Part shown: positions 1-64,000 of the stretch, one piece after another
Layout: the number at the start of each line of letters is the position of its first letter
How positions within the stretch are numbered: the first letter of the stretch is position 1
Source: Gammaproteobacteria bacterium
GTDB taxonomy: Bacteria > Pseudomonadota > Gammaproteobacteria > Steroidobacterales > Rariloculaceae
NCBI GenBank assembly: GCA_036381015.1
Contig: DASVDR010000045.1
Coordinates: forward strand, 2,537 to 66,536
Length of the DNA stretch: 64,000 nucleotides
Direction: 5' to 3'
Made by a program: the position numbers and the translations under genes
The notes under the pieces: generated by a model
Told to the model about the DNA's origin: nothing
Database searches by the model: none
Seen by the model: the letters and a program-made list of their open reading frames with translations, nothing else

Positions 1-1
1 T

Positions 2-610
2 CAAATCCGAGCTCGCCGCGAACACCACGTCGACGTGCTCGAGCGCGGCGATCTCGTCGACGATCTCGACCCCCTTGGGGTTCTCGATCATCGCGACGAT
101 CATGATGTTGTCGTTGGCCTGCTGCCGGTAGCCGCGTCCCCACAGCGTGCCGTATTGTCCGCCGCCCTGGCTGCGTCTGCCGAGCGGCGGATACATCGCG
201 AAAGTGATGGCGTTCTCGACCTTCTCGATGGTGTCGACCATCGGCACGATCACGCCGAGCGCACCGATATCGACTGCCTTTTGAATGTCACCCTCGGTCG
301 CGTCGGGCACCCGGATGAACGGAATCGCCGGGCCCGGGCACGCGCGGATCATCGTGGCGACTTCCGAATAGGTCAGCGGGCTGTGCTGCATCTCGATCCA
401 GAGGAAGTCGAAGCCGGCGTTCGCCATCGCACAATAAACGTTCACGTCGGGCGAGGTGACGGTTCCTCCGACCACCTGACCTCCGGCCTCGAGCTTCGCC
501 TTTACCGTGTTGAAGTACTCCTGCGCCGGGACGGCTGTCGAGAAAGTCACCGCGCCCATCACCGTGAGAGCTTCGAACAACCTCGATCGAGCGGACCTGT
601 TCGTTCTCAT
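2..610 (-). CDS. HpcH/HpaI aldolase/citrate-lyase family protein with N-terminal signal peptide (3' end runs off window)
   Basis: Manual translation (absent from ORF track because no stop lies in the window): MRTNRSARSRLFEALTVMGAVTFSTAVPA-QEYFNTVKAKLEAGG...GFDFLWIEMQHSP...IRVP...DIGALGVIVPMV...YPPLGRRS...AMIENPKG. These are the family motifs. Confidence 0.85.
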   Translation of the reverse strand, partial: MRTNRSARSRLFEALTVMGAVTFSTAVPAQEYFNTVKAKLEAGGQVVGGTVTSPDVNVYCAMANAGFDFLWIEMQHSPLTYSEVATMIRACPGPAIPFIRVPDATEGDIQKAVDIGALGVIVPMVDTIEKVENAITFAMYPPLGRRSQGGGQYGTLWGRGYRQQANDNIMIVAMIENPKGVEIVDEIAALEHVDVVFAASSDL

Positions 611-765
611 TGTCGCCGACCTTCGAGCCGCGGAAGGATCGTTCGCCATCGTAGCACGCGAGCCAAGCGTCATCCGGGGGGAATGCGAGATGCAATTGCG
701 TCGTGGGACTGCTGCGAGGGTCCTGTTCGCCGCCGAGCGCGGGTGGTTGATCGAACGGAGTGTGG

Positions 766-1770
766 TCATTGTCTGCTCGCCGTTCCGGGGTCGACGGCCC
801 GGACGACGCGCTGGTCGATCACGCCGAACAGCGGGATCTCGCTCGTCGGGGCGCGCGCCTGCATGCGCACGCGCTCGCCGAAAGAAAGAAACGGCGTCGC
901 CGGCGCACCGTGATCGATGATCTCGATGGCCCGCCGCTCGGCGATGCAGCACGAGCCGTATTGCCGATAACCGCTGTGCGAGACGGTCCCGGAGCCGATG
1001 ATCGTGCCGGCACAGAGCATGCGTGTGCGGGCGGCATGCGCGATCAGGTCGTCGAAGCCGTAGGCCGCCTCCGTGGCCGGGACGGTCCCGAACGGCTCCC
1101 CGTTCCGCCATACCTCGAAGATCGCGGTGATGCGACCGTCGGTCCATGCGCTCTCGAGCTCGTCGAGCGTCACGGCGATCGGCGCGAGACTGCAGGCCGG
1201 CTTCGCATGGATGAAGCCGAAGCCGGTCCTCATCTCGAGCGGCGCCATTCTGCGCAGCGACCAATCGTTGATCTGCACCGCGAGCCGAATGCAGCGACCT
1301 GCGTCCACGGACTGCGTGCCGAGCGGCACCTCGCCCGTTATGATGCCGAGCTCACCCTCGAAATCGATGCCGTCCTGCTCGGACGGAAAAGGCACGTCCT
1401 CGGTCGGCGACAGGAAGCGATGCGACATGCCCTGATACATCAGCGGACCTTCGGTTTCGATCGGCGCCAGGTCGAAGGCCTTCTGCATGAGCTCCGCATG
1501 GGCAGGGAATACCGAGCCGTCGAGCCACTGCCAGGCGCGGGGCAGGGGCGCCGCAAGGGCGACGTCGGCGAGCGGGCGCGCATCGGGAATCCGACGTTCG
1601 TTCAGCCGCTCGTACAGCGCCTCGAGCGCGGCTTCGACCGTATCCCAGTGCTCGAGGGCCTCCTGCAAGGTACGGGCGATGCCGTCCGCGGGTGCGCAGA
1701 GCTCGAGATCCCGCGACACGACGAGCAAGCGGCCGTCGGCGGTGCCGGTGCGCTCGGTCGCGAGCTTCAT
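766..1770 (-). CDS. Fumarylacetoacetate hydrolase family protein
   Basis: PLPRAWQWLDGS, MYQGMS, DFEGELG, INDWSLR, GFGFIHAKP, GTIIGSGTVS, GSCCIAERR motifs. Confidence 0.9.
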   Translation of the reverse strand: MKLATERTGTADGRLLVVSRDLELCAPADGIARTLQEALEHWDTVEAALEALYERLNERRIPDARPLADVALAAPLPRAWQWLDGSVFPAHAELMQKAFDLAPIETEGPLMYQGMSHRFLSPTEDVPFPSEQDGIDFEGELGIITGEVPLGTQSVDAGRCIRLAVQINDWSLRRMAPLEMRTGFGFIHAKPACSLAPIAVTLDELESAWTDGRITAIFEVWRNGEPFGTVPATEAAYGFDDLIAHAARTRMLCAGTIIGSGTVSHSGYRQYGSCCIAERRAIEIIDHGAPATPFLSFGERVRMQARAPTSEIPLFGVIDQRVVRAVDPGTASRQ

Positions 1771-1798
1771 GTCCGCCCCGTCCGGCGAATCGCTTTGC

Positions 1799-2365
1799 TC
1801 ATGCGAGCTCCTCGTCGAATCGGCCGTCGATCAGAATGAACGCGATGCGGCACGGCTTGCCGGACCGGTTCGCCCAGCCGTGGTTCGTGCCGCGTTGGAT
1901 CACGATGTCGCCGGCACGGACGACGGTCTCGCTCTCGTCCAGAATCAGCGTGATTTCCCCTTCGAGCACGATGCCGTAGTCGATCGTCTCGGTGCGATGC
2001 ATGAACGGGTGCCGGGACCCGCTTCCGGTGTGTGAGGCCGCATCGGCCGCACCGACTTCCGCGAAGTGCGCCCGCGCCTGCTCCGGCGTGATTGCGCTGA
2101 AGCGCGGATCCTCCGGGGGGATGTCGAGCACCCGAATGCGGGTGCCGCTCTTTGGCGGCGCGAGCGTGATGCCGTCCTCGTGCGGCTCGCCGCCCGCACG
2201 GTCGATACGCGCCGGCGTTTCGCGCGTGTTCCAGACCTCGTAGAACAGAGGCCCGAGCTCGCCGCCGATACGCGCCGTACGGGGCGGCGGCCCGTCCTCG
2301 ATGATCACCGAGCGTCCGCGGTCATCGTGCCCCGTGACGATACGGCGAAAGGGTGCTCCGCTCAT
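1799..2365 (-). CDS. Cupin domain protein (FdeH-like)
   Basis: True start MSGAPFRRIVTGHD at 2365 overlaps the upstream stop (ATGA). Contains MHRTETIDYGIVLEGEI and GDIVIQRGTNHGWANRS. Confidence 0.88.
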   Translation of the reverse strand: MSGAPFRRIVTGHDDRGRSVIIEDGPPPRTARIGGELGPLFYEVWNTRETPARIDRAGGEPHEDGITLAPPKSGTRIRVLDIPPEDPRFSAITPEQARAHFAEVGAADAASHTGSGSRHPFMHRTETIDYGIVLEGEITLILDESETVVRAGDIVIQRGTNHGWANRSGKPCRIAFILIDGRFDEELA

Positions 2366-3549
2366 TGTCCGTGCGCTCCCGGATAGCCTCCGACAGAACC
2401 GCCGAGCGTCTCGGCGAACCAGTCGGCGATGTAGTCGCGCGCGAAGGTCATGTTGTCGGCGCCGACGTGCTCGACGCCGCCTTCGCGCGCGGTGAGAATC
2501 TTGAGCTCGCGGCGCGAGCTGTTCACGAGCTCCGCGTACGTGCGGCGCGCGTAGTCGAGCGGAATTTGCCGATCGCGCTCGCCGTGCACGACGAGGAACG
2601 GCACCTTGATTCGTTCGAGGATCCCGTCGAGATGCACGCCCGCCGATTTCGCGAGAAAGTCGTCGATGTCGCTCGCGCCGAACACCCACATCACGTGGTT
2701 CCAGTAGTGCGGCACGGGATGCTCGCCTTCGCGCTGCAGGCGCTTGCGCTGCACCTCGGCCCAATCGTGGTTCGCGCCCCACGCCGCGCCGCTAGCGAAG
2801 CGCGGCTCGAACGCCATCGCACGCGGCGCGAAGTAGCCCCCGAGCGAGATGCCGACGATGCCGATGCGCGCGGCGTCGATGTCGTCGCGCGCCGCGAGCC
2901 ATTCGTAGCACACGCTCGCCCAGCGCTCGCTCTCGTGCGTGGCGTGCAAGCCATGTAGCCGCAGCGATTCCCCGGTCCCCGGCTGGTCGACCGACAGCGT
3001 TGCAACGCCGCGGCGCGCGAGCGCGTGCGGCAGCGAGGACCAGTAGAGCAGCTCCTTGCAGCTGTCGAGGCCGTTGACGTAGAGCACGCATGGCGCTCGG
3101 CCTTCGCGGCCTTCGGCGCGGGTGAGCAAGGCCGGCATGACGGTGCCGGCATACGGAATCTCGATCCGCTCGGCGTTCTCGCGGCCGATCTCGATCGCAT
3201 GGCGGAACGCGCGCTGCGCTTTCGCGTACGTCGGCTCGCGGCCCGGATGCCCATGACCCTGCATCCGCTCCGCAACGAGATAGTAGAGTGCCGCGCGCTG
3301 CAGCTTCGCCGCCGCCGAAAGGAGCCTCCCTTTCGCTTCGTCCTCCGCCGCGAGCCCGACGAGGTTGTCGGCGACGGCGACCCACTGCGCGAGGAACTCC
3401 CCCGTGCCGGCATCCTCCCCGCGCGCCGCGGCTTCGAGCAACGGCCGGCACATGTCCTCGATCTCGCCGATCTGCCCGCCGCTCGCGAGCGCCATGTTGA
3501 CCGAGAGATTCCAGACGTAGTTGTTCGGGAAGTACTGAAAGAGCGCCAT
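2362..3549 (-). CDS. Alpha/beta hydrolase (2,6-dihydropseudooxynicotine hydrolase-like C-C hydrolase family)
   Basis: Start MALFQYFPNNYVWN; NGLDSCKE, DQPGTGE, nucleophile elbow GISLGG, C-terminal GGVEHVGADN. Confidence 0.88.
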   Translation of the reverse strand: MALFQYFPNNYVWNLSVNMALASGGQIGEIEDMCRPLLEAAARGEDAGTGEFLAQWVAVADNLVGLAAEDEAKGRLLSAAAKLQRAALYYLVAERMQGHGHPGREPTYAKAQRAFRHAIEIGRENAERIEIPYAGTVMPALLTRAEGREGRAPCVLYVNGLDSCKELLYWSSLPHALARRGVATLSVDQPGTGESLRLHGLHATHESERWASVCYEWLAARDDIDAARIGIVGISLGGYFAPRAMAFEPRFASGAAWGANHDWAEVQRKRLQREGEHPVPHYWNHVMWVFGASDIDDFLAKSAGVHLDGILERIKVPFLVVHGERDRQIPLDYARRTYAELVNSSRRELKILTAREGGVEHVGADNMTFARDYIADWFAETLGGSVGGYPGAHGQ

Positions 3550-3553
3550 CGCA

Positions 3554-4456
3554 CTAGACGCCCGCGGGCTGGAAGAGCCCCTTGTCGGGCTCCGCCGGCG
3601 GCATCGCTTTCGGCCCGCCGACGCCGATGCCCCACTGATCCATGATGCCGGGGCCGGGCTCGTAGACCGTCGGCTGCCACGTCGCGTCGTCCACGCGCTC
3701 GAGCTCGGCCGTGTATTCGACGGCGAAGCCGTTCGGCGTGACGAAGTAGCTGAACGCATTGTTGCCGGCCGTGTGCCGGCCGGGCCCCCAGCGTATCTCG
3801 ACGCCTTCGCCGCGGAGCCGCGCGATGCCGCGCATCATCTCGTCGATGCTCGCGACATCGTAGGCGACGTGGTTGAGGCACGGCGGGCCGGGCAGCAATG
3901 CGATGCGATGGTGCCATTCGTTGCAGCGCAGAAACACCATGAAGTCGCCGAGCCAGTCGCTCACGCGAAAGCCGAGCACATCGACGAAGAAGTCCGCCGC
4001 GGCCTTGTGATTCGGCGAGTGCAGCACGATGTGGCTGATCCGCACTGGAATCGCAGCACGCGGGGAGAGCTTCCGAGCCGCCCCTCGCTCGACGCCGCTC
4101 GAGACCTCGAACGGCAGGCCGTCAAGCGAAAAAAATCGGAAGCCGTAGCCGCCGCCGAGCGTCACGAGCGGGCCGGGAGGATGGACGACGCGGCAACCGG
4201 CCGCCTCGACCTTCTCGAAGAGCGCATCGACGTCCCGGTCGCTCGGCGCGGCGAGCGCAATCACATCGACGCGTTTGTCCTCTGCCTGCCGTAAGCGCAG
4301 CACGAAGAGCTCGTCGTGGCCCTCGGCCGCGAAGTAGATCAGCCCGTCACGCTCGGCGACCTGGCGCAGACCCCACTTGTCGGCATAGAACCGCCGCTCC
4401 GCCTCGAGGTCGGGCAGCGCAAGGCCGACGTAGCGAATCTCGGACACTCTGGACAT
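3554..4456 (-). CDS. VOC-family extradiol ring-cleavage dioxygenase
   Basis: GGAGG RBS then MSRVSEIRYVG; two VOC modules with ISHIVL, HHRIAL, LNHVAY, WGPGRHTAGNNAFSYF, VEY. Confidence 0.88.
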   Translation of the reverse strand: MSRVSEIRYVGLALPDLEAERRFYADKWGLRQVAERDGLIYFAAEGHDELFVLRLRQAEDKRVDVIALAAPSDRDVDALFEKVEAAGCRVVHPPGPLVTLGGGYGFRFFSLDGLPFEVSSGVERGAARKLSPRAAIPVRISHIVLHSPNHKAAADFFVDVLGFRVSDWLGDFMVFLRCNEWHHRIALLPGPPCLNHVAYDVASIDEMMRGIARLRGEGVEIRWGPGRHTAGNNAFSYFVTPNGFAVEYTAELERVDDATWQPTVYEPGPGIMDQWGIGVGGPKAMPPAEPDKGLFQPAGV

Positions 4457-4483
4457 GTCGCCTCCTCGAGCTTGCACGCCGCA

Positions 4484-5599
4484 TCAGATCGGCGCCGCGA
4501 TGACCTCGAACATCTCGGCCGTAGCCTTGGCCTGGTCCACCGGCGGCAGCAGCCCCAGTTGGCTGTCGCCGATCGCTTTCGAATGCTCGACGATATAGCG
4601 GCAGCGCTCGAAGCGCCTGGCCCGATAGGCCATGAACGCTTCCTCCGGCTCGGCCGCGCGCGCGAGCTCCTCGGCGAGCACGATCGCGTCCTCGATCGCC
4701 ATGCCGGCGCCCTGACCGAGATGCGGCGTCGTCGCATGCACGGCGTCTCCGAGCAGCACGACGCGGCCTTTGTGCCAATCGCCGCGCAGCAGGATCCATT
4801 CCAGCGGCTTGTAGACGACGGCCGCATCGTCGGTGATTCGACGCGCATACTCGGCGATGGAGGGCGGCGCGTCGCGCAGCTTGTCGCGCATGGCGCGAGC
4901 GAGGCCGGCGCGCGGATAGTGAGGATTGCCGGGCTCCGGCGTGGTCAAGAAGAGATACATGAGCCCGCCGCCGAGCGGCACCAGCCCCATGCCCATGGGA
5001 CCCGCGTGAGCGTGCAGGCTCACGACCTCGGGCGGGCGCGGAAAATTGTGACGCCACACGCCTTGACCCGTGAACTGCGGGCGCGGTGCGTCCGGGAACA
5101 GCTGCTCGCGGGTCGTCGAGCTCAAGCCGTCGGCGCCGATTACGACGTCGTAGCGCGCCGCGACGCCGTCCGAGAACGCGACCTCCACCTCGTCGCCCCG
5201 GTCGTCGATCGAGGTCGCCGTCACGCCGAGCCGGATTCGCGCGCCCGCCGCGCGTGCGCAACGACTCAGGACCTCGTGCAGCGCCCGGCGCCCGATGCCC
5301 AAATTCGCCGGGTAGTCCGCCACGAGCTTCGGCGAGGGCACCTTTGCGAGATGGACGCCCTCGGGCGAGAACACGTCGACGTGATCGAAACCGAACCCGG
5401 CATCGAGATACTCCTTGACGATACCGAGCTCGGCCATCGCGCGTATGACATTCGCCTGCTGGATGATCCCGACGCCGTAGACGGACCACTCTGGATCGCG
5501 CTCGATCATCTCGACGGCAAAGCCGCGCTTGCCGAGCGCGATCGCCGCCGTGAGCCCGCCGATGCCGGCCCCTATGATCAGAATGCGCGCTTCGTGCAT
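4484..5599 (-). CDS. FAD-dependent monooxygenase (aromatic hydroxylase)
   Basis: GAGIGG, IGADG, and GDAVHATTPHLGQGAGMAIEDA fingerprints. Confidence 0.92.
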   Translation of the reverse strand: MHEARILIIGAGIGGLTAAIALGKRGFAVEMIERDPEWSVYGVGIIQQANVIRAMAELGIVKEYLDAGFGFDHVDVFSPEGVHLAKVPSPKLVADYPANLGIGRRALHEVLSRCARAAGARIRLGVTATSIDDRGDEVEVAFSDGVAARYDVVIGADGLSSTTREQLFPDAPRPQFTGQGVWRHNFPRPPEVVSLHAHAGPMGMGLVPLGGGLMYLFLTTPEPGNPHYPRAGLARAMRDKLRDAPPSIAEYARRITDDAAVVYKPLEWILLRGDWHKGRVVLLGDAVHATTPHLGQGAGMAIEDAIVLAEELARAAEPEEAFMAYRARRFERCRYIVEHSKAIGDSQLGLLPPVDQAKATAEMFEVIAAPI

Positions 5600-5660
5600 C
5601 GCTCCCTCTGTTCACATGGAGCCGACCGCGCGCGGGCACAGGTGAGCGCGAAGGTAAGAC

Positions 5661-6506
5661 TCACTTCGAGTGCTTGTCGAAGAACTCGTAGATGTGCTCC
5701 TGGCTCGCGGTGATGATGGGGCCATGGGTGATGCCGGGTAGCTCGACGTATTCATGCTCCATACCGAGCTCTTCCATCGTTGCGACCCACGTGCGTGCAA
5801 GGTCGACTGGCACGAGCTCGTCGTCGCTGCCATGGACGATCATGACCGGAACGCCGGCCTCGTCGAGTCGTCCGAGAATCTCTGCACGGTTCTCGGTCAT
5901 CGAAAAGGCCGCCGGCGCGACCGCCGCGATCGCCGCCCAGATGTCGGCGTGCTTCGAGCCGAGGAACAGGGTTCCGGCGCCGCCCATGGAGTGGCCGGTC
6001 AGGTAGATCCGGTTCTCGTCGACGTTGAACTCGTCGCGGACCATCTCGAGCACGTTCATCACGTCCTTCTCGCTGAGCTCGGCGAGATTCTCGGGCGCGT
6101 TCTCCCCGCCAAAGCTACGGCCGCCCGGACCCCGTATCACCGGCGAGCCGTACCAGCCGCCGACGCTGTAACCCATCGGCGCGGCGAGGATGTAGCCGCC
6201 TTCCTCGGCGAGATCGACGGCCGTCGAGTTGCACATGATCTGCGGCGGGGCACCGAGGCCGTGCAAGGAAATGATCAACGGCGCCGGCTCGTCGGCGGAA
6301 ATCTTCGACGAAGCGAAGACGCAATAGGGAAGATCCTCGCCGGTATCGGCGAAGTGGTAGGTGCGGTCTTCGGCGCGCGGATCGCTGGCCCAGGTTCGTC
6401 CCTGGCCAGGCTGCGCGATCGCGGCCGACGACAGCAGCGTTAGGGTCAGACAGGATGCGATCGTCGCGACGGCAGTCGTCGCGCGTGTTGAGAGCTCGAG
6501 TCGCAT
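5661..6506 (-). CDS. Exported alpha/beta-hydrolase (esterase/peptidase, PHB-depolymerase-like)
   Basis: Signal peptide MRLELSTR...SSAAIA-Q; SLHGLG, GHSMGG, HGSDD, C-terminal catalytic His. The longer ORF start is upstream read-through. Confidence 0.8.
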
Positions 6507-6657
6507 GACGAGGTTCTCCCCTTCGATGGTGTCATTTCTCGGAATGACAGCACGAGATTCAGCGATTCCGCCCGGCGGTGTCAATGGAACAACGGCTATG
6601 CTCCCTCGAGCGCCGGTTCCGTGCCATACTTGCCCGAGCTTCGCGAGGAGGGCAGGC

Positions 6658-8010
6658 GTGAACCAAAGCTTTCGGGTCGCGATAGCCGCACTGTCTCTCG
6701 CCGGCACCGCAGCGGCCGCGCAGCAGGCCGCAGACATCGGTTTCGTCAGCGTCGGCCGAGCGGCACCACTCGAGCACGATATCAATGAATACGAGCCGGT
6801 CGGCGCGAGCCTGTCGGCCGACGGGCAGTTCATCGGGTCGGCCCGTGCCGGTGAAACGCCCCCGGGCATCGAGCCCCTGCCACGGGATCTCTTCACGTCG
6901 AAAGACTATTACGCGGACCGGGAATTGTGGACGGACCCGCGCTACTTCCGCTGCAACAGCCCGCTCGCGATCGAGAGTCTTTGGGGCGGCAACGGCCCGA
7001 GCCTCATCGGTGACGACCCGCCCGGCTCCGCGCCGTGGGGCCGCTGCGATCGCGACTATCCTCGCGAGTCGATCGTGAGCCCGTATCCGTTCGATACCGC
7101 ACAAGCGCACTACGAGGCCTTGCTCGAGGAGACGCGCGAACGCGGCGGACCGACCAAGCACACGTACGCCACGGTTCCCGGGGACGAATGGAACGGCGTT
7201 TACCGCCAACCGCGCTTCGTGCCGGATAACGAGCACTGGTTCAACATGCGTCACGTGCAGGTGCCGACGATCCTGTCGCTGCTGACCGAGGAGTACCAGA
7301 CGCGTCTCGTGCAGGAGGTCTATCACCACGGCTACACGAACAAGCCGATGTGGCCAGCGCAGTTTTGCTGGCCGGAAGGCTTCGTGCGCCGCTGGCACGA
7401 GTGGGCGGCTTACGATCATTACATCCTGGTGACGCCCCAAGTCGTGCAGATTCTGGCGAGCGGTGCGCTCAACTTCATCACGAACATACACGTCGGGCGC
7501 GAGTTCAACATGGAGGGCCGCGTGCCGCGTCTCGGTGCCGACGTGCCGCGCTGGTACGGGGAGACGATCGGCTTCTGGGACGAGGACACGCTCATCACCT
7601 GGACCTCCAACATTCAGGGATGGAAGACGCATTCGGCGTTCGAGCATTCGAGCGAGATGCAGGCGATCGAGATCTACACGCCAATGCGCGACGAGGAAGG
7701 CGCTTTCCTCGGCCTCAATCACGAAGCGATCCTGTACGACCCGGAAGCGTTGGTCGAGCCGGTTCGCATCATCAGGAAGCTGGTCAAGATCGCCGAGTTC
7801 GACGATCCCGATGCAGTGCCGTACGTCTACACCGAATGCATCCAGACCATCTTCCCGATCGAGGGGACGGCGACGCCGGTCACGCCCGGCCGCGTGATCG
7901 AGTACGAGGTGCCCGACATTTATGGGCGGCCGTGGGCGCAGATCTGGCGAAAGTACTGGGAGCAAGGCATGCAGCCGCCCGCGGAGGACGACATATTCGA
8001 CTTCGAGTAG
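6658..8010 (+). CDS. Exported conserved hypothetical protein
   Basis: GAGGAG RBS, GTG start, signal peptide [23 protein letters not shown]; C-terminal CWPEGF...[16 protein letters not shown] domain. Confidence 0.75.
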
Positions 8011-8071
8011 CGGCAACGGTGTGTCGTCGATGACAGGCTGACGGCTCGTGGTGTACTTGGGAGGGGGGGCG

Positions 8072-9613
8072 ATGCGTCTTCGAGGCCTTTTTCGTGTTGC
8101 CGCGAGCGCGGCGGCGTCTTTGATCGTTCTCGCTGGGCCGGCTGCGGCGCAGGAAGACGCTGCCCGGCGCCTCCTTGAGTCGGCCGCGGAAGCGATGGGA
8201 GGCCTTGCGCGCCTCGAGAGCGCCCGCAACATCGTGCTCACCGGGTTCGGTCAGCGGCTCTATCAGGACGGCGGCGGCAATGTCACGGGCGACGTGAACG
8301 CGCCGCCGAAGTGGCGGGCGGTGGCCGACGCGCAGCGCACCTTCGACCTCAAGAACGGACGAGCGCTGAACCAGGAGCGGCTGAGCTACATGTTCCCGTT
8401 CGCCGCGCCTTTCGGTCACAGCTGGAATCGGACCGCGACGCTGCAGACGGGCGCGGACGTGCTGGATCATCCGGTGCCTGCTCTGCTCGAGGCGCTCGAT
8501 CCGAGCACCTCGCTCGGCGCGGTCACGGTCGAGGACGGGCAGTCCGTCGTGCAGTTCACGATCGAGGACGGCACGCCGATCTGGATGGCGATCGACTCCG
8601 CCACGGGGCTGCCGGCGTGGACGCGCCGCATCGTACCTCATGCGAACCTCGGCGACGTCGCCGTGACGTCGTACTTCACCGGCTACGTGCCCTATGACGG
8701 CATACGGCTGCCGCACGGTCTGATGACACGCCTCGACTGGCGAGATCAGATCACGCTGATGTTTCAAGTCGACTCCTACCGGGTCGATGTTCCGGAGGAT
8801 CAGTTGCCGGTCTTTCCCGATGCGCCGCGCGGCGGCGCTGCGCCTCCTGCGGCGGAACGCGAAGTCGTCGTGACCGAGCTTGCCGACGGCGTCTGGGATG
8901 TGCGAGTCGGCACGAACGGCGGCCCCGTCATAGAGTTCGCCGACCACTTGGTGATGTTCGAGGCGGGCGGGAGCCCGGCAGACACGCTGGCACGGATCGA
9001 CGCAGCGAACGAGCTCGCGGCGGGCAAAGAGGTGACCGCGGTCATCGTCAGCCATCACCACTTCGATCATACGGCGGGGCTCCGCGCAGCCGTTTCTCGA
9101 GGACTGGCCGTGATCTCGCACGCGGGCAACGAGGGCATCATCCGCGAGATGATCGAAAGGCCGGCCGTCGTCTTTCCGGACGCGCTCGCGATGAGCCCGC
9201 ACGATCTCGAGTTCGTGCCCGTCGACGATCACCTGGTTCTGGAGGACGACACGCGTCGGCTCGACATCTACCACGTGCTCGGACACTCGCACATGGCGAA
9301 TGCCGTATTCGCCTATCTGCCCGAGGAGCGGATCACGATGGAGGGCGATCTCGGCGACGAGGCGTGGACGTGGCATTGGTGGGCAGGCTCGTTGTCCGCG
9401 AACATCGATGCCTACGGTCTCGACCCGGTGCTGAACGTCGCGGTGCACGGGCCGCCCGGCGGGCTGCCGATCGACGAGACGCTCGCCAACATTCAGGCCC
9501 AGTCGGAAGCGGCGCAGGCCTTCTGCTCGGAGCAGGTCCAAGCCGGCATTTACTTCTTCGGCTGCCCCGTGCAGTACGACGCGTCCGGAGCGCTGCCGTT
9601 GTCAGCCAGATAG
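8072..9613 (+). CDS. Exported MBL-fold metallo-hydrolase
   Basis: Signal peptide ending GPAAA-QE; SHHHFDHTAG (HxHxDH) motif and later HSH and E-G-D metal ligands in the C-terminal half. Confidence 0.8.
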   Translation: MRLRGLFRVAASAAASLIVLAGPAAAQEDAARRLLESAAEAMGGLARLESARNIVLTGFGQRLYQDGGGNVTGDVNAPPKWRAVADAQRTFDLKNGRALNQERLSYMFPFAAPFGHSWNRTATLQTGADVLDHPVPALLEALDPSTSLGAVTVEDGQSVVQFTIEDGTPIWMAIDSATGLPAWTRRIVPHANLGDVAVTSYFTGYVPYDGIRLPHGLMTRLDWRDQITLMFQVDSYRVDVPEDQLPVFPDAPRGGAAPPAAEREVVVTELADGVWDVRVGTNGGPVIEFADHLVMFEAGGSPADTLARIDAANELAAGKEVTAVIVSHHHFDHTAGLRAAVSRGLAVISHAGNEGIIREMIERPAVVFPDALAMSPHDLEFVPVDDHLVLEDDTRRLDIYHVLGHSHMANAVFAYLPEERITMEGDLGDEAWTWHWWAGSLSANIDAYGLDPVLNVAVHGPPGGLPIDETLANIQAQSEAAQAFCSEQVQAGIYFFGCPVQYDASGALPLSAR

Positions 9614-9993
9614 GTGTCGGGTCCCGGACTGGATCCATAGCGGCGGTTCCATAAAAATTCACGGGACGACGAAAAGAAGGCCGTCGCGGCCGATGTTTGT
9701 GGCCACATCAGTCAGCAGGCGGTCAGGGGGCTTGGCGAGGGCCGCAGCAAGCTCGGCGAACCGGGACCGTTGAGCCCCGCCGCGCGCGCTGCCGCGCTAC
9801 TCGCTTCACGTGCTTCCACTCGTGGCAAGAACGGCGCCGAAGACGCCAGTGGAACACAGCAGAATCGTCAGGTTGGGGGTCGGACGAACGACTAACGCGG
9901 CTAGGCTTGCCGCAGGTCTACGGGTTATCTTTGGGGCAAGTGAGAATCCAACCGGCCTGCATCGCGGCCGCCTTCCGAGGGGGGAACAGAGAC

Positions 9994-10947
9994 GTGCATG
10001 AATGGAGACCATTCCGGGATGTAGCCGGGCGCTCGGGCCGAAGGCGAGGCACCTGGATGACGGCGTTCTTCGCGCTGTCGGGCACCCTCGCAGCAATGGG
10101 CTGGTCCGCCGGCGCTTCAGCGCAATGGCCGGAGTTCCGGGATCCGGCGGCGCCGCGCGACGCGGAAGGCAACGTGATCATGGACGCGCCGCCGCCGCGC
10201 ACCCCCGACGGGCACCCCGATTTCTCCGGGCTCTGGATGCGCACCCAAAGCGGGCCGCGGGATGAAGACCGGCGTTCGCAGGACGGGGGCGCCCCGATCG
10301 ACGTCGTGACCGCCCCTGTCCCGTTCGATCCAAAAGGTCCGCCGATCGCGGCATTCTTCGAAGCGGGCGAGAACATGGAGGGCGGTCTGCCGTACACTCC
10401 GTGGGCTCGCAACTTGCGAGACCAGCGTTTCGCGGCGAAGGCGAAGGACAACCCCGATGCCAACTGCATGCCGATGGGTTTTCTCCAGTTCCACCAGCAA
10501 CCTCAGCCTCGCAAGATCATTCAGACCGACGAGCTGATCCTGATCGAGTACGAAGCCAATTACGGTTTGCGCCACATCTATATCGACGGCCGAGAGCTGC
10601 CGCCGCAGGGCGAGCCTCAACCATGGTGGTACGGCTACTCCGTCGGTTATTGGGACGGCGATGACCTTGTCGTCCAGACCAACAACCTACGGGGCGCGGA
10701 AGACGGCCCGTTCGATGGCTGGCTCGACGTGAACGGCAGCCCTTACTCGCGGCAAGCGAAGATCACCGAGCGCTTCCGGCGTCCGACGTACGGTCATCTG
10801 CAGATCGACTTTACGGTCGACGATCCCAAGGCCTACACGAGGCCGTGGACGGTGCGAATCGATCAGCGGCTCTTGCCCGACCAGGAGCTGATCGAGTTCA
10901 TCTGCAACGAGAACCAGCAATTCGGTCGCAGGATTGAGTTGGATTAG
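9994..10947 (+). CDS. Exported conserved hypothetical protein (commonly paired with DUF6152)
   Basis: Signal peptide ending AGASA-Q; PDFSGLW, CMPMG, WYGYSVGYWDGDDLVV, DDPKAYTRPW, EFIC. Start may instead be 10057. Confidence 0.75.
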   Translation: MHEWRPFRDVAGRSGRRRGTWMTAFFALSGTLAAMGWSAGASAQWPEFRDPAAPRDAEGNVIMDAPPPRTPDGHPDFSGLWMRTQSGPRDEDRRSQDGGAPIDVVTAPVPFDPKGPPIAAFFEAGENMEGGLPYTPWARNLRDQRFAAKAKDNPDANCMPMGFLQFHQQPQPRKIIQTDELILIEYEANYGLRHIYIDGRELPPQGEPQPWWYGYSVGYWDGDDLVVQTNNLRGAEDGPFDGWLDVNGSPYSRQAKITERFRRPTYGHLQIDFTVDDPKAYTRPWTVRIDQRLLPDQELIEFICNENQQFGRRIELD

Positions 10948-10959
10948 GAGGTACGGGGC

Positions 10960-11475
10960 ATGCCGGATTACTCAGCCGCAAAGAGGAGTCGCCGCCGGTT
11001 CGGTGTAGTGACAATGGTCGGAACGATCGCGTGCGCCGCCGCCGGCATACTCGCGGCGCCGCCTCTGTCGGCCCATCATTCGTTCTCCGCCGAGTTCGAT
11101 GCCACTCGGCAGCTCAAGGTCACAGGCGAAGTCACCGAGGTCGAATGGACGAATCCGCACGCGTGGGTCTATCTAACTGCGCACGAGGTGTGTGAGCGGC
11201 GCGGGAGCGCGAATCTGCGCGACTCCAGCAGCGACGAGGAGTGGGCATGCAGGACGATTGGTGCGGACGAGCCCGGCGATTGGGGGTTCGAGCTGGCGAG
11301 CCCGAACGGCCTGATGCGCCAGGGTTGGAGCCGCAATTCGCTGGGTCTCGGTGAAACCGTAACGATCGAGGGATCGCGTGCACGCGACGACAGTCGGCAC
11401 GGTAATGCGCGAGTCGTGACCACGGCCGAAGGCGTGCGTCTGTTTGCCGGGTCGAGCCAGGGCAAGACACCGTAA
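10960..11475 (+). CDS. DUF6152 family protein
   Basis: GGAGG RBS; signal peptide then HHSFSAEFD...WTNPH...ELASPNGLMRQGW...GETVTIEG. Confidence 0.8.
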   Translation: MPDYSAAKRSRRRFGVVTMVGTIACAAAGILAAPPLSAHHSFSAEFDATRQLKVTGEVTEVEWTNPHAWVYLTAHEVCERRGSANLRDSSSDEEWACRTIGADEPGDWGFELASPNGLMRQGWSRNSLGLGETVTIEGSRARDDSRHGNARVVTTAEGVRLFAGSSQGKTP

Positions 11476-11542
11476 AGGCAGCGGAGGGTAACGGCGCGGC
11501 CCGGGCCGGCCCCTTCGGGGCAATGGCGCGACCGCCCCGAGC

Positions 11543-12427
11543 TCAGTCGGTCTTGCGCAGACCTTCCGTGAGCTCGATCGAAACGCCGTAAGGGTCGGTG
11601 AGCGTCGCGACGGCAATGCCGCCATGCGCGTCGTCGACATGATACGGCTCGGTGAGCTCGATGCCCTTCGCCTCGAGCTCTTCGCAGAATCGCTCGAGGT
11701 CTCTGACCTCGAAGCCGACGTGATCGACGACGCGGCCGCGCGTCGGCACGAGCGCTTCTTCCGGGAGCCAGGAAAAAAAGTTCAGCATGTAGCCGACGCC
11801 CGGCAGGTCGGCGCCGATGAAATAGTCGGTCTGCCCCGGCCGCAGCGTCGCGTCGAACGCCTTCATGTACCACTGCTGCATCCCGACGAACTCCTTGTTC
11901 ACGAAATGCACGTGATGGTGCTTGATCGGCGGGGCGTCCGAATCCATGTTCGTGACGAGCTCGACCTTCACGCCGTCCGGGCCGAGCAGGTAAGCAAAGC
12001 GCCCGTAGTTGCCGGCCGTGGGTAGACTCGCCGTCTCACCTGGACCGGGCTCGCGGCCGACGGTGAGCTCGTAGCCGTTGGCGACGGCCCTCGCGGCCAC
12101 CGCCGGCACGTCGGGAACAGCGAAGCCGATGTGGTCGAACGACGTGCCGCGCGTCGGGCCCGTGGGCGCCTGCTCGTTCAGAAAGAGGTAGACATCGGGA
12201 AATTCGATGACGTCGAGCCCGGGCCCGAGCTCGACGGCTTTGCCGCCGAGGGTGTCCACCCAGAACCTCTTGTGCGCTTCGATGCTGGTGACGTTGAGGT
12301 GGTAATGGCCGACTATCACGCGCGCGTCACGGTTCGACAGCTCGGCATGGCCCGAAGGCGAAACGAGGAATAGCACCGAGATCGGCAACATCGCCCAGCG
12401 CTTGATGACGACCACGGCGTGCCCCAC
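11543..12427 (-). CDS. Exported VOC/glyoxalase family protein
   Basis: GGAGG RBS with GTG at 12427; signal-like N-terminus; VGHYHL, FDHIGFAV, HHVH, VDHVGFEV, DPYGVSIEL. Confidence 0.75.
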   Translation of the reverse strand: MGHAVVVIKRWAMLPISVLFLVSPSGHAELSNRDARVIVGHYHLNVTSIEAHKRFWVDTLGGKAVELGPGLDVIEFPDVYLFLNEQAPTGPTRGTSFDHIGFAVPDVPAVAARAVANGYELTVGREPGPGETASLPTAGNYGRFAYLLGPDGVKVELVTNMDSDAPPIKHHHVHFVNKEFVGMQQWYMKAFDATLRPGQTDYFIGADLPGVGYMLNFFSWLPEEALVPTRGRVVDHVGFEVRDLERFCEELEAKGIELTEPYHVDDAHGGIAVATLTDPYGVSIELTEGLRKTD

Positions 12428-12507
12428 GACTATTCCTCCCAACACCTTTCCGCGACCTCCGGATCGCACGCTCCCGCGGCGGGCGAGGGCCCAAGAATAA
12501 TGACATA

Positions 12508-12660
12508 TCGACCCTCGCGAATGTTCTGTGTCGGATCCTCGGTCCACGACATCACCAGCTGTTCCGGAGACCGGTACGGAAGGGGTTGGAGCAGAACGGA
12601 ATCGAGGACGCTGAACATCGCGGTATTCGCGCCAATCGCCAACGCCAACGTGGCCGACGC
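12508..12660 (-). pseudogene. N-terminal remnant of an ADOP/MacB-like ABC permease
   Basis: [40 protein letters not shown] matches the TLALGIGANTAIFS...LLRPLPY..P..LV signature, then drifts into unrelated sequence. Confidence 0.7.
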
Positions 12661-13084
12661 CGCGATCGATTGCGCGCAGGCGCTCCAGCGTCCAGGCTGG
12701 TTCGCTTCTGCCGCGGAGCAGACCGACGATGCCGGGCGGCCGAACGTTCACGCGCGGTTCCCGAGCAGCCGCCATTGTGGCCTTCGTGCGACAACCCCGT
12801 GTCTCGACCAGTTGTTGCGGCTACGAGAACGTTGTGGTAATACTACGTCCCGCATGGATTTCCGGCGTGCTAGGGAGAGCGCAGTAGTCGCCGAGGGTCA
12901 GCCGACCGACGGTCGAATCGTGGTCGGCGGCACAGATTCGCTTTTGTCCAAAGCATCCGGTTGGTCGCCGGGGCGTCAATGACCGCGCGGGAATGCGAGC
13001 GCGGTCAGGGGAGGCCCCGGGCGGGAAACGCCGTTGCCGACGCAGCGGAGGCAATCCGCTCGGGCGAATAGACAAGGGGGAGAC

Positions 13085-16000
13085 ATGAACGCTCAGTTTT
13101 CGCAGCGCAGCCAGGCTCACGCACGTGATAACCGTTACGACGGCCGGTCGCTCGAGACCGCCCGTGTGCCGCTCGGCACGCCTCGCGTTCGCGCGTGCGC
13201 GCTCGCCGTCGCGGCCGCATTGGTCGGAGGCACGGTCTTCGCTCAAGAGTCCGGCCCCGTCGAGGAGGTGCTGGTCACCGGTTCGCGCATCGCCACTTCC
13301 GGCGTGAACACGCCGACGCCGGTGACGGCCGTGACGGCGGACGATCTGGCAACCATGGCGCCGGGCACGATGGTCGACGCGCTGAAGCAGTTGCCGCAGT
13401 TCTATAACACGATCACGACTCAGCAGGCGGTCGGCGGCGCCGTCGCTGCCGGCGGCAGCAACGTCAACCTGCGGGGCGCCGGCGCGGAACGCACACTGGT
13501 GCTGCTCGACGGGCGCCGTCTCGGTCCCGCCAACAAATTCGGCACGGTCGACATCGGCATCATCCCCGAAGCGCTCATTCGAAGCGTCGAGGCGGTCACC
13601 GGCGGCGCGTCGGCGGCGTACGGCGCCGACGCGGTGTCCGGCGTCGTGAACTTTCGTCTCGACTCGGGCTTCGACGGCATCAAGTATTCAGCGCAGTACG
13701 GCACGACGACGTATGGCGACGGCGACAACTACGAGTTGAGCGTTGCGTACGGCACCGACATCGGAGAGCGCGGGCACATCATCGCGTCGGCGGAGTACTT
13801 CGAGACGGACGGCATCGAGTCTCTCGATTCGTTGCTGGACCGCAGCGACTTCTACCAGCAGAACGCGCTGGTCACGAATCCGCACCCGGATGGTCCGACC
13901 TTCCTGACGAGGCGGTTCGTGGCCCCGACGAACTTCACTGCCGGCGGCATTCTCCTCGGCCCGGCGGTGCTCGATGACGACGGCAACGTCGTGTTGCCCA
14001 CCTCGTCGCTCGATCACGTGGAATTCTTGCCCGATGGCTCGGGCGCCCACCGGAAGCTCCCCTTCAGCGGCATCGGCCAGTTGAGCGGCGGTTGCAACTG
14101 CCAAGCCCTGCCGACTTTGGAGTACGGCGTAGATTCGGATACGCAGATCGATACGCCGGCCGACCGCACGAGCCTGTTCGCGCATTTCGACTACGATGTG
14201 AGCGACCGCAGCACCTTCTTCGTCGAAACGCTTCTCGCGGAGAACTTCACGGACCCCGTCTGGCAAACCGCCGCGCTTCTCGGGCCGTGGCAGAGCAGGG
14301 TTTTCGCCGACAACCCGTTCCTGCCCGACGACATCCGGGCCACGCTGGAGGCCGAAGGCCGGGAGTCCATCGGCTTCGCGATCTTTACGCCGAACACGCC
14401 CGGCAACCCGTTCTCGGGCGGACGATTGCAGGGCAAGAACCGCTACGGGCAGTTCGCGACCGGCTTCAGTCACGACCTGTCGGACGATTTCCTCGCGGGC
14501 GGCTGGGTGCTGGACAGCTATGTGCAGTACGCGCAAAACAAGCAGGACACGATCGTTCCGGCCGGCATGCGCACGGACCGCTTGTTCCTCGCGCTGGACG
14601 CGGTGGAAGGCCCCGACGGCGATCCGGTATGCCGCGTCACGCTGTTCAACCCGGGCATTTTCGACAAGTGCGTGCCGATCAATCTGTTCGGGGGCGTCGA
14701 CGCCGTAACCCCCGAGGCGGCCGCCTACGTCACCGACCAGAACGGCAAGATCGCGCGCGGGAGAACCTCGGAATACGACGCGGAGGTCACGTTGACGGGC
14801 GATCTCACGCGCGGTTCCGACGACGGCGTGCTCGGCCCGATCTCGGCCGCTTTCGGCCTCTCTTGGCGACAGCAGGATTTGCGCGTTCGAACCATCGATC
14901 CTTGCGACGAGTTTCCGTGCACGGTCGATAACGTGCGGTTGAGCGACCTGGGGCTGATGTCGCCTGAGCTCCGCGGAATCCTTCCGGAGACCGATCCCAA
15001 TAACGGCATTCCCGGATTGAGGCACGTGCCCCCCGGGTTCGCCGGCGACGCGAACTCGAGCACGGTGCTCTTCTCGAGCCAGCGGTCGGTCGAGGGCGGA
15101 TACAGCGTGCGGGAGGCGTTCTTCGAGTTCCGCATTCCGCTGTTCGACGGCAGGCTGAATCTCGACGAGGCCTACCGCATGGCCAGCTACACGGGCAGCG
15201 GCAACGAGCCGGCGTGGAAGAGCGGTGTGTCGTTTCAGGCTACGCCCGAGCTCAGGATCCGGGCCACGCGGTCGCAGGACGTGCGCGCCCCGACGCTTCG
15301 AGAACGGTTCGAGCAGCAGCGCGGCGGCGTGAACGTCCGTGATCCGCTGCACAACAACGACACGATCAGCACTGCATCGTTCTCGGGCGGCAACCCCAAC
15401 GTCGGTCTCGAGACGGCGTCGACGAACACGATCGGCATCGTCTACGAGCCGCTGGAACGGTTCTCGATGACGCTCGACTGGTACGACATCGACCTCGACG
15501 GCGCGATCGGCCAGCTGGGCGCGCAGGACATCGTGGATACCTGCTTCCAGTCCGGCGGCACGGCGTCGGTGTGCGAGTTCGTGGTCCGCGACAACGAGAA
15601 TCAGATCGTTCGCGTCGACAACCTCTTCATCAATCTGTCCAATCAGAAGCTCAGCGGCGTCGACGCGGAGCTCAACTTCACGGGGGTCGATCTCGCAGGC
15701 GGGACGCTGGGTTGGCGCTTGCTCGCCACACGACTCAACGAGAACTCCATTCTGACTCCGGGGAGCCCGCGGGACGATCGCGCCGGGGATATCGGAGCCG
15801 GCTTGCCGCAGAACAAGGTCACGACGAGCCTGACGTATTCGCGCGGGCCGTGGTCGGTGTTCCTCCAGGAGCGCTATATCGACGGCGGCACGATGAACAG
15901 GAACTTCGTCGAAGGCGTCGACGTCGACGACAATACGGTGAGCTCCGTTGCGTACACCGACCTCACCTTCAAGTTCAGCGGTCGCGACGGCTCGGCTCCG

Positions 16001-16153
16001 TGGCAGTTCTTCTTCACCGCCAACAATCTCTTCGACGAGGCGCCCCCGGATACCTACTCGTCGATCGGTCGAGCGGGCGTCGGTGGGCCCAACTCCATCC
16101 TGTACGACACGATCGGCCGTCGATTCGTGGCCGGTGTTCGGGTGAACTACTGA
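13085..16153 (+). CDS. TonB-dependent receptor
   Basis: TonB box EEVLVTGSRI; plug NLRGAGAERTLVLLDGRR; GGASAAYGADAVSGVVNF; C-terminal YDTIGRRFVAGVRVNY. Confidence 0.95.
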   Translation: MNAQFSQRSQAHARDNRYDGRSLETARVPLGTPRVRACALAVAAALVGGTVFAQESGPVEEVLVTGSRIATSGVNTPTPVTAVTADDLATMAPGTMVDALKQLPQFYNTITTQQAVGGAVAAGGSNVNLRGAGAERTLVLLDGRRLGPANKFGTVDIGIIPEALIRSVEAVTGGASAAYGADAVSGVVNFRLDSGFDGIKYSAQYGTTTYGDGDNYELSVAYGTDIGERGHIIASAEYFETDGIESLDSLLDRSDFYQQNALVTNPHPDGPTFLTRRFVAPTNFTAGGILLGPAVLDDDGNVVLPTSSLDHVEFLPDGSGAHRKLPFSGIGQLSGGCNCQALPTLEYGVDSDTQIDTPADRTSLFAHFDYDVSDRSTFFVETLLAENFTDPVWQTAALLGPWQSRVFADNPFLPDDIRATLEAEGRESIGFAIFTPNTPGNPFSGGRLQGKNRYGQFATGFSHDLSDDFLAGGWVLDSYVQYAQNKQDTIVPAGMRTDRLFLALDAVEGPDGDPVCRVTLFNPGIFDKCVPINLFGGVDAVTPEAAAYVTDQNGKIARGRTSEYDAEVTLTGDLTRGSDDGVLGPISAAFGLSWRQQDLRVRTIDPCDEFPCTVDNVRLSDLGLMSPELRGILPETDPNNGIPGLRHVPPGFAGDANSSTVLFSSQRSVEGGYSVREAFFEFRIPLFDGRLNLDEAYRMASYTGSGNEPAWKSGVSFQATPELRIRATRSQDVRAPTLRERFEQQRGGVNVRDPLHNNDTISTASFSGGNPNVGLETASTNTIGIVYEPLERFSMTLDWYDIDLDGAIGQLGAQDIVDTCFQSGGTASVCEFVVRDNENQIVRVDNLFINLSNQKLSGVDAELNFTGVDLAGGTLGWRLLATRLNENSILTPGSPRDDRAGDIGAGLPQNKVTTSLTYSRGPWSVFLQERYIDGGTMNRNFVEGVDVDDNTVSSVAYTDLTFKFSGRDGSAPWQFFFTANNLFDEAPPDTYSSIGRAGVGGPNSILYDTIGRRFVAGVRVNY

Positions 16154-16179
16154 CGATTCACCACGTGCGGTGACAGGTC

Positions 16180-16218
16180 ATCGGCGAGAGGCGCGGTTGC
16201 GCCCTCGCCGATTTTTTT
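16180..16218 (+). terminator. Intrinsic terminator after the first TonB-dependent receptor
   Basis: Stem ATCGGCGAG-AGGCGC / GCGCC-CTCGCCGAT followed by a T run. Confidence 0.75.
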
Positions 16219-16476
16219 CTGCGCATCTCTTCCTCCCCGCTGAACCGGCCTTCGCGCATCGCCGGCTCCTTTCTGATTCGGCCGCAATCGCGGCCGTATT
16301 AGGCTTTACCCGCCCGAGTCGACTTAGCGGTGCCCGCAAATACCGGTCAGCAGAAATGACGCTGCCCGAGAGTTTTTCCGCTGCTGCATGAGCCCGCCGC
16401 TCCCAGGGAATTCACTATTTCGTCGCCCTTTGCAACAATGATGGAGGGATAAGAACGATCAGGGAGGGGGACGATC

Positions 16477-19464
16477 GTGAGGACTCTCGAAAAGCAGCGG
16501 TTGCGCAGGGCGCCCATTGCCTATTCCGTAGCTGCCGCCCTGGGCTCCGTGGTGCTCTTCGACCAGCAAGCACTGGCGCAGGGGAATGCGGTGGAAGAAA
16601 TCACCGTAACGGGTTCTCGTATCCGCCAGACGGATAATATGGTCAGCCCGGTTCCGGTCACCGCGATCGACCCAGCCGAACTCACCAGTTTCGATCCGGG
16701 AGGCACCGTGGCGGAGCAGCTCGAGCTTCTGCCGCAGTTTTTCAACAATCTGAGTACTCAGGAATCCACCGGTGCCCTGAATTTCGGCTCCGGCTCTTCG
16801 CGCCTCAATCTGCGGAATCTGGGATCCGACCGCACGCTGGTGCTGTTCGACGGCTCCCGTGTCGTTCCGACCAGCTCCTCGAACGCCGTGAATGTCGATG
16901 CGTTTCCGACCGCCCTGCTTAGATCAGTCGAAGTCGTGACAGGCGGTGCGTCCGCGGCCTACGGGGCCGACGCGCTCGGCGGTGTGGTCAACTTCGTGCT
17001 CGATCGGGAATTCGAGGGCTTCAGAGCCTCCGCCGCGACCGGTATCACCGAATGGGGTGACGGCGAACGCTGGGAGTTCTCCGTAGCGGGCGGCACCGGC
17101 CTGTTGAACGACCGCCTGCACCTGATCGGTTCCGTGGAAGCACGTCGCATCGCGCAGATTCAGCGTGCGCCCGAGGATCTCGATTCCAGTTGGTGGAAGA
17201 ACTGGGGCTATGTGACGAATCCCGAGTGGTCGCCCGGCGCTCCGCCGGGCGTACCGGAGCGATTGACGCTGCCCTGGGTGAACTCGCTGGAGATGAACCC
17301 GATGGGTGTCATCGATCAGCCGGGCTTTGCGCTGGACGGCTACACCTTCACCGAGGACGGGAAGAGCGTCCGCCCCCTCGCCAGGGGCGATGTCGTGGGG
17401 ACCAACAATCAGTCCGGCGGGCCGGAAGCGGAGATCGCTACCCGAGCCTTCGATAACGGCCCCTACGGTGCGGAAACAGTTGGTCGATCGGCATTCGCAG
17501 CGGTCCAGTACGACTTCACCGACTCGCTATCCGGTTTCGCCCAGATCCTCGTGGGGCGTTCCGAATCGAACTCTCCTAATCGCCGGAGCGACTACGTGCT
17601 CCGCGGCGGCTGGAAGGCTACCGTCTACCGTGACAATGCCTTTCTGCCCGACGTGGTTGCCGAGGCCATGGATGCTGCCGGCATCGATTCCTTCGGGCTG
17701 CAGAAGTCCGGCACGTTTCTGGGCGACAATTCCATCGGGTTGGGAGACGGCAAGGCGATATACGACACCGTCTCCTGGAGCGTCGGCGTGGACTGGCAGA
17801 TGCCGAACGGCTGGGATATGCGGTTCTCCTGGCAGACCGGGCAGTCCGACGGTCTTGCCGGCCTCTACGGGCAGACTCGTATCGATCGAATGTTCCTCGG
17901 CATGGACGCCGTCAGGGACGAGAACGGCGACATTGTCTGTCGGGTGCAGCTCTTCAATCCCACCGAGGAACAACTGGCCGCTACGCCTCTTATCCAAGGC
18001 GAGCTGAATGCCGAGGGCGAGCAGCTGCGATCTCCGGTAGCGCTCGATGGCAGCATCGAAAACTGCGTTCCCTATAACATCATGGGGGCGGGCACGATCA
18101 GCGATGCTGCCGAAGCCTATACGCAGTCGCCCAGAGAAGACACTCAGCACATCGAGCAGGACTTTGCCGAGCTGCTGGTGACCGGCGAGCTCTGGCAGGG
18201 CTGGGCCGGACCGCTGTCCTTCGCCTCCGGTCTAACCTGGCGTGAACAGTCGTTCGTGCAACGCATCAATTCGGATGTCTACGAGTTCGGCCCTCCCTTC
18301 AATGCGCCCGAGCTGGGTATCCAGGGCATAGCACCCCTGTACAGCGGCGGCAGTGAGACGGTGCACCGCTTTACGTCGGCCCGTAACACGCAGGGAGACA
18401 TGGATGTCTGGGAAGTTTTCGCCGAGCTGAACATGCCGCTGTGGGATTCGCCGTCGAGCTCCCGGCGTCTGGACGGCAGCGCCGCCTACCGGTCCTCCGA
18501 TTACTCCCGTTCGGGGCAGATCGAAGCGTGGAAGATCGGTCTCGACTACCAGGTGCTCGAACAGCTCAGGCTGCGTGCCACCAAGTCCCGCGACGTGCGT
18601 GAGCCTACCTTCCAGGAGCTGTTCGACAACCGCGGAGGCGGCGGCGCCACGGTCGACGACCCGATTACCCACACCACATACCCGACCTCGGCGAGATCGG
18701 GGGGAAACCCGAGGCTGCGACCGGAAGTCGCCGATACGCACGTTTTCGGTCTCGTGTACCAGCCTCGCCGGATCCCGGGCCTGCAGTTGTCGACCGACTG
18801 GTATGAAGTCGATGTGCGTGATGCGGTGGATACGCTCGGCGCCCAGCGCATCGTGGATGGCTGCTACATCGACAAAGTGAACAGCTTCTGCAGCCTGATC
18901 GACCGGGATCCCGCGTCCAACTTGATTGTGCTGATCGAGAACGGGTACGTGAACGTGGCGAAGGCGCGCGTCGAAGGCGTGGATTTCGAGGCAGCCTACG
19001 GCACCGAGCCCGACTTCTTCAGCAGCCAAGAGGAAACGCTTTCTTTGCGCCTGCTGGCGGGCTACACCATAGAGCGATCCGACACGCCTCTCGACGGAAC
19101 GCCCCGGGATATCGCGGGTGAGCTGGGCTCGCCGGACCTGACCATGATCGGCACGCTGGGATATAGCGTCGGGCCTTACAGCATTCAGCTGCAGCAGCGC
19201 TACATTGCGGAAACCAAGAGGGATATCGACTGGGTGGAAGGCGTCGATGTGGACGACAACACCGTGTCGTCCGGCAATTACACCAACCTGCGTTTCAGCT
19301 ACGACTGGTCGCGGTGGAGCCTGTCGCTCAACATCAACAATCTGTTCGATCGTCCGCCCCCGATCGTCCCGAGCTACGGCGGGGACGGCTCGGCCCAGAC
19401 CGTCCCGACGGGTTACGACACGTATGGAAGGCGTTACCAGTTGAGCATGAACTTCTACTACTAA
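16477..19464 (+). CDS. TonB-dependent receptor
   Basis: RBS then GTG; EEITVTGSRI, NLRNLGSDRTLVLFDG, GGASAAYGADA; C-terminal YDTYGRRYQLSMNFYY. Confidence 0.95.
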   Translation: MRTLEKQRLRRAPIAYSVAAALGSVVLFDQQALAQGNAVEEITVTGSRIRQTDNMVSPVPVTAIDPAELTSFDPGGTVAEQLELLPQFFNNLSTQESTGALNFGSGSSRLNLRNLGSDRTLVLFDGSRVVPTSSSNAVNVDAFPTALLRSVEVVTGGASAAYGADALGGVVNFVLDREFEGFRASAATGITEWGDGERWEFSVAGGTGLLNDRLHLIGSVEARRIAQIQRAPEDLDSSWWKNWGYVTNPEWSPGAPPGVPERLTLPWVNSLEMNPMGVIDQPGFALDGYTFTEDGKSVRPLARGDVVGTNNQSGGPEAEIATRAFDNGPYGAETVGRSAFAAVQYDFTDSLSGFAQILVGRSESNSPNRRSDYVLRGGWKATVYRDNAFLPDVVAEAMDAAGIDSFGLQKSGTFLGDNSIGLGDGKAIYDTVSWSVGVDWQMPNGWDMRFSWQTGQSDGLAGLYGQTRIDRMFLGMDAVRDENGDIVCRVQLFNPTEEQLAATPLIQGELNAEGEQLRSPVALDGSIENCVPYNIMGAGTISDAAEAYTQSPREDTQHIEQDFAELLVTGELWQGWAGPLSFASGLTWREQSFVQRINSDVYEFGPPFNAPELGIQGIAPLYSGGSETVHRFTSARNTQGDMDVWEVFAELNMPLWDSPSSSRRLDGSAAYRSSDYSRSGQIEAWKIGLDYQVLEQLRLRATKSRDVREPTFQELFDNRGGGGATVDDPITHTTYPTSARSGGNPRLRPEVADTHVFGLVYQPRRIPGLQLSTDWYEVDVRDAVDTLGAQRIVDGCYIDKVNSFCSLIDRDPASNLIVLIENGYVNVAKARVEGVDFEAAYGTEPDFFSSQEETLSLRLLAGYTIERSDTPLDGTPRDIAGELGSPDLTMIGTLGYSVGPYSIQLQQRYIAETKRDIDWVEGVDVDDNTVSSGNYTNLRFSYDWSRWSLSLNINNLFDRPPPIVPSYGGDGSAQTVPTGYDTYGRRYQLSMNFYY

Positions 19465-19557
19465 GGAGGTCGGGGCGAAGCGGGCCAGTGTATCTACTCG
19501 CGATGTGAGACACTCACGTACGCGGATCGAAGTCGCGTACGAGGGCGCGAAAGCGTT

Positions 19558-21354
19558 GTGAAAGACGAAGATTTCGGCGAGGTGCCGTTTTCGGCGCATG
19601 TCGAGCTTCTGCAATCGTTCTTGGCGCATCGCGAGGAAATCGTCGCGAGAATAGAAGGCGTGTTGAACGCCCAACGAAAGCCGGTCCAGTACCTGCAAGA
19701 TCACTCCCTTTTGTCCCGCCACTTCGAGGATTGCTTCTTCGCGCTCGCTGGGGTCACCGCCGAGCAATTGGGCCTTAGAGGTCGATTGGAAGAAGCGCAT
19801 TGGGCGAGCGGATTCAGGCCGCGTCACGTTCCCGAGCTGCACAACGACCTGGTCCATCCGGCGGAGATGATGAGACGCGCGTTCCATTGTTGGCAGCAGA
19901 CGCGGTGGCCCGGCCGCAATGGTCGCGTTCGCTACGCGCACACTCTGTTCAACCTGTACGTGCTACGGTGCCTCGAGCTCTTGAGCATGCGGCTGTGGGA
20001 CGCCGGAGCGAGCAGCGCGGCCGAGCGGCTTTCCAAGGCTCAAAACGTGCTCGACGCGCTTTGGAGGGGCGCGCCGGCCGATCAGCCGGTGCTGCTGAGA
20101 GATGCGCGCTGGCTGATCCCGCTGGCGCAGAGTCCCACGACCGAGGACTTGGCGGGCTATTTCGAAGTTGCGACGCATGTCGCGGAGAGCCTCACGGACG
20201 AGGACCGGATCGAAATCCAGAAAGCCCACGTGCAAATGATCGGCGGGCACCTGTGCTCACAGATTCGCCACTACTGCCTCCAGGATGGGGTGTCTCTCGA
20301 TGAGAAGAGCGTGGTTCTGCGTACCCGTACCTCCAATGCCCTCGATTTCGCGCTGCTGATACGGAATCTGGTGCCGCTGCTCGAGGCGTATGAGCGCGTG
20401 CTGCACGCCGAAGACGGTCGCAACAGGCTCGAGCTCGCTCGTGCCGTTTGCCACGCCGTTTCTCCGGATCCGGAGTTATTTCTGAATCGCATCGACCTGC
20501 TCGGTGCTTACGGCATGATCGAGCATCTCTTCGTGGCGACGGATGACGATGGGCGGGCCGACTATACGGCCATGGGACGGCGACACGTGCAGCTGCTCCA
20601 CGAATACGAGGCACTGATCGGCCGCTTGGCGGAGCCGCTGTATGACGATTGTCATCATTTCGAGCCGGTCGACGGCGCCTATTCGCCATATGGAGCGATC
20701 TACGGAACTCCGTCCAATCTCACGGAGCACATGGCGCTCAAGACCCTGCAGCGCGACGCCGTGACACACTTCAGCCTGGAGGATGTCTTTGTCGACGGAG
20801 GCGCCGACAAGGTGACTTGGGTGAACGGCTGGCGGCGGTTGCCGCATATCGACCGGGAAGTGCAACGGCTTCACGAATACCCCCACCGATTTGCAAGGGA
20901 AATTCACGAGCGGATCGAGCGGGCGTTTCGCAAGCGGGTTTCGGATGCCGCAGCGAGCGAGGTCGTTCGAAACGGACGCCTGTTCGTCGTGCCGGAAGAC
21001 GATTTGGAGGCTGCTTCCAACGCATCGATTCCCGAACTTCCAGTCGAGTACGTCGGATCGTCCGATAGGCGGATCGTGGCTGCCGGCAACGCTCGATTTC
21101 GCGACCAGGCGGAGCTCTTGCGCGATCGGCAAGAGGGGCATTTCGTTGTCAGCTACGAGACGTCAGGCGGATGGGTCGCGATAAAGAAAGACATTTTGAC
21201 TGAAGTCTTGGGGGCAGGCCACGATGCGAAGGTCGTCGGGCTGCCGCCGGCGGCCGCGGGCGTTCTGGGGTTGACGTGTCCGGGCTTGGTGGCTTGGGAG
21301 AACGTTCCTCCCGGCCGTCACGCAAGCGCGCCTCCATCGATGTTGAAAGCTTGA
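19558..21354 (+). CDS. Hypothetical protein, 598 aa, no recognised domain
   Basis: Long ORF with protein-like composition, no signal peptide; 3' end overlaps the convergent SDR by 37 bp. Confidence 0.75.
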   Translation: MKDEDFGEVPFSAHVELLQSFLAHREEIVARIEGVLNAQRKPVQYLQDHSLLSRHFEDCFFALAGVTAEQLGLRGRLEEAHWASGFRPRHVPELHNDLVHPAEMMRRAFHCWQQTRWPGRNGRVRYAHTLFNLYVLRCLELLSMRLWDAGASSAAERLSKAQNVLDALWRGAPADQPVLLRDARWLIPLAQSPTTEDLAGYFEVATHVAESLTDEDRIEIQKAHVQMIGGHLCSQIRHYCLQDGVSLDEKSVVLRTRTSNALDFALLIRNLVPLLEAYERVLHAEDGRNRLELARAVCHAVSPDPELFLNRIDLLGAYGMIEHLFVATDDDGRADYTAMGRRHVQLLHEYEALIGRLAEPLYDDCHHFEPVDGAYSPYGAIYGTPSNLTEHMALKTLQRDAVTHFSLEDVFVDGGADKVTWVNGWRRLPHIDREVQRLHEYPHRFAREIHERIERAFRKRVSDAAASEVVRNGRLFVVPEDDLEAASNASIPELPVEYVGSSDRRIVAAGNARFRDQAELLRDRQEGHFVVSYETSGGWVAIKKDILTEVLGAGHDAKVVGLPPAAAGVLGLTCPGLVAWENVPPGRHASAPPSMLKA

Positions 21355-22028
21355 CCCGTGATCGAGCCGGCTTCGTCCGACGCGAGAAAGTAAACGAGCG
21401 AAGCTACTTCCGCCGGTTCGGCGACGCGCCCGAGCGGAATGCGAGAAGCCGCCTCGCTTTCGTCGATGCCGATCTCGTCCCAGCGGCCGCACGCCATATC
21501 CGTGCGCACCCAGCCGGGGCAGACGATGTTGACGGTCACGCCCCGGGAGGCGGCATGGTGGGCGAAGGCGCGCGTGAAGCCGAGCACGGCATGCTTCGCG
21601 GCGGAATACGCCGTCTGGTCGGCGACCCCCTTGTGCGAGAGCACGGAGCCGATGTTGACGATGCGGCCGCCGTCGGGAATGTGCGGGTAGGCGTATTTCG
21701 TGAAGTAGTACGTGCCGTGCAAATTGACGTCGATCACGCGGTGCCAGAGGGCGTCGTCGCTATCGACGCCGAGCGGGTTCGACCCCGCGAGCCCGGCGCT
21801 GTTCACGAGGGCGTCGATCGAGCCGAATTCGCCTGCTACCGCGGCGACCCCGCGACGCGCCGCTTCGGCATCGGCGACGTCACACGCGAACTTGAAGTCC
21901 GCGCGGCTTTCGGCAAGGTGGTCCAGCGCACGTGCGCAGGTCGCCACGCGCCAACCCGCCGCCTTGAAGCGCTCGACGATGGCGCGGCCGATGCCGCGCG
22001 ATCCCCCGGTGACCAGCACCGTTTTCAT
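21318..22028 (-). CDS. SDR family oxidoreductase
   Basis: MKTVLVTGGSRGIG, NSAG, YSAAK; start overlaps the upstream SDR stop. Confidence 0.9.
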   Translation of the reverse strand: MKTVLVTGGSRGIGRAIVERFKAAGWRVATCARALDHLAESRADFKFACDVADAEAARRGVAAVAGEFGSIDALVNSAGLAGSNPLGVDSDDALWHRVIDVNLHGTYYFTKYAYPHIPDGGRIVNIGSVLSHKGVADQTAYSAAKHAVLGFTRAFAHHAASRGVTVNIVCPGWVRTDMACGRWDEIGIDESEAASRIPLGRVAEPAEVASLVYFLASDEAGSITGQAFNIDGGALA

Positions 22029-22756
22029 TGTGCCGTGAACCCTCCGTCGATCGGGATCACCGTTCCCGTCATGAACGAAGAGGCGTCGGACGCGAGGAAC
22101 GCGACGAGCCATGCGATTTCCTTCGGTTCGGCAAATCGTCCAAGGGCGATCGACTCCTTGTAGACGCTCTCGCTGTCTTTCGGGTAGACGTCCGGATATC
22201 GTTCGTGGAGCTCGCGCAGCACGCGTCGCAACATCGGCGTGTCGGTGCTGCCCGGGGCGACGCAGTTGAACCGGATGCCGTGCAGGCCCCAATCGAGCGC
22301 GGCGCTTTTCGTCAGCTGCGCGAGTGCAGCCTTGCTCGCGCCGTAAACGGCGCTGTGGCGTTTTCCGATCAAGGCCTGATCGCTCGCGTTGTTCACGATC
22401 GAGCCCGATTTCTGCTTCAACATGTGCGGCAGCACGGCCTTGATCATCATGAACGGCGCTTTGAAGTTCACGGTCAGAATCTCTTCGACCTCCGCAAGCG
22501 GCGTTTCGAGGATGTCGCCGACGTTCGTGATGCCCGCGTTGTTGACGAGGATGTCGATCCGCCCGGTCTCCGCGGCGACCGCGTCGACCCAGCCCGGGAT
22601 CCGATCGAGCTTTCGGAGGTCGTGCTCCGGAAGGTCGATTCCGCGCACGACACAACCGCATTCGACGAGCAGGTCGTGCACGGCGCGGCCGATGCCCCGG
22701 GCATGACCCGTGACGATCGCGGTTTTCCCTACGAGTCCAGGTAGAGGCGGGGTCAT
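22025..22756 (-). CDS. SDR family oxidoreductase
   Basis: TGHARGIG, NNAG, YGASK, PGSTDTPM, IDGG. Confidence 0.9.
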   Translation of the reverse strand: MTPPLPGLVGKTAIVTGHARGIGRAVHDLLVECGCVVRGIDLPEHDLRKLDRIPGWVDAVAAETGRIDILVNNAGITNVGDILETPLAEVEEILTVNFKAPFMMIKAVLPHMLKQKSGSIVNNASDQALIGKRHSAVYGASKAALAQLTKSAALDWGLHGIRFNCVAPGSTDTPMLRRVLRELHERYPDVYPKDSESVYKESIALGRFAEPKEIAWLVAFLASDASSFMTGTVIPIDGGFTAQ

Positions 22757-22930
22757 GGACAGGCTTATATCACGGAAGAAGAGAGCACGTGCCCCGCTCC
22801 TGCGAAGCGAGCTGAATCCTACGCGCTGGGGAAGCCGGCGATCTATTCGAGTTTCTGAAGGAGGATAAGCCGAAGCAAGTCATGGCACGAGGACCGAGCG
22901 CCAGGTCGGCGGTTCGCGAAGCGGTAAGCC

Positions 22931-23119
22931 CTACGAATCACGCAGCACTTCCAGTGCTTCGGCAGCGTGCTCGTCGGGTACCAGCAGCCGCACGCCGTCG
23001 GTGCCGCCCTCCATGCCGACTGCAACCCCGACGATCGTGGCGGGTATTCCGGCTGCGCCGAGCCTGATGCGCGCGAGCTCGGCTTCGACCTGCGTGGCGT
23101 AAGTCTTTACGAGAATCAT
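22931..23119 (-). CDS. DUF2007 / putative signal-transducing small protein
   Basis: GGAGG RBS; EAELARIRLGAAGIPA...VRLLVPDEHAAEA pattern. Confidence 0.75.
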   Translation of the reverse strand: MILVKTYATQVEAELARIRLGAAGIPATIVGVAVGMEGGTDGVRLLVPDEHAAEALEVLRDS

Positions 23120-23436
23120 GACGAACGAGCCTCCCAGTCAGCCCTCGACAGACAATGATCCTTCGGTAGCGCGAAAGCCGCTCGCCGCCAAGCTGGAGCT
23201 CGGGGTCACACTGCCGCGACAGACCTCGGGCGATACCAGCGTCATCGCCGGTGAGCGAGCCGAAGCCGACCAAGAACTCTCGCGATACGGTGATGCGACA
23301 ACCCCGGACGTCATCACATTAGAAGCTCGGACCAGGAACGACTGGACGATGGTATGCGGGGCGGGACGCCTCGGGGATGGGACTAAGGTATAAGTGGACA
23401 AAGCCGAGCCAGCTCGCGCATGCCAGGGAGCGATAA

Positions 23437-24579
23437 TCAAGCCCGAATCGTGACGACGTCGTGACGGGCGAGGTCGAGGACGGCGCGATGCACGGCCTCC
23501 GGCGGAATGTGCTCGAGCCGTGCGCACAGCGCATCGAATCGCAGCGAAGCGTGGTCGCGCAGCGCGGCAACGACGGCCTGGCTTACGGGTTCGAGATGAA
23601 GCTGCGCGCCGTTGACCAGCAAAACGCCGCCTTCGAGCGCCGGCGCGCTGAATGTAGTAAGGCTCAGCAGTGCGCCGCCGGACAGCGGCGGCGACGCGGA
23701 GTCGAGAGAGGCGAGGTTGAACTCGGCATCCATGCGCTCGCGGGCGATCCAGTCGCGCTCGAATGCAGCCGCGTTCGTCGGATCGAGCAGCACCTCCGAG
23801 AGCAGCCGCGTCACTTCAGTCACGGTCTCTCGATAAGCGGCCGGAGAGAACGCCCTGCGCACGCCCGCGTGTTGCTCCAGGTACCTTGCGGACGTCTGGA
23901 CGATATAGTCGAACAGCGTGGGCGAGTACGATCCGACGGACACGTGGAAGCTGCCCACTCGAAGCGGTATCACGTGATGCCACCAACCGCGCGGAATGTA
24001 CAGCACGTCGCCTTCTTCCAGTGTCAACTCGAGCGTCGGCTCCGCCGGGCACGCATGCCCGCTGCGGTCGTGCGTTTGATGGCTCAGCGGCAGCGGCAAA
24101 GTCGGCGAGAAGATTCGCCAGCGCTTGCGGCCGATCAGCTGGATCGCGAATACGTCGTGAGTATCCCAGTGCTTGCCGAACGTGCCGTCGCCCGCGAAGC
24201 TCAGATACGCGTTACTGGATGTCTGGGTGCCGACGAAGCGCCCGACCGCGAGGCAAAGCCGCTTGGCCGCCACGGAATGCCGCTCGAGCCAATTGATTTG
24301 CAGCGTCGCGCCGTTGCGCATGTAATCGTAGAACTTGGGCTTGTCGAGCCGGCGCCGGGTTCTGCCGAGCTCGGCGAACTCTTCCGTGTATGCGTGCTCC
24401 GGCACGGTGCCGTGATGGAATATCCGCATCACCGGCGCTCTCGGCTCGAGGAAGTGCAGTAGCTGATCGACGTCCGCCCATGTGAAAGGGCGTTCCGCCA
24501 GTGCGCCTCGGAAGTGGCGCGGCTTCTGTTCGAAATAGGCGGCGCGAAACTCGCCGGATGCCAGACCGAAATCTATCAT
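23437..24579 (-). CDS. JmjC/cupin-4 (RoxA/YcfD-like) 2OG-Fe(II) oxygenase
   Basis: NAYLS, HWDTHDVFAIQLIGRKRWRI, LEEGDVLYIPRGWWH (HxD...H triad). Start MIDFG chosen; upstream starts possible. Confidence 0.85.
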   Translation of the reverse strand: MIDFGLASGEFRAAYFEQKPRHFRGALAERPFTWADVDQLLHFLEPRAPVMRIFHHGTVPEHAYTEEFAELGRTRRRLDKPKFYDYMRNGATLQINWLERHSVAAKRLCLAVGRFVGTQTSSNAYLSFAGDGTFGKHWDTHDVFAIQLIGRKRWRIFSPTLPLPLSHQTHDRSGHACPAEPTLELTLEEGDVLYIPRGWWHHVIPLRVGSFHVSVGSYSPTLFDYIVQTSARYLEQHAGVRRAFSPAAYRETVTEVTRLLSEVLLDPTNAAAFERDWIARERMDAEFNLASLDSASPPLSGGALLSLTTFSAPALEGGVLLVNGAQLHLEPVSQAVVAALRDHASLRFDALCARLEHIPPEAVHRAVLDLARHDVVTIRA

Positions 24580-24986
24580 TACCGGGCCGACCCCGGCGTG
24601 CCTGACGCGCGCCGACGGCCCGATGGCCATCGCAGAATCGAGCGCGCTGCGGCCTGTCTCCCGGGGATCCATTCGATCTTCCAGCCGGCCAGACTAGCAC
24701 ACAAATCGGCCGTTCGGCGCCTGCTCGCAAACGGCCCGACGAGCCGCTCGTCGCCGACGCAAGCGCCGGGTTCGGCGAACGCGCTTACATGGAGATCCAT
24801 GTCTTCCCGAGCCGTAGCGTGAACGCGACGGTGTCGGCAAAACGAAAATATTGCTTTCGGTATAGAGGGCTGTATGCTACTTTCCTAGCCACGATCGGGC
24901 CGATTTGCGAGGGGATACGCAGCTCGGCAGCCGGTGTGCTCGACGCCACACCTCCGTTTTCATGCTTTCCTTCAGGGGGGAACGCA

Positions 24987-27900
24987 ATGAACATCGCGAA
25001 GCAGCCTCTGTGCACTCGGGAATTGTCCAGATCGATCGCCGAAGCGCTCAGGGGCGCAAGGGCAGGGGGCGCCAAGTCGCCTTCGCGGGCCTTCAGGCCC
25101 GCCGTCCTGTCCGCCTCGGGAGGGGCGATCGTCGGTGCGGCGCTTGCGATCATGCCGGCGACTCATGCTCAGGCTCAGGATGAGGCCAGGCAGATCGAGG
25201 AGGTCACGGTCACCGGCTCTCGTATTCGTCGGCAAGACTTCACGGCCAACGCGCCGATCACGACGATCGACGAGTCGACGTTCGAGGAGACGACCTCGAT
25301 CGGCGTCGAAACCGTTCTGAACCAGCTGCCTCAGTTCGTTCCGGCCGTCACGCAATTCAGGACGTTCGACACCGAGAATACGGCCACGAACACCGTCGGC
25401 GCATCCACGGTCAGCCTGCGCGGCTTGGGCCCGAACCGAAACCTCGTCCTCATCGACGGACGGCGCCCGATGCCGGTCAATCCGTCGATGATCGTCGACA
25501 CGAACTCGATTCCCGCCTCCGCGATCGAGCGCGTCGAGATCATCTCGGGCGGCGCCTCGGCCGTGTACGGCGCCGATGCCGTCGGCGGCGTCGTCAATTT
25601 CATTCTCAAGGACGACTACGAAGGGGCTTCGGTCGAGCTTCGCTATGGCGATACGCAGCACGGTGGCAACCAGGAGATCTCGCTCTCGGGGCTCATCGGC
25701 GCGAACGTGATGGACGACCGCGGGAACGTGATGATCGGCGTCGAGCGAGCCTCGCGCTCCGAGCAATTTCTCTGGGAACGCGACTGGCGCGTCGCCGATT
25801 ACGCGAATCCGCGTACCGGCGGCACGGAGTTCTTCCCGAGCGAGACATGGTTCAGCAACCCGCAGGGCGTATTCGGCAACTTGCCGGATCAGGACCTCGT
25901 CAATTCGATATTTTCCGAGGCCGAGCCTTGCACGCCGAACCCGGTTCCGGGCCTTGCCGGCACTTGTCCGGAGGATGCCAACGGGGTGACGCTCGGCGTC
26001 GCGAATTCTCAGCGTTTCTACGTCAACCGGACGCCGGACGGCACGGGCACGGTGTTCACGGGCTTGCAGCTCCCGACGGGCGCGGCCGGCGGGTATCGCT
26101 ACGAAGGCCCGTTGAACGTGGACCCGTACGGCGCGTTCCCCGGCCTGCCGTTCCGCGTGATCCAGCCGGACGGCGCGATCAAGGAGAACACCTGGTACAA
26201 CTTGGCCTCGATTCCGCTCGAGCGCCTGTCGGGGTTCGCGAAGGGCGAGTTCGAGATTGCCGAGAATATCAGGGTGACCAGCCAGGCGATGATCACCCGC
26301 ACCGAGAACCAGACGAGCATGGGGCAGACGTCCGATACGATCGGTGTCTGGGGTGCGCAAGTCCCGTTCGGATCGGAGATCTATGCGCCGTCGGTCGCCA
26401 ATTTGGGCGCTGACGGCCTGCCGAACACCGGTGACGCGGGCGAGGATATGACGACGCTGCCGGCTTACCGGCCCGGGGGCATCTATCAGCTCAACTGCCC
26501 GGCCGTCGGCGGTTGCACGGAGACTCAAGCCTGGCCCGTGCCGCCCGAGGTCCAGCTGCTCATGGAGTCGCGGCCCGATCCGAACATGGACATCTGGGTG
26601 AACCGCGGTCAGGACGCGCTGAGGTTCCTTCTCGCGGACGGGCGCGGCACGCGGAACAAGACGACGACGATGCAGCTCTCGCTCGGCCTCGAAGGCGAAT
26701 TGCCGAGCGGCGACGACTTCTGGGACGTGACGCTGTCGACCGGGCGCACCGACGTGGTCAACGTCTTGATCGGCTCCATCAGGCTGACCTCGTACCGGCA
26801 GTTGCTCGCGTCACCGAATTACGGCGTCGCATTCGTCGGCGACCCGAATCCGGCCAGCGTCGGCTTTGCGGAAGGTATCCCGACGTGCACCACGGGCATG
26901 CCGATCACACGGGATTTCCTGCCGTCGGAAGACTGCGTGAAGATGCTGCACGCCCCGCTGCAAAACCAGACGGACGTGAAACAAACCGTGTTCGAGGCCA
27001 ATCTCGTCGGCGACCTCGTCGAGATGCGGGCCGGTCCGTTGGGTTACGCGCTCGGTGTCAGCTATCGCGAGGACAGCTATCGGTATATACCGGACAACCT
27101 CCTGCAGAACAACTCGCTGGCGGACACGATCGCGGGCACGTTCCCGAACACGGATAGCGGCGGCGAATTCGACGTTTCGGAGCTCTATGGAGAGCTCTTG
27201 ATTCCGATCGTCTCGGACGGGCCGACGGGCGTCGAGCACTTCAGCGTCGAGCTCGGCGGCCGCGTATCGGACTGGAGCATGCCGCAGGTCGACAAGCTCG
27301 AGTCGTACAAGGCATTGATCGACTGGGGAATCACGCCGCGGTATCGGCTGCGGGGCGGGTTCAACCGCGCACACCGCGCGCCGAACCTGGGCGAGCTTTT
27401 CATCGGGCGCTCGCAGCGTTTCGAGTCGCTGCCGTACGTTTTCGGCGACCAGTGCTCGCAGAACCATCAGGCCGGGCCGTTCAGCGCGAATCCGGCCGTC
27501 GCGGGCGCCGAACAGGCTGCGCAAACGGAGGCGATCTGCCGGGCGTTGATGGGCCCGACCGGGGCGTTCGAGTACTACGACAATCGGGACATCACCGATC
27601 AACCGGACGGCGTCCCTGCCGGCGATTTCTTCACGGCTCCCGGTACGCAGAACACCTTCGGCAATCCGAACGTGCACGAGGAGCAAGCCGACACGTTCAC
27701 GCTCGGCGTCGTGATGGACGTTTTGGAGGACTGGACGCTCGCCCTCGACTACTACTCGATCGAGATCGAAGACATGATCGCGCTGGCGGGCCCGGACAGC
27801 ATCTACGAGAGCTGCCTCAGCATCGAAAAGAACCCCAACGGGGATCCGACGGTCCCCGCCTGTCGACAAATCATCAGGGACCCCTTCGACGGAGGCGCGG

Positions 27901-28505
27901 CGAACATCGACCTGACCTTCACGAACCAGGGCAGGGCAAAGGTGTCGGGTGTGGACCTGCAGCTCAACTGGTCGAAGGCGCTGTCCAACGGCGCGTTCAA
28001 CATGAACATGGTCGCAAATTACAACATCGAGTCCGAGACGCAGGACCGATCGGATCTCAACGCGATCGACTGGGCCGGGACGCGAGGCTGCGGGCTTCAG
28101 ATCCAGTGCCAAGGGTACGACTATCGGTTATTCACGACCCTGAGCTACCTTCGCGGGCCGTGGTCCCTGACGCTCAGACATCAGTTCTGGCCGTCGATCC
28201 TGGACGCGAGCTATGCCGAGGGCACGGGCGCCACGCCGAATCCGCTGGGCAACATCGGGAGTTATCAACTGTTCTACTTGGGCGGCAGTTACACGTTCGG
28301 CGAGCGGTACACGCTGCGCTTCGGCATCGAGAACCTTCTCGATGAGGAGCCGCCGCTCACGGGCGGCGACCCGAACGCCGATCGGTTCCCGACTCCGCCG
28401 ACCCATATCACTTCGAGCGGACGCCTGGGATTCGGCGAGGGCGGCAGTGCGGTCTACGAGCCGCTCGGGCGCCGCGGCTTCATCAGCATGACGATGGACT
28501 TCTGA
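24987..28505 (+). CDS. TonB-dependent receptor (large, Cys-rich)
   Basis: EEVTVTGSRI, SLRGLGPNRNLVLIDGRR, GGASAVYGADA; C-terminal YEPLGRRGFISMTMDF. Confidence 0.95.
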   Translation: MNIAKQPLCTRELSRSIAEALRGARAGGAKSPSRAFRPAVLSASGGAIVGAALAIMPATHAQAQDEARQIEEVTVTGSRIRRQDFTANAPITTIDESTFEETTSIGVETVLNQLPQFVPAVTQFRTFDTENTATNTVGASTVSLRGLGPNRNLVLIDGRRPMPVNPSMIVDTNSIPASAIERVEIISGGASAVYGADAVGGVVNFILKDDYEGASVELRYGDTQHGGNQEISLSGLIGANVMDDRGNVMIGVERASRSEQFLWERDWRVADYANPRTGGTEFFPSETWFSNPQGVFGNLPDQDLVNSIFSEAEPCTPNPVPGLAGTCPEDANGVTLGVANSQRFYVNRTPDGTGTVFTGLQLPTGAAGGYRYEGPLNVDPYGAFPGLPFRVIQPDGAIKENTWYNLASIPLERLSGFAKGEFEIAENIRVTSQAMITRTENQTSMGQTSDTIGVWGAQVPFGSEIYAPSVANLGADGLPNTGDAGEDMTTLPAYRPGGIYQLNCPAVGGCTETQAWPVPPEVQLLMESRPDPNMDIWVNRGQDALRFLLADGRGTRNKTTTMQLSLGLEGELPSGDDFWDVTLSTGRTDVVNVLIGSIRLTSYRQLLASPNYGVAFVGDPNPASVGFAEGIPTCTTGMPITRDFLPSEDCVKMLHAPLQNQTDVKQTVFEANLVGDLVEMRAGPLGYALGVSYREDSYRYIPDNLLQNNSLADTIAGTFPNTDSGGEFDVSELYGELLIPIVSDGPTGVEHFSVELGGRVSDWSMPQVDKLESYKALIDWGITPRYRLRGGFNRAHRAPNLGELFIGRSQRFESLPYVFGDQCSQNHQAGPFSANPAVAGAEQAAQTEAICRALMGPTGAFEYYDNRDITDQPDGVPAGDFFTAPGTQNTFGNPNVHEEQADTFTLGVVMDVLEDWTLALDYYSIEIEDMIALAGPDSIYESCLSIEKNPNGDPTVPACRQIIRDPFDGGAANIDLTFTNQGRAKVSGVDLQLNWSKALSNGAFNMNMVANYNIESETQDRSDLNAIDWAGTRGCGLQIQCQGYDYRLFTTLSYLRGPWSLTLRHQFWPSILDASYAEGTGATPNPLGNIGSYQLFYLGGSYTFGERYTLRFGIENLLDEEPPLTGGDPNADRFPTPPTHITSSGRLGFGEGGSAVYEPLGRRGFISMTMDF

Positions 28506-28563
28506 CGAGGCTCGCTTCGTCACGTCGGCGCGGGCGGGCGCGAGCCCGCCCCCTCAACGGCGT

Positions 28564-30222
28564 ATGAAGAGCAGAAGCGTCCTGATCGTCGGCGGCGGCT
28601 CTTCCGGCTGGATAGCGGCCGCTTACCTCGAGGCCGCGCTTCGGGACGACCCCCGCGGCCGCGTCGAGATCACGCTCGTCGAGTCCGCCGATATCCCGCG
28701 GATCGGCGTCGGCGAAGCCACCGTTCCGAGCATCAACCACGTCCTCGCGGTCATCGACGTCAACCTCGCCGAGTTCATGCGCGCCGTCGAAGGCACGTTC
28801 AAGCAGTCCATCAGATTCGTCGACTGGCTGCACAAGGACAACCACGCCTACCACCACCCGTTCTCGCGGGAAGCCCAAGCCTCCATCGATCGCAAGGGCC
28901 TCGAGTGGCTCATGAGCGATCGCTCGATCCCGTACATGGAGACCGTGTCTTCGCAGCCGGAGCTCTGTCACCTCGGGCTGGCGCCGATGATGCTGAGCAA
29001 GTGGGACTTCGGCCCGCCGCTCGGCTATGCGTTCCATTTGAACGCGCAGAAGTTTGCCGATTATCTGCGGGACGTCGCGACGAAGCGCGGCGTTACGCAC
29101 GTGCTCGACGACGTGACCGACGTGGAGTTGAAGGAGGACGGCAGCATCGCGGCGGTCAGGACAAAGCAGGGCAAGCGGCTCTCGGCCGATCTGTTCATCG
29201 ACTGTACGGGTTTCGCGTCCCTGCTGATCGGGAAAGCCCTGAACGTTCGTTGGGTCGACTTCTCGCAATGGCTGTTGTGCAACCGCGCCCTCGTGATGCG
29301 CGTTCCGCACGAGCTCTACTATCCCGGGCAGGTGCGCCCTTACACGACCGCGACGGCGCTTTCGAGCGGCTGGGTCTGGGATATCGTGCAAACGACGGCC
29401 CGCTCGATCGGCTATGTGCATTCGAGCGAGCACATCAGCCTCGAGGCTGCAGAAGAGGAATTGCGGGCGTACGAGGGCCCGCACAGCAAAGACCTTCCCG
29501 TGCGAACCGTTCATTTCAGGGTGGGCATGCGCGAAAGGGCGTGGGTCAAAAACTGCTTCGCGATCGGGCTCTCCGGCGGCTTCATCGAGCCGCTCGAGTC
29601 GACGGGGCTTTACCTGAGCTACATGGCCGCCATCCTGCTCCAGGAGCACTTCCCGTATCGCGACGAGGACATGGAGGCGATGGCCTTTCGTGCGAATCGG
29701 GTGATGGCCACGCGTTACCACGAGATTCTCGATTTCATCAACATGCACTACTGCCTCACGAAGCGCACCGACACGGAATTCTGGAGAGAGGTGCAAAGAC
29801 CGGAGCGCATCGTTCCGCGCCTGAAGGCGAAGCTGGATTATTGGAGGCTGAAGCCGCCGTCGGCGGTCGACTTCGTGGATCAGTTCATGCCCGGGATGTC
29901 GAGCGAGAGCATGGCGCCTGCTGTGCTCCCGAGCGATGAGCGGCCGTTGATCGACACTGGCGGGCTCTGGAACTACCAGAGCTACGAATGCATTCTCTAC
30001 GGCATGGACTTCCTGGCGGACGAGTATCGCGCGCGGTACGGGCCGAATCGGCCCCCGCCGCGGGTTGCCGACGCCGTGGTCGAGCGGTTGCGCGCCGCGC
30101 CGTTCAAGCTGCCGCCTCATGACGTCTGGCTTCAGCGCGTGGTCGGCATGCCCGACTACGGGCCGCGAAACGACGACTGGTGCGCGGGCCGCCGCCCGCA
30201 GAGACGACACGTTCAAGTGTAA
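28564..30222 (+). CDS. Flavin-dependent halogenase (tryptophan halogenase family)
   Basis: GGGSSG, IGVGEAT, TFKQSI (active-site Lys region), FIDCTGF, FIEPLESTG; WxWxIP appears as WVWDIV. Confidence 0.9.
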   Translation: MKSRSVLIVGGGSSGWIAAAYLEAALRDDPRGRVEITLVESADIPRIGVGEATVPSINHVLAVIDVNLAEFMRAVEGTFKQSIRFVDWLHKDNHAYHHPFSREAQASIDRKGLEWLMSDRSIPYMETVSSQPELCHLGLAPMMLSKWDFGPPLGYAFHLNAQKFADYLRDVATKRGVTHVLDDVTDVELKEDGSIAAVRTKQGKRLSADLFIDCTGFASLLIGKALNVRWVDFSQWLLCNRALVMRVPHELYYPGQVRPYTTATALSSGWVWDIVQTTARSIGYVHSSEHISLEAAEEELRAYEGPHSKDLPVRTVHFRVGMRERAWVKNCFAIGLSGGFIEPLESTGLYLSYMAAILLQEHFPYRDEDMEAMAFRANRVMATRYHEILDFINMHYCLTKRTDTEFWREVQRPERIVPRLKAKLDYWRLKPPSAVDFVDQFMPGMSSESMAPAVLPSDERPLIDTGGLWNYQSYECILYGMDFLADEYRARYGPNRPPPRVADAVVERLRAAPFKLPPHDVWLQRVVGMPDYGPRNDDWCAGRRPQRRHVQV

Positions 30223-30530
30223 TGCAGCGTTCGTCGTGCTGCCGGCCGTGCCGTCAGAGCGAAGAATTCGGCCATTCCTGATCTGGAAAGATCCGCCCCC
30301 ACCGAGCGCGATATCCCCCTTCTCCTGCCGCGCTTAAAACTTCTTATGATGTGAGGCAGGTTGGAAGGCCGGATGGCTCGCTTCGTCGACCGCTACACGG
30401 TGGCGACGGGCCCTTCGAAAGTACTATCCTTTAGTCCGAAAGATTCTTTGCGCTCGTGAGGGATTGAGGACATGGGCCGTATGGAAGACGTCGCCGCTGT
30501 TTCCGAAGCGAGGAAGCGATCTCGGAATCA

Positions 30531-32915
30531 ATGGAGAAGCTCGTGAATACCAGGAGGCTACTCGGAGCCGTCGCGCTCGGCGCACTGGCGGCCGGCTGCG
30601 GCGTGGTCGGCAATGAAGGAGAGCGGCAGGCGGCCGTCATCGCCTCGAAGTGTCTCGACTGCCACAACGAGGTCGAGCGGGTCGCGGATCTGAATCTGGA
30701 GGCGCTCCGCCTCGAGCCCGTCTGGTCCCATGCCGAGACTTGGGAGCTGGTCATCCGCAAGCTTCGCGCGGGTTTGATGCCGCCGTCGGACGGTCCGAAG
30801 CTCGACCGGGAGGCGCGCGCCGAGCTCGTGTCGTGGATAGAGGATGAAATCGACAGCCACGCGGAAATGCATCTCCCGGCCCCGGGTCTCCACCGGCTGA
30901 ACCGCACCGAATACACGAACGCGATCCGCGATCTGCTGGGCCTGCACATCGACGCCACCACCTTCCTGCCTCCGGACGACTCCAGTCACGGGTTCGACAA
31001 CATGGCCGGCACGTTGACCACGTCGCCGGCGCTGATGGAGGCGTACTTGTCGGCCGCCGGCGATATCGCTCGGCTCGCGATCGGCACTGAGACAGCCCCG
31101 ACGCTGGCTGTGTTCGATGCGCCGCATGACACTTCTCAGAACACTCACGTCGAAGGGCTGCCGTTCGGTACACGCGGCGGGATGTTGATCGAGCACGAGT
31201 TCCCGGCGGACGGCGAATACATCTTCACCGTGAAGGGAATGACGGGTTACTTCACCCGCGTCCTGGGGAACGTCAAGGGTGAGAAGCTCGAGGTCACGAT
31301 CGACGGCGAGCGCGTGTATCTGTACGACTGGGACAAGGAGATCGGAAACCAGGAAGGCAACGGGGGCCGGACACCGGCTATCCCGATCAAGGCCGGTTTC
31401 CACAAGGTCGGCGTAACGTTCATCGCCACGAGCGACCTGCCCGACACCGGGCTGAACAAGTCGTTCGTTCGCACGATGAACTCGCCGGGTGCGATCTCGG
31501 GGTATACCTTCTACCCGCACGTCGGCCAGGTCTTCATCGAAGGGCCGTACAACGCTCGTCCGGCAGCGAGCACTCAGAGCCGCGAGAAGATCTTCGAGTG
31601 TTACCCCGATAGCGCCAGCGAGGAGAGCGAGTGCGCGCGGCAGATCATTTCAACGCTGGTCACCAAAGCCTTTCGTCGTCCCGCCACCGAGGCCGACATC
31701 GAGGTCATAATGGACTTCTTCCAGGCCGGGCGCGACGAAGGCGGGAGCTTCGATTACGGCATCGAGGCGGCGGTGCAGCGCATCCTGGCGGATCCGGAGT
31801 TCATTTACCGTGCCGAAATCGAGCCGGCCGGCGTCGCTCCCGGTGAGCCTTATCGGATCAGCGATCTCGAGCTGGCCTCGCGCCTCTCGTTCTTCCTCTG
31901 GAGCAGCATTCCGGACGAGGAGTTGATCCAGCTGGGCGCCGAGGGCCGTCTCCACGAAAGCGACGTGCTCGAGGAGCAAATCCACCGGATGATTGCCGAT
32001 CCGCGCTCCGATGCGTTCATCAAGAACTTCACGGGGCAATGGCTGAACGTTCGTGGCCTGCAGGCCAGGGAGCCGGTCGTCGAGCTCTTTCCGAATTTCG
32101 ACAGCACGCTTCGCGATGCAATGCGGCGCGAGATCGAGCTGTTTTTCGGCAGCATCATTCAGGAAGATCGCAGCATCCTGGACTTGCTGACGGCCGACTA
32201 CACCTTCCTCAACGAACGGCTCGCCAAGCATTACGGGATTCCGGACGTTTACGGCTCGCAGTTCCGACGCGTGGAACTGGGGCCGGAATTCGACATGCGG
32301 CGCGGGCTGCTCGGCAAGGGCGCCTTGCTGACGATCACGTCCGAGGCGGCCCGTACGTCGCCGGTCAAACGGGGCAAGTGGTTCCTGGAAACGTTCTTGG
32401 GCATCAGTCCTCCCAATCCGCCTCCGGGCGTCGAGACGGATCTGACGCCTGTTGAAGGCGAAGCGCCGAAAACTCTCCGGGCACGGCTGGAAGCGCATCA
32501 CACCAACCCGAACTGCGCTGCCTGCCATACGACCTTCGAGCCGATGGGGTTCGCCATGGAGAATTTCGACGCCGTCGGCAAGTGGCGGACCGAAGATGCC
32601 GGCATGCCGATCGATGCCACAGGCGTCACTAACGACGGGACGCAGCTCGAGGGCATCAACGACCTGCGCGAGTTCACCGTGCGTAACGGTGATCTGTTCG
32701 CTCAGGACGTGGTCGAAAAGCTGCTGACCTATGCCCTAGGCCGCGGTCTCACGTACGAGGACATGCCGCTGGTCCGGTCGATCACGCGAAACGCGGCCGA
32801 GGACGACTATCGATTTTCGTCGTTGCTCATGGGGGTCATCGAGAGTCCGGCGTTCACGATGAACCTGAAGACTGCGATCTCCATGGACACGAAAGTTGCG
32901 AAGAGTGGGGAGTAA
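30531..32915 (+). CDS. DUF1592 family (PSD-domain) c-type cytochrome lipoprotein
   Basis: Lipobox LAAGC; CLDCH and CAACH heme motifs; RLNRTEY, ELASRLSFFLW, TSPVKRGKW, ENFDAVG. Start may be GTG 30543. Confidence 0.88.
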   Translation: MEKLVNTRRLLGAVALGALAAGCGVVGNEGERQAAVIASKCLDCHNEVERVADLNLEALRLEPVWSHAETWELVIRKLRAGLMPPSDGPKLDREARAELVSWIEDEIDSHAEMHLPAPGLHRLNRTEYTNAIRDLLGLHIDATTFLPPDDSSHGFDNMAGTLTTSPALMEAYLSAAGDIARLAIGTETAPTLAVFDAPHDTSQNTHVEGLPFGTRGGMLIEHEFPADGEYIFTVKGMTGYFTRVLGNVKGEKLEVTIDGERVYLYDWDKEIGNQEGNGGRTPAIPIKAGFHKVGVTFIATSDLPDTGLNKSFVRTMNSPGAISGYTFYPHVGQVFIEGPYNARPAASTQSREKIFECYPDSASEESECARQIISTLVTKAFRRPATEADIEVIMDFFQAGRDEGGSFDYGIEAAVQRILADPEFIYRAEIEPAGVAPGEPYRISDLELASRLSFFLWSSIPDEELIQLGAEGRLHESDVLEEQIHRMIADPRSDAFIKNFTGQWLNVRGLQAREPVVELFPNFDSTLRDAMRREIELFFGSIIQEDRSILDLLTADYTFLNERLAKHYGIPDVYGSQFRRVELGPEFDMRRGLLGKGALLTITSEAARTSPVKRGKWFLETFLGISPPNPPPGVETDLTPVEGEAPKTLRARLEAHHTNPNCAACHTTFEPMGFAMENFDAVGKWRTEDAGMPIDATGVTNDGTQLEGINDLREFTVRNGDLFAQDVVEKLLTYALGRGLTYEDMPLVRSITRNAAEDDYRFSSLLMGVIESPAFTMNLKTAISMDTKVAKSGE

Positions 32916-32919
32916 GCCG

Positions 32920-34269
32920 ATGTTCATTACCAAGAAGCACCTTTCACGACGTACGCTGCTCCGGGGCGCCGGCGTGGCACTGGGGCTCCCGCTGCTCGAC
33001 GCGATGATACCCGCCGCGACCGCACTGGCGCAGACGGCCGCGGCTACGCCGCGTCGATTCTTCGCAGGCTTCGTCCCTCACGGCGCGGCGCCGGGCTATT
33101 GGGTTCCGGAGAAAGAAGGCCCGCTGCCCGCAAAGCTGCCGTTCATCTGGCAGCCTCTCGAGCCGTTCCGTGACCGCCTGACGATCCTGACCGGCCTGCA
33201 TTCCCGCTCCTCCGAGCCGCCTCCGGGCGAAACGGGTGCCGATCACTGGGTCGCCGCGGCCTTCCTCTGCGCCGAGAAGCCGAAGAAGACCGCGGGCGCG
33301 GATGTCCGCGCGGGCCACACGATCGACCAGATCATTGCCGAAAAGATCGGCCGGGAAACGCTTCTGCCTTCCGTGGAGATGTCGGTCGAGGATCCCGGCT
33401 CGGGCTCGAGCAACTGCGGTGAGGGTTACAGTTGCGTCTACACGAACACGATCTCCTGGTCGTCACCGACGACGCCTCTGCCGATGGAGTTGAACCCGCA
33501 GGTCGTGTTCGAGCGCATGTTCGGAAGTGGAAGCTCGACCGAGCAGCGCATTGCGCGCCGCGAGCGCAACCAAAGCATCCTGGACTCGATCAACGGCAAG
33601 ATCTCGAGTCTGCGTAAGAAGATCAGCGTTCCGGACCGTTCCCGCCTCGATGCTTACACCGAGAACGTCCGGGAGATCGAGCGTCGGCTTGCGATCGCCG
33701 CGACCGCCACCACGGCCGCGCCCGAAGATTTCGCCGTGCCGCCGGGCATTCCGCAGTCCTTCGACGAGCACATCAAGCTGATGTTCGACCTGCTGGCCTT
33801 GGCCTTCCAGGCCGATATAACCCGTGTGGGCACGCTGCTCTTCGCGCGCGACCTCACGGGCCGTGTCTATCCCGAAAGCGAAGCACCCACTTTGGGCTTC
33901 CACGGCGGATCGCATCACGGCGAGGATCCGCAACGGATCAACGAGTTCTCCAAGATCAACCAGTACCACGTCAAGATGTTGGCGTACTTCGCCGACAAGC
34001 TGGCGAAGACGGAGGACGGCGACGGCACGCTGCTCGACCATTCGCTGCTGCTCTACGGCAGCAACATGGGCAACCCGAACCAGCACCTGCATTACGACGT
34101 GCCGCACGTGATTCTCGGCGGGAACCACGGGAGGATGAAAGGCGGGCGCCACCTCGCGTACCCCACGAAGACCGTGCCGACGGGCAACCTGCTGCTGAGC
34201 CTCCTGGACCAGTTCGACATTCACCGCGACAGCTTCGGCGACAGCACGGGACGGCTGGAGAACTTGTAA
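32920..34269 (+). CDS. DUF1552 (HXXSHH) family protein
   Basis: Tat-like SRRTLLRGAG; FHGGSHH; GTLLDHSLLLYGS. Confidence 0.88.
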   Translation: MFITKKHLSRRTLLRGAGVALGLPLLDAMIPAATALAQTAAATPRRFFAGFVPHGAAPGYWVPEKEGPLPAKLPFIWQPLEPFRDRLTILTGLHSRSSEPPPGETGADHWVAAAFLCAEKPKKTAGADVRAGHTIDQIIAEKIGRETLLPSVEMSVEDPGSGSSNCGEGYSCVYTNTISWSSPTTPLPMELNPQVVFERMFGSGSSTEQRIARRERNQSILDSINGKISSLRKKISVPDRSRLDAYTENVREIERRLAIAATATTAAPEDFAVPPGIPQSFDEHIKLMFDLLALAFQADITRVGTLLFARDLTGRVYPESEAPTLGFHGGSHHGEDPQRINEFSKINQYHVKMLAYFADKLAKTEDGDGTLLDHSLLLYGSNMGNPNQHLHYDVPHVILGGNHGRMKGGRHLAYPTKTVPTGNLLLSLLDQFDIHRDSFGDSTGRLENL

Positions 34270-36084
34270 ATGGCAGGGATCAGAGCAGTCGCCGCGTTGG
34301 CGTTGGCGCTCGCGTGCGCAAACGTTGCGTTCGCGCAGTCCCAGTCCCGCGTGGCCGATGCCGCGATGCAGCGCGACGCGGACGAAGTGCGCCGCCTGGT
34401 GGAGGAGGGCGTCGACGTGAACGCCCCGCAAGCCGACGGCGCCACGGCGCTGCACTGGGCGGCCTACTATGGCGACGCGGACCTGGCCCGGCTGCTGCTC
34501 GAGGCCGGTGCCGATCCGTCGGCGGCCAATCGTAACGGCTCGACCCCGCTGTGGCTCGCCGCGGAACGGGGCGACGCGGCGATGATCGCGATTCTGCTCG
34601 ACGGCGGGGCGGATGCGAACGAAGAGCTCCCGCTCGGGCGCCGGCCCCTGATGTTGGCCGCGCGCTCCGGCAGCGTGGATGCGGTTCGGGTGCTGCTGGA
34701 GCACGGCGCCGATCCGAACGCGAGTGAGACCGCCCGCGGAACCACCGCCTTGATGCAGGCGGCCGACCAGGGCCATGCGGACGTCATTGCCGTGCTGGTC
34801 GAGCACGGCGCCGATGTCGCGGCCAAGTCCGCTCCGGTCTTTCGAGACGGCCGCACGGCGGCGCTCGGCCATTCCGAGGACCCGAGGAACGCCGTAAGGC
34901 GGCAGGTCATCGCCATCCTCTGCGAGGATCCGAACCCGAACCTGACCAGGATGATGGAGCTGGTCAGAGAGAGCACCGACAGAGTGTGGGTCGACCTCCT
35001 CCAGTCGGATGCCGATGTCACCGTCGAGGACATCTGCAGCAAAGTGGAACGCGGCGCCCTGGGCTTCGTGAATGCAGGCGGCAGAGGCAACCGCGAGGAA
35101 AGGGAGCCCGACGGCGGCGAGTTGACGGCCCTCGTGTACGCGGCCCGAACGGGCAGCATCGACGCCGCACGCGTCCTGCTGGAAGCCGGGGCCGACGTGA
35201 ATCAGGTCACCCGGTACGGCTGGAGCCCGCTTCTGGCCGCAACGCAGAACCGGAACTATCAGATGGGGAAATTCCTCATCGAGCACGGGGCCGATGTCAA
35301 TATCGCCAACAAGGGCGGTTGGACGCCGCTGTACCTCGCGACGGACAATCGCAACCTCGAGGGCGGTGACTATCCCACCCGCACGCCCGATATGGACGAC
35401 CTGGAGTACATCAAGCTCCTCCTCGAATCGGGCGCGGATCCGAATGCCCGGATCATCGAGAGCACGGAGACCCGGACGGTCTTCACGAACCAATGGCTGG
35501 ATGAAGAAGGAGCCACGGCCTTCCTGAGGGCGTCGCAGTCCGGCGACGTCGAGCTGATGCGGCTTCTGCTCTCGTACGGTGCCGATCCCCATATCAACAC
35601 CAAGCTGGGCGTCACGCCGCTGGCCGTGGCCGCCGGTATCGGATGGGTCGAGGGGATCACGAGCGAATGGTCGCCCGAGCAGACGGTCGAAGCGGTGAAG
35701 CTGTTGCTGGAGCTCGGCATCGATCCGAATCACCAGGCCGACACCGGTCGGGTGGCCCTGCACGGCGCTGCGCACAAGGGGGCCACCGAGGTGGTGCGTG
35801 TGCTGGTGGCGGCGGGCGCGAGAATGGACATCCGCGATTTCGGCAATACCGACAACCGCGGCAGCCCGGAGCTCGCTGCGCACACGTGGCTGCCGATCGA
35901 TTACGCCGATGGCCTCGTTCGCGTCGGAGTCCAGTCCGCCATTCCGCATCCGGAAACCGCGAAGGTCCTCCGCGAGCTGATGAAGGAAGCAGGTCTCGAG
36001 CCGCCGCCCGAAGGCCGCACGCTGGAATCGATTTGCATCGTGGAGGTGTGCTCGCCGGACTACGACCCGGTCGAGTACAACTGA
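34270..36084 (+). CDS. Exported ankyrin-repeat protein
   Basis: Signal peptide; many GxTALHxAA/TPL repeats; starts immediately after the DUF1552 stop. Confidence 0.9.
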   Translation: MAGIRAVAALALALACANVAFAQSQSRVADAAMQRDADEVRRLVEEGVDVNAPQADGATALHWAAYYGDADLARLLLEAGADPSAANRNGSTPLWLAAERGDAAMIAILLDGGADANEELPLGRRPLMLAARSGSVDAVRVLLEHGADPNASETARGTTALMQAADQGHADVIAVLVEHGADVAAKSAPVFRDGRTAALGHSEDPRNAVRRQVIAILCEDPNPNLTRMMELVRESTDRVWVDLLQSDADVTVEDICSKVERGALGFVNAGGRGNREEREPDGGELTALVYAARTGSIDAARVLLEAGADVNQVTRYGWSPLLAATQNRNYQMGKFLIEHGADVNIANKGGWTPLYLATDNRNLEGGDYPTRTPDMDDLEYIKLLLESGADPNARIIESTETRTVFTNQWLDEEGATAFLRASQSGDVELMRLLLSYGADPHINTKLGVTPLAVAAGIGWVEGITSEWSPEQTVEAVKLLLELGIDPNHQADTGRVALHGAAHKGATEVVRVLVAAGARMDIRDFGNTDNRGSPELAAHTWLPIDYADGLVRVGVQSAIPHPETAKVLRELMKEAGLEPPPEGRTLESICIVEVCSPDYDPVEYN

Positions 36085-36097
36085 TTCGACTCAGCTC

Positions 36098-36159
36098 GCC
36101 TCGAGGCTGCGATCCTCGCCGCGGAGACACCGCGCGGCGTTGATCGCAGTTCTCGAGGC
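36098..36159. repeat. Long imperfect intergenic hairpin
   Basis: GCCTCGAG/CTCGAGGC, CTGCGATC/GATCGCAG and CGCCGCG/CGCGGCG arms nest into one stem. Confidence 0.55.
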
Positions 36160-36281
36160 TCGGCGCCCCGTTCGAAGAACGCCCGCCATATCGGTCTTCG
36201 AGTAGCCCCCCGCGGTTCCTGCCCTGGCCACGGCATGGAACTTGCTCCGAAAGGTCCTTTTCCGCATCGCAGCTCTCGACA

Positions 36282-37628
36282 ATGGCGAGACGCTATCGGC
36301 TGGTCGTCATCGGCACCGGAAGCGCGGCGACGACCGTTGCCGCGCGCGTTCGCGAGATCGGTTGGAGCGTCGCGATCGTCGACTTCCGGCCGTTCGCCGG
36401 GACGTGCGCGCTCCGCGGCTGCGACCCGAAGAAGCTGCTCGTCGGCGCTGCGGAGGCGGTGGACGTCGCGCGGAGGATGAGTGCGCGCGGAGTGCGGGGC
36501 GAGCTTCGGATCGACTGGCCGGCGTTGATCGCGTTCGAGCGCCGGGAGATCGAGACCGTACCCGCGCAGCGTGAGCGCCGCTATCGGGAAGCCGGCATCG
36601 ACGCATTTCGCGGCCGGGCGCGCTTCACCGCACGCAACGTCGTCGACGTCGACGGCACGGTGCTCGAAGCCGAGCACGTCGTGATCGCGAGCGGAGCGGA
36701 GCCTGCGAGGCTCGGCATCCCCGGCGAAGAGCATCTGATCACGAACGAGGAGTTTTTCGCGCTCCGTCGGTTGCCGCCGAGGATCGTGCTCGTCGGCGGA
36801 GGCTACATCGCGGCCGAGTTCTCGCACGTCGCGGCGATCGCCGGCGCGAAGGTCACGATCGTGCACCGAGGCGAGCGGATGCTGAAGACGTTCGACCCCG
36901 ATCTCGTCGACTGGCTGATGGAGAAGTTCGATCGGCTCGGAATCGAGGTGCGAACGAAGGCCGAGGTCACGGCCATCGAGAGCCTGCCGGGCGGCGGGTT
37001 CCGCGTGCATGTCGAAGAAGGTGGGGGCGGACACGTGGACGCGGATCTCGTGGTTCACGCGGCAGGGCGCGTGCCGGCGCTCGGGGAGCTGCATCCCGAG
37101 CGGGCCGGGGTGTCGGTGAGGAACGGCCGCCTCGAGCTCAACGAATATCTTCAAAGCACGTCGAACCCGACGGTGTATGCCGCCGGCGACGCCGCGCAGA
37201 AGGGGCCGCCGCTGACGCCCGTGTCGAGCCGCGACGGCGAGGTCGTGGCCGAGAACCTGGTTCACGGCAATCGCACGCGCGTCGACTATTCCGGCATTCC
37301 GAGCGTGGCGTTCACGGTCCCCCCGATTGCGGCCGTCGGCCTCGGTGAAGAGGAGGCGCGCAAGCAAGGCCGCACCTGCCGAGCTCGAAGCGCCCGTGCG
37401 TCGGAGTGGTACACGGCGCGCCAGGCCGGCGAGCCGGTCTACGGCTTCAAGGTGCTGATCGATAGCGATACCGACTGCATTCTCGGCGCGCACCTCGTCG
37501 GACCGCACGCCGACGAGCTGATCAACGTGTTCGCCCTCGCCATTCGCAACGGGCTCACCGCCGCCCAGCTGCGTGCGACGATGTTCGGCTATCCCACCGC
37601 GGCATCCGATATCGCGCACATGCTCTGA
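36282..37628 (+). CDS. Glutathione-reductase-like pyridine nucleotide-disulfide oxidoreductase
   Basis: GTGSAA, redox motif CALRGC, GGGYIAAE, YAAGD; C-terminal YPTAASD; no MerA C-terminal Cys-Cys. Confidence 0.88.
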   Translation: MARRYRLVVIGTGSAATTVAARVREIGWSVAIVDFRPFAGTCALRGCDPKKLLVGAAEAVDVARRMSARGVRGELRIDWPALIAFERREIETVPAQRERRYREAGIDAFRGRARFTARNVVDVDGTVLEAEHVVIASGAEPARLGIPGEEHLITNEEFFALRRLPPRIVLVGGGYIAAEFSHVAAIAGAKVTIVHRGERMLKTFDPDLVDWLMEKFDRLGIEVRTKAEVTAIESLPGGGFRVHVEEGGGGHVDADLVVHAAGRVPALGELHPERAGVSVRNGRLELNEYLQSTSNPTVYAAGDAAQKGPPLTPVSSRDGEVVAENLVHGNRTRVDYSGIPSVAFTVPPIAAVGLGEEEARKQGRTCRARSARASEWYTARQAGEPVYGFKVLIDSDTDCILGAHLVGPHADELINVFALAIRNGLTAAQLRATMFGYPTAASDIAHML

Positions 37629-37649
37629 GCTTTCGCCGCTCGCGAAAGC
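37629..37649 (+). terminator. Hairpin directly after the oxidoreductase stop codon
   Basis: GCTTTCGC-CGCTC-GCGAAAGC; no strong U tract. Confidence 0.4.
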
Positions 37650-37846
37650 GAAATCTCTCTCCAAATTGTGCGATCGAGGACGGGGCGCGCCGGCTCCGTC
37701 GCTCCCATTTGCGTTCCGTCTCGGGACGGTACCTTTTTTGCAGGGGACGTGATTGCTCGCCGGTGCAACTCGGCTCGGAGCGAGGAGGCGACGGGGAGGG
37801 CCGCCGGCGCACGCGAGATAGATCAGTGACGGTCTGGGAGGTTTCG

Positions 37847-39205
37847 ATGCGCGGCCTGCAGCTTCTGCTCGTGCCGGTCATCGGCGCCCTGTCGGCATGC
37901 TCCACGTCGGAGGTACTCGTCGCGCATGCCGTCGACCTGGTGCCGGCGCGCCACACGATTCCCGAAGAGGAGCTCCTCGACGTGGGCGTCGCGGTCTTCG
38001 ATCCTGGTGTCCCCGAAGGCCGAATCTCGAAGGACGTGCTCGAGGAGCTGCTCGAAGAGGGCACGTTCGTGAACATTCGCCGCACCGAAGCCGTGCACAT
38101 GGCGGTGCAATTACGCGACACTCTGCAACGGAGCGGCCACTGGGGCTCGGTGTGGGTCACGCCGAAGCCCTCCACGGCGGCCGACTTGAACGTCACCGCG
38201 CGCATACTTCAATCCGACGGCGACGTGGTTCAGGTCGAGGTCAAAGCGGTGGATGCCGCGGGGCGCGTGTGGATCGACCGACCGTACGAGCTCGAGACGG
38301 CGAGCGGCGTGTACAACCGCCAGCGATTCCCGAACCTTGATCCCTATCAGGACTTGTTCAATTCCATCGCGAACGATCTCGCCGCTGCGCGCGCGCGGCT
38401 CGGCGACGGAACGGCGCGCGAGATCCGGACGATTTCGGCGCTGCGGTACGCCGCGGATCTGGTCCCCGGACAGTTCGGCCGCTACGTCGCTTCGAGCGAC
38501 GACGGAACCTACGAGCTGCGACGACTCCCGGCGGTCGGCGACCCGATGTTCGTGCGCACGCAACAAGCGCGGCAGCGAGAGCGCTTTTTCCTCGAAACGT
38601 TGAACGGTCACTATGACGGATTCGCGCAACAGGTGACGCCCTCGTACGACGGTTGGCGCGAGTACGCGCGGGAAGAGGCGATCGCAGTACGCGAATCGCT
38701 GCGCGGCGCCCGATGGCGCAAGGCGCTCGGCCTCACGATGATGGCCATGTCCATCGCTTCGATCATGAACGGCGGCGGGGATATGAACAGCTTCTCGCAT
38801 CGCGCCGTGCGCGACGGGCTGATGATGATGAGCACGGGCATGCTGGACATGAGCGCCATGCGCCTGCAGGAGAGCCGCATCCATGCGGAGGCGCTCGAGG
38901 AGCTCTCGTCGAGCTTCGACGACGACGTCGCGCCGATGGTCGTGGCGATCGGCGGCGTCGTGCATCGTCTGACGGGCACCGCCGAAGCGCAGTACGCCGA
39001 GTGGCGGACGCTGCTGCGGCGGCTTTTCCGGAGCGAGGCCGGCTTCGGGCCCGAGGACGTCGAGATCTATACGGAGGCCGAAACGCCGGTCGAGCCCGAA
39101 GACCCGGCGCCGGCCCTTCCCGGAGCCGACGGGGCGGCCGTTCCCTGGGCCGAGCCGACGGCGGAGGCCGAGGCCCAGCCCGTCGCGACGCCTGCTCGGC
39201 ATTGA
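37847..39205 (+). CDS. Hypothetical lipoprotein
   Basis: GGAGG RBS; MRGLQLLLVPVIGALSA-C lipobox; Pro/Ala/Glu-rich tail. Confidence 0.8.
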   Translation: MRGLQLLLVPVIGALSACSTSEVLVAHAVDLVPARHTIPEEELLDVGVAVFDPGVPEGRISKDVLEELLEEGTFVNIRRTEAVHMAVQLRDTLQRSGHWGSVWVTPKPSTAADLNVTARILQSDGDVVQVEVKAVDAAGRVWIDRPYELETASGVYNRQRFPNLDPYQDLFNSIANDLAAARARLGDGTAREIRTISALRYAADLVPGQFGRYVASSDDGTYELRRLPAVGDPMFVRTQQARQRERFFLETLNGHYDGFAQQVTPSYDGWREYAREEAIAVRESLRGARWRKALGLTMMAMSIASIMNGGGDMNSFSHRAVRDGLMMMSTGMLDMSAMRLQESRIHAEALEELSSSFDDDVAPMVVAIGGVVHRLTGTAEAQYAEWRTLLRRLFRSEAGFGPEDVEIYTEAETPVEPEDPAPALPGADGAAVPWAEPTAEAEAQPVATPARH

Positions 39206-39339
39206 CCTTCCAATCATAGGAAGGCTCATCCTTAGCCGGCGCGGCCTGGCGGGCCCTCGCCTGGAGGCTGCACATGTCGGCGTCGCACCGGCGGCGCCGG
39301 CTTGCTAGAGTGCGGTCTGGATCCCGCGGACACGAACCG

Positions 39340-39942
39340 ATGACGGCGCTGGAGCACCTCCGAAAGCGCAAACGCATCGCGTCAGGCTTGCTGACGCCGC
39401 TGCTCGCGCTCGCGTGGCTCGGCGCTTCGGCCACGCCCTGCGTGGGCATGGGCATCGGCAAGGCGCGCGCGGCCGCGGAATCGCCGGCGGCGAGGGCCCG
39501 CGACGACGACCACGCCGACGGAGGCTTCGGCGGCAGCCGACACGCGCACTCGCAATTCGCCAGTGCGCTTTCGCAGCCCGCGCCGACGGCCGAGGAGCGC
39601 CATCGGACGTCGGCAAGCCATGCCGGCCATGCCGGGCACATGCCCCCCGCAAGACCCGCTCACGACGAGACGGGGCACGATCACGGCCACTGCCCGCACT
39701 GCCCGCCGTCGCCGGCCCCGGCTGACGACACGCACGTCGCATGTGCCACCTCTCTGCAAACGGCCGACCTCATGGGCGGCGAGCCCGGCCAGATCGATCT
39801 ACAGCACCTGATTCCGATCGCGATCGCCGCGGCCCCGTCGCCCGCACCGCCGGGCGTCGTTCGTTGCCGGGAAGCCTTCCGCGACGGAGGACCGGCGCCG
39901 CCGGTCCCGCTCAACGTCCGCTACTGCGTCTTCCTGAATTGA
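39340..39942 (+). CDS. His-rich exported protein (DUF2946-like) upstream of copA
   Basis: Hydrophobic N-terminal segment, HAGHAGH...HDHGHCPHCP, C-terminal PPVPLNVRYCVFLN. Confidence 0.65.
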   Translation: MTALEHLRKRKRIASGLLTPLLALAWLGASATPCVGMGIGKARAAAESPAARARDDDHADGGFGGSRHAHSQFASALSQPAPTAEERHRTSASHAGHAGHMPPARPAHDETGHDHGHCPHCPPSPAPADDTHVACATSLQTADLMGGEPGQIDLQHLIPIAIAAAPSPAPPGVVRCREAFRDGGPAPPVPLNVRYCVFLN

Positions 39943-40128
39943 ATCGACTTCCCTGAGCTCGCGGCCCGGGCGGCCGCGCCGGCATGCCGCCGGCGAGGAA
40001 TCCGGGCCGAGCCGCTCGCGCGTCACGCCGCCCGCCTCGAACCGGCTCGCGGCGATCGATCCCGCGCTCTCAGCGATTTCTGCTCGACCGCATAAAACCG
40101 CGGCCGAGCCCCATGGGGACGCAAGACG

Positions 40129-42051
40129 ATGCCCGCCAAAACCGACTCATTCTCGAGTCTCGTCGAGCGCGCCGTAGACATGCGGCGGCGGCGATTTCTC
40201 GAAGGCCTTGCCGCGGGCGGCGTGCTCGCCGGCACCGGCCTGGTCCTTCCGTTGTCGGCCCTGACACGTTCCGCGCTCGCGGCGCCGCTCGCCGGAAGCT
40301 CGATCGAGCTGACGGTGGATCGGCATCCCGTGAACTTCACCGGGCAGCCGGGCACCGCCGTGCTCGTGAACGGCTCGCTGCCGGCCCCGCTGCTGCGATG
40401 GCGCGAAGGCGACACGGTATCGATTCGGGTGCACAACCGGCTTCCGGAGCCGACCTCGATCCATTGGCACGGCATCGTGCTGCCGGCGAACATGGACGGC
40501 GTCCCGGGATTGAGCTTTCGCGGCATCGCCCCGGGCGAGTCGTACGTCTATCGGTTCCAGGTCCGGCAGAGCGGGACATACTGGTACCACAGCCACTCGG
40601 GCTTTCAGGAGCAGGTGGGGCTTTACGGCCCGATCGTCATCGATCCTTTGGAGCCGGAGCCCTTCCGCTACGATCGCGAGCACGTCGTGATGCTTTCCGA
40701 CTGGACCGACCGCGATCCGCTCGACCTCTACAAGCTCCTGAAGAAGCAGTCCCATTACTTCAACTTCAACCGCCCTACGCTCGGCGACTTCGTGGCGGAC
40801 GCCAGGGAAGGAGGCTTCGGCGCGGCGCTTCGCGAGCGGCTCGCCTGGGGGCGGATGCGGATGTCGCCGGCGGATCTCGCCGATGTGGGCGGCTACGGCT
40901 ATACGTTTCTCGTGAACGGCCGACCTCCGGCGGGCAACTGGACCGGGACGTTCCGGCCGGGCGAACGCGTGCGGCTGCGCTTCATCAACGGCTCGGCCAT
41001 GACGTACTTCGACGTGCGAATCCCGGGGCTGCCGATGACGGTCGTCGCCGCGGACGGGCAGAACGTGCATCCCGTGACGGTCGACGAGTTCCGGATCGGC
41101 GTCGCCGAGACGCTCGACGTGATCGTCGAGCCGCGGGGCGCGGACGCGTTCACGATCTTTGCGCAGTCGATGGACCGCGCGGGCTATGCGCGCGGCACGC
41201 TGGCCGTGCGCGAAGGCCTCGACGCGCCGGTGCCCGCGCTCGACGAGGTCGTGTACCTGACGATGGCGGACATGGGCCACGCCGGCCACGCCGCGCATTC
41301 GACCGACGCAGGCGCCGACGGCGGCCACGCCGGCCATGCCGGGACCTCGGGCGCGCCGACCGCGACCCCGAGTGCGCACACCGGTCACTCGGGAACCGCG
41401 GGCGCGCACGGCGACCACGAAGAGACCGCCGCCGCGCAGAGCGGTGCGCCCGGTGCGCACGAGGGGCACGCCGCGTCGGCAAATGCAGTGCCGCCGCTCG
41501 ATGCGAGCACGGCCGCGGCTGCGTCCGTTCAGCGCCATCCGGCCAGCGAGAGCGGCAACCCCGGTGTCGACATGCAAACGACGTCGCCCGCGCCGCGCCT
41601 CGACGATCCGGGCGTCGGCTTGCGCGGCAACGGCCGGCGCGTGCTGACGTACGCCGACTTGCGGACGCTGCAAGCGGATCCGGACGGACGCGATCCCGGC
41701 CGAACGATCGAGCTGCACCTGACCGGGCACATGGGGCGCTACATGTGGTCGTTCGACGGCGTACCGTTCTCGCGCGCGGAGGAGGTGCCGCTTCGTTACG
41801 GCGAGCGCCTGCGCATCGTGCTCGTCAACGACACGATGATGGAGCACCCGATTCATCTTCACGGCATGTGGAGCGACCTCGAGGACGAGGAGGGCGCCTT
41901 TCACTTGCGCAAGCACACGGTCAGCATGCCGCCGGGCACGAGGCGCTCGTATCGGGTCACGGCCGACGCGCTCGGACGCTGGGCGTACCACTGCCATCTG
42001 CTGTATCACATGGAGGCCGGCATGTTCCGCGTCGTGCGCGTGGACGTGTAG
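40129..42051 (+). CDS. copA: Copper-resistance multicopper oxidase CopA
   Basis: Tat RRRRFLE; HWHG, WYHSH, HPIHLHG, HCHLLYHMEAGM copper motifs. Start may be 40180. Confidence 0.95.
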   Translation: MPAKTDSFSSLVERAVDMRRRRFLEGLAAGGVLAGTGLVLPLSALTRSALAAPLAGSSIELTVDRHPVNFTGQPGTAVLVNGSLPAPLLRWREGDTVSIRVHNRLPEPTSIHWHGIVLPANMDGVPGLSFRGIAPGESYVYRFQVRQSGTYWYHSHSGFQEQVGLYGPIVIDPLEPEPFRYDREHVVMLSDWTDRDPLDLYKLLKKQSHYFNFNRPTLGDFVADAREGGFGAALRERLAWGRMRMSPADLADVGGYGYTFLVNGRPPAGNWTGTFRPGERVRLRFINGSAMTYFDVRIPGLPMTVVAADGQNVHPVTVDEFRIGVAETLDVIVEPRGADAFTIFAQSMDRAGYARGTLAVREGLDAPVPALDEVVYLTMADMGHAGHAAHSTDAGADGGHAGHAGTSGAPTATPSAHTGHSGTAGAHGDHEETAAAQSGAPGAHEGHAASANAVPPLDASTAAAASVQRHPASESGNPGVDMQTTSPAPRLDDPGVGLRGNGRRVLTYADLRTLQADPDGRDPGRTIELHLTGHMGRYMWSFDGVPFSRAEEVPLRYGERLRIVLVNDTMMEHPIHLHGMWSDLEDEEGAFHLRKHTVSMPPGTRRSYRVTADALGRWAYHCHLLYHMEAGMFRVVRVDV

Positions 42052-42062
42052 GAGGAGTCACG

Positions 42063-42968
42063 ATGAAATCCGCCGACACGATCTTGCGCCGCGCGAAGCA
42101 AGGCCGCGGCAGGCAAGAAGAGACCGGCGAGCGCCGCGGAGCTTTCGTCGCCGCGGTCGCGGTCGGGGTCGCCGCGGTGGCGGCGCCGCTCGCGGCCACC
42201 GCTCAACACGTTCACGGCGCCGGCGATCAGCCGCACGGCACGCCGCCGTCGAGCACGCGCTACCCTCCCGCGACGTCCGCGGACCTCGAGGCCGCGTTCC
42301 CCGATCTCGGGCCGATCGAGCCGGACATGATGCTCGAGGAGCCCTTCAATACCTTCGTTCTGCTCGATCAGCTCGAGGTGCGGGACGCGGACGACGGCGA
42401 GATCGGAAGCTTCGAGCTTTCGGCGTGGGCCGGGCGCAGCCTGCGCCGCCTTTGGATTCGAAGCGAAGGGCAGCGGCGGTCCGGCGACACCGAGCATGCG
42501 GAGCTCGAGCTGCTCTGGGGACGAGCGTTCGCGCCCTGGTGGGACGTCGTGGCCGGCGTTCGCCGCGATTTCGAGCCCGGACCCGGCGAGAATTGGATGG
42601 CATTCGGTGTGCAGGGCCTCGCGCCGTATCGATTCGAGCTCGAGGCCACGGCGTATCTCGGCGAAGGCGGGCGCACGGCGGCACGAGTCGAGGCGCAGCA
42701 CGAGCTGCTGATCACGAATCGGCTCGTGCTCCAGCCGCTTCTCGAGCTGAACTGGTACGGCGACGACGATTCGTCCCGGGGAATCGGCTCGGGGCTCGCG
42801 AGCGCCGAGGCCGGCCTGCGGCTGCGCTACGAGTTTCGGCGCGAGATCGCGCCGTACGTCGGGCTCATGAGAGAGAAGAAGCTCGGAGACACCGCCGACC
42901 TCGCGCGCGCGGCCGGCGAAGACCCGAGCGAGACTCGATTCGTGGCCGGCATTCGCCTGTGGTTTTGA
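42063..42968 (+). CDS. copB: Copper-resistance outer-membrane protein CopB
   Basis: GGAGGAG RBS; DQLE, QGLAPY.FE, ELLITNRLVLQP, GLRLRYEFRRE.APYVG, terminal AGIRLWF. Confidence 0.92.
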   Translation: MKSADTILRRAKQGRGRQEETGERRGAFVAAVAVGVAAVAAPLAATAQHVHGAGDQPHGTPPSSTRYPPATSADLEAAFPDLGPIEPDMMLEEPFNTFVLLDQLEVRDADDGEIGSFELSAWAGRSLRRLWIRSEGQRRSGDTEHAELELLWGRAFAPWWDVVAGVRRDFEPGPGENWMAFGVQGLAPYRFELEATAYLGEGGRTAARVEAQHELLITNRLVLQPLLELNWYGDDDSSRGIGSGLASAEAGLRLRYEFRREIAPYVGLMREKKLGDTADLARAAGEDPSETRFVAGIRLWF

Positions 42969-42971
42969 TCG

Positions 42972-43104
42972 GAGACCGACTTCACGCTCGCTCTCCCTGC
43001 GCTCGCGCACGGGCATTACTCGATCGAATGGAGAGTGGTGGATCATCCTCGCGGGCGTGCTCGTGGCCACGGCCGCGATGACGGCGCTGTTTTCACCGGA
43101 GTGA
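42972..43104 (+). pseudogene. Fused remnants resembling copC (C-terminal part) and copD (extreme C-terminus)
   Basis: Frame from 42972: ETDFTLALPALAHGHYSIEWRVV. Frame from 43033: EWWIILAGVLVATAAMTALFSPE-stop. Neither has a start codon. Confidence 0.55.
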
Positions 43105-43135
43105 CCGCAGCACGAGGCGGGCTCGGGCAGAGGCT

Positions 43136-43624
43136 TCAGTTCGTGCTCGACGCTCCGTCGGTGTTGAACATGTCCCGGATCATCCGCCAGCTGCCGTCGG
43201 ACTGCCGGCGGTAGATGCGCAGGAAGTTGCCCGTGGTCGTACGGGACGGCCCGCCGGCCTTCGGCGTGGCCACGACCGTGAACGTGCCGCGTTGGTACGC
43301 CCAATCGCCCGCGACTTCCGTTTCGGCCGGCCTCCAGGTCTCGTCGATGTCGAATTGCTCGAAGAGGCGCGCGTTCGCCGCGTCGTTCGCCGCCTTGCCG
43401 ACGATCGGCGGTCGGTTCGGCGGCAGCATGATGTGGTCCTCGGTGGTGAGCGCGCTCAGAGCGGCGCTGTCGCCGGCGTTGATCGCCGCGAGATAGCGGG
43501 CATTGAAGTCGGCGATCGCCGCGAGATCGGCATCGGACGGCGGCGAGGAGCCGCCGTTCCCGCCGCAGGCCGCCGCGAGGACAGCGACGGCGGACGCCGC
43601 CGCGAGCTTCCCGGCCCTTTTCAC
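43136..43624 (-). CDS. DUF4440/NTF2-like (SnoaL-like) lipoprotein
   Basis: Lipobox LAAAC; AINAGD...L.TED.IMLPPNRPPIVG...GDWAYQRG...GNFLRIYRRQSDGSWRM. Confidence 0.85.
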   Translation of the reverse strand: MKRAGKLAAASAVAVLAAACGGNGGSSPPSDADLAAIADFNARYLAAINAGDSAALSALTTEDHIMLPPNRPPIVGKAANDAANARLFEQFDIDETWRPAETEVAGDWAYQRGTFTVVATPKAGGPSRTTTGNFLRIYRRQSDGSWRMIRDMFNTDGASSTN

Positions 43625-43631
43625 GCCGGCG

Positions 43632-44456
43632 CTACCACGGTGCGATAGTGCCGTCGTGGTTGAAGAAACGGCCGCTGTCCTCGAGGGTTGCCTTCTCGAT
43701 CGTCTCGATCATGCCGCGCACGCTCACATCCGTCTCGATCATGCCGGGATAGCCCTCGAGGTACGATTGGCGCTCGGTCAGCACGGGACCGGGGTTCAGC
43801 ATGACGACGGTGACGCCGTCGTCCTTTTCCTCGCGTGCGACGAGCTGCATCGCGCGGTTCAGCGCGGCCTTGCTCGCCCGGTAGAAGATTGCGCCCGAGC
43901 CCGCGAGAGGCTCGGTCAGCGAGCCGTTCGTGGAGCTGATCGCGACGATCTTGCGCTGCTCGCTCGCCTTCACGTGCTCGATGAACGCCTCCGAGACCAT
44001 CAGCGGCCCTTTGACGTTCACGGCCAGGATCGTGTCCAACAGCGGGAAGTAGAGGTTGCCGAACGTCTGATTGCTCCAGTCGCCGGGGCAGTCCTCGGAA
44101 TCGCAGGCGCTGCGGTCGTTGTATACGCCGGCATTGTTTAGCAGCACGTCGATCGGCACATCGGCGAGCTTCTCGGCGAGCGCGGCGATCTGGTCCGGCT
44201 TCGTGACGTCCAAGCGCTCGACCCGAACGTTGTCGTACTTCGATTGAAGCTCGGCGAGCGTGTCCGGTATCGACGACCGGCGATGCGTGGCGATGACGGT
44301 CCACCCTTTTGCCGCATACTGCTTCGCGAACTCGAGGCCGATGCCGGAATTCGAGCCGGTGATCAGCACCGTCTCAGCGAACGAGCCCGGCGCGCACAGG
44401 ATCGCGCCGGCGGCCAGGACCGACACGGCAAAAGCTTTCGGCATCCTCACGGTCAT
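43632..44456 (-). CDS. SDR oxidoreductase (CsgA/C-factor-like) with signal peptide
   Basis: MTVRMPKAFAVSVLAAGAILCAPGSFA-ETVLITGSNSGIG; NNAG; YRASK; HPG-like NPGPV. Confidence 0.85.
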   Translation of the reverse strand: MTVRMPKAFAVSVLAAGAILCAPGSFAETVLITGSNSGIGLEFAKQYAAKGWTVIATHRRSSIPDTLAELQSKYDNVRVERLDVTKPDQIAALAEKLADVPIDVLLNNAGVYNDRSACDSEDCPGDWSNQTFGNLYFPLLDTILAVNVKGPLMVSEAFIEHVKASEQRKIVAISSTNGSLTEPLAGSGAIFYRASKAALNRAMQLVAREEKDDGVTVVMLNPGPVLTERQSYLEGYPGMIETDVSVRGMIETIEKATLEDSGRFFNHDGTIAPW

Positions 44457-44619
44457 TCGATTTTCTCCCCGGCCTGGTGTGTTTCCGCGAAAGCGAATTC
44501 TAAAGTCTAACCCGAGCGGATTCAGCCCGACGGGTCGCCGTTCGACGCCGGCTCCCGGAGAAGCACGCGCTGGCACGTATCTTGCCGCGAAGCGGCAGGT
44601 CCGAGTCGAAGCTCCGCCC

Positions 44620-45909
44620 ATGCTCGAAACCCTGAGCGGCGCCGTGCCGGTGCCCTATTGGCTACTCGCGCTTCACCTGCTGATCACGCTCGTTCTGATC
44701 GCCGTCGTGTGGTCGCTGAAGCATCGCCGCGACCCGCATTACCGCATCGAGAGCGATGCGCCGATCGCGGAAATGATGCCGTCGATCGTCGGGCTCACGC
44801 ACGGCCAGATCGTTCCCGGCAACGCGGTCGACTTCGTCGAGAACGGCGCTTTCTTCGACGCGCTGCTGCGCGACATCGCGGCCGCAGAGCGGTCGATTCA
44901 CTTCGAGACGTTTTTGTGGAAGGCGGGGGAGATCGAGCGGCGCCTGGTCGAAGCGCTCGCCGCCCGGAGCCGAGCCGGCGTGCGCGTGCGTGTGCTCGTC
45001 GACGCGAACGGCGGCAAGGGCATGAGCGAGGAGGCGGAGCGCGTCCTGCGCACTTCGGGGTGCACTGTGGCGCGATATCACCCCGGCGGGCTGCGCTCGC
45101 TAGGCCGCCTGAACAGCCGCGACCACCGCAAGCTCGCGGTGCTGGATGGGCGGCTCGCGTACGTCGGCGGACACTGCGTCGTCGACAGCTGGCTCGGCGA
45201 TGCCGAGGACGCCGAGCATTTCCGCGACATCTCGGCGCGCCTTCGCGGGCCCGTCGTGCACGCGCTCCAGTCCGCGTTCAGCGAGACCTGGGTGGTGACG
45301 ACCGGCGAGCTTTTCGCCGGCGAGGATGTTTTTCCGACGCTCGAGCCGGAAGGCGACACGCCCGTGCATGTGGCGAGGCTCAGACTGTCGGGTACGGCGT
45401 CGAGCGTGAAGATTCTGCATCATCTCGCGATCTGCTGTGCCCAGGAGCGGATCACGATCCAGAACCCGTACTTCCTTCCGGATTCCGACGGCATCGACCT
45501 GCTCGCCCACGCCGTCCAGCGCGGTGTGCAGGTGCGCGTGATGACGCCGTCGAGCGGCGCGTCCGACTTGGCGATCGTGCAGCACGCCGCCCACTCGAAC
45601 TACGCGAAGCTGCTCTCGGCAGGCGTGCGGCTTTACGAGTACCGGAAGACGCTGCTGCACCAGAAGGTCATGGTCGTCGACGGCCGGTGGTGCGCTTTCG
45701 GCTCGAGCAACTTCGACGACCGCTCCTTCGAGATCAACGAGGAGATCGTGCTCGGCTTCGACGATCCGAGGATCGCCGAGCGGCTCGAGCAGATCTTCGA
45801 GCGCGATGCGAAGGATTGCGTCGAGCTCACGACCGACTCGTGGTCGAGGCGCAGCATCGGCCATCGGCTGCTGGACGGGACGTCGTACCTGCTGAAGGAG
45901 CAGCTATGA
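44620..45909 (+). CDS. cls: Cardiolipin synthase / phospholipase D family
   Basis: N-terminal TM helix; two HKD motifs HRKLAVLD and HQKVMVVD; GSSNFD. Confidence 0.9.
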   Translation: MLETLSGAVPVPYWLLALHLLITLVLIAVVWSLKHRRDPHYRIESDAPIAEMMPSIVGLTHGQIVPGNAVDFVENGAFFDALLRDIAAAERSIHFETFLWKAGEIERRLVEALAARSRAGVRVRVLVDANGGKGMSEEAERVLRTSGCTVARYHPGGLRSLGRLNSRDHRKLAVLDGRLAYVGGHCVVDSWLGDAEDAEHFRDISARLRGPVVHALQSAFSETWVVTTGELFAGEDVFPTLEPEGDTPVHVARLRLSGTASSVKILHHLAICCAQERITIQNPYFLPDSDGIDLLAHAVQRGVQVRVMTPSSGASDLAIVQHAAHSNYAKLLSAGVRLYEYRKTLLHQKVMVVDGRWCAFGSSNFDDRSFEINEEIVLGFDDPRIAERLEQIFERDAKDCVELTTDSWSRRSIGHRLLDGTSYLLKEQL

Positions 45910-45918
45910 CGGCAGCGC

Positions 45919-45943
45919 GGCGGCCGGCCGCTCGCCGGCCGCC
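45919..45943. terminator. GC hairpin between convergent genes
   Basis: GGCGGCCGGC-CGCTC-GCCGGCCGCC, perfect 10-bp stem. Confidence 0.5.
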
Positions 45944-46030
45944 CTAGCTTTGAATCCGTTTCGCTTCGGCCGCCGCCTTGTTCCGTGAACGGAATCGGTG
46001 CGCGGCTTCGGCCGCAAGCTCAGTCGGCTC

Positions 46031-46438
46031 TCAGGAGCGCTCCTCGATCAGCTCGAGGGCCCTTTGCAACAGCTGCGGGTCCGCGTTGACGGCTTGCACG
46101 ACCATGTTGTACTTCTCGGGCGTCCAGCCGCGTTCCGCGATCTTATCGAAGCTTTCTTGCTGCATGCGGACTTGAACGTCCTGCGCTTCCTGTTCCGTCT
46201 CGACGGCGGCAAGCTCCTCTTCGAACTTATTGAGCGTCGCCTCGAGGTCGACGTAGATGTCGGCGAAGGTCTCGAGATCCTCGTCGGACACGGCTGCTCC
46301 CTCCGGGGGTGTGTCCGGCGCCGGCTGCTCGGCCGGCGGTGCCGGCTGCTGCGGCGGCGGCGCCGGTTCCTGGCCGACCGCGATCGAGGTCAGTGCGAGG
46401 GCCGCCCCGGCCGCCAACGGCATCACTAGTCGTCTCAT
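46031..46438 (-). CDS. DUF4168 domain exported protein
   Basis: Signal peptide, Pro/Gln linker, VSDEDLETFA...KYNMVVQAVNADPQL. Confidence 0.78.
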   Translation of the reverse strand: MRRLVMPLAAGAALALTSIAVGQEPAPPPQQPAPPAEQPAPDTPPEGAAVSDEDLETFADIYVDLEATLNKFEEELAAVETEQEAQDVQVRMQQESFDKIAERGWTPEKYNMVVQAVNADPQLLQRALELIEERS

Positions 46439-46512
46439 CGGAACCTCCTGATTTGGAACGAGCAACGGGCTCTGCAAGTCGCGTGCCACGCGCTCGCGGC
46501 GCCCGAGCGCGA

Positions 46513-47910
46513 TCAGGAGCCTTCGGGGCAAATGCCTTCCTCGCCGACCGCGGCCGTCTCCGGAAACGGGGCCCCGCCGCCGGGTCCGGTCAGGCTCACG
46601 CTCGTCGACAACGTGAATCGCGCGTCTCCTTCGCCGAACGCCGCCTCGGCGAACATCGCCTTGTAGCCGCCGATCGGAGCGGCGTCCTCGAAGACGAAGA
46701 CGCCGTCCTCGGCCGGCTCCGCGGGCCGCGACGAAAACCGCTCCTCGCGGAAGTCGGTGTCCTCGGAAGCCGCCGTCCAAACGCTGACGGCGGCGGGAAC
46801 GGGGTCGCCCGTGACGCAGACGCGAAGGCCGTCCGACCCGTTCTCGAACTCCCACTCGAGCCGCGGCAGCGGCTCGTCCGCTTCGCCGTTGCGATGCATC
46901 GCGTCGAGCGCCGGGATCAGCCGCGCGAGATCCTCGATGTCGTGGCCGTCGTTCGGGAGGTAGAGCACCCGTTTAGGCTCCGGCAGGCCGTTCCAGTAGA
47001 GATTCAGCGAGTCGATCGGGAAATAGGCGTCGTTCGTCGCGATGACGACGAGCTTCGGCTGCGTGAGCTGGCGGCGATAGCTGTAGGGGTCGACGATGCG
47101 TCGCAGCGCGCCTCCCTGGTCCGTGCCGAGCACGTCATCGAGCCCTCGGCTCGTATAAGGAGCGATCTCTTGCGACAACGCGCCCCAGATCGCCTCCTGG
47201 TGAGGCAGGTGGGCCTCGAAGTTCAAGACGTCGATGACGATCGGCACGAGCGTCGCCGCGCGCGGCTCGACCGCGCCCGTGAGCCAGGTCGTCCAGCCGC
47301 GCTTCGAGCCGCCCAGCACCGTGAAGCGCTCGATGCCGAGGTTCCACTCGGTCGACGTGAAAGCCTGCACGGCGTCCATCGCGCGAACGGCCGACTTCAC
47401 CATCGGCAGCAACAAGGGCCACTCCGCGTCGCCGGTTTCGAGAAATTCCTGAAACGTGTGCGCGATCAGATCGTCCTCGCGCAATCCGAACATCGGCTGG
47501 AACGGCACCTGGGCGAGAACGGCGACCACCGTGCCGAGCTCCTGGGCAATCCCGATGAAGAGCGGCGCCTCCTCGGGGAGCTCCGCAGCCGTGTTCGTGT
47601 CGTAGCTTTCGCGCCAGCGGCCGCCGCCGATGACGAGCATGCCCTGGCGAATTCCGGGATCGATGTCGTCGGGCCTGATGAGATAGAGCTGGTGCTTCCA
47701 CAACACGTCGCGCCAGGTTTGCGAGTGCAAACGAAGCTCGACGACCTCGGCGCCCGGCGCCTGGTAGCGCGCTTGCACATGCCAGCTGAAGGTCGGGTCG
47801 GGCGCCTCGACGTAATCCCGGAGCGCGGTCTCGGGCGGGCTGTCCGGCTCCGCATGCACGCCGCCGGCGAGTAGACCGAGCAGTGCCAGAGCCGCGGTAT
47901 TTCTGTTCAT
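46513..47910 (-). CDS. pqaA: PhoPQ-activated pathogenicity-related protein PqaA family (exported hydrolase)
   Basis: Signal peptide; SQTWR...WKH, QVPFQP, PMVKSAVRAMD, GGSKRGWTTW, DPYSY, YLPNDGH. Confidence 0.85.
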   Translation of the reverse strand: MNRNTAALALLGLLAGGVHAEPDSPPETALRDYVEAPDPTFSWHVQARYQAPGAEVVELRLHSQTWRDVLWKHQLYLIRPDDIDPGIRQGMLVIGGGRWRESYDTNTAAELPEEAPLFIGIAQELGTVVAVLAQVPFQPMFGLREDDLIAHTFQEFLETGDAEWPLLLPMVKSAVRAMDAVQAFTSTEWNLGIERFTVLGGSKRGWTTWLTGAVEPRAATLVPIVIDVLNFEAHLPHQEAIWGALSQEIAPYTSRGLDDVLGTDQGGALRRIVDPYSYRRQLTQPKLVVIATNDAYFPIDSLNLYWNGLPEPKRVLYLPNDGHDIEDLARLIPALDAMHRNGEADEPLPRLEWEFENGSDGLRVCVTGDPVPAAVSVWTAASEDTDFREERFSSRPAEPAEDGVFVFEDAAPIGGYKAMFAEAAFGEGDARFTLSTSVSLTGPGGGAPFPETAAVGEEGICPEGS

Positions 47911-47942
47911 GAGCGAATCAGTGCAAGCGGCATGCCATCCAC

Positions 47943-48010
47943 GTGCATTCGGTGCCGGACATGCGTACGGTGCCCGACATGCGTTCGGTGCATTCGGTAC
48001 CGGACACGCA
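47943..48010. repeat. Degenerate 18-bp tandem repeat in a divergent intergenic region
   Basis: CATTCGGTGCCGGACATG / CGTACGGTGCCCGACATG / CGTTCGGTG / CATTCGGTACCGGACACG. Confidence 0.5.
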
Positions 48011-48116
48011 TTGCAAGGGCATTCGAGCGCGGTCGCGGCATGACCGGCGCGTCCGCGAGCGAGGCACCGGTCGTCCGCGAGCTCGAGCGTCGCGCCGAAT
48101 TCATCGAGGATGCTCT

Positions 48117-50012
48117 ATGATGAGGCTCGAGGCGAATCGCATGACTCTCCCCGGGAAGAAAATCGTTCTCGCGGCCGCAGCGCTCGCTTTCCTGTGCAGC
48201 GGCGCCGCGTCGGCGCAGCCCGAGTGGCGCTGGTCCCGATCTTCCAAGATCGTCGTGGTTCCGGACATTCACGGCGCGTACTCCGAGCTCGTGGCGCTCC
48301 TCGAAGCGACCGATCTCGTCGACGCGAACCTCGACTGGATCGGCGGCGATGCGACCTTGGTGACGCTCGGCGACCTGGTCGATCGAGGCGCGGGCTCGCG
48401 GAAGGTCCTGGACTTGCTGATGCGCTTGCAACGCCGCGCGGCGGAGCAAGGCGGCGCGGTGCACGTCCTGCTCGGGAACCACGAGCTCATGAATCTGACC
48501 GGAGATTTGCGCTACGTCTCGCAAGCCGATTATGCCGCGTTTACGGATGAAGAGTCGCCGGCTTTGCGTGCGTCGGCCTACGAGCGCTTCCTCGCCGACC
48601 GCCGCGCGGCGGGCGGCTCCGAAGCCGACGCGAGAGCCGCTTTCGAGCGTCTTTACCCGCCGGGCTTTTTTGCACGCGAGCGCGCCTTTCGGGCCGACGG
48701 CAGGTACGGGACGTGGCTGCTGACGCTGCCCGCGCTGATCGTCGTCAACGACACGGCGTTCGTTCACGGCGGGCTGCCCGAGATCGTGGCGAGCACCGGA
48801 GCGGCGGCGCTGAATCAGCAGATCGGCGACGACCTTCGCCGCTACCTGCGTCTGCGGGCCCGCCTCGTGGAAGCGGGAGTCTTACCCGCATTCGATCCCA
48901 GGCAGGACCTGGAGCTCGCGCGTGCGGCACGCGGGAACCTGCCGCCGGCGCCCGAAGCCCCGGCGCCCGATGTCCCCGCGTTCGACGCCGCGCCGCCCGA
49001 CGCGGAGCTTGCGAATCTGCTCGACGCGTTCCTCGCCCTCGCGGAGGCGCCGGAGCTCGGCGTCGACGGTCCGCTTTGGTACCGAGGCTCCGTGTACTGC
49101 AATCCGTTTCTGGAAGAGCCCGTGCTCGCGGCGGCGCTCGATCGGCTGGAAGCGGCGCGCGTCGTGGTCGGCCATACGCCGACGGAGGATCGCCGGCCGC
49201 GGGAGCTGTACGACGGCCGGCTCATCATGCTCGATACGGGGATGTTGACCGCTTACTACGCGGGCCGCCCCGCCGCGCTCGTCATTGACGGCGAGCGGAC
49301 GCTCGTGCAGGAGCTTGGAGCCGAGGAGCCGGTGCCGCTCGAGCGCGGGAGGCTCGAGGCGGACGGCCTCACGGAAGCGCAGGTGCTCGAAACGCTCTCG
49401 CAGGGAGCGGTGAAGGCCCTCGAGGACGGGGCGAGGTTTCGTGCGACCACCCGGGTGCAGGTGCTCCACAACGGCAAGAGCATCGAGGCCCTCTTTTATC
49501 CGCGGGGACGTGCGGCGGACCGCGAGCTTGCGGCCTATCGTCTCGACCGCCTGCTCAGTGTGAATCTCGTGCCGCCCACGGTCGAGCGTGAGGTCGAGGG
49601 GGAGCGCGGCGCCTTGCAGCTCGTGTATCGAGACGCGATCACCGAGTCCGAACGGATCGAGCAACGAACGCCGCTCGGCGGATGGTGCCCCATCGAGCCC
49701 CAAGCCGAGCTCATGCGGGTGTTCGACCTGTTGACCGCCAATACGGGGCGGACGGGAGACAACATCCTCTACCGTCGCGAATCTTCGGTGCTGAAGCTCG
49801 TCGACCACGCGGAGGCCTTCGGGGCCGCCGGCCGGCTGCGCCTGCGGCGAGGCTCGGTCGAGCTGACGCCGGCGCTTCGCGCTGCTCTCGCATCGCTCGA
49901 TCGAAATACGCTCGAATCGGCAATCGGGCAGTGGATCGACGCCGACGAGATCGAAGCCTTGCTCGAGCGGCGCGATGCGCTGCTCGAGCAAGCGGCGTCG
50001 TCCACCCGTTGA
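48117..50012 (+). CDS. Exported PPP-type metallophosphoesterase (Shewanella-like phosphatase) fused to a degenerate atypical kinase-like domain
   Basis: Signal peptide ending GAASA-Q; DIHG, GDLVDRG, GNHE, FVHGG, GHTP; C-terminal RELAAYRLDRLL..NLVPPTVER...FDLLTANTGR...NIL...LVDHAEAF. Start may be 48141. Confidence 0.85.
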   Translation: MMRLEANRMTLPGKKIVLAAAALAFLCSGAASAQPEWRWSRSSKIVVVPDIHGAYSELVALLEATDLVDANLDWIGGDATLVTLGDLVDRGAGSRKVLDLLMRLQRRAAEQGGAVHVLLGNHELMNLTGDLRYVSQADYAAFTDEESPALRASAYERFLADRRAAGGSEADARAAFERLYPPGFFARERAFRADGRYGTWLLTLPALIVVNDTAFVHGGLPEIVASTGAAALNQQIGDDLRRYLRLRARLVEAGVLPAFDPRQDLELARAARGNLPPAPEAPAPDVPAFDAAPPDAELANLLDAFLALAEAPELGVDGPLWYRGSVYCNPFLEEPVLAAALDRLEAARVVVGHTPTEDRRPRELYDGRLIMLDTGMLTAYYAGRPAALVIDGERTLVQELGAEEPVPLERGRLEADGLTEAQVLETLSQGAVKALEDGARFRATTRVQVLHNGKSIEALFYPRGRAADRELAAYRLDRLLSVNLVPPTVEREVEGERGALQLVYRDAITESERIEQRTPLGGWCPIEPQAELMRVFDLLTANTGRTGDNILYRRESSVLKLVDHAEAFGAAGRLRLRRGSVELTPALRAALASLDRNTLESAIGQWIDADEIEALLERRDALLEQAASSTR

Positions 50013-50118
50013 CCTTCAGCCGTGTCTGCCGGGCGCCGGGACCGCCTCGACGACGCAAGGGCGTCGTCCTTCGCGACACCCGTGCAGAGGGAGCGGATCC
50101 AAGCGCCGCAGCACCGTT

Positions 50119-52632
50119 TCAACGCGATGCATCCGGTGCCGATAGGCGCCGGCACGCGCGCACGATCTCCTCTCCCTCGGATGACCCGATCGCGCTGAAG
50201 AACTCGTCGAGATACGCCTGCGCCTTTTCGCGGGCGCGATCTTCGAGCCCGGGAATCTCGTCGACGAGCTCGGAGACCGCGGTTTGTCGGGTTAGAAAGC
50301 GCTCGAAGAGCGGCTGCCACTGGAGGTCCGAATGGCAGAAACCTCGATACAAGCGCTCCGTGACCGAACGGATCGGCAGCTTCGGCGACGGCCCGGCGTA
50401 GGAAGCGTCGACGAGGCCCGAGAAGTCGAAGTCGTACGGTACGGCCGTCACGAGCCCGTCGGCGTCGACGAAGCCGGCGACGTTGTGACCCGCGATCGCG
50501 GACCAGTCCGTGTTCCCGATCAGGTATTGAAACAGCTCGAAGGTGGCCAGCTCACGAGCATCGGTCTCGCCTGGATCGAGCTCGCCCTCCGGCTGCAACG
50601 TCGCGTGCAGCCGCTTCGCAAGAGAATCGAAGTGCTCGGTAAAGAAGGCGTAACGCTGAACCTCGCGGCTGCGTCGCCGCCCCTCGTCCCGATAGGTGAT
50701 TCGAGCGAGCCGAACCCGCAGGCTCTTGTCGGTCAGCAGGTTGTAGATTCGATACGCGAGGTACTCTTTCAGCACGTACTGCTCATAGGCAGCGCTCTCG
50801 CGGCAGTGAGTCGTCAGCGGCAGCATCGTTTGGCCTTCGAACGGCGTGCCTTCAGCCCCGGCGGCAAAGAACACGAACAGCGGCGGCACGGCGCAATTGC
50901 CGGACTCGTTCCGCCAAACGCCGCGCACGCGCAGACGAACGTCGACGCGCCGCTCCGCACCGTGCCCGTCGCTGACGACGAGCGTAGCCGGCGCGTCCGC
51001 GCAGTCCGACCGCGTCGTGCGGCGGCACAGCGCCTTCGAGGTCATCACGAGCTCCAGCGCGAGAGGTTCGCTTTCGGCGAACAGCGCGTCGCGCTCGAGG
51101 GGCTGCGAGTCGGCGATCAGCGGCTCGGTAGCCGCCGCCTCCGTGATCGTCGACTGGGCGGACGCGTCCTCGGGCGTCGAGAGCGTAACGACGGCCAGCG
51201 CGACAGCGGTCGCGCCGACTGCCGCCCATCGCCGAACGATAGCGGCCGCCCGCGGCGCGGCCCGGCGGCCGGGGTAGCGTTTGCCGATTTGCACGGTCAC
51301 GACGATCCAGACCAATGCGAGGAGCATGTTCACTGCGGCAAATTCGCGAAAACCGAAGCCGAGCCAATTGAGCCCCGCGTAAATCCAGCCGGCCTGCACG
51401 AGGTCGCCCAGGCGCCAGAAGAAGGTGTCGACCGCGGTCTTGCCCTCGTATTGATGCCTGGCCGGCAACGGCAAAAAGAGAGCGTGCCGAGCCGTGTTCA
51501 TGATCGAGTATTCGGTGCTGTTTTCGACAATCTTAACCGCGCGAATGATGCCGAAGATAGGCAGGAAAGCGGCCAGGCCGTAACCGATGAAGGCGACGAT
51601 CGGCAGGATCAGAATTGCTCCCTGAACTCCGATCCAGCGAAAGATCCGCGCTACCAAGCACATTTGCAGCAGCAGGCCGAGCGCGTTGACGGCCATGTAA
51701 TAGTTGCCGTAGAAGGACGCGATCAGATCGCCCTTGTCGAGTCCCGGATCGGCGGCGATCCGTTGATCGGCGTCGCGAATCACGAGCTCGGTCAATATGT
51801 ATTCGCCGGTCGTGTTCACGCAGTTGAGCAGCACGGCGAGCAGCGCGAGCAGCAGCAAGTAGCGATTGCCGAGCACGAGCGTGAATCCGTCGAGCAGGTG
51901 AGCAGAGCCACGACCGGCGGCCGACGGCGCTTGCTCCCGCCTGCCGGACTGCGGAGGCACCGCGTTCGCGCTGCGCTCGACGAGCGGCAGCGTGATCGCG
52001 AGCAGAACGACCGCGACCAGCATCAGGTTCCACGGGCCGAGCCACGGAAAGAGCACGCCGCTCAGCCGCGGTCCGACGAGCGCGCCGACCGCGGCGCCGG
52101 CCATGATCAGGGGAAAAAGGCGTTGGCCGGCCTCGAGGTTGAACGCATGAGCGGCGTGCGCCCAGAGTTGGGCGAGAATGGTGACGCCGAATACCCCGAC
52201 CCACACGTAGTAGGCGAAGCTCACGTCGACGCCGCTGCGACCGAGCAGATAGAAGAGGCCGAGATTGGCCATGAAGAACAGGGTGATCCAGCGGACGAGC
52301 AAGCGCGGTGCGGTGCGCTTGGCCAATCCGCTGTACAACGGCACGCCCACGAGCAAGACGGCCGCGATCGCACCGCAAGCGTAGCTCTTGAGCGCCGCCG
52401 AGCCGCCCGCGAGAAGCAGCGGCTCCCTGATCGTCTTCAAGACGTAGTAGCAGACGAGCAGCAGCAACGCGTAGGCCGCGAAGAGCGCCGCGCTTTTCCC
52501 CTCTCCCGGCCGGACGGTCGTGAACAGACCGAAAACCCGTTCGGAAAGCGAGCGCTTCGAAGCACGCCGAGCGGCGGCCGCGTCGGTTTCCGCCGCCAAG
52601 GATTCGAAGCCGGTCGTCGTCGCTGCGTTCAT
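50119..52632 (-). CDS. NTT/TLC (Npt1/Npt2-like ATP/ADP translocase) family transporter fused to a C-terminal CotH-like kinase-fold domain
   Basis: N-terminal about 12 TM with YYVLKTIREPL, YYVWVG, FNLEAGQRLFP, ENSTEYSIMNTARHALFLP, YEGKTAVDTFFWRLGD. Then an extra hydrophobic helix and RG..R...C..PPL, THC, KEYLAYRIYN, GNTDWS...HN, PYDFDFSG. Confidence 0.85.
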   Translation of the reverse strand: MNAATTTGFESLAAETDAAAARRASKRSLSERVFGLFTTVRPGEGKSAALFAAYALLLLVCYYVLKTIREPLLLAGGSAALKSYACGAIAAVLLVGVPLYSGLAKRTAPRLLVRWITLFFMANLGLFYLLGRSGVDVSFAYYVWVGVFGVTILAQLWAHAAHAFNLEAGQRLFPLIMAGAAVGALVGPRLSGVLFPWLGPWNLMLVAVVLLAITLPLVERSANAVPPQSGRREQAPSAAGRGSAHLLDGFTLVLGNRYLLLLALLAVLLNCVNTTGEYILTELVIRDADQRIAADPGLDKGDLIASFYGNYYMAVNALGLLLQMCLVARIFRWIGVQGAILILPIVAFIGYGLAAFLPIFGIIRAVKIVENSTEYSIMNTARHALFLPLPARHQYEGKTAVDTFFWRLGDLVQAGWIYAGLNWLGFGFREFAAVNMLLALVWIVVTVQIGKRYPGRRAAPRAAAIVRRWAAVGATAVALAVVTLSTPEDASAQSTITEAAATEPLIADSQPLERDALFAESEPLALELVMTSKALCRRTTRSDCADAPATLVVSDGHGAERRVDVRLRVRGVWRNESGNCAVPPLFVFFAAGAEGTPFEGQTMLPLTTHCRESAAYEQYVLKEYLAYRIYNLLTDKSLRVRLARITYRDEGRRRSREVQRYAFFTEHFDSLAKRLHATLQPEGELDPGETDARELATFELFQYLIGNTDWSAIAGHNVAGFVDADGLVTAVPYDFDFSGLVDASYAGPSPKLPIRSVTERLYRGFCHSDLQWQPLFERFLTRQTAVSELVDEIPGLEDRAREKAQAYLDEFFSAIGSSEGEEIVRACRRLSAPDASR

Positions 52633-52898
52633 CGTCTCATCCCCAAAGCGCCTTCGTGCTTCGCCGCTGCTCGCCCCGTATCTCGCTCGGACCGGCGCGC
52701 CATGGGTAAGAGAGTGCGCGCAAACGCTCTTAAGAGACTGATGCAAGAAGAATTGTTTTCATCGCGAAATCCGCGCAAACGTTCGGAGTTCTGCGGATTC
52801 CGGAAGGCGAGGGTGTGTTGCCGGCGCGTCGGCGCGCCGCTAACATCGTTCTCGGCTTCCCACCACGCGCCCGCGCGTAGGGGTCAACGGCAACTCCC

Positions 52899-54518
52899 AT
52901 GGACCAGCGACTGCGACGCGGCTTCCGCATCGGCGCATTCGACGTCGAGCCGCTCTCCGGACGCATCAGCGGCCCCGGCGGCGGCCAGCACGTCCAACCG
53001 AAGGTCATGGACGTGCTCGTCTATCTCGCCGAGCACGCGGGCGAGCTCGTCGAGCGGGACACGCTGCTCGAGCAAGTGTGGCGCCGGATCACCTCGGAGG
53101 AGGTCTTGACGCGCTGCATCAGCGAGCTGCGGCGGGCCTTGGGCGACGACCGGGGCAGCCCCCGCTACATTCAGACGGTGCCGAAACGCGGATACCGGCT
53201 CGTCGAGCCGATCGTGCTCGACCACGAGGAGAGCGAACGTACGCCGCAGGCCGCCGCGGATGGCGGTGCCGCCGCGACGGCCCCGCTGAACCCGCCTTCG
53301 CCCTCCAGCGCCATGGCCGCGATCGCCGTGCTGCCGTTCGAGAATCACTCTGCGGATCCGGCCGTCTCGTTCATCGGGGACGCGTTCGCGGCCGAGCTCC
53401 ACAGCACGCTCGCACGCGTCGACCGCCTGCGGGTCGCGTCCCGCCGCTCGTCGTTCGTCTTCAAGGATGCGAGCGTCGACATTCGCGAGATCGGCAGGAG
53501 ATTGAATGTCGACTACGTCATCTCGGGCAGCGTGCAATCCAGCAGCGGGTCCGTGCACGTCGTCGCCGAGCTCAACGACGCATCGGGCGGCACCCAGATC
53601 TGGGCGCAAAGCTACGACCGCAAGAGCGAGGATCTGCTCGCGATCGAAAGGGACGTCGCGGGGGCAATCGTCGGCTCGTTCACGACACATCGACTGCGGG
53701 CCGAGACCAATAGCGCGAGACACCGACCCACGAGCAGTCTCGATGCTTGGGGCCTCGTGCAAAAGGCGCGCGCTTTCGCGTTCGAGTACACGCCGAGCGG
53801 CCTGGCGGACGCGATCGAGCCGGTGCGCCGCGCGATCGAGCTCGACAAGGACTATCCGGCCGCGCACGCCATGTTGGCCTCGCTGCTCGTGGAGCGGCTC
53901 GTGAACGGCTGGAGCACGGAGCCGAAGCGCGACGAGTCGGCTGCGCTCGAAGCGGCGGAGAAGGCGGCGACGCTGGCGCCGCAGGACCCGTTCATCCAGA
54001 AGATGGCGAGCCTGGTATGGACCTATTTCGGCGACTACCGCAGGGCCATCGGCTGCCTGCGAAAGGCGGTCGAGTACGCCCCGTTCGATTTTGGCGCGTG
54101 GGGCTACATGGGCTGGCCGCTGACGGCCTCGGGGGAGGAAAAGGACTTGAGCGATCTGCACGGCATACTCGATCGCTTGTTGAGCATGGAGCCGCACCAC
54201 CCGGGGGTTGCGTTCTGGCGTTATCACGAGTCGGTCGCCGCCGTTTGCGAAGGCAAACTCGAAGACGCGCGGGCGTCGGCGGAAGCGGCGCTCGAGCTGC
54301 GGCCGAACCTATCGCTCGCCTGCATGCACCATGCGAACGTGCTCGGCCGGTTGAATCTCAAGAAGGCGGCTCAGGACGCGTTGGAGCGCTGTCGCAAGAT
54401 CAATCCCGCGATGACGCCGAAGCACTTCGAGTCACTGATCGAGCGCATGACCGACAACGAGAGCGTGATCGAGCACAGGCTGGGAGGCCTTCGCAAGATC
54501 GGTGCCTTGCGCGGCTGA
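52899..54518 (+). CDS. OmpR/CadC-type winged-helix regulator with TolB-like/TPR sensory region
   Basis: VQPKVMDVLVYL...LLEQVW...LTRCISELRRAL..YIQTVPKRGYRL; IAVLPFEN; TPR repeats; no TM. Confidence 0.9.
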   Translation: MDQRLRRGFRIGAFDVEPLSGRISGPGGGQHVQPKVMDVLVYLAEHAGELVERDTLLEQVWRRITSEEVLTRCISELRRALGDDRGSPRYIQTVPKRGYRLVEPIVLDHEESERTPQAAADGGAAATAPLNPPSPSSAMAAIAVLPFENHSADPAVSFIGDAFAAELHSTLARVDRLRVASRRSSFVFKDASVDIREIGRRLNVDYVISGSVQSSSGSVHVVAELNDASGGTQIWAQSYDRKSEDLLAIERDVAGAIVGSFTTHRLRAETNSARHRPTSSLDAWGLVQKARAFAFEYTPSGLADAIEPVRRAIELDKDYPAAHAMLASLLVERLVNGWSTEPKRDESAALEAAEKAATLAPQDPFIQKMASLVWTYFGDYRRAIGCLRKAVEYAPFDFGAWGYMGWPLTASGEEKDLSDLHGILDRLLSMEPHHPGVAFWRYHESVAAVCEGKLEDARASAEAALELRPNLSLACMHHANVLGRLNLKKAAQDALERCRKINPAMTPKHFESLIERMTDNESVIEHRLGGLRKIGALRG

Positions 54519-54626
54519 TCGCTAATCGCCGGGTGAGCACGGAGCGCACGACGGCGCCCGGAGGAGGAAGCACCTCTCTCCGGGCGGGCCGCGTGCCGAC
54601 CGTCGCGGGACCGCTCGACGGGCGAC

Positions 54627-54848
54627 TCACACGATCCCCATGTTGTTGACCGAGGAGACTCCGTCGGCGAGGGCGACCAGCACCGCGACGAGCAGAAGCG
54701 CCTGAAAAATCGCCTCGTCGAACAGCCATCCGAAGCGCGAAGGCTTGCGTCCCTGCCGCTCGCCGTCGGGGGCGGCGTTTCCGGGCGTCGTGTCGCGGCC
54801 GCCCATCGTGCTCTGCATATTGCCCTGATTGTGTTTCGTGTTGCTCAT
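54627..54848 (-). CDS. Small hypothetical membrane protein
   Basis: GGAG RBS before MSNTKH; C-terminal hydrophobic stretch AIFQALLLVAVLVALA. Confidence 0.45.
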   Translation of the reverse strand: MSNTKHNQGNMQSTMGGRDTTPGNAAPDGERQGRKPSRFGWLFDEAIFQALLLVAVLVALADGVSSVNNMGIV

Positions 54849-55020
54849 GACCGTGTCTCCGTTGCTCCGTTCCTCGATTCCGCTGCTTTCCGGGAGGTCG
54901 GTGAAAGGGAGCGGCTTCGCTTCGCGCTTCAGGGGACGTTCTGCTTGCCGCTCGTTCCCTCCGCCTTGGGACACAGTGTCGCGGAGCAGGGGGGCTTCTT
55001 TCCTGAGCGAAAGGAAATGC

Positions 55021-55044
55021 TTTTCTGCGCATTTCTGCGGATTC
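55021..55044. promoter_or_regulatory. Putative operator: about 11-bp-period direct repeat TTCTGCG(C/G)AT
   Basis: TTTTCTGCGCATTTCTGCGGATTC; its last 12 bp recur exactly at 52789-52800. Confidence 0.35.
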
Positions 55045-55165
55045 GCGCGTTCCTCCGCGTCCATCGGACGAGCGCGTCGATTCGCCGGCGAGAGGGGCTT
55101 CCGAGAGGCTCGGGCCTGATAAGATGGACGCAAGCGTCATCGAACAGAGGGACGGAGCGAGAACT

Positions 55166-56404
55166 ATGAACAGATCAGCTGCGAGGAGCCCGTCGGTCAA
55201 CGCTCTTATTTGCTGCTGCTCGATATTCGGATTGGTCGGGTACACCGCCGCCGCAATTGCCGAAGATCCGTGGCCCTGGAGCGGTGACGTCAGCGATGAC
55301 GCCGTGACACTTCTGCTGCTCGGAGACTTCAACGTGCAGCAAAGAGAGCACCCGGCCGACGCGCTCCAACTCGTGCGGCAAACCCTCAACGAAGCCGATC
55401 TCGTGTATGCCAACCTCGAAGGCCTGCTCGTGGAATCGAAGGGTCCCGCCTGGGATCTCCCGAACAAGAACGGATGGACGCATCTCGGGCCGGAAGCCGT
55501 GGAGGCGCTCGTCGCCGGCAATATCTCCGTGGTCGGCGTCGCCAACAACGTCGCCTACGGGCGCGACAACATCATGGCCAGCCTGTCCGTGCTGGATGCG
55601 CACGGAATCGCGCACACCGGAGCGGGGAAGGACATCGATGCAGCTCACGAACCGGCCATCGTCGAGAAGAACGGCGTGACGTTCGGCTTCCTGCAATACA
55701 CGTCGAAGTGGTACGACGAGGCAGAGCAGATCGCGACGGAAGACGCGGCGGGCGTTGCGCGGCTGAAGTCTCCGGACGGCACCACGATCGACCCGGGTGA
55801 TCTGGATCGGCTGCTGGACGACATACGGCGTACGAGACCGAAGGTGGACGTCCTCGTCGTGTCTGCCCACACGCGTGACGGCCAGGGAAGAGACGGTGCA
55901 TCGCGCGATAACCGCACGCGAAACGCGGCGACCGCGGCCGGCGCGGCGAGCGCCACAACGGCGACAAGCGCGGCCACCGACGATCTGTATTCGCGCCTCC
56001 CCGTCAACGAGAACCTGCAGTACTTCGAGCCCTACCAAAGACGCCTCGCCCAGGCCGCGATCGATGCCGGGGCCGATATCGTCTTCGGTCACGGTTGCCA
56101 CTCGCTGCAGGCCGTCGAGACCTACGCCGGTAAGCCCGTCATGTATTGCCTCGGCAATTTCGCTTCCGACTGGATACGCGTCAGAGATTATCGTGACGGG
56201 CTGGTCGCAAGGGTCGTCATCGAGGACAAGCGAGTGAAGCGTGTCTCGCTGGTGCCCGTCACGCGGGACGCCGAGACCAACAATGTATGGCTCGTGCCGC
56301 CCGACTCGCCCGAGGGCGAAAGGCTTTATGGCAAGCTCCGGGAGCTATCGGGCTCCACCGATCTGAAGCTGGACGGGCAGGAGCTGGTTCTGCTCGAGCA
56401 GTGA
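55166..56404 (+). CDS. CapA (poly-gamma-glutamate synthesis/metallophosphatase-fold) family exported protein
   Basis: LGDFN, ANLEG, VANN, AHTGAG, IDAGADIVFGH, YCLGNF. Confidence 0.82.
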   Translation: MNRSAARSPSVNALICCCSIFGLVGYTAAAIAEDPWPWSGDVSDDAVTLLLLGDFNVQQREHPADALQLVRQTLNEADLVYANLEGLLVESKGPAWDLPNKNGWTHLGPEAVEALVAGNISVVGVANNVAYGRDNIMASLSVLDAHGIAHTGAGKDIDAAHEPAIVEKNGVTFGFLQYTSKWYDEAEQIATEDAAGVARLKSPDGTTIDPGDLDRLLDDIRRTRPKVDVLVVSAHTRDGQGRDGASRDNRTRNAATAAGAASATTATSAATDDLYSRLPVNENLQYFEPYQRRLAQAAIDAGADIVFGHGCHSLQAVETYAGKPVMYCLGNFASDWIRVRDYRDGLVARVVIEDKRVKRVSLVPVTRDAETNNVWLVPPDSPEGERLYGKLRELSGSTDLKLDGQELVLLEQ

Positions 56405-56459
56405 ACGGGAGCGGAGCGCCGCGCCGAGGTCGATCCTCGAGCGAGCGCTCGCGGCGCAG

Positions 56460-57299
56460 CTACTCCCCGGCAGCCGCCTTCTGCGCCGCGAGCATCGCTT
56501 CGAAGCGCCTTTGCTGCGCGTCGATGTGGGCGAGATAGCCCGCGCGATCGATGAACGGATTCGGATCGCCGGGCTTTCGACTCTTCAGGGCGGCATATTT
56601 CTCGTCGAGCCCGTAGAAGGTGCCGTGCGAGCCGAGAAACACGTCGACGGGCAAAGCGCGCGCCTTGGCGAACGTGGCGACGTAATCGGAAGCGATCTCG
56701 GGATAGTCCTCGTTGCCGACCAGCACGTAGTTGTCGTTGACCCCGAAGCTGCAGACGATCAGCGCATGGTAAGTCCTGCCGTCTTCCTCCAAGTCGAGGC
56801 CCCAGCTCGTGCAGCCCTTCGTATGGCCCGGCGTCCGATAGGCCGTCAGCGTCGTTCCGCCGAGCGTGACCTCGTCGCCGTCGTGAAGCACGCGGTCAAT
56901 CGGATGCTCCTTCCCTCCGGGCCGCATCGCGCGGAGCGCGGGGACGTCTTCGGCCATGGCCATGACCGTCGCGCCGGTCAGGGACTTCACCAGCGCGTCA
57001 CCCTGCATATGGTCGCCGTGAGCATGGCTGCCGAGCAGGATCTCGATATCGCCGAACTCGAAGCCGAGCTGCTCGACATTCTCGCGCAGCACCGGAACGC
57101 TGCTCTCGAAATCGCTGTTGATGAGAATGTGACCATCGGGCGTCGTGATCAGAAACGAGGCGAGCTGCGCCGTGCCGACGTAGTAGAGATTGTCCATGAC
57201 ACGATGAGGAGGGAACGGCGCGTTCCAATTTACTCGGGGTTGAGCGCTCGCGACGACGGCCGTCAACGACGACGCTACGAGAAATGCGGCTCTTTTCAT
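56460..57299 (-). CDS. Subclass B3 metallo-beta-lactamase-like protein
   Basis: Signal peptide; W..PFPPHRVMDNLYYVGT; SHAHGDH; TPGHTKGC; LGSH. The six zinc ligands are recognisable. Confidence 0.88.
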   Translation of the reverse strand: MKRAAFLVASSLTAVVASAQPRVNWNAPFPPHRVMDNLYYVGTAQLASFLITTPDGHILINSDFESSVPVLRENVEQLGFEFGDIEILLGSHAHGDHMQGDALVKSLTGATVMAMAEDVPALRAMRPGGKEHPIDRVLHDGDEVTLGGTTLTAYRTPGHTKGCTSWGLDLEEDGRTYHALIVCSFGVNDNYVLVGNEDYPEIASDYVATFAKARALPVDVFLGSHGTFYGLDEKYAALKSRKPGDPNPFIDRAGYLAHIDAQQRRFEAMLAAQKAAAGE

Positions 57300-57326
57300 G
57301 ATCGTTCGTTCTTTTTTAAGTTCGCG

Positions 57327-57498
57327 GGTGTCCCGCAAATACCTCTACATGACACTTGCCGGGAACGCCGTGGATACGTCCCTGTAGGCTCGCTCGCGCG
57401 CGTCCATGCCCGGGGTCCCCGGCGCGAACACAGTGAGCGCTGGGGTGGCGTGGGCGAGCGTCCCGTCAAGCGTCATGTAGAGGTATTTGTGCGACACC
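57327..57498. mobile_element. 172-bp MITE/REP-like element with about 40-bp imperfect terminal inverted repeats
   Basis: CAAATACCTCTACATGAC (57336-57353) is the exact reverse complement of 57472-57489; the match extends imperfectly outward to GGTGTC/GACACC and inward to CTTG.CGGGA. Confidence 0.55.
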
Positions 57499-57578
57499 GT
57501 ACTAGAGCATGGGCGGGGCAGCCGGTCAAATTGGAGTCGCCGCACCACGCCCGTCCGCCGGGCCACGGCGCAGCGGCG

Positions 57579-58328
57579 TCACGGAGCGGACCCGGAGTCC
57601 GGCAGGCTGCGTAGCAGAATCCGTGCTTGCGCCATGCAGCCTCGCGTCGCAAGCCAGGCGACCGTGGTGAGTCCCTTGTCGGCGAGCCCCGGAGGCAGCG
57701 TGTGCACCCGGATCGCCGTCGAGCGAAGCTCGTCGCCGAACCTGACGAGATAGATGCGATTGTCGCCGGGCAAGGTTCCGAGCGGCCAGTCCGCCTGTTG
57801 CCGATCGCTCCAGTCGAGCTCGGCCGATTCTCCGCTCGCGACGTCGAGCAATGTCGAGCGGCCACCCCGATCGAGGTGTTCGCGCCAAAGGCCCACGGGA
57901 CGGCCGGCGAGGACGCACTGCTCGGATGCGAGCTCGGCGTGAATCAGCCACGGGTCGGGGCGCGTATCGGCAGGCTGCGAAGTCTCGTCTTCGCCGCCGC
58001 GAACGCCTCCGAGCCCTTCGACCTCCGGGCGCTCCATCCCGAACAGCTGCCCGAGCAGCCTGCGCAACCGGCTTTCGGGCGCAGGTCTTCCCGTCGCGGG
58101 TCCGTCGTGCGGACCTTCGACGACCAGCGTGCGGCCGTCCTCCGCAGCGAGCACGACGGTCTCGTCCCGGCCGAGCGTCAACGGTGCCTCGGTGTCCAAA
58201 GTTTGCCCGACGGTGAATCGGCTCGTGTTCGACTCCAAGACGACGCTCTCGGCGGCCTGCGACGATGGGAACGCGAGCGACGCCAGAGCTCCGAATGCAG
58301 CTGCGGCTGCGACATCTTCGATGCGCAT
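57579..58328 (-). CDS. Exported hypothetical protein coupled to the CHASE2 cyclase
   Basis: GGAGG RBS; start overlaps the cyclase stop; signal peptide ending SSQA-AE; C-terminal AWLATRGC. Confidence 0.75.
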   Translation of the reverse strand: MRIEDVAAAAAFGALASLAFPSSQAAESVVLESNTSRFTVGQTLDTEAPLTLGRDETVVLAAEDGRTLVVEGPHDGPATGRPAPESRLRRLLGQLFGMERPEVEGLGGVRGGEDETSQPADTRPDPWLIHAELASEQCVLAGRPVGLWREHLDRGGRSTLLDVASGESAELDWSDRQQADWPLGTLPGDNRIYLVRFGDELRSTAIRVHTLPPGLADKGLTTVAWLATRGCMAQARILLRSLPDSGSAP

Positions 58329-60262
58329 CACTTTTCCTCCAGCACGATCCTGGCGCCCGTCGCTCCGCACGCGAGACGCCGATAGTGATATGCGACGAGC
58401 GGGTCGTCCGGCACGCACCTATGCAGCGCGGCGAACAGCTCGAGGCTCGCGGAATCGCCTCTCTGCAACGCGGCGTAGGCCGCGAGGTAGTCGTCTCGAT
58501 GCTCGGCGGGAAGGCCGTCCCAGGGTGCCACGCACTCGAGGCCCTCGGTCTTGCCTTTGACGACGAGATCGCCCACCGGTCTGAATGAAACGTCCGAGCA
58601 CTGTTGCGCGGTCTCGGCGCTGATGCATAAACGCGTGCCGAGCTGCTTGTTCGCCGATTCGAGCCGCGCAGCCACGTTGACGCAGTCGCCGTGCGCCGTG
58701 TAGTGCAGGCGGTCAGTGCTGCCGACGTTGCCGACGATTGCCGTGCCGCTGTGCACACCGATGCGCGTGATGCCCATCTCGACGCCGCATGCGGCCTGCG
58801 TAAGACGAAAGGCCTCGCAATAGCGATCGATATCGACGGCGCAGCGGACGGCGCGCGCCGCATGGTCCGGCTGCTCGGCAGGTGCGCCGAAGAGGATCGC
58901 GACGCTGTCGCCGACGAGCCGGTCCACGGTGCCGCCGTGCGCGAACGCGATGCGCAACATCCCGTCGAAATAGCCCTGCAATAGCGCAACGACGACCTCC
59001 GGATCGTGACGCTCGGCCAGCGTGGTGAAGCCCGCGAGATCGGAAAACACGAAGCTCATGCGCCGCTTCTCTCCGCCCAATCCGAGCTTTCGGGGGTCGG
59101 ACAGGATGTGCTCGATGACGGCGGGGGATACGTACCTTTGAAACGCCTGTCGGATGAAGCGCTTCTCGGCGCGGTCCTCGTAGCGTGCGTAAGCGCTGCC
59201 GAAGCCCACGCTGAGCAGCAGGCCGAGCGGCGGCCCGAGCGGCGGCAGCAACACTCCGCCGTGCATGAAATGGACCAAGCCCGCGGCCCAATAGCCCAGC
59301 ACGGCGCCGATCGACAGGATCGTCTTCGCCAACAGACCGAGGCCGGTGAAGGGCAGGGCGAAGCCGAGCGATACGGCCGTGAGCAGCAACGCGCCTTCGA
59401 GCCAGCCGGGCGCCGCCGGATAGCGCGTGCCGTCGAGCAGTTGCGCGAGCGCTTGGGCATGAATCTCGACGCCGGCCATCGTCGCGTGCTCGCCGCCGAG
59501 CACCGAAAGCGGCGTGCGAAAGCGGTCTTCGTTCGGCAGGTCGGCGCCGACGAGAACGATCGAATCGGCGAGCCAACCCTCGGGCAGGCTGCTCAAGTGA
59601 TGAGCCGGGAAGCTGCGTATGAAGGGCGGCGGTGGCGAGCCTGCCGCATCCAGCCTGAAGTGGAGGCGCACGGCCGCCCGCGGCGGGTCCACACCGACCG
59701 CCTCGGCGAGCGCGGCCGCGAAGCTCGGCATCGAGACCGAGCCGCCCGGAAACGTCGGATAGATGTTCCGGACGACGCCGGCCGTCGAGAACATCGTTGC
59801 GAAGCCGACCTTCCGCCCCTCGAGATAGCTGTGCTGAAACTCGAGCTGGCGCGGTGTGAGCCCGTCCGCCGCGTTGCCCGCGGCAACGACAACGGGTCCG
59901 GGGAAACGGGCGATGGCGGCGAGCAGCGCTTCGTCGTCCTCGGGTTTCGTCGGCTGGTCGAAGATGATGTCGAGGCCCACGGCGCGCACTTGACGCCGCG
60001 ACAGCTCGTCGATCAGGCCGGCAAGAAAGCCTCTGTCGAGCGGCGAGCGGAACGGAAGCCGAGACAGCGTGTCCTCGGTGATCGCAACGACGACGACGTC
60101 GCGGTTCTGGGGAGGGCGTACGGAGAAGTTGGCGAATGCGACGTCCTCGAGCCAGGCCGATCCCGGCGCAAGCCACGATCCGTGACGCGTGCCGAACCAG
60201 GCGAGCGCTGCAGCGAGCACGCAAAGAGCGAACCGTGCACGGACCGATCGTTTCGTCAACAC
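58328..60262 (-). CDS. CHASE2-domain class III adenylate/guanylate cyclase
   Basis: VVVVAITEDT..PFRSPLDR, VGLDIIF, GVEIHAQ, three TM helices, FSDLAGFT, GDSV, YTAHGDCVNVAARLE. Confidence 0.9.
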   Translation of the reverse strand: MLTKRSVRARFALCVLAAALAWFGTRHGSWLAPGSAWLEDVAFANFSVRPPQNRDVVVVAITEDTLSRLPFRSPLDRGFLAGLIDELSRRQVRAVGLDIIFDQPTKPEDDEALLAAIARFPGPVVVAAGNAADGLTPRQLEFQHSYLEGRKVGFATMFSTAGVVRNIYPTFPGGSVSMPSFAAALAEAVGVDPPRAAVRLHFRLDAAGSPPPPFIRSFPAHHLSSLPEGWLADSIVLVGADLPNEDRFRTPLSVLGGEHATMAGVEIHAQALAQLLDGTRYPAAPGWLEGALLLTAVSLGFALPFTGLGLLAKTILSIGAVLGYWAAGLVHFMHGGVLLPPLGPPLGLLLSVGFGSAYARYEDRAEKRFIRQAFQRYVSPAVIEHILSDPRKLGLGGEKRRMSFVFSDLAGFTTLAERHDPEVVVALLQGYFDGMLRIAFAHGGTVDRLVGDSVAILFGAPAEQPDHAARAVRCAVDIDRYCEAFRLTQAACGVEMGITRIGVHSGTAIVGNVGSTDRLHYTAHGDCVNVAARLESANKQLGTRLCISAETAQQCSDVSFRPVGDLVVKGKTEGLECVAPWDGLPAEHRDDYLAAYAALQRGDSASLELFAALHRCVPDDPLVAYHYRRLACGATGARIVLEEK

Positions 60263-60383
60263 GGTTGCTCCCGATTGTCCCAGGGGTGAGATAATTATCG
60301 GGGCAATCGCAGTGTATGGTAGAGTCGGAAAAAAGGGCAAGACGGTGTGCAACGCGGTTGGAGCCGGGATCGTGCCTGTCGTC

Positions 60384-62567
60384 ATGTCCGTGCGGCGTTC
60401 CCGAGGCCGGTGCTTCTTGATACCGCTTTTGGCCTGGGCGTCGTTTTGCCCCGTTCCTTCGGCCGGTACGGAGCGTTGCGAAGACGCGGTCTCGCCGTCC
60501 GCATCGGTATCCGACCACCTCGCCGCCGCCGACTGCTATCAGCGGTCCGGCCAGAGCGTACGCGCCCTGGATCGGTTGCGCGCGGCGCTCGGGCTCGTCG
60601 CCGCGGGCCGAGGGGGGATCAAGGACACCGTCGCGATCCAGGGGCGCCTCGGCCAGGTCCATGGCGCTCTCGGCGATTACCAGAGTGCGCTGGAGAGCCT
60701 CACGCGCGGCATCGAAGCGGCCGCCGACGCCGGCCTGCGGGAAGCGGCAGCCCCGTTGCTCAACGATCTCGGCGGCGTCTATATGGCCCTCGAGGCGCCG
60801 CGCGAGGGCCTCGCCGCGTTCGCGGACGCCGCGCGGCTTGCAGACCCCACGACCGCGCTGGCGCTCACCGCCCGCGTCAATCTGGCACGCGCCCTCATCG
60901 AGACCGGCGCCGCCGCCGATCTGCCGGCCCGGCTCGACGAGCTCGGAAGCGAAGCGCTGGGCCTCGAGGACGGTGCGCCCAAGGTATCGATCCTGCTGAG
61001 CCTTGCGGAGCTCCATCGAAGCCTCGGCTCGGCCGCGCGGGAGCCCGCGCAGCGCGGCGCGGCGCGAGCCTTGGCCGAGCAGGCGCTCGCAATCGCGAGC
61101 GAGCTCGACGACCCGCGGCTCGTTTCCCATGCCTACGGCGAGCTCGGTCTGGCCGCGGCCGACCTCGGCGCACCGGACGATGCGCTGAAGGCGTTGCGCA
61201 CGGCCGTGCTCGTCGCGCAACGGGGCGGCGCGGACGACGGCCTCTACCGATGGGAGTGGCAGAGCGCACGGTTGCTGCGAGCACGCGGCCGCAACGACGA
61301 GGCGCTCGTCGCATATCGGTCCGCGATCGATACGCTTTCGGCCACGCAGGTCGCCCTCGTGACCTCGCGCCGCGGTTTCGCGAAGGACGTTCTGCCGCTC
61401 TACGAGGAGTATGCGGACCTCTTGCTCGCGAGCACCCGGGGCCGCAGCGCCGCGGAGGCCAGCGCGGCGCTTCGTGACGTGCAGCAGGCGCTCGAGAAGC
61501 TCAGGGTCGCCGAGGTGCGAAACTACTTCGAGGACCAATGCGCCGTGCCGGAGGTCTTCGATGCGGCGCAAGGTCAGCCGCAAGGTGTGCTCGTGATTTA
61601 TCCCGTGCTCTTCGCCGACCGCGTGGAGCTGCTCGTGAGCACGGGTAACGAGCTAGTGCAGTTCACGTCGAAGGTGAGTCTCGACGAGCTCACGCAGGAA
61701 ACGCGTGCGTTGCGCGAGTCGATCGAAGACAGCCGTTCGGGCGATGCGTATCTGGGACCCGCCAGGCGCCTCTACGATTGGCTCATCCGCCCGCTCGAGA
61801 GCGTCCTCCGAAGCGCGGCGCCCGACACGCTGGTTTTCGTTCCCGACGGCGTCCTCAGGACCGTTCCGCTGACCGTGCTGCACGACGGGCAACGCTTTCT
61901 CATCGAACGATACGCGATCGCGACGACGCCGGCGCTGTCGCTGATAGGCGTCGTGAACAGGGCGCCGGTCACCCGGGTCCTGGTCAACGGAATTACGGAG
62001 CCGGTGCAGGGGTTTCCGGGCCTGCCGTTCGTTGCGGCCGAGCTCGACAGCGTCGAGCAGACGTTCCCTGCGCGCGTGTACAAGGACGAAGCCTTCCGCA
62101 CGGAAACGCTCAAGCGGGAAATCGTCGAGGGCGGCTATTCCATCGTGCACATGGCGACGCACGCCGAGTTCGAGTCGGATTATCGACGATCGTTCCTGCT
62201 GACTTACGACGACGTGATCACGATGAACGAGCTCGAAGACATCGTCGGCAGCCAACGCTACACGGACCGTCCGGTGGACCTGCTCGTGTTGAGCGCCTGC
62301 CGGACGGCGGCCGGAGACGACCGCGCCGCGCTCGGTCTCGCCGGAATCGCGGTCAAGGCCGGCGCGAGGAGCGCTCTCGCGTCGCTTTGGCTGATCAGCG
62401 ACGAATCGACGGCTGCTCTGATCTCGGAGTTCTACCGGCAGCTCGCGGATCCGAGAAACAGCAAGGCGGGGGCGCTGCGCGGCGCGCAGCTGCTGCTGAT
62501 GAACGACGAAGGTCACGAGCATCCGGCGTACTGGGCGCCGTTCCTCTTGATCGGAGACTGGCGCTGA
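60384..62567 (+). CDS. TPR + CHAT (caspase-like) domain protein
   Basis: Signal-like N-terminus, TPR region, VFVPDGVL..VPL, VHMATHAEF (His), LLVLSAC (Cys), HPAYWAPF. Confidence 0.88.
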   Translation: MSVRRSRGRCFLIPLLAWASFCPVPSAGTERCEDAVSPSASVSDHLAAADCYQRSGQSVRALDRLRAALGLVAAGRGGIKDTVAIQGRLGQVHGALGDYQSALESLTRGIEAAADAGLREAAAPLLNDLGGVYMALEAPREGLAAFADAARLADPTTALALTARVNLARALIETGAAADLPARLDELGSEALGLEDGAPKVSILLSLAELHRSLGSAAREPAQRGAARALAEQALAIASELDDPRLVSHAYGELGLAAADLGAPDDALKALRTAVLVAQRGGADDGLYRWEWQSARLLRARGRNDEALVAYRSAIDTLSATQVALVTSRRGFAKDVLPLYEEYADLLLASTRGRSAAEASAALRDVQQALEKLRVAEVRNYFEDQCAVPEVFDAAQGQPQGVLVIYPVLFADRVELLVSTGNELVQFTSKVSLDELTQETRALRESIEDSRSGDAYLGPARRLYDWLIRPLESVLRSAAPDTLVFVPDGVLRTVPLTVLHDGQRFLIERYAIATTPALSLIGVVNRAPVTRVLVNGITEPVQGFPGLPFVAAELDSVEQTFPARVYKDEAFRTETLKREIVEGGYSIVHMATHAEFESDYRRSFLLTYDDVITMNELEDIVGSQRYTDRPVDLLVLSACRTAAGDDRAALGLAGIAVKAGARSALASLWLISDESTAALISEFYRQLADPRNSKAGALRGAQLLLMNDEGHEHPAYWAPFLLIGDWR

Positions 62568-62673
62568 CGTGAGCACGCGGTCGGCATCGACGAGAGCTGC
62601 GGCCGTCGTCGGCGGGTATCGGCTCGCACCTGCAGCGGCAGCCGCCGGCGTGCCCGTCGACGCACGCTCGGGC

Positions 62674-63999
62674 ATGCAGAGCCGCGGCAACGCCGCGGTC
62701 CGCGTTCTCGCCGTTCTGACCGTGATCGGTGCGCTCATGGCCGCCGAAGCCGTCGCGCAGAGCGATGCACGGCGCGGCACCGAAGTGGATTTGGCGACGC
62801 TCGACACCGTCGAGGTCCGCTCGATCCGGGTCGACGGCAGCTCGGTGTTTACGGCTGCGGAGCTCGCGGCCGCTGTCGCGCCCTACGAGCAGCGGGCGAT
62901 CACGTTCGAGGAGCTTGACGAACTGCGTCATGCGCTGTCACAGCGCTACGCGGCGCGCGGCTACGTGAGCTCCGGCGTCGTGATTCCCGACCAGCGCATC
63001 TTGGACGGCGTGGTGACGCTTCAAGCGGTCGAGGGCGGGCTTACCGACATCACGGTCTCCGGCAACCGGCGGCTGCGAGAGCGGACGATCGAGCGGCGCA
63101 TCGAGCACAGGCTCGGCGTGCCGTTGAACGTCAACGACCTGCAGGCGGCTCTGCACGCGCTGCAGGAAGACCCGCTGATCCAGCGCATCGACGCGCAGTT
63201 GCTGCCGGGAGAGGCGCTCGGCGAGAGTCACCTCCGCCTCGGCGTGACGGAACGCCCGCCGCTCGACCTCGCGGTGATTGCGAGCAACGATCGTTCGGCC
63301 AGCGTCGGGGAGGATCGCGGGCTGCTGGGCCTGACGTACCGCGGTCTGATCGGCAACGGCGACGTCTTGAGCGGCCAGCTCGGGCTGACCTCGGGCGTGC
63401 GGGACAGCGTGCTGTCCTACAGCGTGCCCATCGGCGCCGGGGGCACGGCGCTCGAGCTGCTGCTCACCGACCAGGACGCGGACATCGTCGAAGACCCGTT
63501 CGACACGCTCGACATCGAGAGTCGCCTCGAATCCTGGAGCGTGACCGCGACTCGGCCGTTCGTGGAGCAGTCGGGGCAGTCGGTAACGGGCATCGCCTAC
63601 TTCGAGCACAAACGCAGTGAAAGCACGCTGCTAGGTATGCCGTTCTCGTTCTCGCCGGGCGACATCGACGGCAAAGCCGAGGGCAGCTCGGTCGGCATAG
63701 GGGCGGAGTGGATCCGACGCGGCGCCGCGCAGGCCTGGTCCGCACGCGCGACGCTGCGGGTGGGCGTCGATGCGCTCGATGCAATGGTGAGAGCCGCTGG
63801 CCCCGACGGCCGCTTCACGGCGTTTCTCGGGCAGTTCCAATACCTTCGTCAACTCGCCTGGCGCGGCAGCGAGGTGCTCGTGCGCCAGACGGTGCAGATC
63901 GCGTTCGATCCACTGCTCGCGATGTACAAGCTGCCGATCGGCGGTCGCTATACCGTGCGCGGCTATCGCGAGAACTCGTTCGTGCGCGACAACGGGGCG
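62674..63999 (+). CDS. ShlB/FhaC/HecB two-partner secretion TpsB protein (3' end off window)
   Basis: Manual translation: signal-like segment, POTRA (GSSVF...Y..RGYVSSGVVIPDQ..VEG), and the VRGY motif at 63955. Start may be GTG 62569. Confidence 0.88.
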   Translation, partial: MQSRGNAAVRVLAVLTVIGALMAAEAVAQSDARRGTEVDLATLDTVEVRSIRVDGSSVFTAAELAAAVAPYEQRAITFEELDELRHALSQRYAARGYVSSGVVIPDQRILDGVVTLQAVEGGLTDITVSGNRRLRERTIERRIEHRLGVPLNVNDLQAALHALQEDPLIQRIDAQLLPGEALGESHLRLGVTERPPLDLAVIASNDRSASVGEDRGLLGLTYRGLIGNGDVLSGQLGLTSGVRDSVLSYSVPIGAGGTALELLLTDQDADIVEDPFDTLDIESRLESWSVTATRPFVEQSGQSVTGIAYFEHKRSESTLLGMPFSFSPGDIDGKAEGSSVGIGAEWIRRGAAQAWSARATLRVGVDALDAMVRAAGPDGRFTAFLGQFQYLRQLAWRGSEVLVRQTVQIAFDPLLAMYKLPIGGRYTVRGYRENSFVRDNGA

Positions 64000-64000
64000 G

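Follow-up and report, generated by a model that had tools for sequence, protein, structure and literature searches.

How an exported kinase-fold protein of a Gram-negative bacterium could obtain a phosphoryl donor is the question raised by a locus of an uncultured gammaproteobacterium, in which a nucleotide-transporter-like membrane protein is fused to a predicted outward-facing kinase-fold domain and is kept together with a predicted exported phosphatase. The periplasm is held to lack ATP, and known periplasmic phosphorylations use lipid-linked donors; therefore, the donor used by such exported proteins has been unclear. The locus lies in a window of 64,000 nucleotides (GCA_036381015.1, contig DASVDR010000045.1, positions 2,537 to 66,536), which is the whole stretch of DNA analysed and to which all coordinates below refer. 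A sequence-only reading had described two convergent genes with atypical kinase-fold domains predicted outside the cytoplasm, one fused to an exported PPP phosphatase and the other to an NTT/TLC transporter, with a wHTH-TPR regulator divergent from the transporter. It had proposed that the transporter delivers ATP to the periplasm for a write/erase phosphorylation cycle, or that the kinase folds act as periplasmic nucleotide sensors or scavengers. The comparative data presented here suggest, but do not prove, a phosphorylation system working outside the cytoplasm with its own nucleotide supply.

Gene content of the locus

The three open reading frames are real, and the observation made from the sequence is confirmed. 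The genes A and B are convergent, with 106 bp between their stops, whereas B and C are divergent, with a 266-bp gap. The features are as follows.

48117..50012 (+), gene A (631 aa), exported Shelph-type PPP phosphatase fused to a PI4K-II-like pseudokinase domain
48117..48218 (+), predicted Sec signal peptide (residues 1-34, ...AASA/QPEW)
48243..49376 (+), PPP metallophosphatase domain (residues ~43-420)
49434..49994 (+), PI3/PI4-kinase-like fold domain (residues ~440-626)
50119..52632 (-), gene B (837 aa), NTT/TLC-like transporter, 13th helix and CotH-like kinase-fold domain
51283..52545 (-), NTT/TLC-like 12-helix transporter core (residues ~30-450)
51172..51243 (-), extra 13th transmembrane helix (residues 464-487)
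50134..51099 (-), CotH-fold kinase-like domain (residues ~512-833)
52633..52898, divergent intergenic region with sequence blocks conserved across orthologous loci (+ strand 52711-52719, 52731-52742, 52752-52760, 52836-52848)
52899..54518 (+), gene C (539 aa), CadC/OmpR-type winged-helix regulator with TolB_N-like and TPR regions

For gene B, a TTG at 52746 is an alternative start, but this longer version was not adopted because homologues align from the ATG at 52632. The conserved blocks of the divergent region were obtained from an alignment of eight loci, and a search of this region against Rfam returned no hit. Additionally, consensus scans found no sigma-70 promoter or intrinsic terminator in either intergenic region.

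The phosphatase and its degenerate kinase-like domain

The N-terminus of gene A (KK, a hydrophobic run, then ASA/Q) looks like a signal peptide, a prediction based only on hydropathy and the AxA motif. The phosphatase domain matched Pfam Metallophos with E 6e-12, and its best solved relatives were the Shewanella cold-active protein-tyrosine phosphatase structures 1v73/2z72 (E 5e-26). The PPP motifs (GDxHG, GDxxDRG, GNHE and the downstream His motifs HGG and GHT) were all invariant in 56 homologues, comprising D50 H52 G53, G85 D86 D89 R90 G91, G120 N121 H122 E123, H217 G219 and G352 H353 T354, and more than 1284 homologues share the same two-domain build. The C-terminal ~200 aa hit TIGR03843 (SCO1664, PI3/4-kinase-like) with E 6e-12 but far below the family cut-off (45 bits against 172). 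However, the AF2 model of this domain (pLDDT 94.2) had PI4K type II (beta/alpha) as its top structural match, with E 2e-8 and TM 0.6, which indicates a kinase fold. The pseudokinase reading of this domain holds, since the position of the PI4K catalytic Asp (Gly544 here, with the loop register set against the PI4KII-alpha motif) is Gly, Ala or Ser in 52 of 56 homologues (G42, A6, S4), and the DFG-like Asp (Asp563) is kept in only 29 of 56.

These results bear on an alternative in which the locus serves nucleotide or organophosphate salvage. In this view, the transporter would import rather than export, the outward-facing kinase-fold domain would capture or convert an external nucleotide or nucleoside for uptake, the exported metallophosphatase, whose bacterial PPP relatives include the Ap4A hydrolase ApaH, would process external nucleotides, and the pseudokinase domain would be a nucleotide-binding module. 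It is favoured by the fact that characterised NTTs import nucleotides (PMC5381601), by weak hits of the phosphatase to ApaH-type models and by the possibility that the degenerate PI4K-like domain still binds nucleotide. However, the phosphatase is closer to the protein-tyrosine/Shelph enzymes (E 5e-26) than to ApaH (E 3e-4), the CotH-like domain keeps phosphotransfer-type Asp motifs that simple binding would not need, the same kinase/phosphatase pair occurs widely with no transporter at all, and a kinase would still need a donor outside the cytoplasm. This alternative is considered unlikely.

The transporter and the CotH-like domain

The similarity of the gene B core to NTTs is distant. The protein itself scored below the curated cut-offs, with 18.8 bits against 21 for Pfam TLC (PF03219, E 8e-4) and 22.4 against 387 for TIGR00769, although 43/43 family members hit TLC at E<=0.01 (best 7e-10). 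On the other hand, a family profile hit only NTTs in the PDB, namely 9j3n (E 1.4e-11) and 9j3j (E 8e-8), across helices ~4-12 and including the GK.A.D signature region, which supports homology of the 12-helix core, also indicated by hydropathy, to solved NTTs. Nothing in the sequence gives substrate or direction, nucleotide counter-exchange was not assayed, and the substrate-binding residues were not compared, since a literature search for the paper on the 9j3n structure found nothing.

The C-terminal domain was also below the Pfam CotH (PF08757) gathering score (E 5e-3 for the protein; 20.8 bits against 23.8 for the domain alone), only 1 of 58 homologues hit that family at E<=0.01, and a sequence profile of the CotH-like family found no relative among PDB sequences. 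However, whether this domain and that of gene A are kinase folds had been set in advance as a point on which the proposal could fail, and the structural models did not count against it: the model of the gene B domain (pLDDT 90.6) had B. cereus CotH 5jd9/5jda as top hits, with E 4e-10, probability 1.0 and TM 0.56. The IGNTDW, GHN and YDFDFSG motifs are invariant, and D215, N223, D240 and D242 did not vary in 58 homologues. D215 and D240/D242 lie 25-27 residues apart, against 23 for the B. subtilis CotH residues D228 and D251, which are required for activity (PMC7821199); in the absence of a residue-level superposition, this similar spacing leaves undecided whether they are the same two catalytic residues.

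A cytoplasmic location of the two proteins would likewise have contradicted the sequence-only reading, and the predictions place both outside the cytoplasm. The 12-helix core of gene B is followed by the extra helix, which is preceded by a 14-residue loop with 5 K/R on the inner side and followed by an AxA motif (ASA/QS), and which corresponds to the signal peptide of stand-alone homologues. Of these, 76 of 90 have N-terminal signal-like segments, and six Cys are conserved in the family. Localisation was not measured.

Close NTT relatives carry other C-terminal extracytoplasmic domains such as He_PIG, showing that the C-terminus accepts varied periplasmic modules. This could suggest a sensor-transporter, in which the CotH-fold domain is a ligand-binding regulatory domain that gates the transporter and the phosphatase gene is only a frequent neighbour. 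However, in the He_PIG case a separate CotH-like gene and the phosphatase still follow directly, the catalytic-type residues are invariant and the CotH-like/phosphatase pairing is independent of the transporter, making this reading very doubtful.

Gene C matched Trans_reg_C with E 1e-17, together with TPR repeats and a weak TolB_N-like match. In contrast with the CadC/ToxR-like membrane regulators, in which the wHTH is followed by a TM helix and a periplasmic sensor, no hydrophobic helix was predicted, and the product is a soluble wHTH-TolB_N-like-TPR protein. The regulator was found divergent from the transporter in seven loci (L001, L002, L004, L005, L007, L008 and L009), but this linkage is limited to the fusion clade, and more distant members use an ECF sigma factor instead.

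Genomic linkage and the conserved core

Absence of co-occurrence in other genomes had been named as the remaining ground for rejecting the module, and it was not observed. Among 61 related genomes, all 24 with the CotH-like domain also have the phosphatase (24/0/5/32, p 2e-12), whereas the association of the NTT clade with the phosphatase was weaker (14/2/15/30, p 2e-4). As the genomes are related, these Fisher p-values overstate independence. In 16 of the 24 genomes, the kinase-like and phosphatase genes lie within 2.6 kb, in at least 4 arrangements. A split version was also identified at one locus (L108), where the transporter is followed after 15 nt by a CotH-like gene and then by the convergent phosphatase, which is the unfused form of the layout found in the window, and at another (L010) the transporter and phosphatase form an operon, overlapping by 4 nt.

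A chance neighbourhood, in which the convergent phosphatase gene has no functional tie to the transporter-kinase gene, should also be considered, since in an unbiased sample of 7 close homologues only 1 had the phosphatase within 8 kb, and the nearest relative (L007, 75% identity) has none downstream. However, the phyletic association, the repeated adjacency in different orders and orientations, the 4-nt overlapping operon and the split Rosetta-stone locus already largely refute this possibility, which is very improbable.

These comparisons also changed the view of what is conserved. The conserved core is not the transporter plus phosphatase but a stand-alone exported CotH-like protein plus the PPP phosphatase, spread over several phyla and usually accompanied by a DUF4956 membrane protein. 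The NTT-like transporter is a lineage-specific membrane partner, and its fusion to the kinase is confined to a narrow clade. No DUF4956 (PF16316) match was found in the window's genome or in the other five fusion genomes, whereas relatives with stand-alone CotH-like genes mostly have one adjacent, as in the genomes G022, G044, G051, G054, G058 and G059. The idea that DUF4956 and the NTT clade are strictly exclusive was rejected, because G044 and G054 hold both.

The DUF4956 association raises another possibility, that the kinase-like domain uses a non-nucleotide donor (polyphosphate or pyrophosphate) or acts on a glycan or lipid, as suspected for the CotH/VTC/DUF4956 sets, in which case the NTT-like protein would carry something other than ATP, such as the donor, a counter-ion or the product. 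In Gram-positives, DUF4956 accompanies a polyphosphate-polymerase-like gene and a secreted CotH at pel polysaccharide loci (10.1101/768473; PMC12345266), and the NTT family carries varied substrates. However, VTC/polyphosphate polymerase genes were sought in the proteobacterial clusters examined and none was found: the gene between c12 (a gene of these clusters without Pfam match) and DUF4956 is an SdiA-regulated/YjiK-type propeller. In addition, the only solved relatives of the transporter are ATP/ADP carriers. This possibility appears unlikely, though slightly less so than salvage.

Interpretation

The interpretation offered by the sequence-only reading is partly supported: both C-terminal domains are kinase folds, both proteins are predicted to lie outside the cytoplasm and the genes are functionally linked, whereas the composition of the conserved core, the lineage-specific role of the transporter and the restricted linkage of the regulator required revision. 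The best explanation, to which a probability of about 0.45 is assigned, is that the three genes form one variant of a widespread, uncharacterised phosphorylation module that works outside the cytoplasm. The analysis itself supports that a CotH-fold kinase-like domain with conserved catalytic-type Asp motifs is tethered by a 13th helix to an NTT/TLC-type transporter, that an exported PPP phosphatase with intact catalytic motifs and a degenerate PI4K-like domain is its conserved genomic partner, and that a wHTH-TPR regulator is conserved divergently from the transporter within the fusion clade. The mechanism, in contrast, is inferred, including ATP export, kinase activity, the write/erase cycle and the target, as no activity, substrate or transport direction has been measured. 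In this model, the transporter would run as a nucleotide exchanger, as characterised NTTs do, exporting ATP or another NTP from the ATP-rich cytoplasm in exchange for periplasmic NDP/Pi and feeding the kinase domain held at its exit, which may be released by signal peptidase at the retained AxA site. The kinase would phosphorylate an unidentified envelope target, either protein or glycan, and the phosphatase would remove the mark, its pseudokinase domain serving as a nucleotide-, substrate- or kinase-binding module. In lineages without the transporter, a DUF4956 membrane protein would fill the membrane-partner slot.

A bolder and unlikely, though not excluded, version is that an inner-membrane NTT-type exchanger exports ATP into the periplasm to power the tethered kinase, which would be the first dedicated nucleotide supply line for phosphorylation outside the cytoplasm in bacteria. 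The fusion would then act as a Rosetta stone, implying that the interchangeable membrane partner of exported CotH-type kinases in other phyla (DUF4956, with or without VTC) also delivers the phosphoryl donor. The locus provides a concrete hypothesis that can be tested in E. coli, namely that the donor is a nucleotide handed over by the transporter. If true, it would establish ATP-driven write/erase phosphorylation in the bacterial envelope and would suggest a role for DUF4956 and for thousands of unannotated CotH-like proteins (more than 4400 homologues, none with a Pfam hit, although 1 of the 58 members mentioned above reached E<=0.01). Literature searches found no paper on NTT-CotH fusions, on periplasmic CotH with nucleotide transporters or on Shelph-pseudokinase fusions.

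Comparison with known systems

As an analogy only, which was not tested here, the eukaryotic secretory pathway pairs a lumenal ATP/ADP exchanger with Fam20-type kinases, following the same logic of an atypical kinase in an ATP-poor compartment supplied by an adenine-nucleotide exchanger, although the transporter family is unrelated and the proteins are separate. The NTT/TLC nucleotide transporters (TC 2.A.12; PDB 9j3n, 9j3j) share a homologous 12-helix core, and their C-terminus is a known site for domain fusions, such as NTT-HEAT and NTT-HEAT-cNBD (PMC5381601). However, the known fusions are cytoplasmic (HEAT, cNBD, methyltransferase), while here a 13th helix is predicted to put a kinase fold outside, and the relationship is distant, with an unknown substrate. 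The Shewanella cold-active protein-tyrosine phosphatase and Shelph PPP phosphatases (PDB 1v73, 2z72; PMC535813) are the closest solved relatives of the gene A N-terminal domain, which differs in carrying an extra C-terminal PI4K-II-like domain lacking the catalytic Asp, not described for Shelphs.

The Bacillus CotH spore-coat Ser/Thr kinase is the best structural match of the transporter's C-terminal domain, and both act, by prediction in the present case, outside the cytoplasmic membrane; the invariant Asp motifs of the window protein are spaced similarly to the essential pair of CotH, although their equivalence is undecided. Nevertheless, identity is about 12%, and the window protein belongs to a Gram-negative, non-sporulating bacterium, has six conserved Cys, is fused to a transporter and has no known substrates. 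Finally, the secreted CotH, polyphosphate-polymerase-like (VTC) and DUF4956 accessory genes at Gram-positive pel loci (10.1101/768473; PMC12345266) also tie an exported CotH-type protein genomically to a membrane protein, a slot in which relatives of this locus use DUF4956, and the function is unknown in both. The locus is therefore a variant of an already noticed but uncharacterised CotH/DUF4956 gene set rather than a wholly separate system, but it has no VTC, no DUF4956 and no pel locus, its membrane partner is a covalently fused NTT-like transporter and its constant partner is a PPP phosphatase-pseudokinase, and it is the first of these envelope modules to point to a nucleotide as donor.

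Gene content of the locus

The region has a G+C content of 65-69% and contains many spurious ORFs, but three long ORFs were found to have homologues and domain matches:

48117-50012, plus strand, 631 aa: gene A, a signal-peptide-like segment followed by a metallophosphatase domain and a C-terminal domain of about 200 residues with a predicted PI3/PI4-kinase-like fold.
50119-52632, minus strand, 837 aa from the ATG: gene B, a distant relative of the NTT transporters, followed by a 13th predicted helix and a C-terminal domain with a predicted CotH-like fold.
52899-54518, plus strand, 539 aa: gene C, a winged-helix regulator with TPR repeats.

Genes A and B are convergent, with 106 bp between their stops, whereas B and C are divergent and 266 bp apart. 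The sequence-only reading had described two convergent genes, an exported phosphatase and a nucleotide-exchange transporter, each fused to an atypical kinase-fold domain predicted to lie outside the cytoplasm, with a wHTH-TPR regulator divergent from the transporter, and this observation was confirmed as written.

Gene A starts with a segment resembling a signal peptide (KK-IVLAAAALAFL-CSGAASA/QPEW, the slash marking the AxA site). The best solved relatives of its metallophosphatase domain are the Shewanella cold-active protein-tyrosine phosphatase entries 1v73/2z72/2zbm (E 5e-26), with ApaH and the eukaryotic PP1/PP2A following far behind. In an alignment of 56 homologues (46-77% identity), every PPP signature was found to be invariant, namely D50-x-H52-G53, G85-D86-x-x-D89-R90-G91, G120-N121-H122-E123, H217-x-G219 and G352-H353-T354, and the phosphatase therefore looks active. 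Additionally, exactly two Cys are invariant across these 56 homologues, C328 in the phosphatase domain and C524 in the pseudokinase domain; an interdomain disulfide is possible and would fit a periplasmic location. Gene B gave only weak single-sequence hits, to TLC (E 8e-4) and CotH (E 5e-3), while gene C presents an OmpR/CadC-type winged helix (E 1e-17), a weak TolB_N-like stretch and TPR repeats, with no hydrophobic helix predicted.

The intergenic region between the regulator and the transporter holds short sequence blocks at 52711-52719, 52731-52742, 52752-52760 and 52836-52848 (on the transporter strand: GAAAACAAT, ATCAGTCnCTTA, GCACACT, GATGTTAGCGGCG), which are conserved in 8 orthologous loci whose proteins are only 57-75% identical. 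Searches of this region returned no Rfam hit and no sigma-70 consensus hit, and the blocks may correspond to an operator, a promoter or a leader. The flanking genes (44260-47910 and 55124-57338) look unrelated to the module, comprising a PLD-type two-HKD protein, an exported PhoPQ-activated pathogenicity-related hydrolase (E 2e-103), a PGA_cap/CapA-like protein and a metallo-beta-lactamase-fold protein. On the other hand, a TPR-CHAT protease, often with a CHASE2 cyclase and a TpsB partner, recurs within a few kb of the transporter/phosphatase genes in 5 of about 15 distinct loci (57579-63999 in the window, and 695-4915, 724-6620, 10488-13919 and 2664-6029 in the compared loci L009, L010, L011 and L003, respectively). 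In L011, the exported CHAT gene follows the phosphatase and then the CotH-like gene on the same strand, and this protein could be a target or simply a co-regulated neighbour.

Predicted folds of the two C-terminal domains

The absence of a kinase fold in these domains had been set out in advance as a result that would overturn the sequence-only reading, and structure prediction supported such a fold for both. In the case of gene B, residues 495-837 were aligned with 57 stand-alone homologues, and the AlphaFold2 model reached a mean pLDDT of 90.6 and a pTM of 0.89. Against the PDB, the top hits of this model were the B. cereus CotH kinase entries 5jd9/5jda (E 4e-10, probability 1.0, TM 0.56), followed by H. 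pylori CtkA and VPS34. The invariant residues include G212-x-T214-D215 (IGNTDW), N223 (GHN) and D240-x-D242 (YDFDFSG). CotH requires D228 and D251, which lie 23 residues apart (PMC7821199), whereas the spacing observed here is 25-27; since the residues were not superposed, this is consistent with, rather than proof of, an equivalent catalytic pair, and the correspondence is left undecided. By sequence, however, the family is not Pfam CotH, since only the window's own domain hits that model, below its cut-off, and none of the other 57 do, and a profile search found no PDB sequence. More than 4446 homologues exist, of which the best 120 listed have no CotH or other kinase-family Pfam hit and are named in their sources 'hypothetical protein' or not at all. 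Seven of 58 CotH-like homologues in the alignment hit Pfam DUF2790 (best E 1e-5), and that Pfam family may be a fragment of this larger kinase-fold family.

In the case of gene A, the last ~200 residues hit the SCO1664 family model TIGR03843 (PI3/PI4-kinase-like) at E 6e-12, although with a score of 45 bits against a cut-off of 172. The model of residues 425-631 (pLDDT 94.2) matched PI4K type II beta/alpha at E 2e-8 and a TM of about 0.6, with CtkA, PRPK and PI3Ks following. The catalytic loop reads N542-T-G544-R545-T-G-D548-N549, while that of PI4K-II-alpha reads N-T-D-R-G-N-D-N. The catalytic Asp position is occupied by Gly in 42, Ala in 6 and Ser in 4 of 56 homologues, and the DFG-like Asp563 is kept in only 29 of 56, although E470, R491, E510, D537, R545 and F568 are invariant. 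Therefore, 'pseudokinase', as proposed in the sequence-only reading, is a fair description of this domain, even though nucleotide binding cannot be excluded.

The transporter and the predicted location of the fused domain

A profile of 43 family members hit exactly two distinct PDB sequences, both of them NTTs: 9j3n, 'ADP,ATP carrier protein 1' (E 1.4e-11), and the chloroplast carrier 9j3j (E 8e-8). The match runs from about helix 4 to helix 12 and includes the ...K.GK.A.D... region. All 43 members hit Pfam TLC at E<=0.01, and 28 also hit MFS_1. These findings indicate a distant NTT relative, for which neither the substrate nor the direction of transport is known, and nucleotide salvage by import is among the rival readings, although an unlikely one. 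A second, distant NTT-like gene (28% identity, with one in-frame TGA in the match) is present in the same genome, outside the window (contig C8, 187788-189128), and equivalents of unknown function occur in nearly all of the 61 genomes of the order, including those of 1.2 Mb.

A cytoplasmic location of the kinase-fold domains would also have counted against the sequence-only reading, and the predictions pointed instead to the outside. Hydropathy, together with the NTT alignment, gives a 12-helix core ending near residue 449, which is followed by a 14-residue loop with five K/R and then by a 13th helix at 464-487. Since NTT termini are cytoplasmic, the CotH-like domain should face the periplasm. 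Independent support comes from the stand-alone homologues, which begin with signal-peptide-like segments in 76 of 90 cases by a crude hydropathy test, with visible AxA sites, and the family also keeps six conserved Cys. Helix 13 plus 'EDASA/QS' corresponds to that signal peptide, and the AxA motif (51157-51171, residues 488-492, just after helix 13) is kept in the consensus of the fusion family. It is inferred from this that signal peptidase might cleave the protein and release the kinase-like domain from the transporter.

Genomic linkage of the transporter, kinase-like and phosphatase genes

Whether the genes co-occur in other genomes was the main condition on which the sequence-only reading had been staked. 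Full-length fusions form a family of more than 100 clusters at 90% identity, all from gammaproteobacterial MAGs, which fall into only about four clusters at 50% identity. The fused tips form one clade (support 0.89), with three stand-alone forms nested inside it. In seven loci chosen only for the extent of their assembled sequence, the wHTH-TPR regulator lay divergent from the transporter in all five with 57-75% identity, whereas an ECF sigma/anti-sigma pair replaced it in the two at 47-48% identity. The phosphatase was near in only one of these seven (L001). Three further loci were chosen because both proteins shared a contig: in two of them (L008 and L009) the phosphatase lies on the far side of the regulator, while in the third (L010) a transporter without the CotH domain overlaps the phosphatase gene by 4 nt, which is an operon. 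Called ORFs of 46-49 aa, whose relationship to one another was not checked, end 10-50 nt before the transporter start in loci that use an ECF sigma factor or lack the wHTH regulator (L003 7838-7987, L006 7805-7951 and L010 9843-9983).

A search of 61 genomes of the same order demonstrated that the CotH-like domain occurs as a stand-alone ORF of ~350-450 aa in many relatives. All 24 genomes with a CotH-like domain have a gene A homologue, whereas only 5 of the 37 without it do (Fisher p 2e-12, not corrected for relatedness). In 16 of the 24, the two genes lie within 2.6 kb of each other; they are adjacent on the same strand in genomes G006, G011, G014, G024, G031, G036 and G058, and convergent in G046, G051 and G059. 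The close NTT clade is associated with gene A as well (14/2/15/30, p 2e-4), and the two lie within 10 kb in 6 of the 14 genomes that have both. Chance adjacency is therefore largely excluded.

A split form was also identified. In L108 (8001-13002), a locus from a Xanthomonadales MAG, a close NTT relative is fused to a He_PIG Ig-like domain instead of CotH, and this gene is followed after 15 nt by a separate 342-aa CotH-like gene (42% identity, E 5e-85) and then, in convergent orientation, by the phosphatase-pseudokinase (48% identity). This is the unfused form of the window's layout. Other close NTT relatives of 600-1439 aa in the representative library carry further C-terminal extensions, which were not examined, and a sensor domain gating the transporter, another rival reading, is considered improbable.

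Distribution of the wider family

A scan of species-representative genomes found at least 593 CotH-like loci, from Gammaproteobacteria (Woeseiaceae, Xanthomonadales/Lysobacterales, Wenzhouxiangella and Dokdonella), Gemmatimonadota, Bacteroidota, Acidobacteriota and Alphaproteobacteria. When these loci were mapped with HMMs built for this analysis, two recurrent layouts were observed. In the Woeseiaceae type, the phosphatase-pseudokinase is divergent from the CotH-like gene, which is followed by an unknown ~320-aa protein, an SdiA-regulated/YjiK-type propeller and DUF4956. The ~320-aa family, found in such clusters (L104 8995-11518, L021 9240-10877, L022 and L019), is unannotated and has no Pfam hit; it starts ...LVHGHDFKP and has an SHCLGS motif that looks like an alpha/beta-hydrolase nucleophile elbow. 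The Xanthomonadales and alphaproteobacterial type consists of DUF4956, CotH-like and a PPP phosphatase without the pseudokinase domain.

Additionally, many Gemmatimonadota loci pair CotH-like with DUF4956 only, and the NTT-like transporter appears only in the window's lineage. DUF4956 is absent from all six fusion genomes, while it is adjacent in most relatives with stand-alone CotH-like genes. However, the genomes G044 and G054 have both DUF4956 and the NTT clade, indicating that the exclusion is not strict. The membrane-partner slot seems interchangeable between DUF4956 and NTT, which is taken as a hint that the job of the partner is to supply the donor.

Interpretation and relation to known systems

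The domain folds, as modelled, the conserved residues and the genomic linkage rest directly on the analysis, whereas a working module outside the cytoplasm is an inference from them. In this view, the NTT-like protein, acting as a reversible exchanger in a free-living cell with high cytoplasmic ATP, would export NTP against NDP/Pi; the tethered or released CotH-like domain would phosphorylate an envelope target; and the phosphatase would reverse this, its pseudokinase domain binding nucleotide, substrate or the kinase. The whole chain is given a probability of about 0.45. Of its parts, the linkage is very likely and the location outside the cytoplasm likely, but the nucleotide export is only tentative, and the biochemistry is untested. 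The proposal of the sequence-only reading, in which the transporter delivers ATP to the periplasm for a write/erase phosphorylation cycle, is supported only in part: the module is real and predicted to be exported, but its core is the CotH-like/PPP pair and the transporter is a lineage-specific partner.

A secreted CotH, a polyphosphate-polymerase-like protein and DUF4956 have been noted as accessory genes at Gram-positive pel loci, where mutants affect Pel-dependent aggregation and the function is unknown (10.1101/768473; PMC12345266). A non-nucleotide donor or a glycan target is a further rival reading, although a doubtful one. The survey of NTT fusions lists HEAT, cNBD, SAM-methyltransferase and 2OG-oxygenase fusions, and none with CotH (PMC5381601), and literature searches found no paper on an NTT-kinase fusion or a Shelph-pseudokinase fusion. 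The module described here belongs with the uncharacterised CotH/DUF4956 envelope modules, from which it differs in having an NTT-like transporter, fused to the CotH-like domain, as its membrane partner, and its value is that this fusion names a candidate donor-supply mechanism that can be tested directly.

Follow-up and report, generated by a model that had tools for sequence, protein, structure and literature searches.

An exported Shelph-type phosphatase fused to a catalytically degenerate Fam20/PI4KII-like kinase domain and its association with a CotH-like kinase gene

Kinases and pseudokinases that are secreted have been described in animals and in spore coats, examples being Fam20C with FAM20A, and CotH. 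In pairs of the FAM20A–FAM20C kind, the dead copy physically binds and activates the active secreted kinase. Among the other proteins closest to the one described here, the solved Shewanella phosphatase is a single domain of ~340 aa, the PI4KII enzymes are palmitoylated kinases of the cytosol that act on lipids and retain their catalytic residues, and the SCO1664 family comprises stand-alone proteins of unknown function. A widespread exported phosphatase–kinase fusion of Gram-negative bacteria was not found described in Pfam or in the literature searched. FAM20A itself is a catalytically dead copy found alongside a secreted kinase that is active (PMC7948968, PMC5865150). Here, we analyzed a stretch of 64,000 nucleotides (the window) from a soil or sediment gammaproteobacterium, in which one gene encodes a protein of three parts: a Sec-type signal peptide, a Shelph (Shewanella-like) PPP phosphatase and a C-terminal kinase-fold domain related to Fam20/PI4KII.

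The coding sequence occupies 48117..50012 on the forward strand, exactly the open reading frame put forward in the preliminary description, and specifies 631 aa plus stop. An alternative ATG at 48141 is the start used by gene callers for an identical database protein (P0003, 623 aa); a purine-rich stretch lies upstream of both starts, and the signal peptide is kept with either. Export had also been proposed, and the signals for it are present: residues 1–33 (48117..48215) are predicted to form a Sec-type signal peptide, with the charged K14 and K15 followed by a single hydrophobic segment (16–34) and a predicted cleavage site after ASA (ASA/Q), and a hydrophobic N-terminus is common to all homologues. 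The gap upstream of the gene contains three to four direct repeats of ~18 nt with the core GGTRCCSGACAYGCRT (47941..48011, no strand assigned). Three exact matches to this pattern occur there; with as many as two mismatches allowed, about one match would be expected across the window. By inference, the repeats may serve as binding sites for the nearby winged-helix regulator.

The N-terminal domain (approximately residues 40–400, 48234..49316) was assigned to the Shelph-type PPP metallophosphatases by Pfam, by sequence and fold matches, and by its intact motifs. Pfam Metallophos scored 46.8 bits vs. a cut-off of 21.5, and the Shewanella cold-active phosphatase (1v73/2z72) was matched both in sequence (E 5e-26) and in fold (E 4.5e-18). 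The claim that all PPP metal motifs are intact was borne out, since we observed PDIHG (residues 49–53, 48261-48275), GDLVDRG (85–91, 48369-48389), GNHE (120–123, 48474-48485), VHGG (216–219 with H217, 48762-48773) and GHT (352–354 with H353, 49170-49178), which are invariant in 39 homologues and ~98–100% kept in 312 sequences. Both the motif test and the similarity/score test for membership in the Shelph subgroup of PPP metallophosphatases were met. That the domain acts as a phosphomonoesterase is inferred from the intact motifs.

The C-terminal domain (approximately residues 412–631, 49350..50009) was recognized by fold and profile matches as a catalytically degenerate Fam20/PI4KII-like domain, i.e., a pseudokinase. 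Searched as a single sequence against Pfam and the PDB, it gave nothing significant, so that profiles were needed. By fold, it matched PI4KII alpha/beta (E ~3e-7, Foldseek probability 1.0), and it passed the test for a Fam20/PI4KII/HipA-like atypical kinase fold of two lobes that includes an alphaC helix and a scaffold for the catalytic loop. The profile of the dead-type domain matched Fam20A/B/C with E values from 3e-5 to 1.5e-2 (FAM20A 3.3e-5) and that of the intact-type domain of relatives with E values from 2.8e-11 to 9e-6, the matches spanning the alphaC segment and the catalytic loop, while NCBIfam TIGR03843 matched residues 461–626 with E 6e-12. The matches of both domains are far beyond chance. 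The C-terminal pattern noticed earlier is real: ELAAY (470–474), VPPTVER (485–491), FDLL (536–539), NTGR (542–545), N549 and VDHAEAF (562–568).

The catalytic residues proper are missing. The columns of the family alignment that read A-x-F-K and N-x-D-R-x-x-x-N in intact relatives read A-L-F-Y and N-T-G-R here, and in solved Fam20 kinases the Lys and Asp of these relatives have their aligned counterparts in the motifs A-[LM]-F-K-P and N-x-D-R-H-H. ALFY, reported earlier in place of AxFK, is found at 49488..49499 with Tyr461 (49497-49499) at the beta3 Lys position; NTGR is also there, with Gly544 at the position of the catalytic-base Asp of the N-x-D-R loop, but at 49740..49751, so that the range given before (49739-49752) was one base too wide on each side. 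Neither the beta3 Lys test nor the catalytic-base Asp test was met. The preliminary description would have been refuted by an alignment placing the Asp and Lys elsewhere and intact, or by a domain that is not kinase-like; no such relocation was seen, and both the fold and profile matches are kinase-like.

The degeneration extends to nucleotide-binding elements. The Gly-rich loop (GxGxTxP in intact relatives) has no counterpart in the dead-type protein, and the beta3–alphaC loop is ~15–18 residues shorter than in intact relatives, with the D-R moved three residues nearer to Glu470; this protein therefore failed the test for a Gly-rich nucleotide loop plus an acidic residue in the beta3–alphaC loop. 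Asn549 (49761-49763), at the metal-binding Asn position, and Asp563 (49803..49805), the DFG-equivalent Asp in VDHAEAF, are retained in this protein, yet both positions vary within the dead clade, the latter being D, G or E. Because the two loops are also gone and these two positions are variable, the nucleotide-binding role proposed in the preliminary description is disfavored. All the same, judging by residues E470, R491, E510, C524, Q529, D537 and R545, which are invariant in 39 sequences (43–76% identity), the dead domain is still under constraint.

The family is large (1,474 clusters at 50% identity), and it was asked by alignment whether the two catalytic changes are specific to this lineage, a check suggested along with the first reading. 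The beta3 Lys is absent in 39/39 close homologues and the catalytic Asp in nearly all of them, and the changes proved clade-wide, so the idea that the degenerate residues are private to this lineage was rejected. Across 270 domain instances, the Asp position holds G in 143, D in 48 and A in 28, the Lys position Y in 100 and K in 22, and position 563 D in 151, G in 71 and E in 22. The Lys/Asp losses mark one large branch, and a sister branch of the same architecture (Metallophos plus the kinase domain) carries the full K/E/D/N/D signature. In the IQ-TREE analysis, every intact row fell to the same side of a branch with SH-aLRT 87 and the dead lineages were unresolved at the base, which argues for one main loss and one secondary loss (in genome G423). 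A FastTree drawing had pointed to several independent losses, each followed by the gain of CotH, and this scheme was dropped on the better-modelled IQ-TREE run. The phosphatase–pseudokinase is best explained as a descendant of a bifunctional exported phosphatase–kinase, whose intact form survives in the sister branch.

The two domains appear to be firmly joined. Cys328 of the phosphatase domain (49098..49100) and Cys524 of the kinase-like domain (49686..49688) are both present in 264 sequences and both absent in 9, and in no sequence does one occur alone, a pattern which holds for both branches. Such perfect covariation implies an interdomain disulfide, and Cys328–Cys524 probably joins the two domains, though the bond is inferred. 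The structure model (pLDDT 91, pTM 0.88) displays tight two-domain packing; together with the Cys covariation, it predicts that the phosphatase and kinase-like domains form a rigid two-domain unit.

Gene neighborhoods differ between the two types. Among 80 species loci in all, the dead-type gene adjoins an exported CotH-like kinase gene in 31 of 39 loci, a TLC gene in none, and neither in 8, and the intact-type gene adjoins a TLC-like gene in 28 of 42, a CotH-like gene in none, and neither in 14. In further dead-type loci nearer to this protein, a CotH-like gene lies within 2.5 kb in 6/6. The observed association of the dead form with CotH represents essentially one evolutionary split and not independent replicates. 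Furthermore, in three genomes that are 98–99% complete (G436, G429 and G423), the dead-type gene adjoins a TLC-like gene, and no CotH-like gene was found anywhere in them, which indicates that the dead domain is not strictly dependent on that partner; G436 and G429 possess the transporter and neither kind of kinase. The dead-type and CotH-like genes are on different contigs in G343, the closest family-level relative. Taken together, the partnership of the dead domain with the neighboring kinase, which had been proposed before, has strong gene-neighborhood support and no physical evidence. The recurrent third gene of the locus encodes a winged-helix (Trans_reg_C) plus TPR regulator (52899..54518, forward strand), which recurs in loci L001 and L111, in G436 and G429, and in many intact-kinase loci. 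Two neighbors of Woeseiaceae-type loci were also looked for: DUF4956 was not found in this genome, and the only match to an unknown 330-aa protein was distant (31% identity) and on another contig, not at this locus, so that no link was established for either.

In the window, the convergent neighbor of the dead-type gene is a TLC–CotH fusion gene (50119..52632, reverse strand), assigned by domain and fold matches. Its transporter part (~51229-52632) would form 12 helices, and the TLC assignment is weak: Pfam TLC gave 18.8 bits, below the cut-off of 21, and no solved relative was found by sequence. A 13th helix (51178-51228) resembles a retained signal peptide, with ASA/Q at 51151-51171, and is followed by an exported CotH-like kinase domain (50122-51150), whose top fold match is B. 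cereus CotH 5jd9 (E 1.2e-9, TM 0.56). Pfam CotH remained below the cut-off here (20.8 vs. 23.8 bits) and matches only 14 of 33 family members at all. The CotH-like kinase motifs GNTDWS (50500-50517) and YDFDFSG (50416-50436) are intact, as is HN, and stand-alone homologues of the domain bear signal peptides and six conserved Cys. BLASTP and hhalign of the dead domain against this CotH-like domain gave nothing significant, only the catalytic loops being aligned, and in profile–profile comparison the CotH-like domain matched the dead and intact domains with non-significant probabilities of 0.8% and 3%, respectively; a recent common origin of the dead and CotH-like domains was rejected on this ground. 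A supply of ATP by the transporter is inferred only, and it is not a general part of the system, since no close orthologue of the TLC-like domain is present in most of the genomes with the CotH linkage. This absence, along with G436 and G429, where the transporter occurs without either kind of kinase, weakened the notion that the transporter is a constant supplier of the kinase.

With confidence only a little above even, we favor the reading that an exported Shelph phosphatase on a dead Fam20/PI4KII-like scaffold counters a CotH-like kinase outside the cytoplasm. The protein would be exported to the periplasm or beyond, where an active Shelph-type PPP phosphatase would be held rigidly, probably via the Cys328–Cys524 disulfide, to a kinase-fold domain that has presumably lost canonical ATP binding and phosphate transfer. 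The CotH-like kinase would add phosphate groups and the phosphatase would take them off, with the dead domain kept as a non-catalytic scaffold that may assist phosphatase folding and its positioning on the kinase or on a shared substrate. Contact with the CotH-like domain and the existence of a common substrate are inferences, as is the function of the dead domain, for which docking or scaffolding is most likely. Fam20B acts on a sugar and PI4KII on a lipid, so the substrate of this system need not be a protein.

The dead domain might instead be a structural relic, kept through the disulfide for phosphatase folding and stability without any binding or regulatory role. The perfectly covarying Cys pair of both branches and the tight packing of the model (pTM 0.88) are in line with this, as is its retention in G436 and G429 without any CotH-like gene; besides, most residues conserved in the dead clade (D537, N542, R545, R491, C524) are common to both clades and thus look structural. 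But the domain stays full length (~220 aa) across sequences down to ~35–40% identity and has clade-specific conserved positions (GALQL, TE..R), which is more than passive support would seem to need, and we regard a mere relic as unlikely, though worth keeping in mind. Substrate targeting, likewise proposed in the preliminary description, would have the former kinase substrate site still bind a protein, glycan or lipid target, with or without its phosphate, and present it to the phosphatase; this draws on the ancestral union of kinase and phosphatase in one rigid unit, suggestive of a common substrate, and on the fact that C-lobe elements (FD..L..N.xR, F568) are kept and ATP-side elements lost. 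No substrate is known, however, and the losses include the very position of the catalytic loop that touches the acceptor hydroxyl, which leaves this explanation rather doubtful.

The other two alternatives would assign the domain a ligand or a reaction. It might sense ATP or another nucleotide without catalysis and so tune the phosphatase or a partner, as FAM20A, which binds ATP without metal and without catalysis (PMC7948968); the alphaC Glu470, Asn549 and Asp563 kept in this protein would fit. Yet the Gly-rich loop, the beta3 Lys and the acid spacing of the beta3–alphaC loop are all gone, and the Asn549 and Asp563 positions vary in the dead clade (563: D151/G71/E22), making a nucleotide sensor improbable. 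Finally, the kinase fold might use relocated residues in a non-canonical reaction, as in AMPylation by SelO or glutamylation by SidJ. Active "pseudokinases" have precedents among the works cited in PMC7948968, and the dead clade shows no variation at several polar residues (E470, R491, E510, Q529, D537, R545). However, most of these are shared with the intact branch, where ordinary kinase structure explains them, no newly arisen cluster of acidic or basic residues specific to the clade was observed, and the nucleotide-binding elements are missing, so such a repurposed enzyme seems very improbable indeed.

As for the preferred reading of a phosphatase countering a CotH-like kinase, the dead form usually lies next to the gene of an exported CotH-like kinase, a hint that there is an extracytoplasmic phosphorylation system not described so far. 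More speculatively, and as no more than a tentative possibility, many Gram-negative bacteria might run a dedicated extracytoplasmic phosphorylation cycle in which an exported kinase, Fam20-like or CotH-like, acts together with a fused Shelph phosphatase, the nucleotide donor being exported by a TLC-like transporter; the Fam20-like kinase of one large branch would have decayed to a FAM20A-style partner or scaffold for a newly recruited CotH-like kinase. If true, this would mean that signaling or modification of the envelope depends on ATP in a compartment generally considered free of it. The family represents a natural experiment, as one architecture exists in an intact and a dead version and the gene partner switches accordingly, and makes testable the role of a bacterial pseudokinase after the loss of catalysis, as well as periplasmic phosphorylation and the source of its phosphate donor. 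Since the intact version adjoins the transporter in the cultured Parahaliea mediterranea DSM 21924, Parahaliea maris HSLHS9, Halieaceae bacterium WSDMB12 and 'Thioalkalivibrio' sp. XN8, genetics is feasible.

Compared with known systems, the N-terminal domain has its best sequence and fold match in the Shewanella cold-active protein-tyrosine phosphatase (1V73, 2Z72, 2ZBM; Shelph), with which it has the metal-binding motifs and the characteristic segments LRYV and WYRG in common; unlike that enzyme, the fusion protein includes a Pro/Ala-rich insert as well as a C-terminal kinase-fold domain of 220 aa, with the covarying Cys pair. PI4KII alpha/beta (4HNE, 4WTV) are the best structural matches of the C-terminal domain (200–290 aligned columns, 17–20% identity), and the intact-type profile matches PI4KII weakly (1e-3). 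The SCO1664 family (NCBIfam TIGR03843) is the best curated-family match of residues 461–626, but 45.4 bits vs. the cut-off of 172.4 means that this protein is not a member. The neighbor's exported domain shares with Bacillus CotH (5JD9/5JDA), its top fold match, intact D/N/DxD-type motifs and differs in its Gram-negative envelope setting, the six conserved Cys and the transporter fusion. Fam20C, Fam20B and FAM20A are, like this protein, atypical kinase folds working outside the cytosol, and the segments E-[IL]-A-A-[FY]-x-L-D-R-[IL]-L, VPPTV-x-R and the loop F-D-x-L-x-x-N-x-D-R are common to Fam20 and this family; Pfam Fam20C did not match this protein (P0001), and its relative P0260 scored above the cut-off. 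Just as FAM20A, the dead copy here coexists with the gene of a secreted kinase with active motifs. However, FAM20A retains ATP binding and is missing one metal-binding Glu, whereas the losses in this domain comprise the Lys, the catalytic Asp and the Gly-rich loop; the test for a paralogous partner of the FAM20A–FAM20C kind was not met, the presumed partner being a CotH-like kinase and not a Fam20 paralogue, and, in contrast to FAM20A, the dead domain is fused to a phosphatase.

The open reading frame at 48117-50012 (+) encodes 631 residues uninterrupted by stops, and a purine-rich AGGA lies 6 nt upstream of its ATG (48117); ATG 48141, chosen for the identical database protein P0003, is an alternative start. 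Residues 1-33 contain a typical Sec signal, where K14 and K15 precede a single hydrophobic segment (16-34) followed by ASA/Q. Metallophos was the sole Pfam match of the whole protein (46.8 bits vs. a cut-off of 21.5). Among solved structures, those of the Shewanella cold-active protein-tyrosine phosphatases (1V73, 2Z72, 2ZBM) lie nearest (E 5e-26 by sequence, 4.5e-18 by fold), and the N-terminal domain was accordingly assigned to the Shewanella-like ("Shelph") PPP phosphatases. Its metal motifs, reported as intact in the preliminary description, were all found (PDIHG, GDLVDRG, GNHE, VHGG, GHT), being invariant in 39 homologues and about 98-100% kept in 312 family members. The 588-aa protein P0327 from the representative search has degenerate phosphatase motifs (GTVNG, GNLFAK, GKNE) and an intact kinase K/D/N/D signature; on its sequence it looks like the reciprocal case, in which the kinase is live and the phosphatase fused to it is the pseudoenzyme.

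The AlphaFold2 model of the entire protein was confident (pLDDT 91.1, pTM 0.88), and its best non-phosphatase PDB fold matches were the type II PI 4-kinases 4WTV, 4HNE and 9HHM (E about 3e-7, probability 1.0, 200-290 aligned columns). Residues 461-626 matched NCBIfam TIGR03843 (SCO1664 family, E 6e-12), with a score far under the model's membership cut-off. A profile built from 30 dead-type C-domains (those with a degenerate kinase-like domain) matched FAM20A (3.3e-5), Fam20B (2.5e-4) and Fam20C (0.015) by sequence, setting ELAAYxLDRLL..VPPTVxR opposite Fam20 AEIAAFHLDRIL..VPPTVGR, and FDxLxxNxGR opposite FDFLIGNxDRHH. The "PI3/4K/Fam20-like" label first given to the domain is thus accurate. 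The intact-domain profile matched the Fam20 proteins strongly (FAM20A 2.8e-11, Fam20B 1.6e-9, Fam20C 8e-8, C. elegans Fam20 9e-6) and PI4KII-beta at 1e-3. Its Lys aligns with Fam20 A-[LM]-F-K-P and its Asp with N-x-D-R-H-H, the Asp of which we infer to be the catalytic one of Fam20. A 671-aa protein without a phosphatase, P0260, carries two tandem Fam20-like domains and exceeds the Pfam Fam20C gathering score (29.4 vs. 26.8 bits), indicating that bona fide members of that family exist in prokaryotic or metagenomic data.

When 1.84 billion cluster representatives were searched exhaustively with the C-domain (phmmer, E <= 1e-3), 1,474 proteins matched, mostly of about 600 aa with the domain at the C-terminus. 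Across 270 aligned domain instances, the Lys position (461) was occupied by Y (100 instances), K (22), V (22) and I (17), the catalytic Asp position (544) by G (143), D (48) and A (28), and the DFG-equivalent Asp position (563) by D (151), G (71) and E (22). The Asp-bearing, intact members additionally have A-[IV]-F-K, N-x-D-R-x-x-x-N and I-D-H-[ST]-R-[AS]-F, and share the N-terminal Metallophos domain and signal-like N-terminus of the dead type. Among the 39 close homologues (43-76% identity), A-x-F-Y-P is present in all 39 and N-x-G-R in nearly all, while the equivalent of Asp563 varies (D/G/E/N). The degeneration proposed at the Lys and catalytic Asp positions is therefore upheld by the family alignment, the changes being clade-wide rather than lineage-specific. 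In a joint alignment, the Gly-rich GxGxTxP loop of the intact relatives has no counterpart in the subject protein, and its beta3-alphaC loop is ~15-18 residues shorter, so that the conserved D-R lies three residues nearer Glu470. The protein retains Glu470, Asn549 and Asp563. Judging from the sequence losses, canonical kinase activity of the C-domain is excluded. The suggested nucleotide binding is unlikely, since the GxGxTxP loop and the beta3-alphaC residues are gone and positions 549 and 563 vary across the dead clade.

In the FastTree of C-domains, 205 leaves formed a clade made up of dead types alone (support 0.89). In the IQ-TREE (LG+C20) of 55 full-length proteins, all intact rows fell on one side of one branch (SH-aLRT 87), and hence the pattern is essentially one split, not repeated events; G423, one secondary degenerate, falls on this side too. 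Left unresolved at the base are the dead lineages, which comprise a large CotH-linked clade (support 98), genomes G000 + G433 and G436 + G429 (100 each), and the single loci L037 and L076. Cys328 of the phosphatase domain and Cys524 of the kinase-like domain occurred as a pair in 264 sequences and were jointly missing from 9, with no sequence having just one of them. An interdomain disulfide is inferred from this covariation, which, taken with the signal peptide, speaks for an oxidising compartment beyond the cytoplasm and for the two domains forming a rigid unit in both branches.

The convergent neighbour (50119-52632, -) encodes a three-part product. Its TLC-like membrane domain is weakly assigned (Pfam TLC 18.8 bits vs. 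21; NCBIfam AAA superfamily E 5e-5), and the 13th helix resembles a retained signal peptide ending ASA/Q. Stand-alone homologues of the exported domain, ~350 aa long, carry signal peptides and share six conserved Cys and an invariant GNTDWS..HN..YDFDFSG; B. cereus CotH was the top PDB match of the exported domain's model (pLDDT 88, E 1.2e-9), with the Pfam CotH score slightly under the cut-off. Next comes a winged-helix + TPR regulator (52899-54518), which recurs in related loci. The phosphatase gene is preceded by a gap of 206 nt, in which three to four direct repeats of ~18 nt (47941-48011; core GGTRCCSGACAYGCRT, spacing 18/18/27) could be operator sites for this regulator. The genes further upstream (43632-47910), encoding an exported SDR, a PLD-like phospholipase or cardiolipin synthase, a DUF4168 protein and a PhoPQ-activated pathogenicity-related (PF10142) hydrolase, are ordinary and not conserved with the module.

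Neighbour type followed the kinase state in 80 species-representative loci: a TLC-like neighbour accompanied 28 intact and 0 dead kinases, a CotH-like neighbour 0 intact and 31 dead, and neither was found beside 14 and 8, respectively. Within the window's order, copies adjoining TLC are mostly of the intact type, tandem pairs with the TLC gene among them. A CotH-like gene lay within 2.5 kb in 6/6 additional dead-type loci closer to the subject protein, two with the same TLC-CotH fusion. An exception to the neighbour pattern is G343, where the phosphatase and CotH-like genes are on different contigs. Several arrangements were seen besides. Tandem duplication has left two pairs of phosphatase-intact kinase and TLC-like genes in a row in G372:C63, G358:C25 (L033) and G385:C1. 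Woeseiaceae-type dead loci (L040-L084, e.g., L065:5119-5844 and L058:5825-6817; also L114:9928-10632) have, beside the CotH-like gene, one gene for a DUF4956 membrane protein and another of ~330 aa without annotation, conserved in 20-25 of 39 loci; in the window's genome DUF4956 was not found, and the ~330-aa gene was matched only distantly, on a different contig. Guanylate-cyclase-FHA and PycTM genes separate the phosphatase-pseudokinase and CotH-like genes at two related loci (L003:9801-11355 and L113:9854-11401). In the 99%-complete genomes G436 (C3) and G429 (C5), at L087, L088, L107 and L108, the dead-type gene is lined up with one TLC-like gene and one for a Trans_reg_C-TPR regulator.

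We interpret the family as descending from an exported, bifunctional phosphatase-kinase that was paired with a TLC-like transporter. One branch saw its kinase half decay, and there an exported CotH-like kinase is encoded alongside, fused to the transporter in the window and a few relatives. Read most economically, the CotH-like enzyme would now provide the kinase activity, the Shelph domain would reverse its action, and the dead domain may be kept as a scaffold or docking piece, for which there are no interaction data. A purely structural role of the dead domain remains a serious rival, because no CotH-like gene was found in the G436, G429 and G423 genomes (98-99% complete; dead type, TLC-adjacent), so the domain can persist without such a partner; in the G436/G429 lineages the locus seems to lack both kinds of kinase. 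Export of ATP by the transporter for exported kinases fits the TLC-CotH fusion and the intact-kinase/TLC pairing, but it is based on the weak TLC assignment and is not general.

Matches occurred in 64/151 genomes sampled from the window's order (25/54 genera), and a match including the kinase-like domain in only 2/300 genomes of a class-wide even sample. Named records include Steroidobacteraceae, Woeseiaceae, Halieaceae (with cultured Parahaliea strains), Lysobacterales, Chromatiales and a few Acidobacteriota, Desulfatiglandales and Planctomycetota. "Thioalkalivibrio sp. XN8" (L079, G380), placed within the window's order in the genome collection, has the intact type adjoining a TLC-like gene.

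The C-domain was unannotated by Pfam in all 120 homologues among the matches listed, and a literature search turned up no account of a fusion between Shelph and Fam20-like domains or of its gene partners. The constituent parts are of known kinds; their combination, the division into intact and dead types and the change of gene partner appear undescribed. That the dead domain and the CotH-like kinase form a FAM20A-FAM20C-type pair is not shown, as interaction data are absent, and the window's CotH-like partner is not a paralogue of the dead domain. Even so, the FAM20A-FAM20C pair (PMC7948968; PMC5865150) may serve as a useful analogy for the two.

Follow-up and report, generated by a model that had tools for sequence, protein, structure and literature searches.

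Why would a bacterium make a transporter resembling the NTT/TLC nucleotide carriers and a CotH-like kinase domain as one polypeptide? A single gene in the window analyzed here (the whole stretch of DNA, 64,000 nucleotides long) raises this question, and two wider ones meet in it: what NTT-like transporters do in free-living bacteria, and by what route kinase-fold enzymes that carry signal peptides could get a phosphodonor outside the cytoplasm. The role of the fusions that NTT-like transporters form in free-living bacteria has been left open (PMC5381601). The host of the gene is a soil bacterium.

Reading frame and architecture of the fusion

The fusion gene and the parts of its product were mapped as follows.

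50119-52632, minus strand: the whole fusion ORF, 837 aa plus stop, with an ATG start
51277-52503, minus strand: transporter domain with 12 transmembrane (TM) helices, aa 44-452, a distant NTT/TLC superfamily member by AF2 model, profile and Foldseek comparison
51235-51276, minus strand: basic linker after TM12 (YPGRRAAPRAAAIV, then RR), predicted to be cytoplasmic from its K/R count and the positive-inside rule
51157-51234, minus strand: TM13, an internal signal-peptide-like segment, aa 467-492 (RR-WAAVGATAVALAVVTL-STPEDASA), recognized by its n-h-c layout and AxA motif
51085-51156, minus strand: disordered acidic linker, aa 493-516, with pLDDT below 50 in both models
50143-51084, minus strand: predicted exported CotH-like protein-kinase-like domain, aa 517-830 (314 aa), recognized by AF2, Foldseek and sub-threshold Pfam matches

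Translation of the window showed that the fusion ORF was uninterrupted by any stop or frameshift. An upstream TTG at 52746 is a possible alternative start; the homologues all begin at the equivalent of the ATG, and M1 was invariant. Logan contigs of public runs matched the junction with 0 differences and 0 gaps: a single 7592-bp contig of one run spanned 50000-52800, a 3348-bp contig of a run from a different study covered 51014-52800, and two further runs gave exact 151-bp pieces across 51031-51364. The independent assemblies that covered the junction came from two soil studies. The full-length architecture was also present, in the same frame, in about 65 protein clusters from Gammaproteobacteria MAGs (46 to 75% identity, full coverage), drawn from JGI, ENA, NCBI and Logan assemblies. 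These results demonstrate that the frame is continuous across the junction, as the initial annotation had reported. All of the sequence elements that it had quoted were found, including the last transporter helix (NMLLALVWIVVTVQIG), the linker KRYPGRRAAPRAAAIVRR, the segment WAAVGATAVALAVVTL leading to PEDASA with Q after the predicted cut, KEYLAY, the catalytic-loop segment GNTDWSAIAGHN, PYDFDFSG, and TMLPLTTHC. A consensus scan around the fusion gene found neither a sigma-70 promoter nor an intrinsic terminator.

In the AF2 full-length model, the transporter domain had 12 helices and the whole protein 12 plus 1. The family profile matched 9j3n (E 4.8e-12) and 9j3j (E 8.2e-9), the next MFS protein having an E of about 1 or above, and Foldseek ranks 1 to 3 were all CpNTT1 and AtNTT1 structures (E 3e-10 to 5e-9; target TM-score 0.66 to 0.71). 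Curated cut-offs were missed for both PF03219 (TLC; 18.8 bits versus the 21-bit gathering threshold, over aa 349-453 only) and TIGR00769 (22.4 bits versus 387), and some homologues carried faint precomputed PF03219 matches. Four residues critical in AtNTT1, the mutagenesis set of PMC3306366, were mapped through the 9j3j alignment with a chain offset of 84: K155 corresponded to the variable C86, E245 to the invariant G146, E385 to N273 and K527 to the invariant D410, the K155 match being uncertain because its region aligns poorly. In AtNTT1, the K527E substitution abolishes ATP binding (PMC3306366). Conserved Arg residues of the transporter were R69, R171, R382 and R407. The assignment to the NTT family made earlier therefore holds in the sense that the chlamydial and plastid NTT ATP/ADP translocators are the closest solved relatives by profile and fold, and the transporter appears to be a distant member of that group; the "ATP/ADP" label for its substrate is not established, because the curated cut-offs failed and the charged set of AtNTT1 is absent. 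For the same reasons, ATP may not be its substrate.

The linker KRYPGRRAAPRAAAIVRR carried 7 K/R between TM12 and the next hydrophobic segment, which by the positive-inside rule should place it in the cytoplasm, and the loops of the protein followed the positive-inside pattern. By inspection for a basic n-region, a 12- to 18-residue h-region and small residues at -3 and -1, the segment that follows had the layout of a Sec signal peptide (RR, then WAAVGATAVALAVVTL, then STPEDASA before Q), in which signal peptidase I is predicted to cut between A492 and Q493. The n-h-c regions, a Pro and the AxA motif lay right before the domain in all 38 of the 38 aligned fused homologues, and A492 was nearly invariant. 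The segment had low pLDDT (about 55) in the AF2 full-length model, and the acidic linker behind it differed in length among homologues. The proposal that this 13th helix is a retained signal peptide is supported by the signal peptides of stand-alone homologues, by two unfused loci and by the single clade described below, with one correction: AxA is kept, and the segment may be cleaved instead of acting as a tether. Judged by this motif, signal peptidase I probably still cleaves behind A-S-A492 of TM13. The periplasmic placement of the C-terminal domain is upheld by the positive-inside pattern, the conserved cysteines and the exported homologues. Altogether, the product is very probably a 12-helix inner-membrane NTT/TLC transporter with both ends in the cytoplasm, followed by a basic linker, an internal Sec-type signal that exports the remainder, and a 314-aa predicted periplasmic enzyme of CotH-like kinase fold, the whole having arisen from an operon.

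The CotH-like domain and the origin of the fusion

The AF2 model of the C-terminal domain (pLDDT 85.9, pTM 0.86) matched Bacillus cereus CotH (5JD9/5JDA) in Foldseek with an E of 5.4e-10 at probability 1.00 (TM 0.55/0.53), and the remaining matches were all kinases with an E of at least 1.5e-3. The HMM search for CotH proposed earlier gave matches, but these fell below the 23.8-bit gathering cut-off of PF08757 (16.9 bits with the full protein as query, 21.1 with only the domain); sub-threshold Pfam CotH matches were found in 16 of 21 family members, at profile positions of about 175 to 257. A phmmer search of the domain against PDB gave no match, and its profile against PDB gave only a chance match to picornavirus VP2 (E 1.2). 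Identity to CotH was about 12%, and hhalign between a family profile of 21 sequences and a canonical CotH profile of 4, both of them small, returned a probability of 6%. The case for homology with CotH is therefore made by fold and motifs rather than by sequence statistics. The CotH-like kinase fold claimed earlier thus stands, but the domain lies outside Pfam CotH, in a large family of its own. This family comprised 3860 representatives at the 50% identity level, was matched by no Pfam or NCBIfam model, and consisted mostly of proteins of about 350 aa with classical N-terminal signal peptides, thousands of which stand alone. Four elements of the domain were aligned with those of CotH.

50911-50925, minus strand: RGVWR (R570-G571-x-x-R574), invariant in the N-lobe and lining up with the "RGnsS" loop of CotH; a candidate for phosphate binding
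50827-50829, minus strand: T602, aligned with the CotH Lys (G-x-K-x-F-x-L, before helix C), hhalign and manual alignments agreeing
50482-50517, minus strand: catalytic loop GNTD709WSAIAGH716N717, matching CotH QNFD...HN
50416-50439, minus strand: PYD734FD736FSG, corresponding to the DFG-like metal-binding motif IPWDYD of CotH

Conservation was assessed across 193 family members. D709 and N717 were kept in every one, D734 in 192 and D736 in 191, which bears out the earlier claim that the catalytic motifs are retained. Residues D228 and D251 of Bacillus subtilis CotH (PMC7821199) were the equivalents of D709, by way of the 23-residue spacing to the WD motif, and of D734, respectively. E623 was likewise invariant (191 to 193 of 193), and R570, G571 and R574 were present in 191, 189 and 188 members. 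Two Cys residues, C580 and C610, occurred in all 193 members, and two others, C766 and C827, in about 175. The ATP-binding Lys was indeed missing, as had been noted from TMLPLTTHC: its position aligned with T602, in a column that varied among D, N, K and S.

Whether homologues are fused or split had been posed as a further check, and both states were found. At two unfused loci (L012 and L085), a TLC-He_PIG gene was followed directly by a CotH-like gene with a signal peptide (42% identity), and all fused and both adjacent forms made up a single clade in the tree (support 97/87), with two stand-alone proteins (L010 and L011) nested within the fused part. Since the gene for the exported CotH-like protein comes immediately after the transporter gene in such unfused relatives, an origin of the fusion from such an operon pair, in which the signal peptide became TM13, is strongly supported by these comparisons. 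The rule that unfused orthologous transporters always precede a CotH-like gene was rejected: it was true in L012 and L085, and an adjacent CotH-like gene was absent at four of the seven such loci (L086 and L093-L095). At a fifth unfused locus (L087), the sole downstream gene was a 153-aa ORF whose relation to the CotH-like family was not compared. Also rejected was an NTT-like gene in every genome with stand-alone family members, since only 14 of 30 had one; the 16 in which none was found included every Bacteroidota genome tested. Most members being unlinked, and L010 and L011 standing alone inside the fused clade, the enzyme is in general independent of the transporter. The idea that the sister architecture of TLC plus He_PIG likewise places its Ig domain in the periplasm was discarded as well: those proteins have no 13th helix, and their Ig-like domain should therefore be cytoplasmic. 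Elsewhere, a gene map from Zetaproteobacteria places the CotH-domain gene Sfz6 next to an "ATP-ADP antiporter" gene (PMC8250860).

Proposed function and rival readings

Two neighboring genes bear on function.

48117-50012, plus strand: predicted exported Shewanella-like PPP phosphatase (Shelph) with a C-terminal SCO1664/PI3-4K-like domain, convergent with the fusion gene
52899-54518, plus strand: CadC/HilA-type winged-helix regulator with a TolB-N-like region and TPR repeats, recognized by Pfam/NCBIfam matches, divergent from the fusion gene

The signal peptide of the phosphatase was visible in its sequence; its N-terminal domain matched PDB 1V73/2Z72 (E 5e-26) with the GDxHG, GDxVDRG and GNHE motifs intact, and its C-terminal domain matched TIGR03843 (E 6e-12). 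Orthologues lay near the fused genes of three loci (L002, L008 and L009) and convergent to the split pair of L085, and at eight additional loci, spread over several phyla, shorter Shelph-like phosphatases adjoined stand-alone members of the CotH-like family. The regulator, divergently transcribed and 65 to 90% identical, was found in L002, L003/L007, L005, L006, L008 and L009.

A conserved fusion with a matching operon form suggests, by the Rosetta-stone argument, that the transporter and the CotH-like enzyme work together. If TM13 is cleaved, one translation product would yield the transporter in the membrane and the enzyme, in soluble form, in the periplasm at a 1:1 ratio, much as for the cytochrome b/c1 polyprotein of Bradyrhizobium. 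The enzyme is presumably active, with D709 as catalytic base, N717, D734 and D736 holding metal ions, and R570/R574 together with E623 standing in for the missing beta3 Lys. The transporter would bring a cytoplasmic nucleotide triphosphate to the periplasmic face, most simply ATP against ADP/Pi, and so feed the enzyme. This supply of nucleotide to a periplasmic kinase is what the locus tentatively suggests, and it is our leading reading; the proposed explanation taken as a whole, nucleotide supply included, we regard as a serious possibility at somewhat less than even chances. The exported phosphatase might reverse the modification made by the enzyme, and the CadC-like regulator might control the set of transporter-kinase and phosphatase. 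A complete system of ATP-dependent phosphorylation in the periplasm of Gram-negative bacteria, with an NTT-type carrier that exports cytoplasmic ATP and takes in ADP/Pi, a CotH-like kinase in the same polypeptide, a Shelph eraser and a dedicated regulator, is a more doubtful extension.

The rival that survives best, although we consider it unlikely, is a shared pathway with no ATP supply: the enzyme and the phosphatase would have as their target a small molecule or phospho-compound outside the cytoplasm, the transporter would import the product or export the substrate, and any phosphodonor would come from elsewhere. None of the four charged residues of AtNTT1 is conserved here, K527 being replaced by an invariant Asp, most CotH-like family members have no linked transporter, and the substrates of the NTT family are diverse (PMC5381601). 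Against this, a kinase-fold enzyme with intact D/N/D must still find its nucleotide donor outside the cytoplasm, the nearest relatives of the transporter by both sequence and fold are nucleotide exchangers, and R69, R171, R382 and R407 would suit an anionic phosphate-bearing substrate.

Less probable again is a polyprotein that serves co-expression and nothing more, in which a cleaved internal signal peptide releases mature proteins that act independently, with no hand-over of substrate. The AxA motif and short Ala-rich h-region of all 38 fused homologues would fit this, as would L010 and L011, which show that the enzyme readily goes back to being a free secreted protein, and the cytochrome b/c1 polyprotein FbcH of Bradyrhizobium japonicum is reportedly a precedent. 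The pairing, however, recurs as operon and fusion in one clade and, independently, in the CotH/antiporter adjacency of Zetaproteobacteria, and this recurrence speaks for a functional link and against co-expression by chance. That the C-terminal domain is instead a non-catalytic periplasmic sensor, a pseudokinase that gates or regulates the transporter, is very improbable. The canonical beta3 Lys is absent, and NTT-HEAT and NTT-HEAT-cNBD fusions have been interpreted as regulatory (PMC5381601), but the catalytic Asp, the Asn, both metal-binding Asp and E623 are invariant in 191 to 193 of 193 diverse members, by far most members are secreted as free proteins and have nothing to gate, and the cleavage motif is retained. 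An assembly or frameshift artifact joining two separate genes, for which no support was found though split versions occur in other lineages (L012 and L085), is already refuted by the exact junction contigs from two studies and the shared frame of the fused clusters.

If nucleotide supply is the function, the NTT-like transporters of free-living bacteria would in part be suppliers for extracytoplasmic kinases. As a test system the locus is compact and clonable: it consists of a single gene, or of three when the phosphatase and the regulator are included. It also brings to light a very large family of exported CotH-like proteins that has invariant catalytic residues and no Pfam or NCBIfam model, and, judged by its conserved motif, it is probably a natural example of a bacterial polyprotein with a cleavable signal peptide inside it.

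Comparison with known systems

The best solved relatives of the transporter are the NTT/TLC proteins (TC 2.A.12; PF03219), with solved structures of CpNTT1 (9J3N/9J3O) and AtNTT1 (9J3J/L/M). They share its 12-helix MFS-type fold, and its conserved loop motif NS..YS..NT.R..LYLPL....EGKTAID aligns with NTT K.YSLFD..KEMAYIPLD...KGKAAID. NTT-HEAT and NTT-HEAT-cNBD fusions are known, and the NTT-CotH architecture is absent from the fusions given in that work (Major, Embley and Williams 2017, PMC5381601). In those fusions and in ours, a transporter module of free-living bacteria carries a partner fused to its C-terminus; the known partners are HEAT, cNBD, SAM-MTase and 2OG oxygenase, with no extra membrane pass described, whereas here the partner is a periplasmic enzyme beyond such a pass. 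The neighboring phosphatase resembles the Shelphs (1V73, 2Z72) in its N-terminal domain and motifs, but it carries the extra SCO1664/PI3-4-kinase-like domain and adjoins a CotH-like gene.

The CotH atypical protein kinases, PF08757, with B. cereus CotH (5JD9/5JDA) and B. subtilis CotH (Nguyen et al. 2016) among them, share with the C-terminal domain the series of RG loop, hinge Glu, N-x-D catalytic loop, (H)N and P-[WY]-D-x-D, and many of them are exported, as the domain is predicted to be. CotH is reported to have a "unique mode of ATP binding." In contrast to CotH, the domain has a variable residue in place of the conserved Lys, along with invariant residues of its own (R570/R574, E623 and R674) and two pairs of Cys that are widely conserved. 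In FbcH, cleavage of the B. japonicum cytochrome b/c1 polyprotein into two proteins has reportedly been proven by Thony-Meyer and colleagues. In FbcH, as in our fusion, one ORF encodes a polytopic membrane protein whose end lies in the cytoplasm and, behind it, an internal signal peptide with a periplasmic domain; FbcH belongs to an unrelated protein family, and cleavage of our protein is predicted from its conserved AxA.

Eukaryotic secretory-pathway kinases (Fam20C and relatives) rely on ATP import into the Golgi lumen. By functional analogy only, they and the CotH-like enzyme are atypical kinase-fold enzymes in a compartment without its own ATP synthesis, which would make a membrane nucleotide carrier necessary. 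There, the carrier and the kinase are encoded by separate, unrelated genes, whereas here the putative carrier and kinase are fused or adjacent.

Integrity and composition of the fusion gene

The minus-strand ORF at 50119..52632 encodes 837 residues in an uninterrupted translation, and every sequence string quoted in the initial annotation was present in the translated window. An in-frame TTG lies upstream, at 52746; among the 38 full-length homologues that were aligned, the Met at 52632 never varies and serves as the shared start. Public sequencing runs from two different studies were compared with the window: a single 7592-bp Logan contig from X1 spanned 50000-52800 and a 3348-bp Logan contig from X2 spanned 51014-52800, each with no difference. 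Exact 151-bp pieces over 51031-51364 were found in two further metagenomes. A search of 5.8 billion proteins returned approximately 65 clusters matching over the full length (46-75% identity, 780-906 aa), and all named clusters with the full-length fusion architecture were Gammaproteobacteria MAGs. The source MAG (3.49 Mb, 95.7% complete) carries one copy of the CotH-like domain. The independent contigs demonstrate that the reading frame is continuous across the junction, as had been proposed, and rule out misassembly as the source of the junction.

The N-terminal half had been assigned to the NTT (ATP/ADP translocase) family. The fusion protein missed the curated cut-offs of both Pfam TLC (18.8 bits versus a GA of 21) and NCBIfam TIGR00769 (22 bits versus 387), but solved NTTs were the top matches by two other routes. 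The family profile matched two solved NTTs, with E 4.8e-12 for Chlamydia pneumoniae NTT1 (9J3N) and E 8.2e-9 for Arabidopsis NTT1 (9J3J), and no other MFS protein was better than E ~1. With the full-length AlphaFold model (pLDDT 81, 12 transmembrane helices), the best three Foldseek matches were 9J3N/9J3J NTT structures (E 3e-10 to 5e-9), followed by generic MFS proteins at ~1e-6. This half is thus a real, if distant, member of the NTT superfamily. Residues that matter in AtNTT1 by mutagenesis (PMC3306366) were mapped by alignment to 9J3J, the chain numbering of which is native minus 84, an offset that puts K155 and K527 both on lysines.

AtNTT1 residues and aligned positions in the transporter half
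K155: C86; variable, in a poorly aligned region
E245: G146; invariant
E385: N273; conservation not scored
K527: D410; invariant, with local R-L-G-D versus P-L-G-K

Because K527E abolishes ATP binding in AtNTT1 (PMC3306366) and K527 aligns with an Asp here, ATP/ADP exchange cannot be assumed for this half. Four arginines conserved in the 38-homologue alignment (R69, R171, R382, and R407) would suit a phosphate-bearing substrate.

The C-terminal domain, modelled alone with 35 homologues (pLDDT 85.9, pTM 0.86), had Bacillus cereus CotH (5JD9/5JDA) as its best PDB match in Foldseek (E 5.4e-10, probability 1.00, TM 0.55). Its other matches (HipA, Rio2, PI4K, mTOR, Src, and others; E>=1.5e-3) were all kinase folds, so that the predicted structure bears out the CotH-like kinase fold originally suggested. 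The sequence signal for CotH is faint: sub-threshold Pfam CotH matches covered the catalytic region in 16 of 21 members, and hhalign of the family against CotH gave only 6% probability, from small profiles. A partial B. cereus CotH sequence was recovered via the canonical CotH of a related genome, and its ...QNFDGFVHNYALY...IPWDYD... matches ...GNTD709WSAIAGH716N717VAGF...VPYD734FD736.... In Bacillus subtilis CotH, D228 and D251 are essential (PMC7821199); they lie 23 apart, the exact NFD-to-WD spacing, which makes D709 and D734 their equivalents. The catalytic-loop-like NTDWS...HN segment and PYDFD are kept, as first noted. Of 193 diverse members, all have D709, N717, E623, E666, R674, C580, and C610, whereas 192 have D734, 191 have D736, 191 have R570, and 188 have R574. 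The expected ATP-binding Lys was likewise correctly reported missing at TMLPLTTHC, where the residue aligned with the conserved Lys of CotH (G-x-K-x-F-x-L) is T602, in a variable column (D/N/K/S). We infer from these residues that the domain would be an active enzyme in which RGxxR and E623 stand in place of that Lys.

The junction and the origin of the fusion

The core loops of the transporter obey the positive-inside rule (12 helices, N-in, C-in). Seven Arg/Lys occur among the 19 residues following TM12, and after this basic stretch comes WAAVGATAVALAVVTL-STPEDASA|Q. A Sec signal peptide layout was found here in 38/38 fused homologues, with a basic n-region, a short Ala/Val/Gly-rich h-region, and a Pro approximately six residues ahead of a small-x-small motif (ASA, ARA, AAA, AEA, and others). 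This motif precedes the conserved LF at the start of the domain by a few to a few tens of residues. AlphaFold gives the segment as a low-confidence helix followed by a disordered linker. A492, the Ala at -1, hardly varies in the alignment, and the retention of the cleavage motif despite wide divergence suggests that signal peptidase I somewhat more probably than not still cuts after A492.

Related domains form a large exported family for which neither Pfam nor NCBIfam has a covering model. Among 1.84 billion representatives, a profile search matched 3860 at E<=1e-3, of which 1697 reached E<=1e-30. Members are almost all 330-400 aa, with the domain beginning at residue 25-60, and occupy at least 586 loci (one genome per species) in Gemmatimonadota, Bacteroidota, Xanthomonadales/Lysobacterales, Alphaproteobacteria, and others. 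Stand-alone members have classical N-terminal signal peptides, such as MKTGLLSLLCLAGALFAGTARA|DTLLF. In a Gemmatimonadota locus, L028 (G091:C44:53544-54935), an NTT-like gene ~8 kb from a stand-alone CotH-like gene showed 38-47% identity to the window transporter in two separate matches, which may reflect a frameshift or insertion.

Homologues are both fused and split. In two loci, L012 (Lysobacterales) and L085 (Xanthomonadales), an unfused orthologous transporter of 541-547 aa, with a C-terminal He_PIG Ig-like domain and no 13th helix, stands immediately ahead of a CotH-like gene that has a signal peptide and shares 42% identity with the window domain. These loci show the ancestral arrangement and, with the signal peptides of stand-alone members and the single clade in the tree below, uphold the proposal that the 13th helix is the retained signal peptide of a once-separate gene. 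The transporter-He_PIG form (~540 aa; L012:983-2626, L085:5001-6626) is a sister architecture with dozens of clusters; as it lacks the 13th helix, its Ig-like domain, of a type usual outside cells, should lie in the cytoplasm.

In a maximum-likelihood tree, 36/36 fused domains, the adjacent L012/L085 domains, and those of two stand-alone genes (L010, L011) formed one clade (support 97/87), with L010 and L011 deep inside the fused members (100/97). The latter (L010:~9890-11044, L011:~2690-3732) encode a signal-peptide domain 55-59% identical to the window's, and their genomes hold only distant NTT-like genes (24-25% identity). They look like fusions reverted to a free secreted protein. Our reading is that linkage arose once, was followed by fusion, and later by at least one fission to an ordinary secreted protein, a simple step provided that the internal signal peptide kept working.

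Gene neighbourhood and possible function

Genes surrounding the fusion gene
44260-45909, plus: PLD-type phospholipase/cardiolipin-synthase-like protein, upstream
46031-46855, minus: DUF4168 protein, upstream
46513-47910, minus: PhoPQ-activated pathogenicity-related (PqaA-type) protein, E 1.7e-103
48117-50012, plus: Shelph (Shewanella-like PPP phosphatase) neighbour with a signal peptide, convergent with the fusion gene
52899-54518, plus: CadC/HilA-type winged-helix regulator with TPR repeats, divergent from the fusion gene
55124-56404, plus: PGA_cap (CapA-like) protein of a metallophosphatase-fold family, just past the regulator

The DUF4168 and PqaA-type calls overlap, and one start is probably wrong. 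The N-terminal domain of the Shelph protein has the cold-active PPP protein phosphatase of Shewanella (1V73/2Z72) as a match (E 5e-26), and its C-terminal domain resembles SCO1664/PI3-4-kinase-like proteins (sub-threshold TIGR03843 match, E 6e-12). Orthologues lie near fused genes in L002, L008, and L009 and, at 48% identity, convergent with the split pair in L085, as in the window. Beside stand-alone CotH-like genes, L017 has a full-length relative (40% identity, 539 residues) and eight further loci, from several phyla, have shorter Shelph-like genes. Every close fused locus has the regulator, at 65-90% identity. This conservation exceeds that of the adjoining fusion gene; the regulator has a TolB-N-like IAVLPFEN region and no obvious transmembrane helix.

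The anatomy of the locus suggests an extracytoplasmic phosphorylation module. One polypeptide would yield both a carrier of the nucleotide-exchanger superfamily and an exported kinase-fold enzyme, the carrier would provide nucleotide to that enzyme, and the exported protein phosphatase and the regulator would complete the module. Nucleotide supply is our leading reading, held tentatively. It finds external support in a Zetaproteobacteria gene map in which a CotH-domain gene (Sfz6) adjoins an 'ATP-ADP antiporter' gene, a pairing left uncommented (PMC8250860). Several findings speak against it. The lysines that bind nucleotide in AtNTT1 are not retained in the 9J3J alignment, no NTT-like gene was present in 16 of the 30 genomes that carry stand-alone family members, and L010 and L011 dispense with the transporter. 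The adjacent enzyme was absent from four of seven unfused orthologous transporter loci (L086, L093-L095); at a fifth, L087, the TLC-He_PIG gene is trailed only by a 153-aa ORF (L087:6647-7108) with no Pfam match, in the place of L085's CotH-like gene. The next reading, although an unlikely one, is a pathway shared by transporter and enzyme that does not involve ATP. That the fusion is a mere polyprotein we consider less likely still. A sensor role for a domain that keeps its catalytic-loop-like residues is very improbable.

Comparison with known NTT fusions

Fused proteins are labelled 'hypothetical protein' or 'MFS transporter' at NCBI. Our literature searches found no description of the NTT-CotH architecture, in line with the initial annotation, or of the exported family. 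The NTT fusions in PMC5381601 carry HEAT, HEAT-cNBD, SAM-methyltransferase, or 2OG-oxygenase domains, CotH being absent. Each component is of a known kind, and the novelty lies in the NTT-CotH combination, in the additional membrane pass, and in how large the unmodelled family is.
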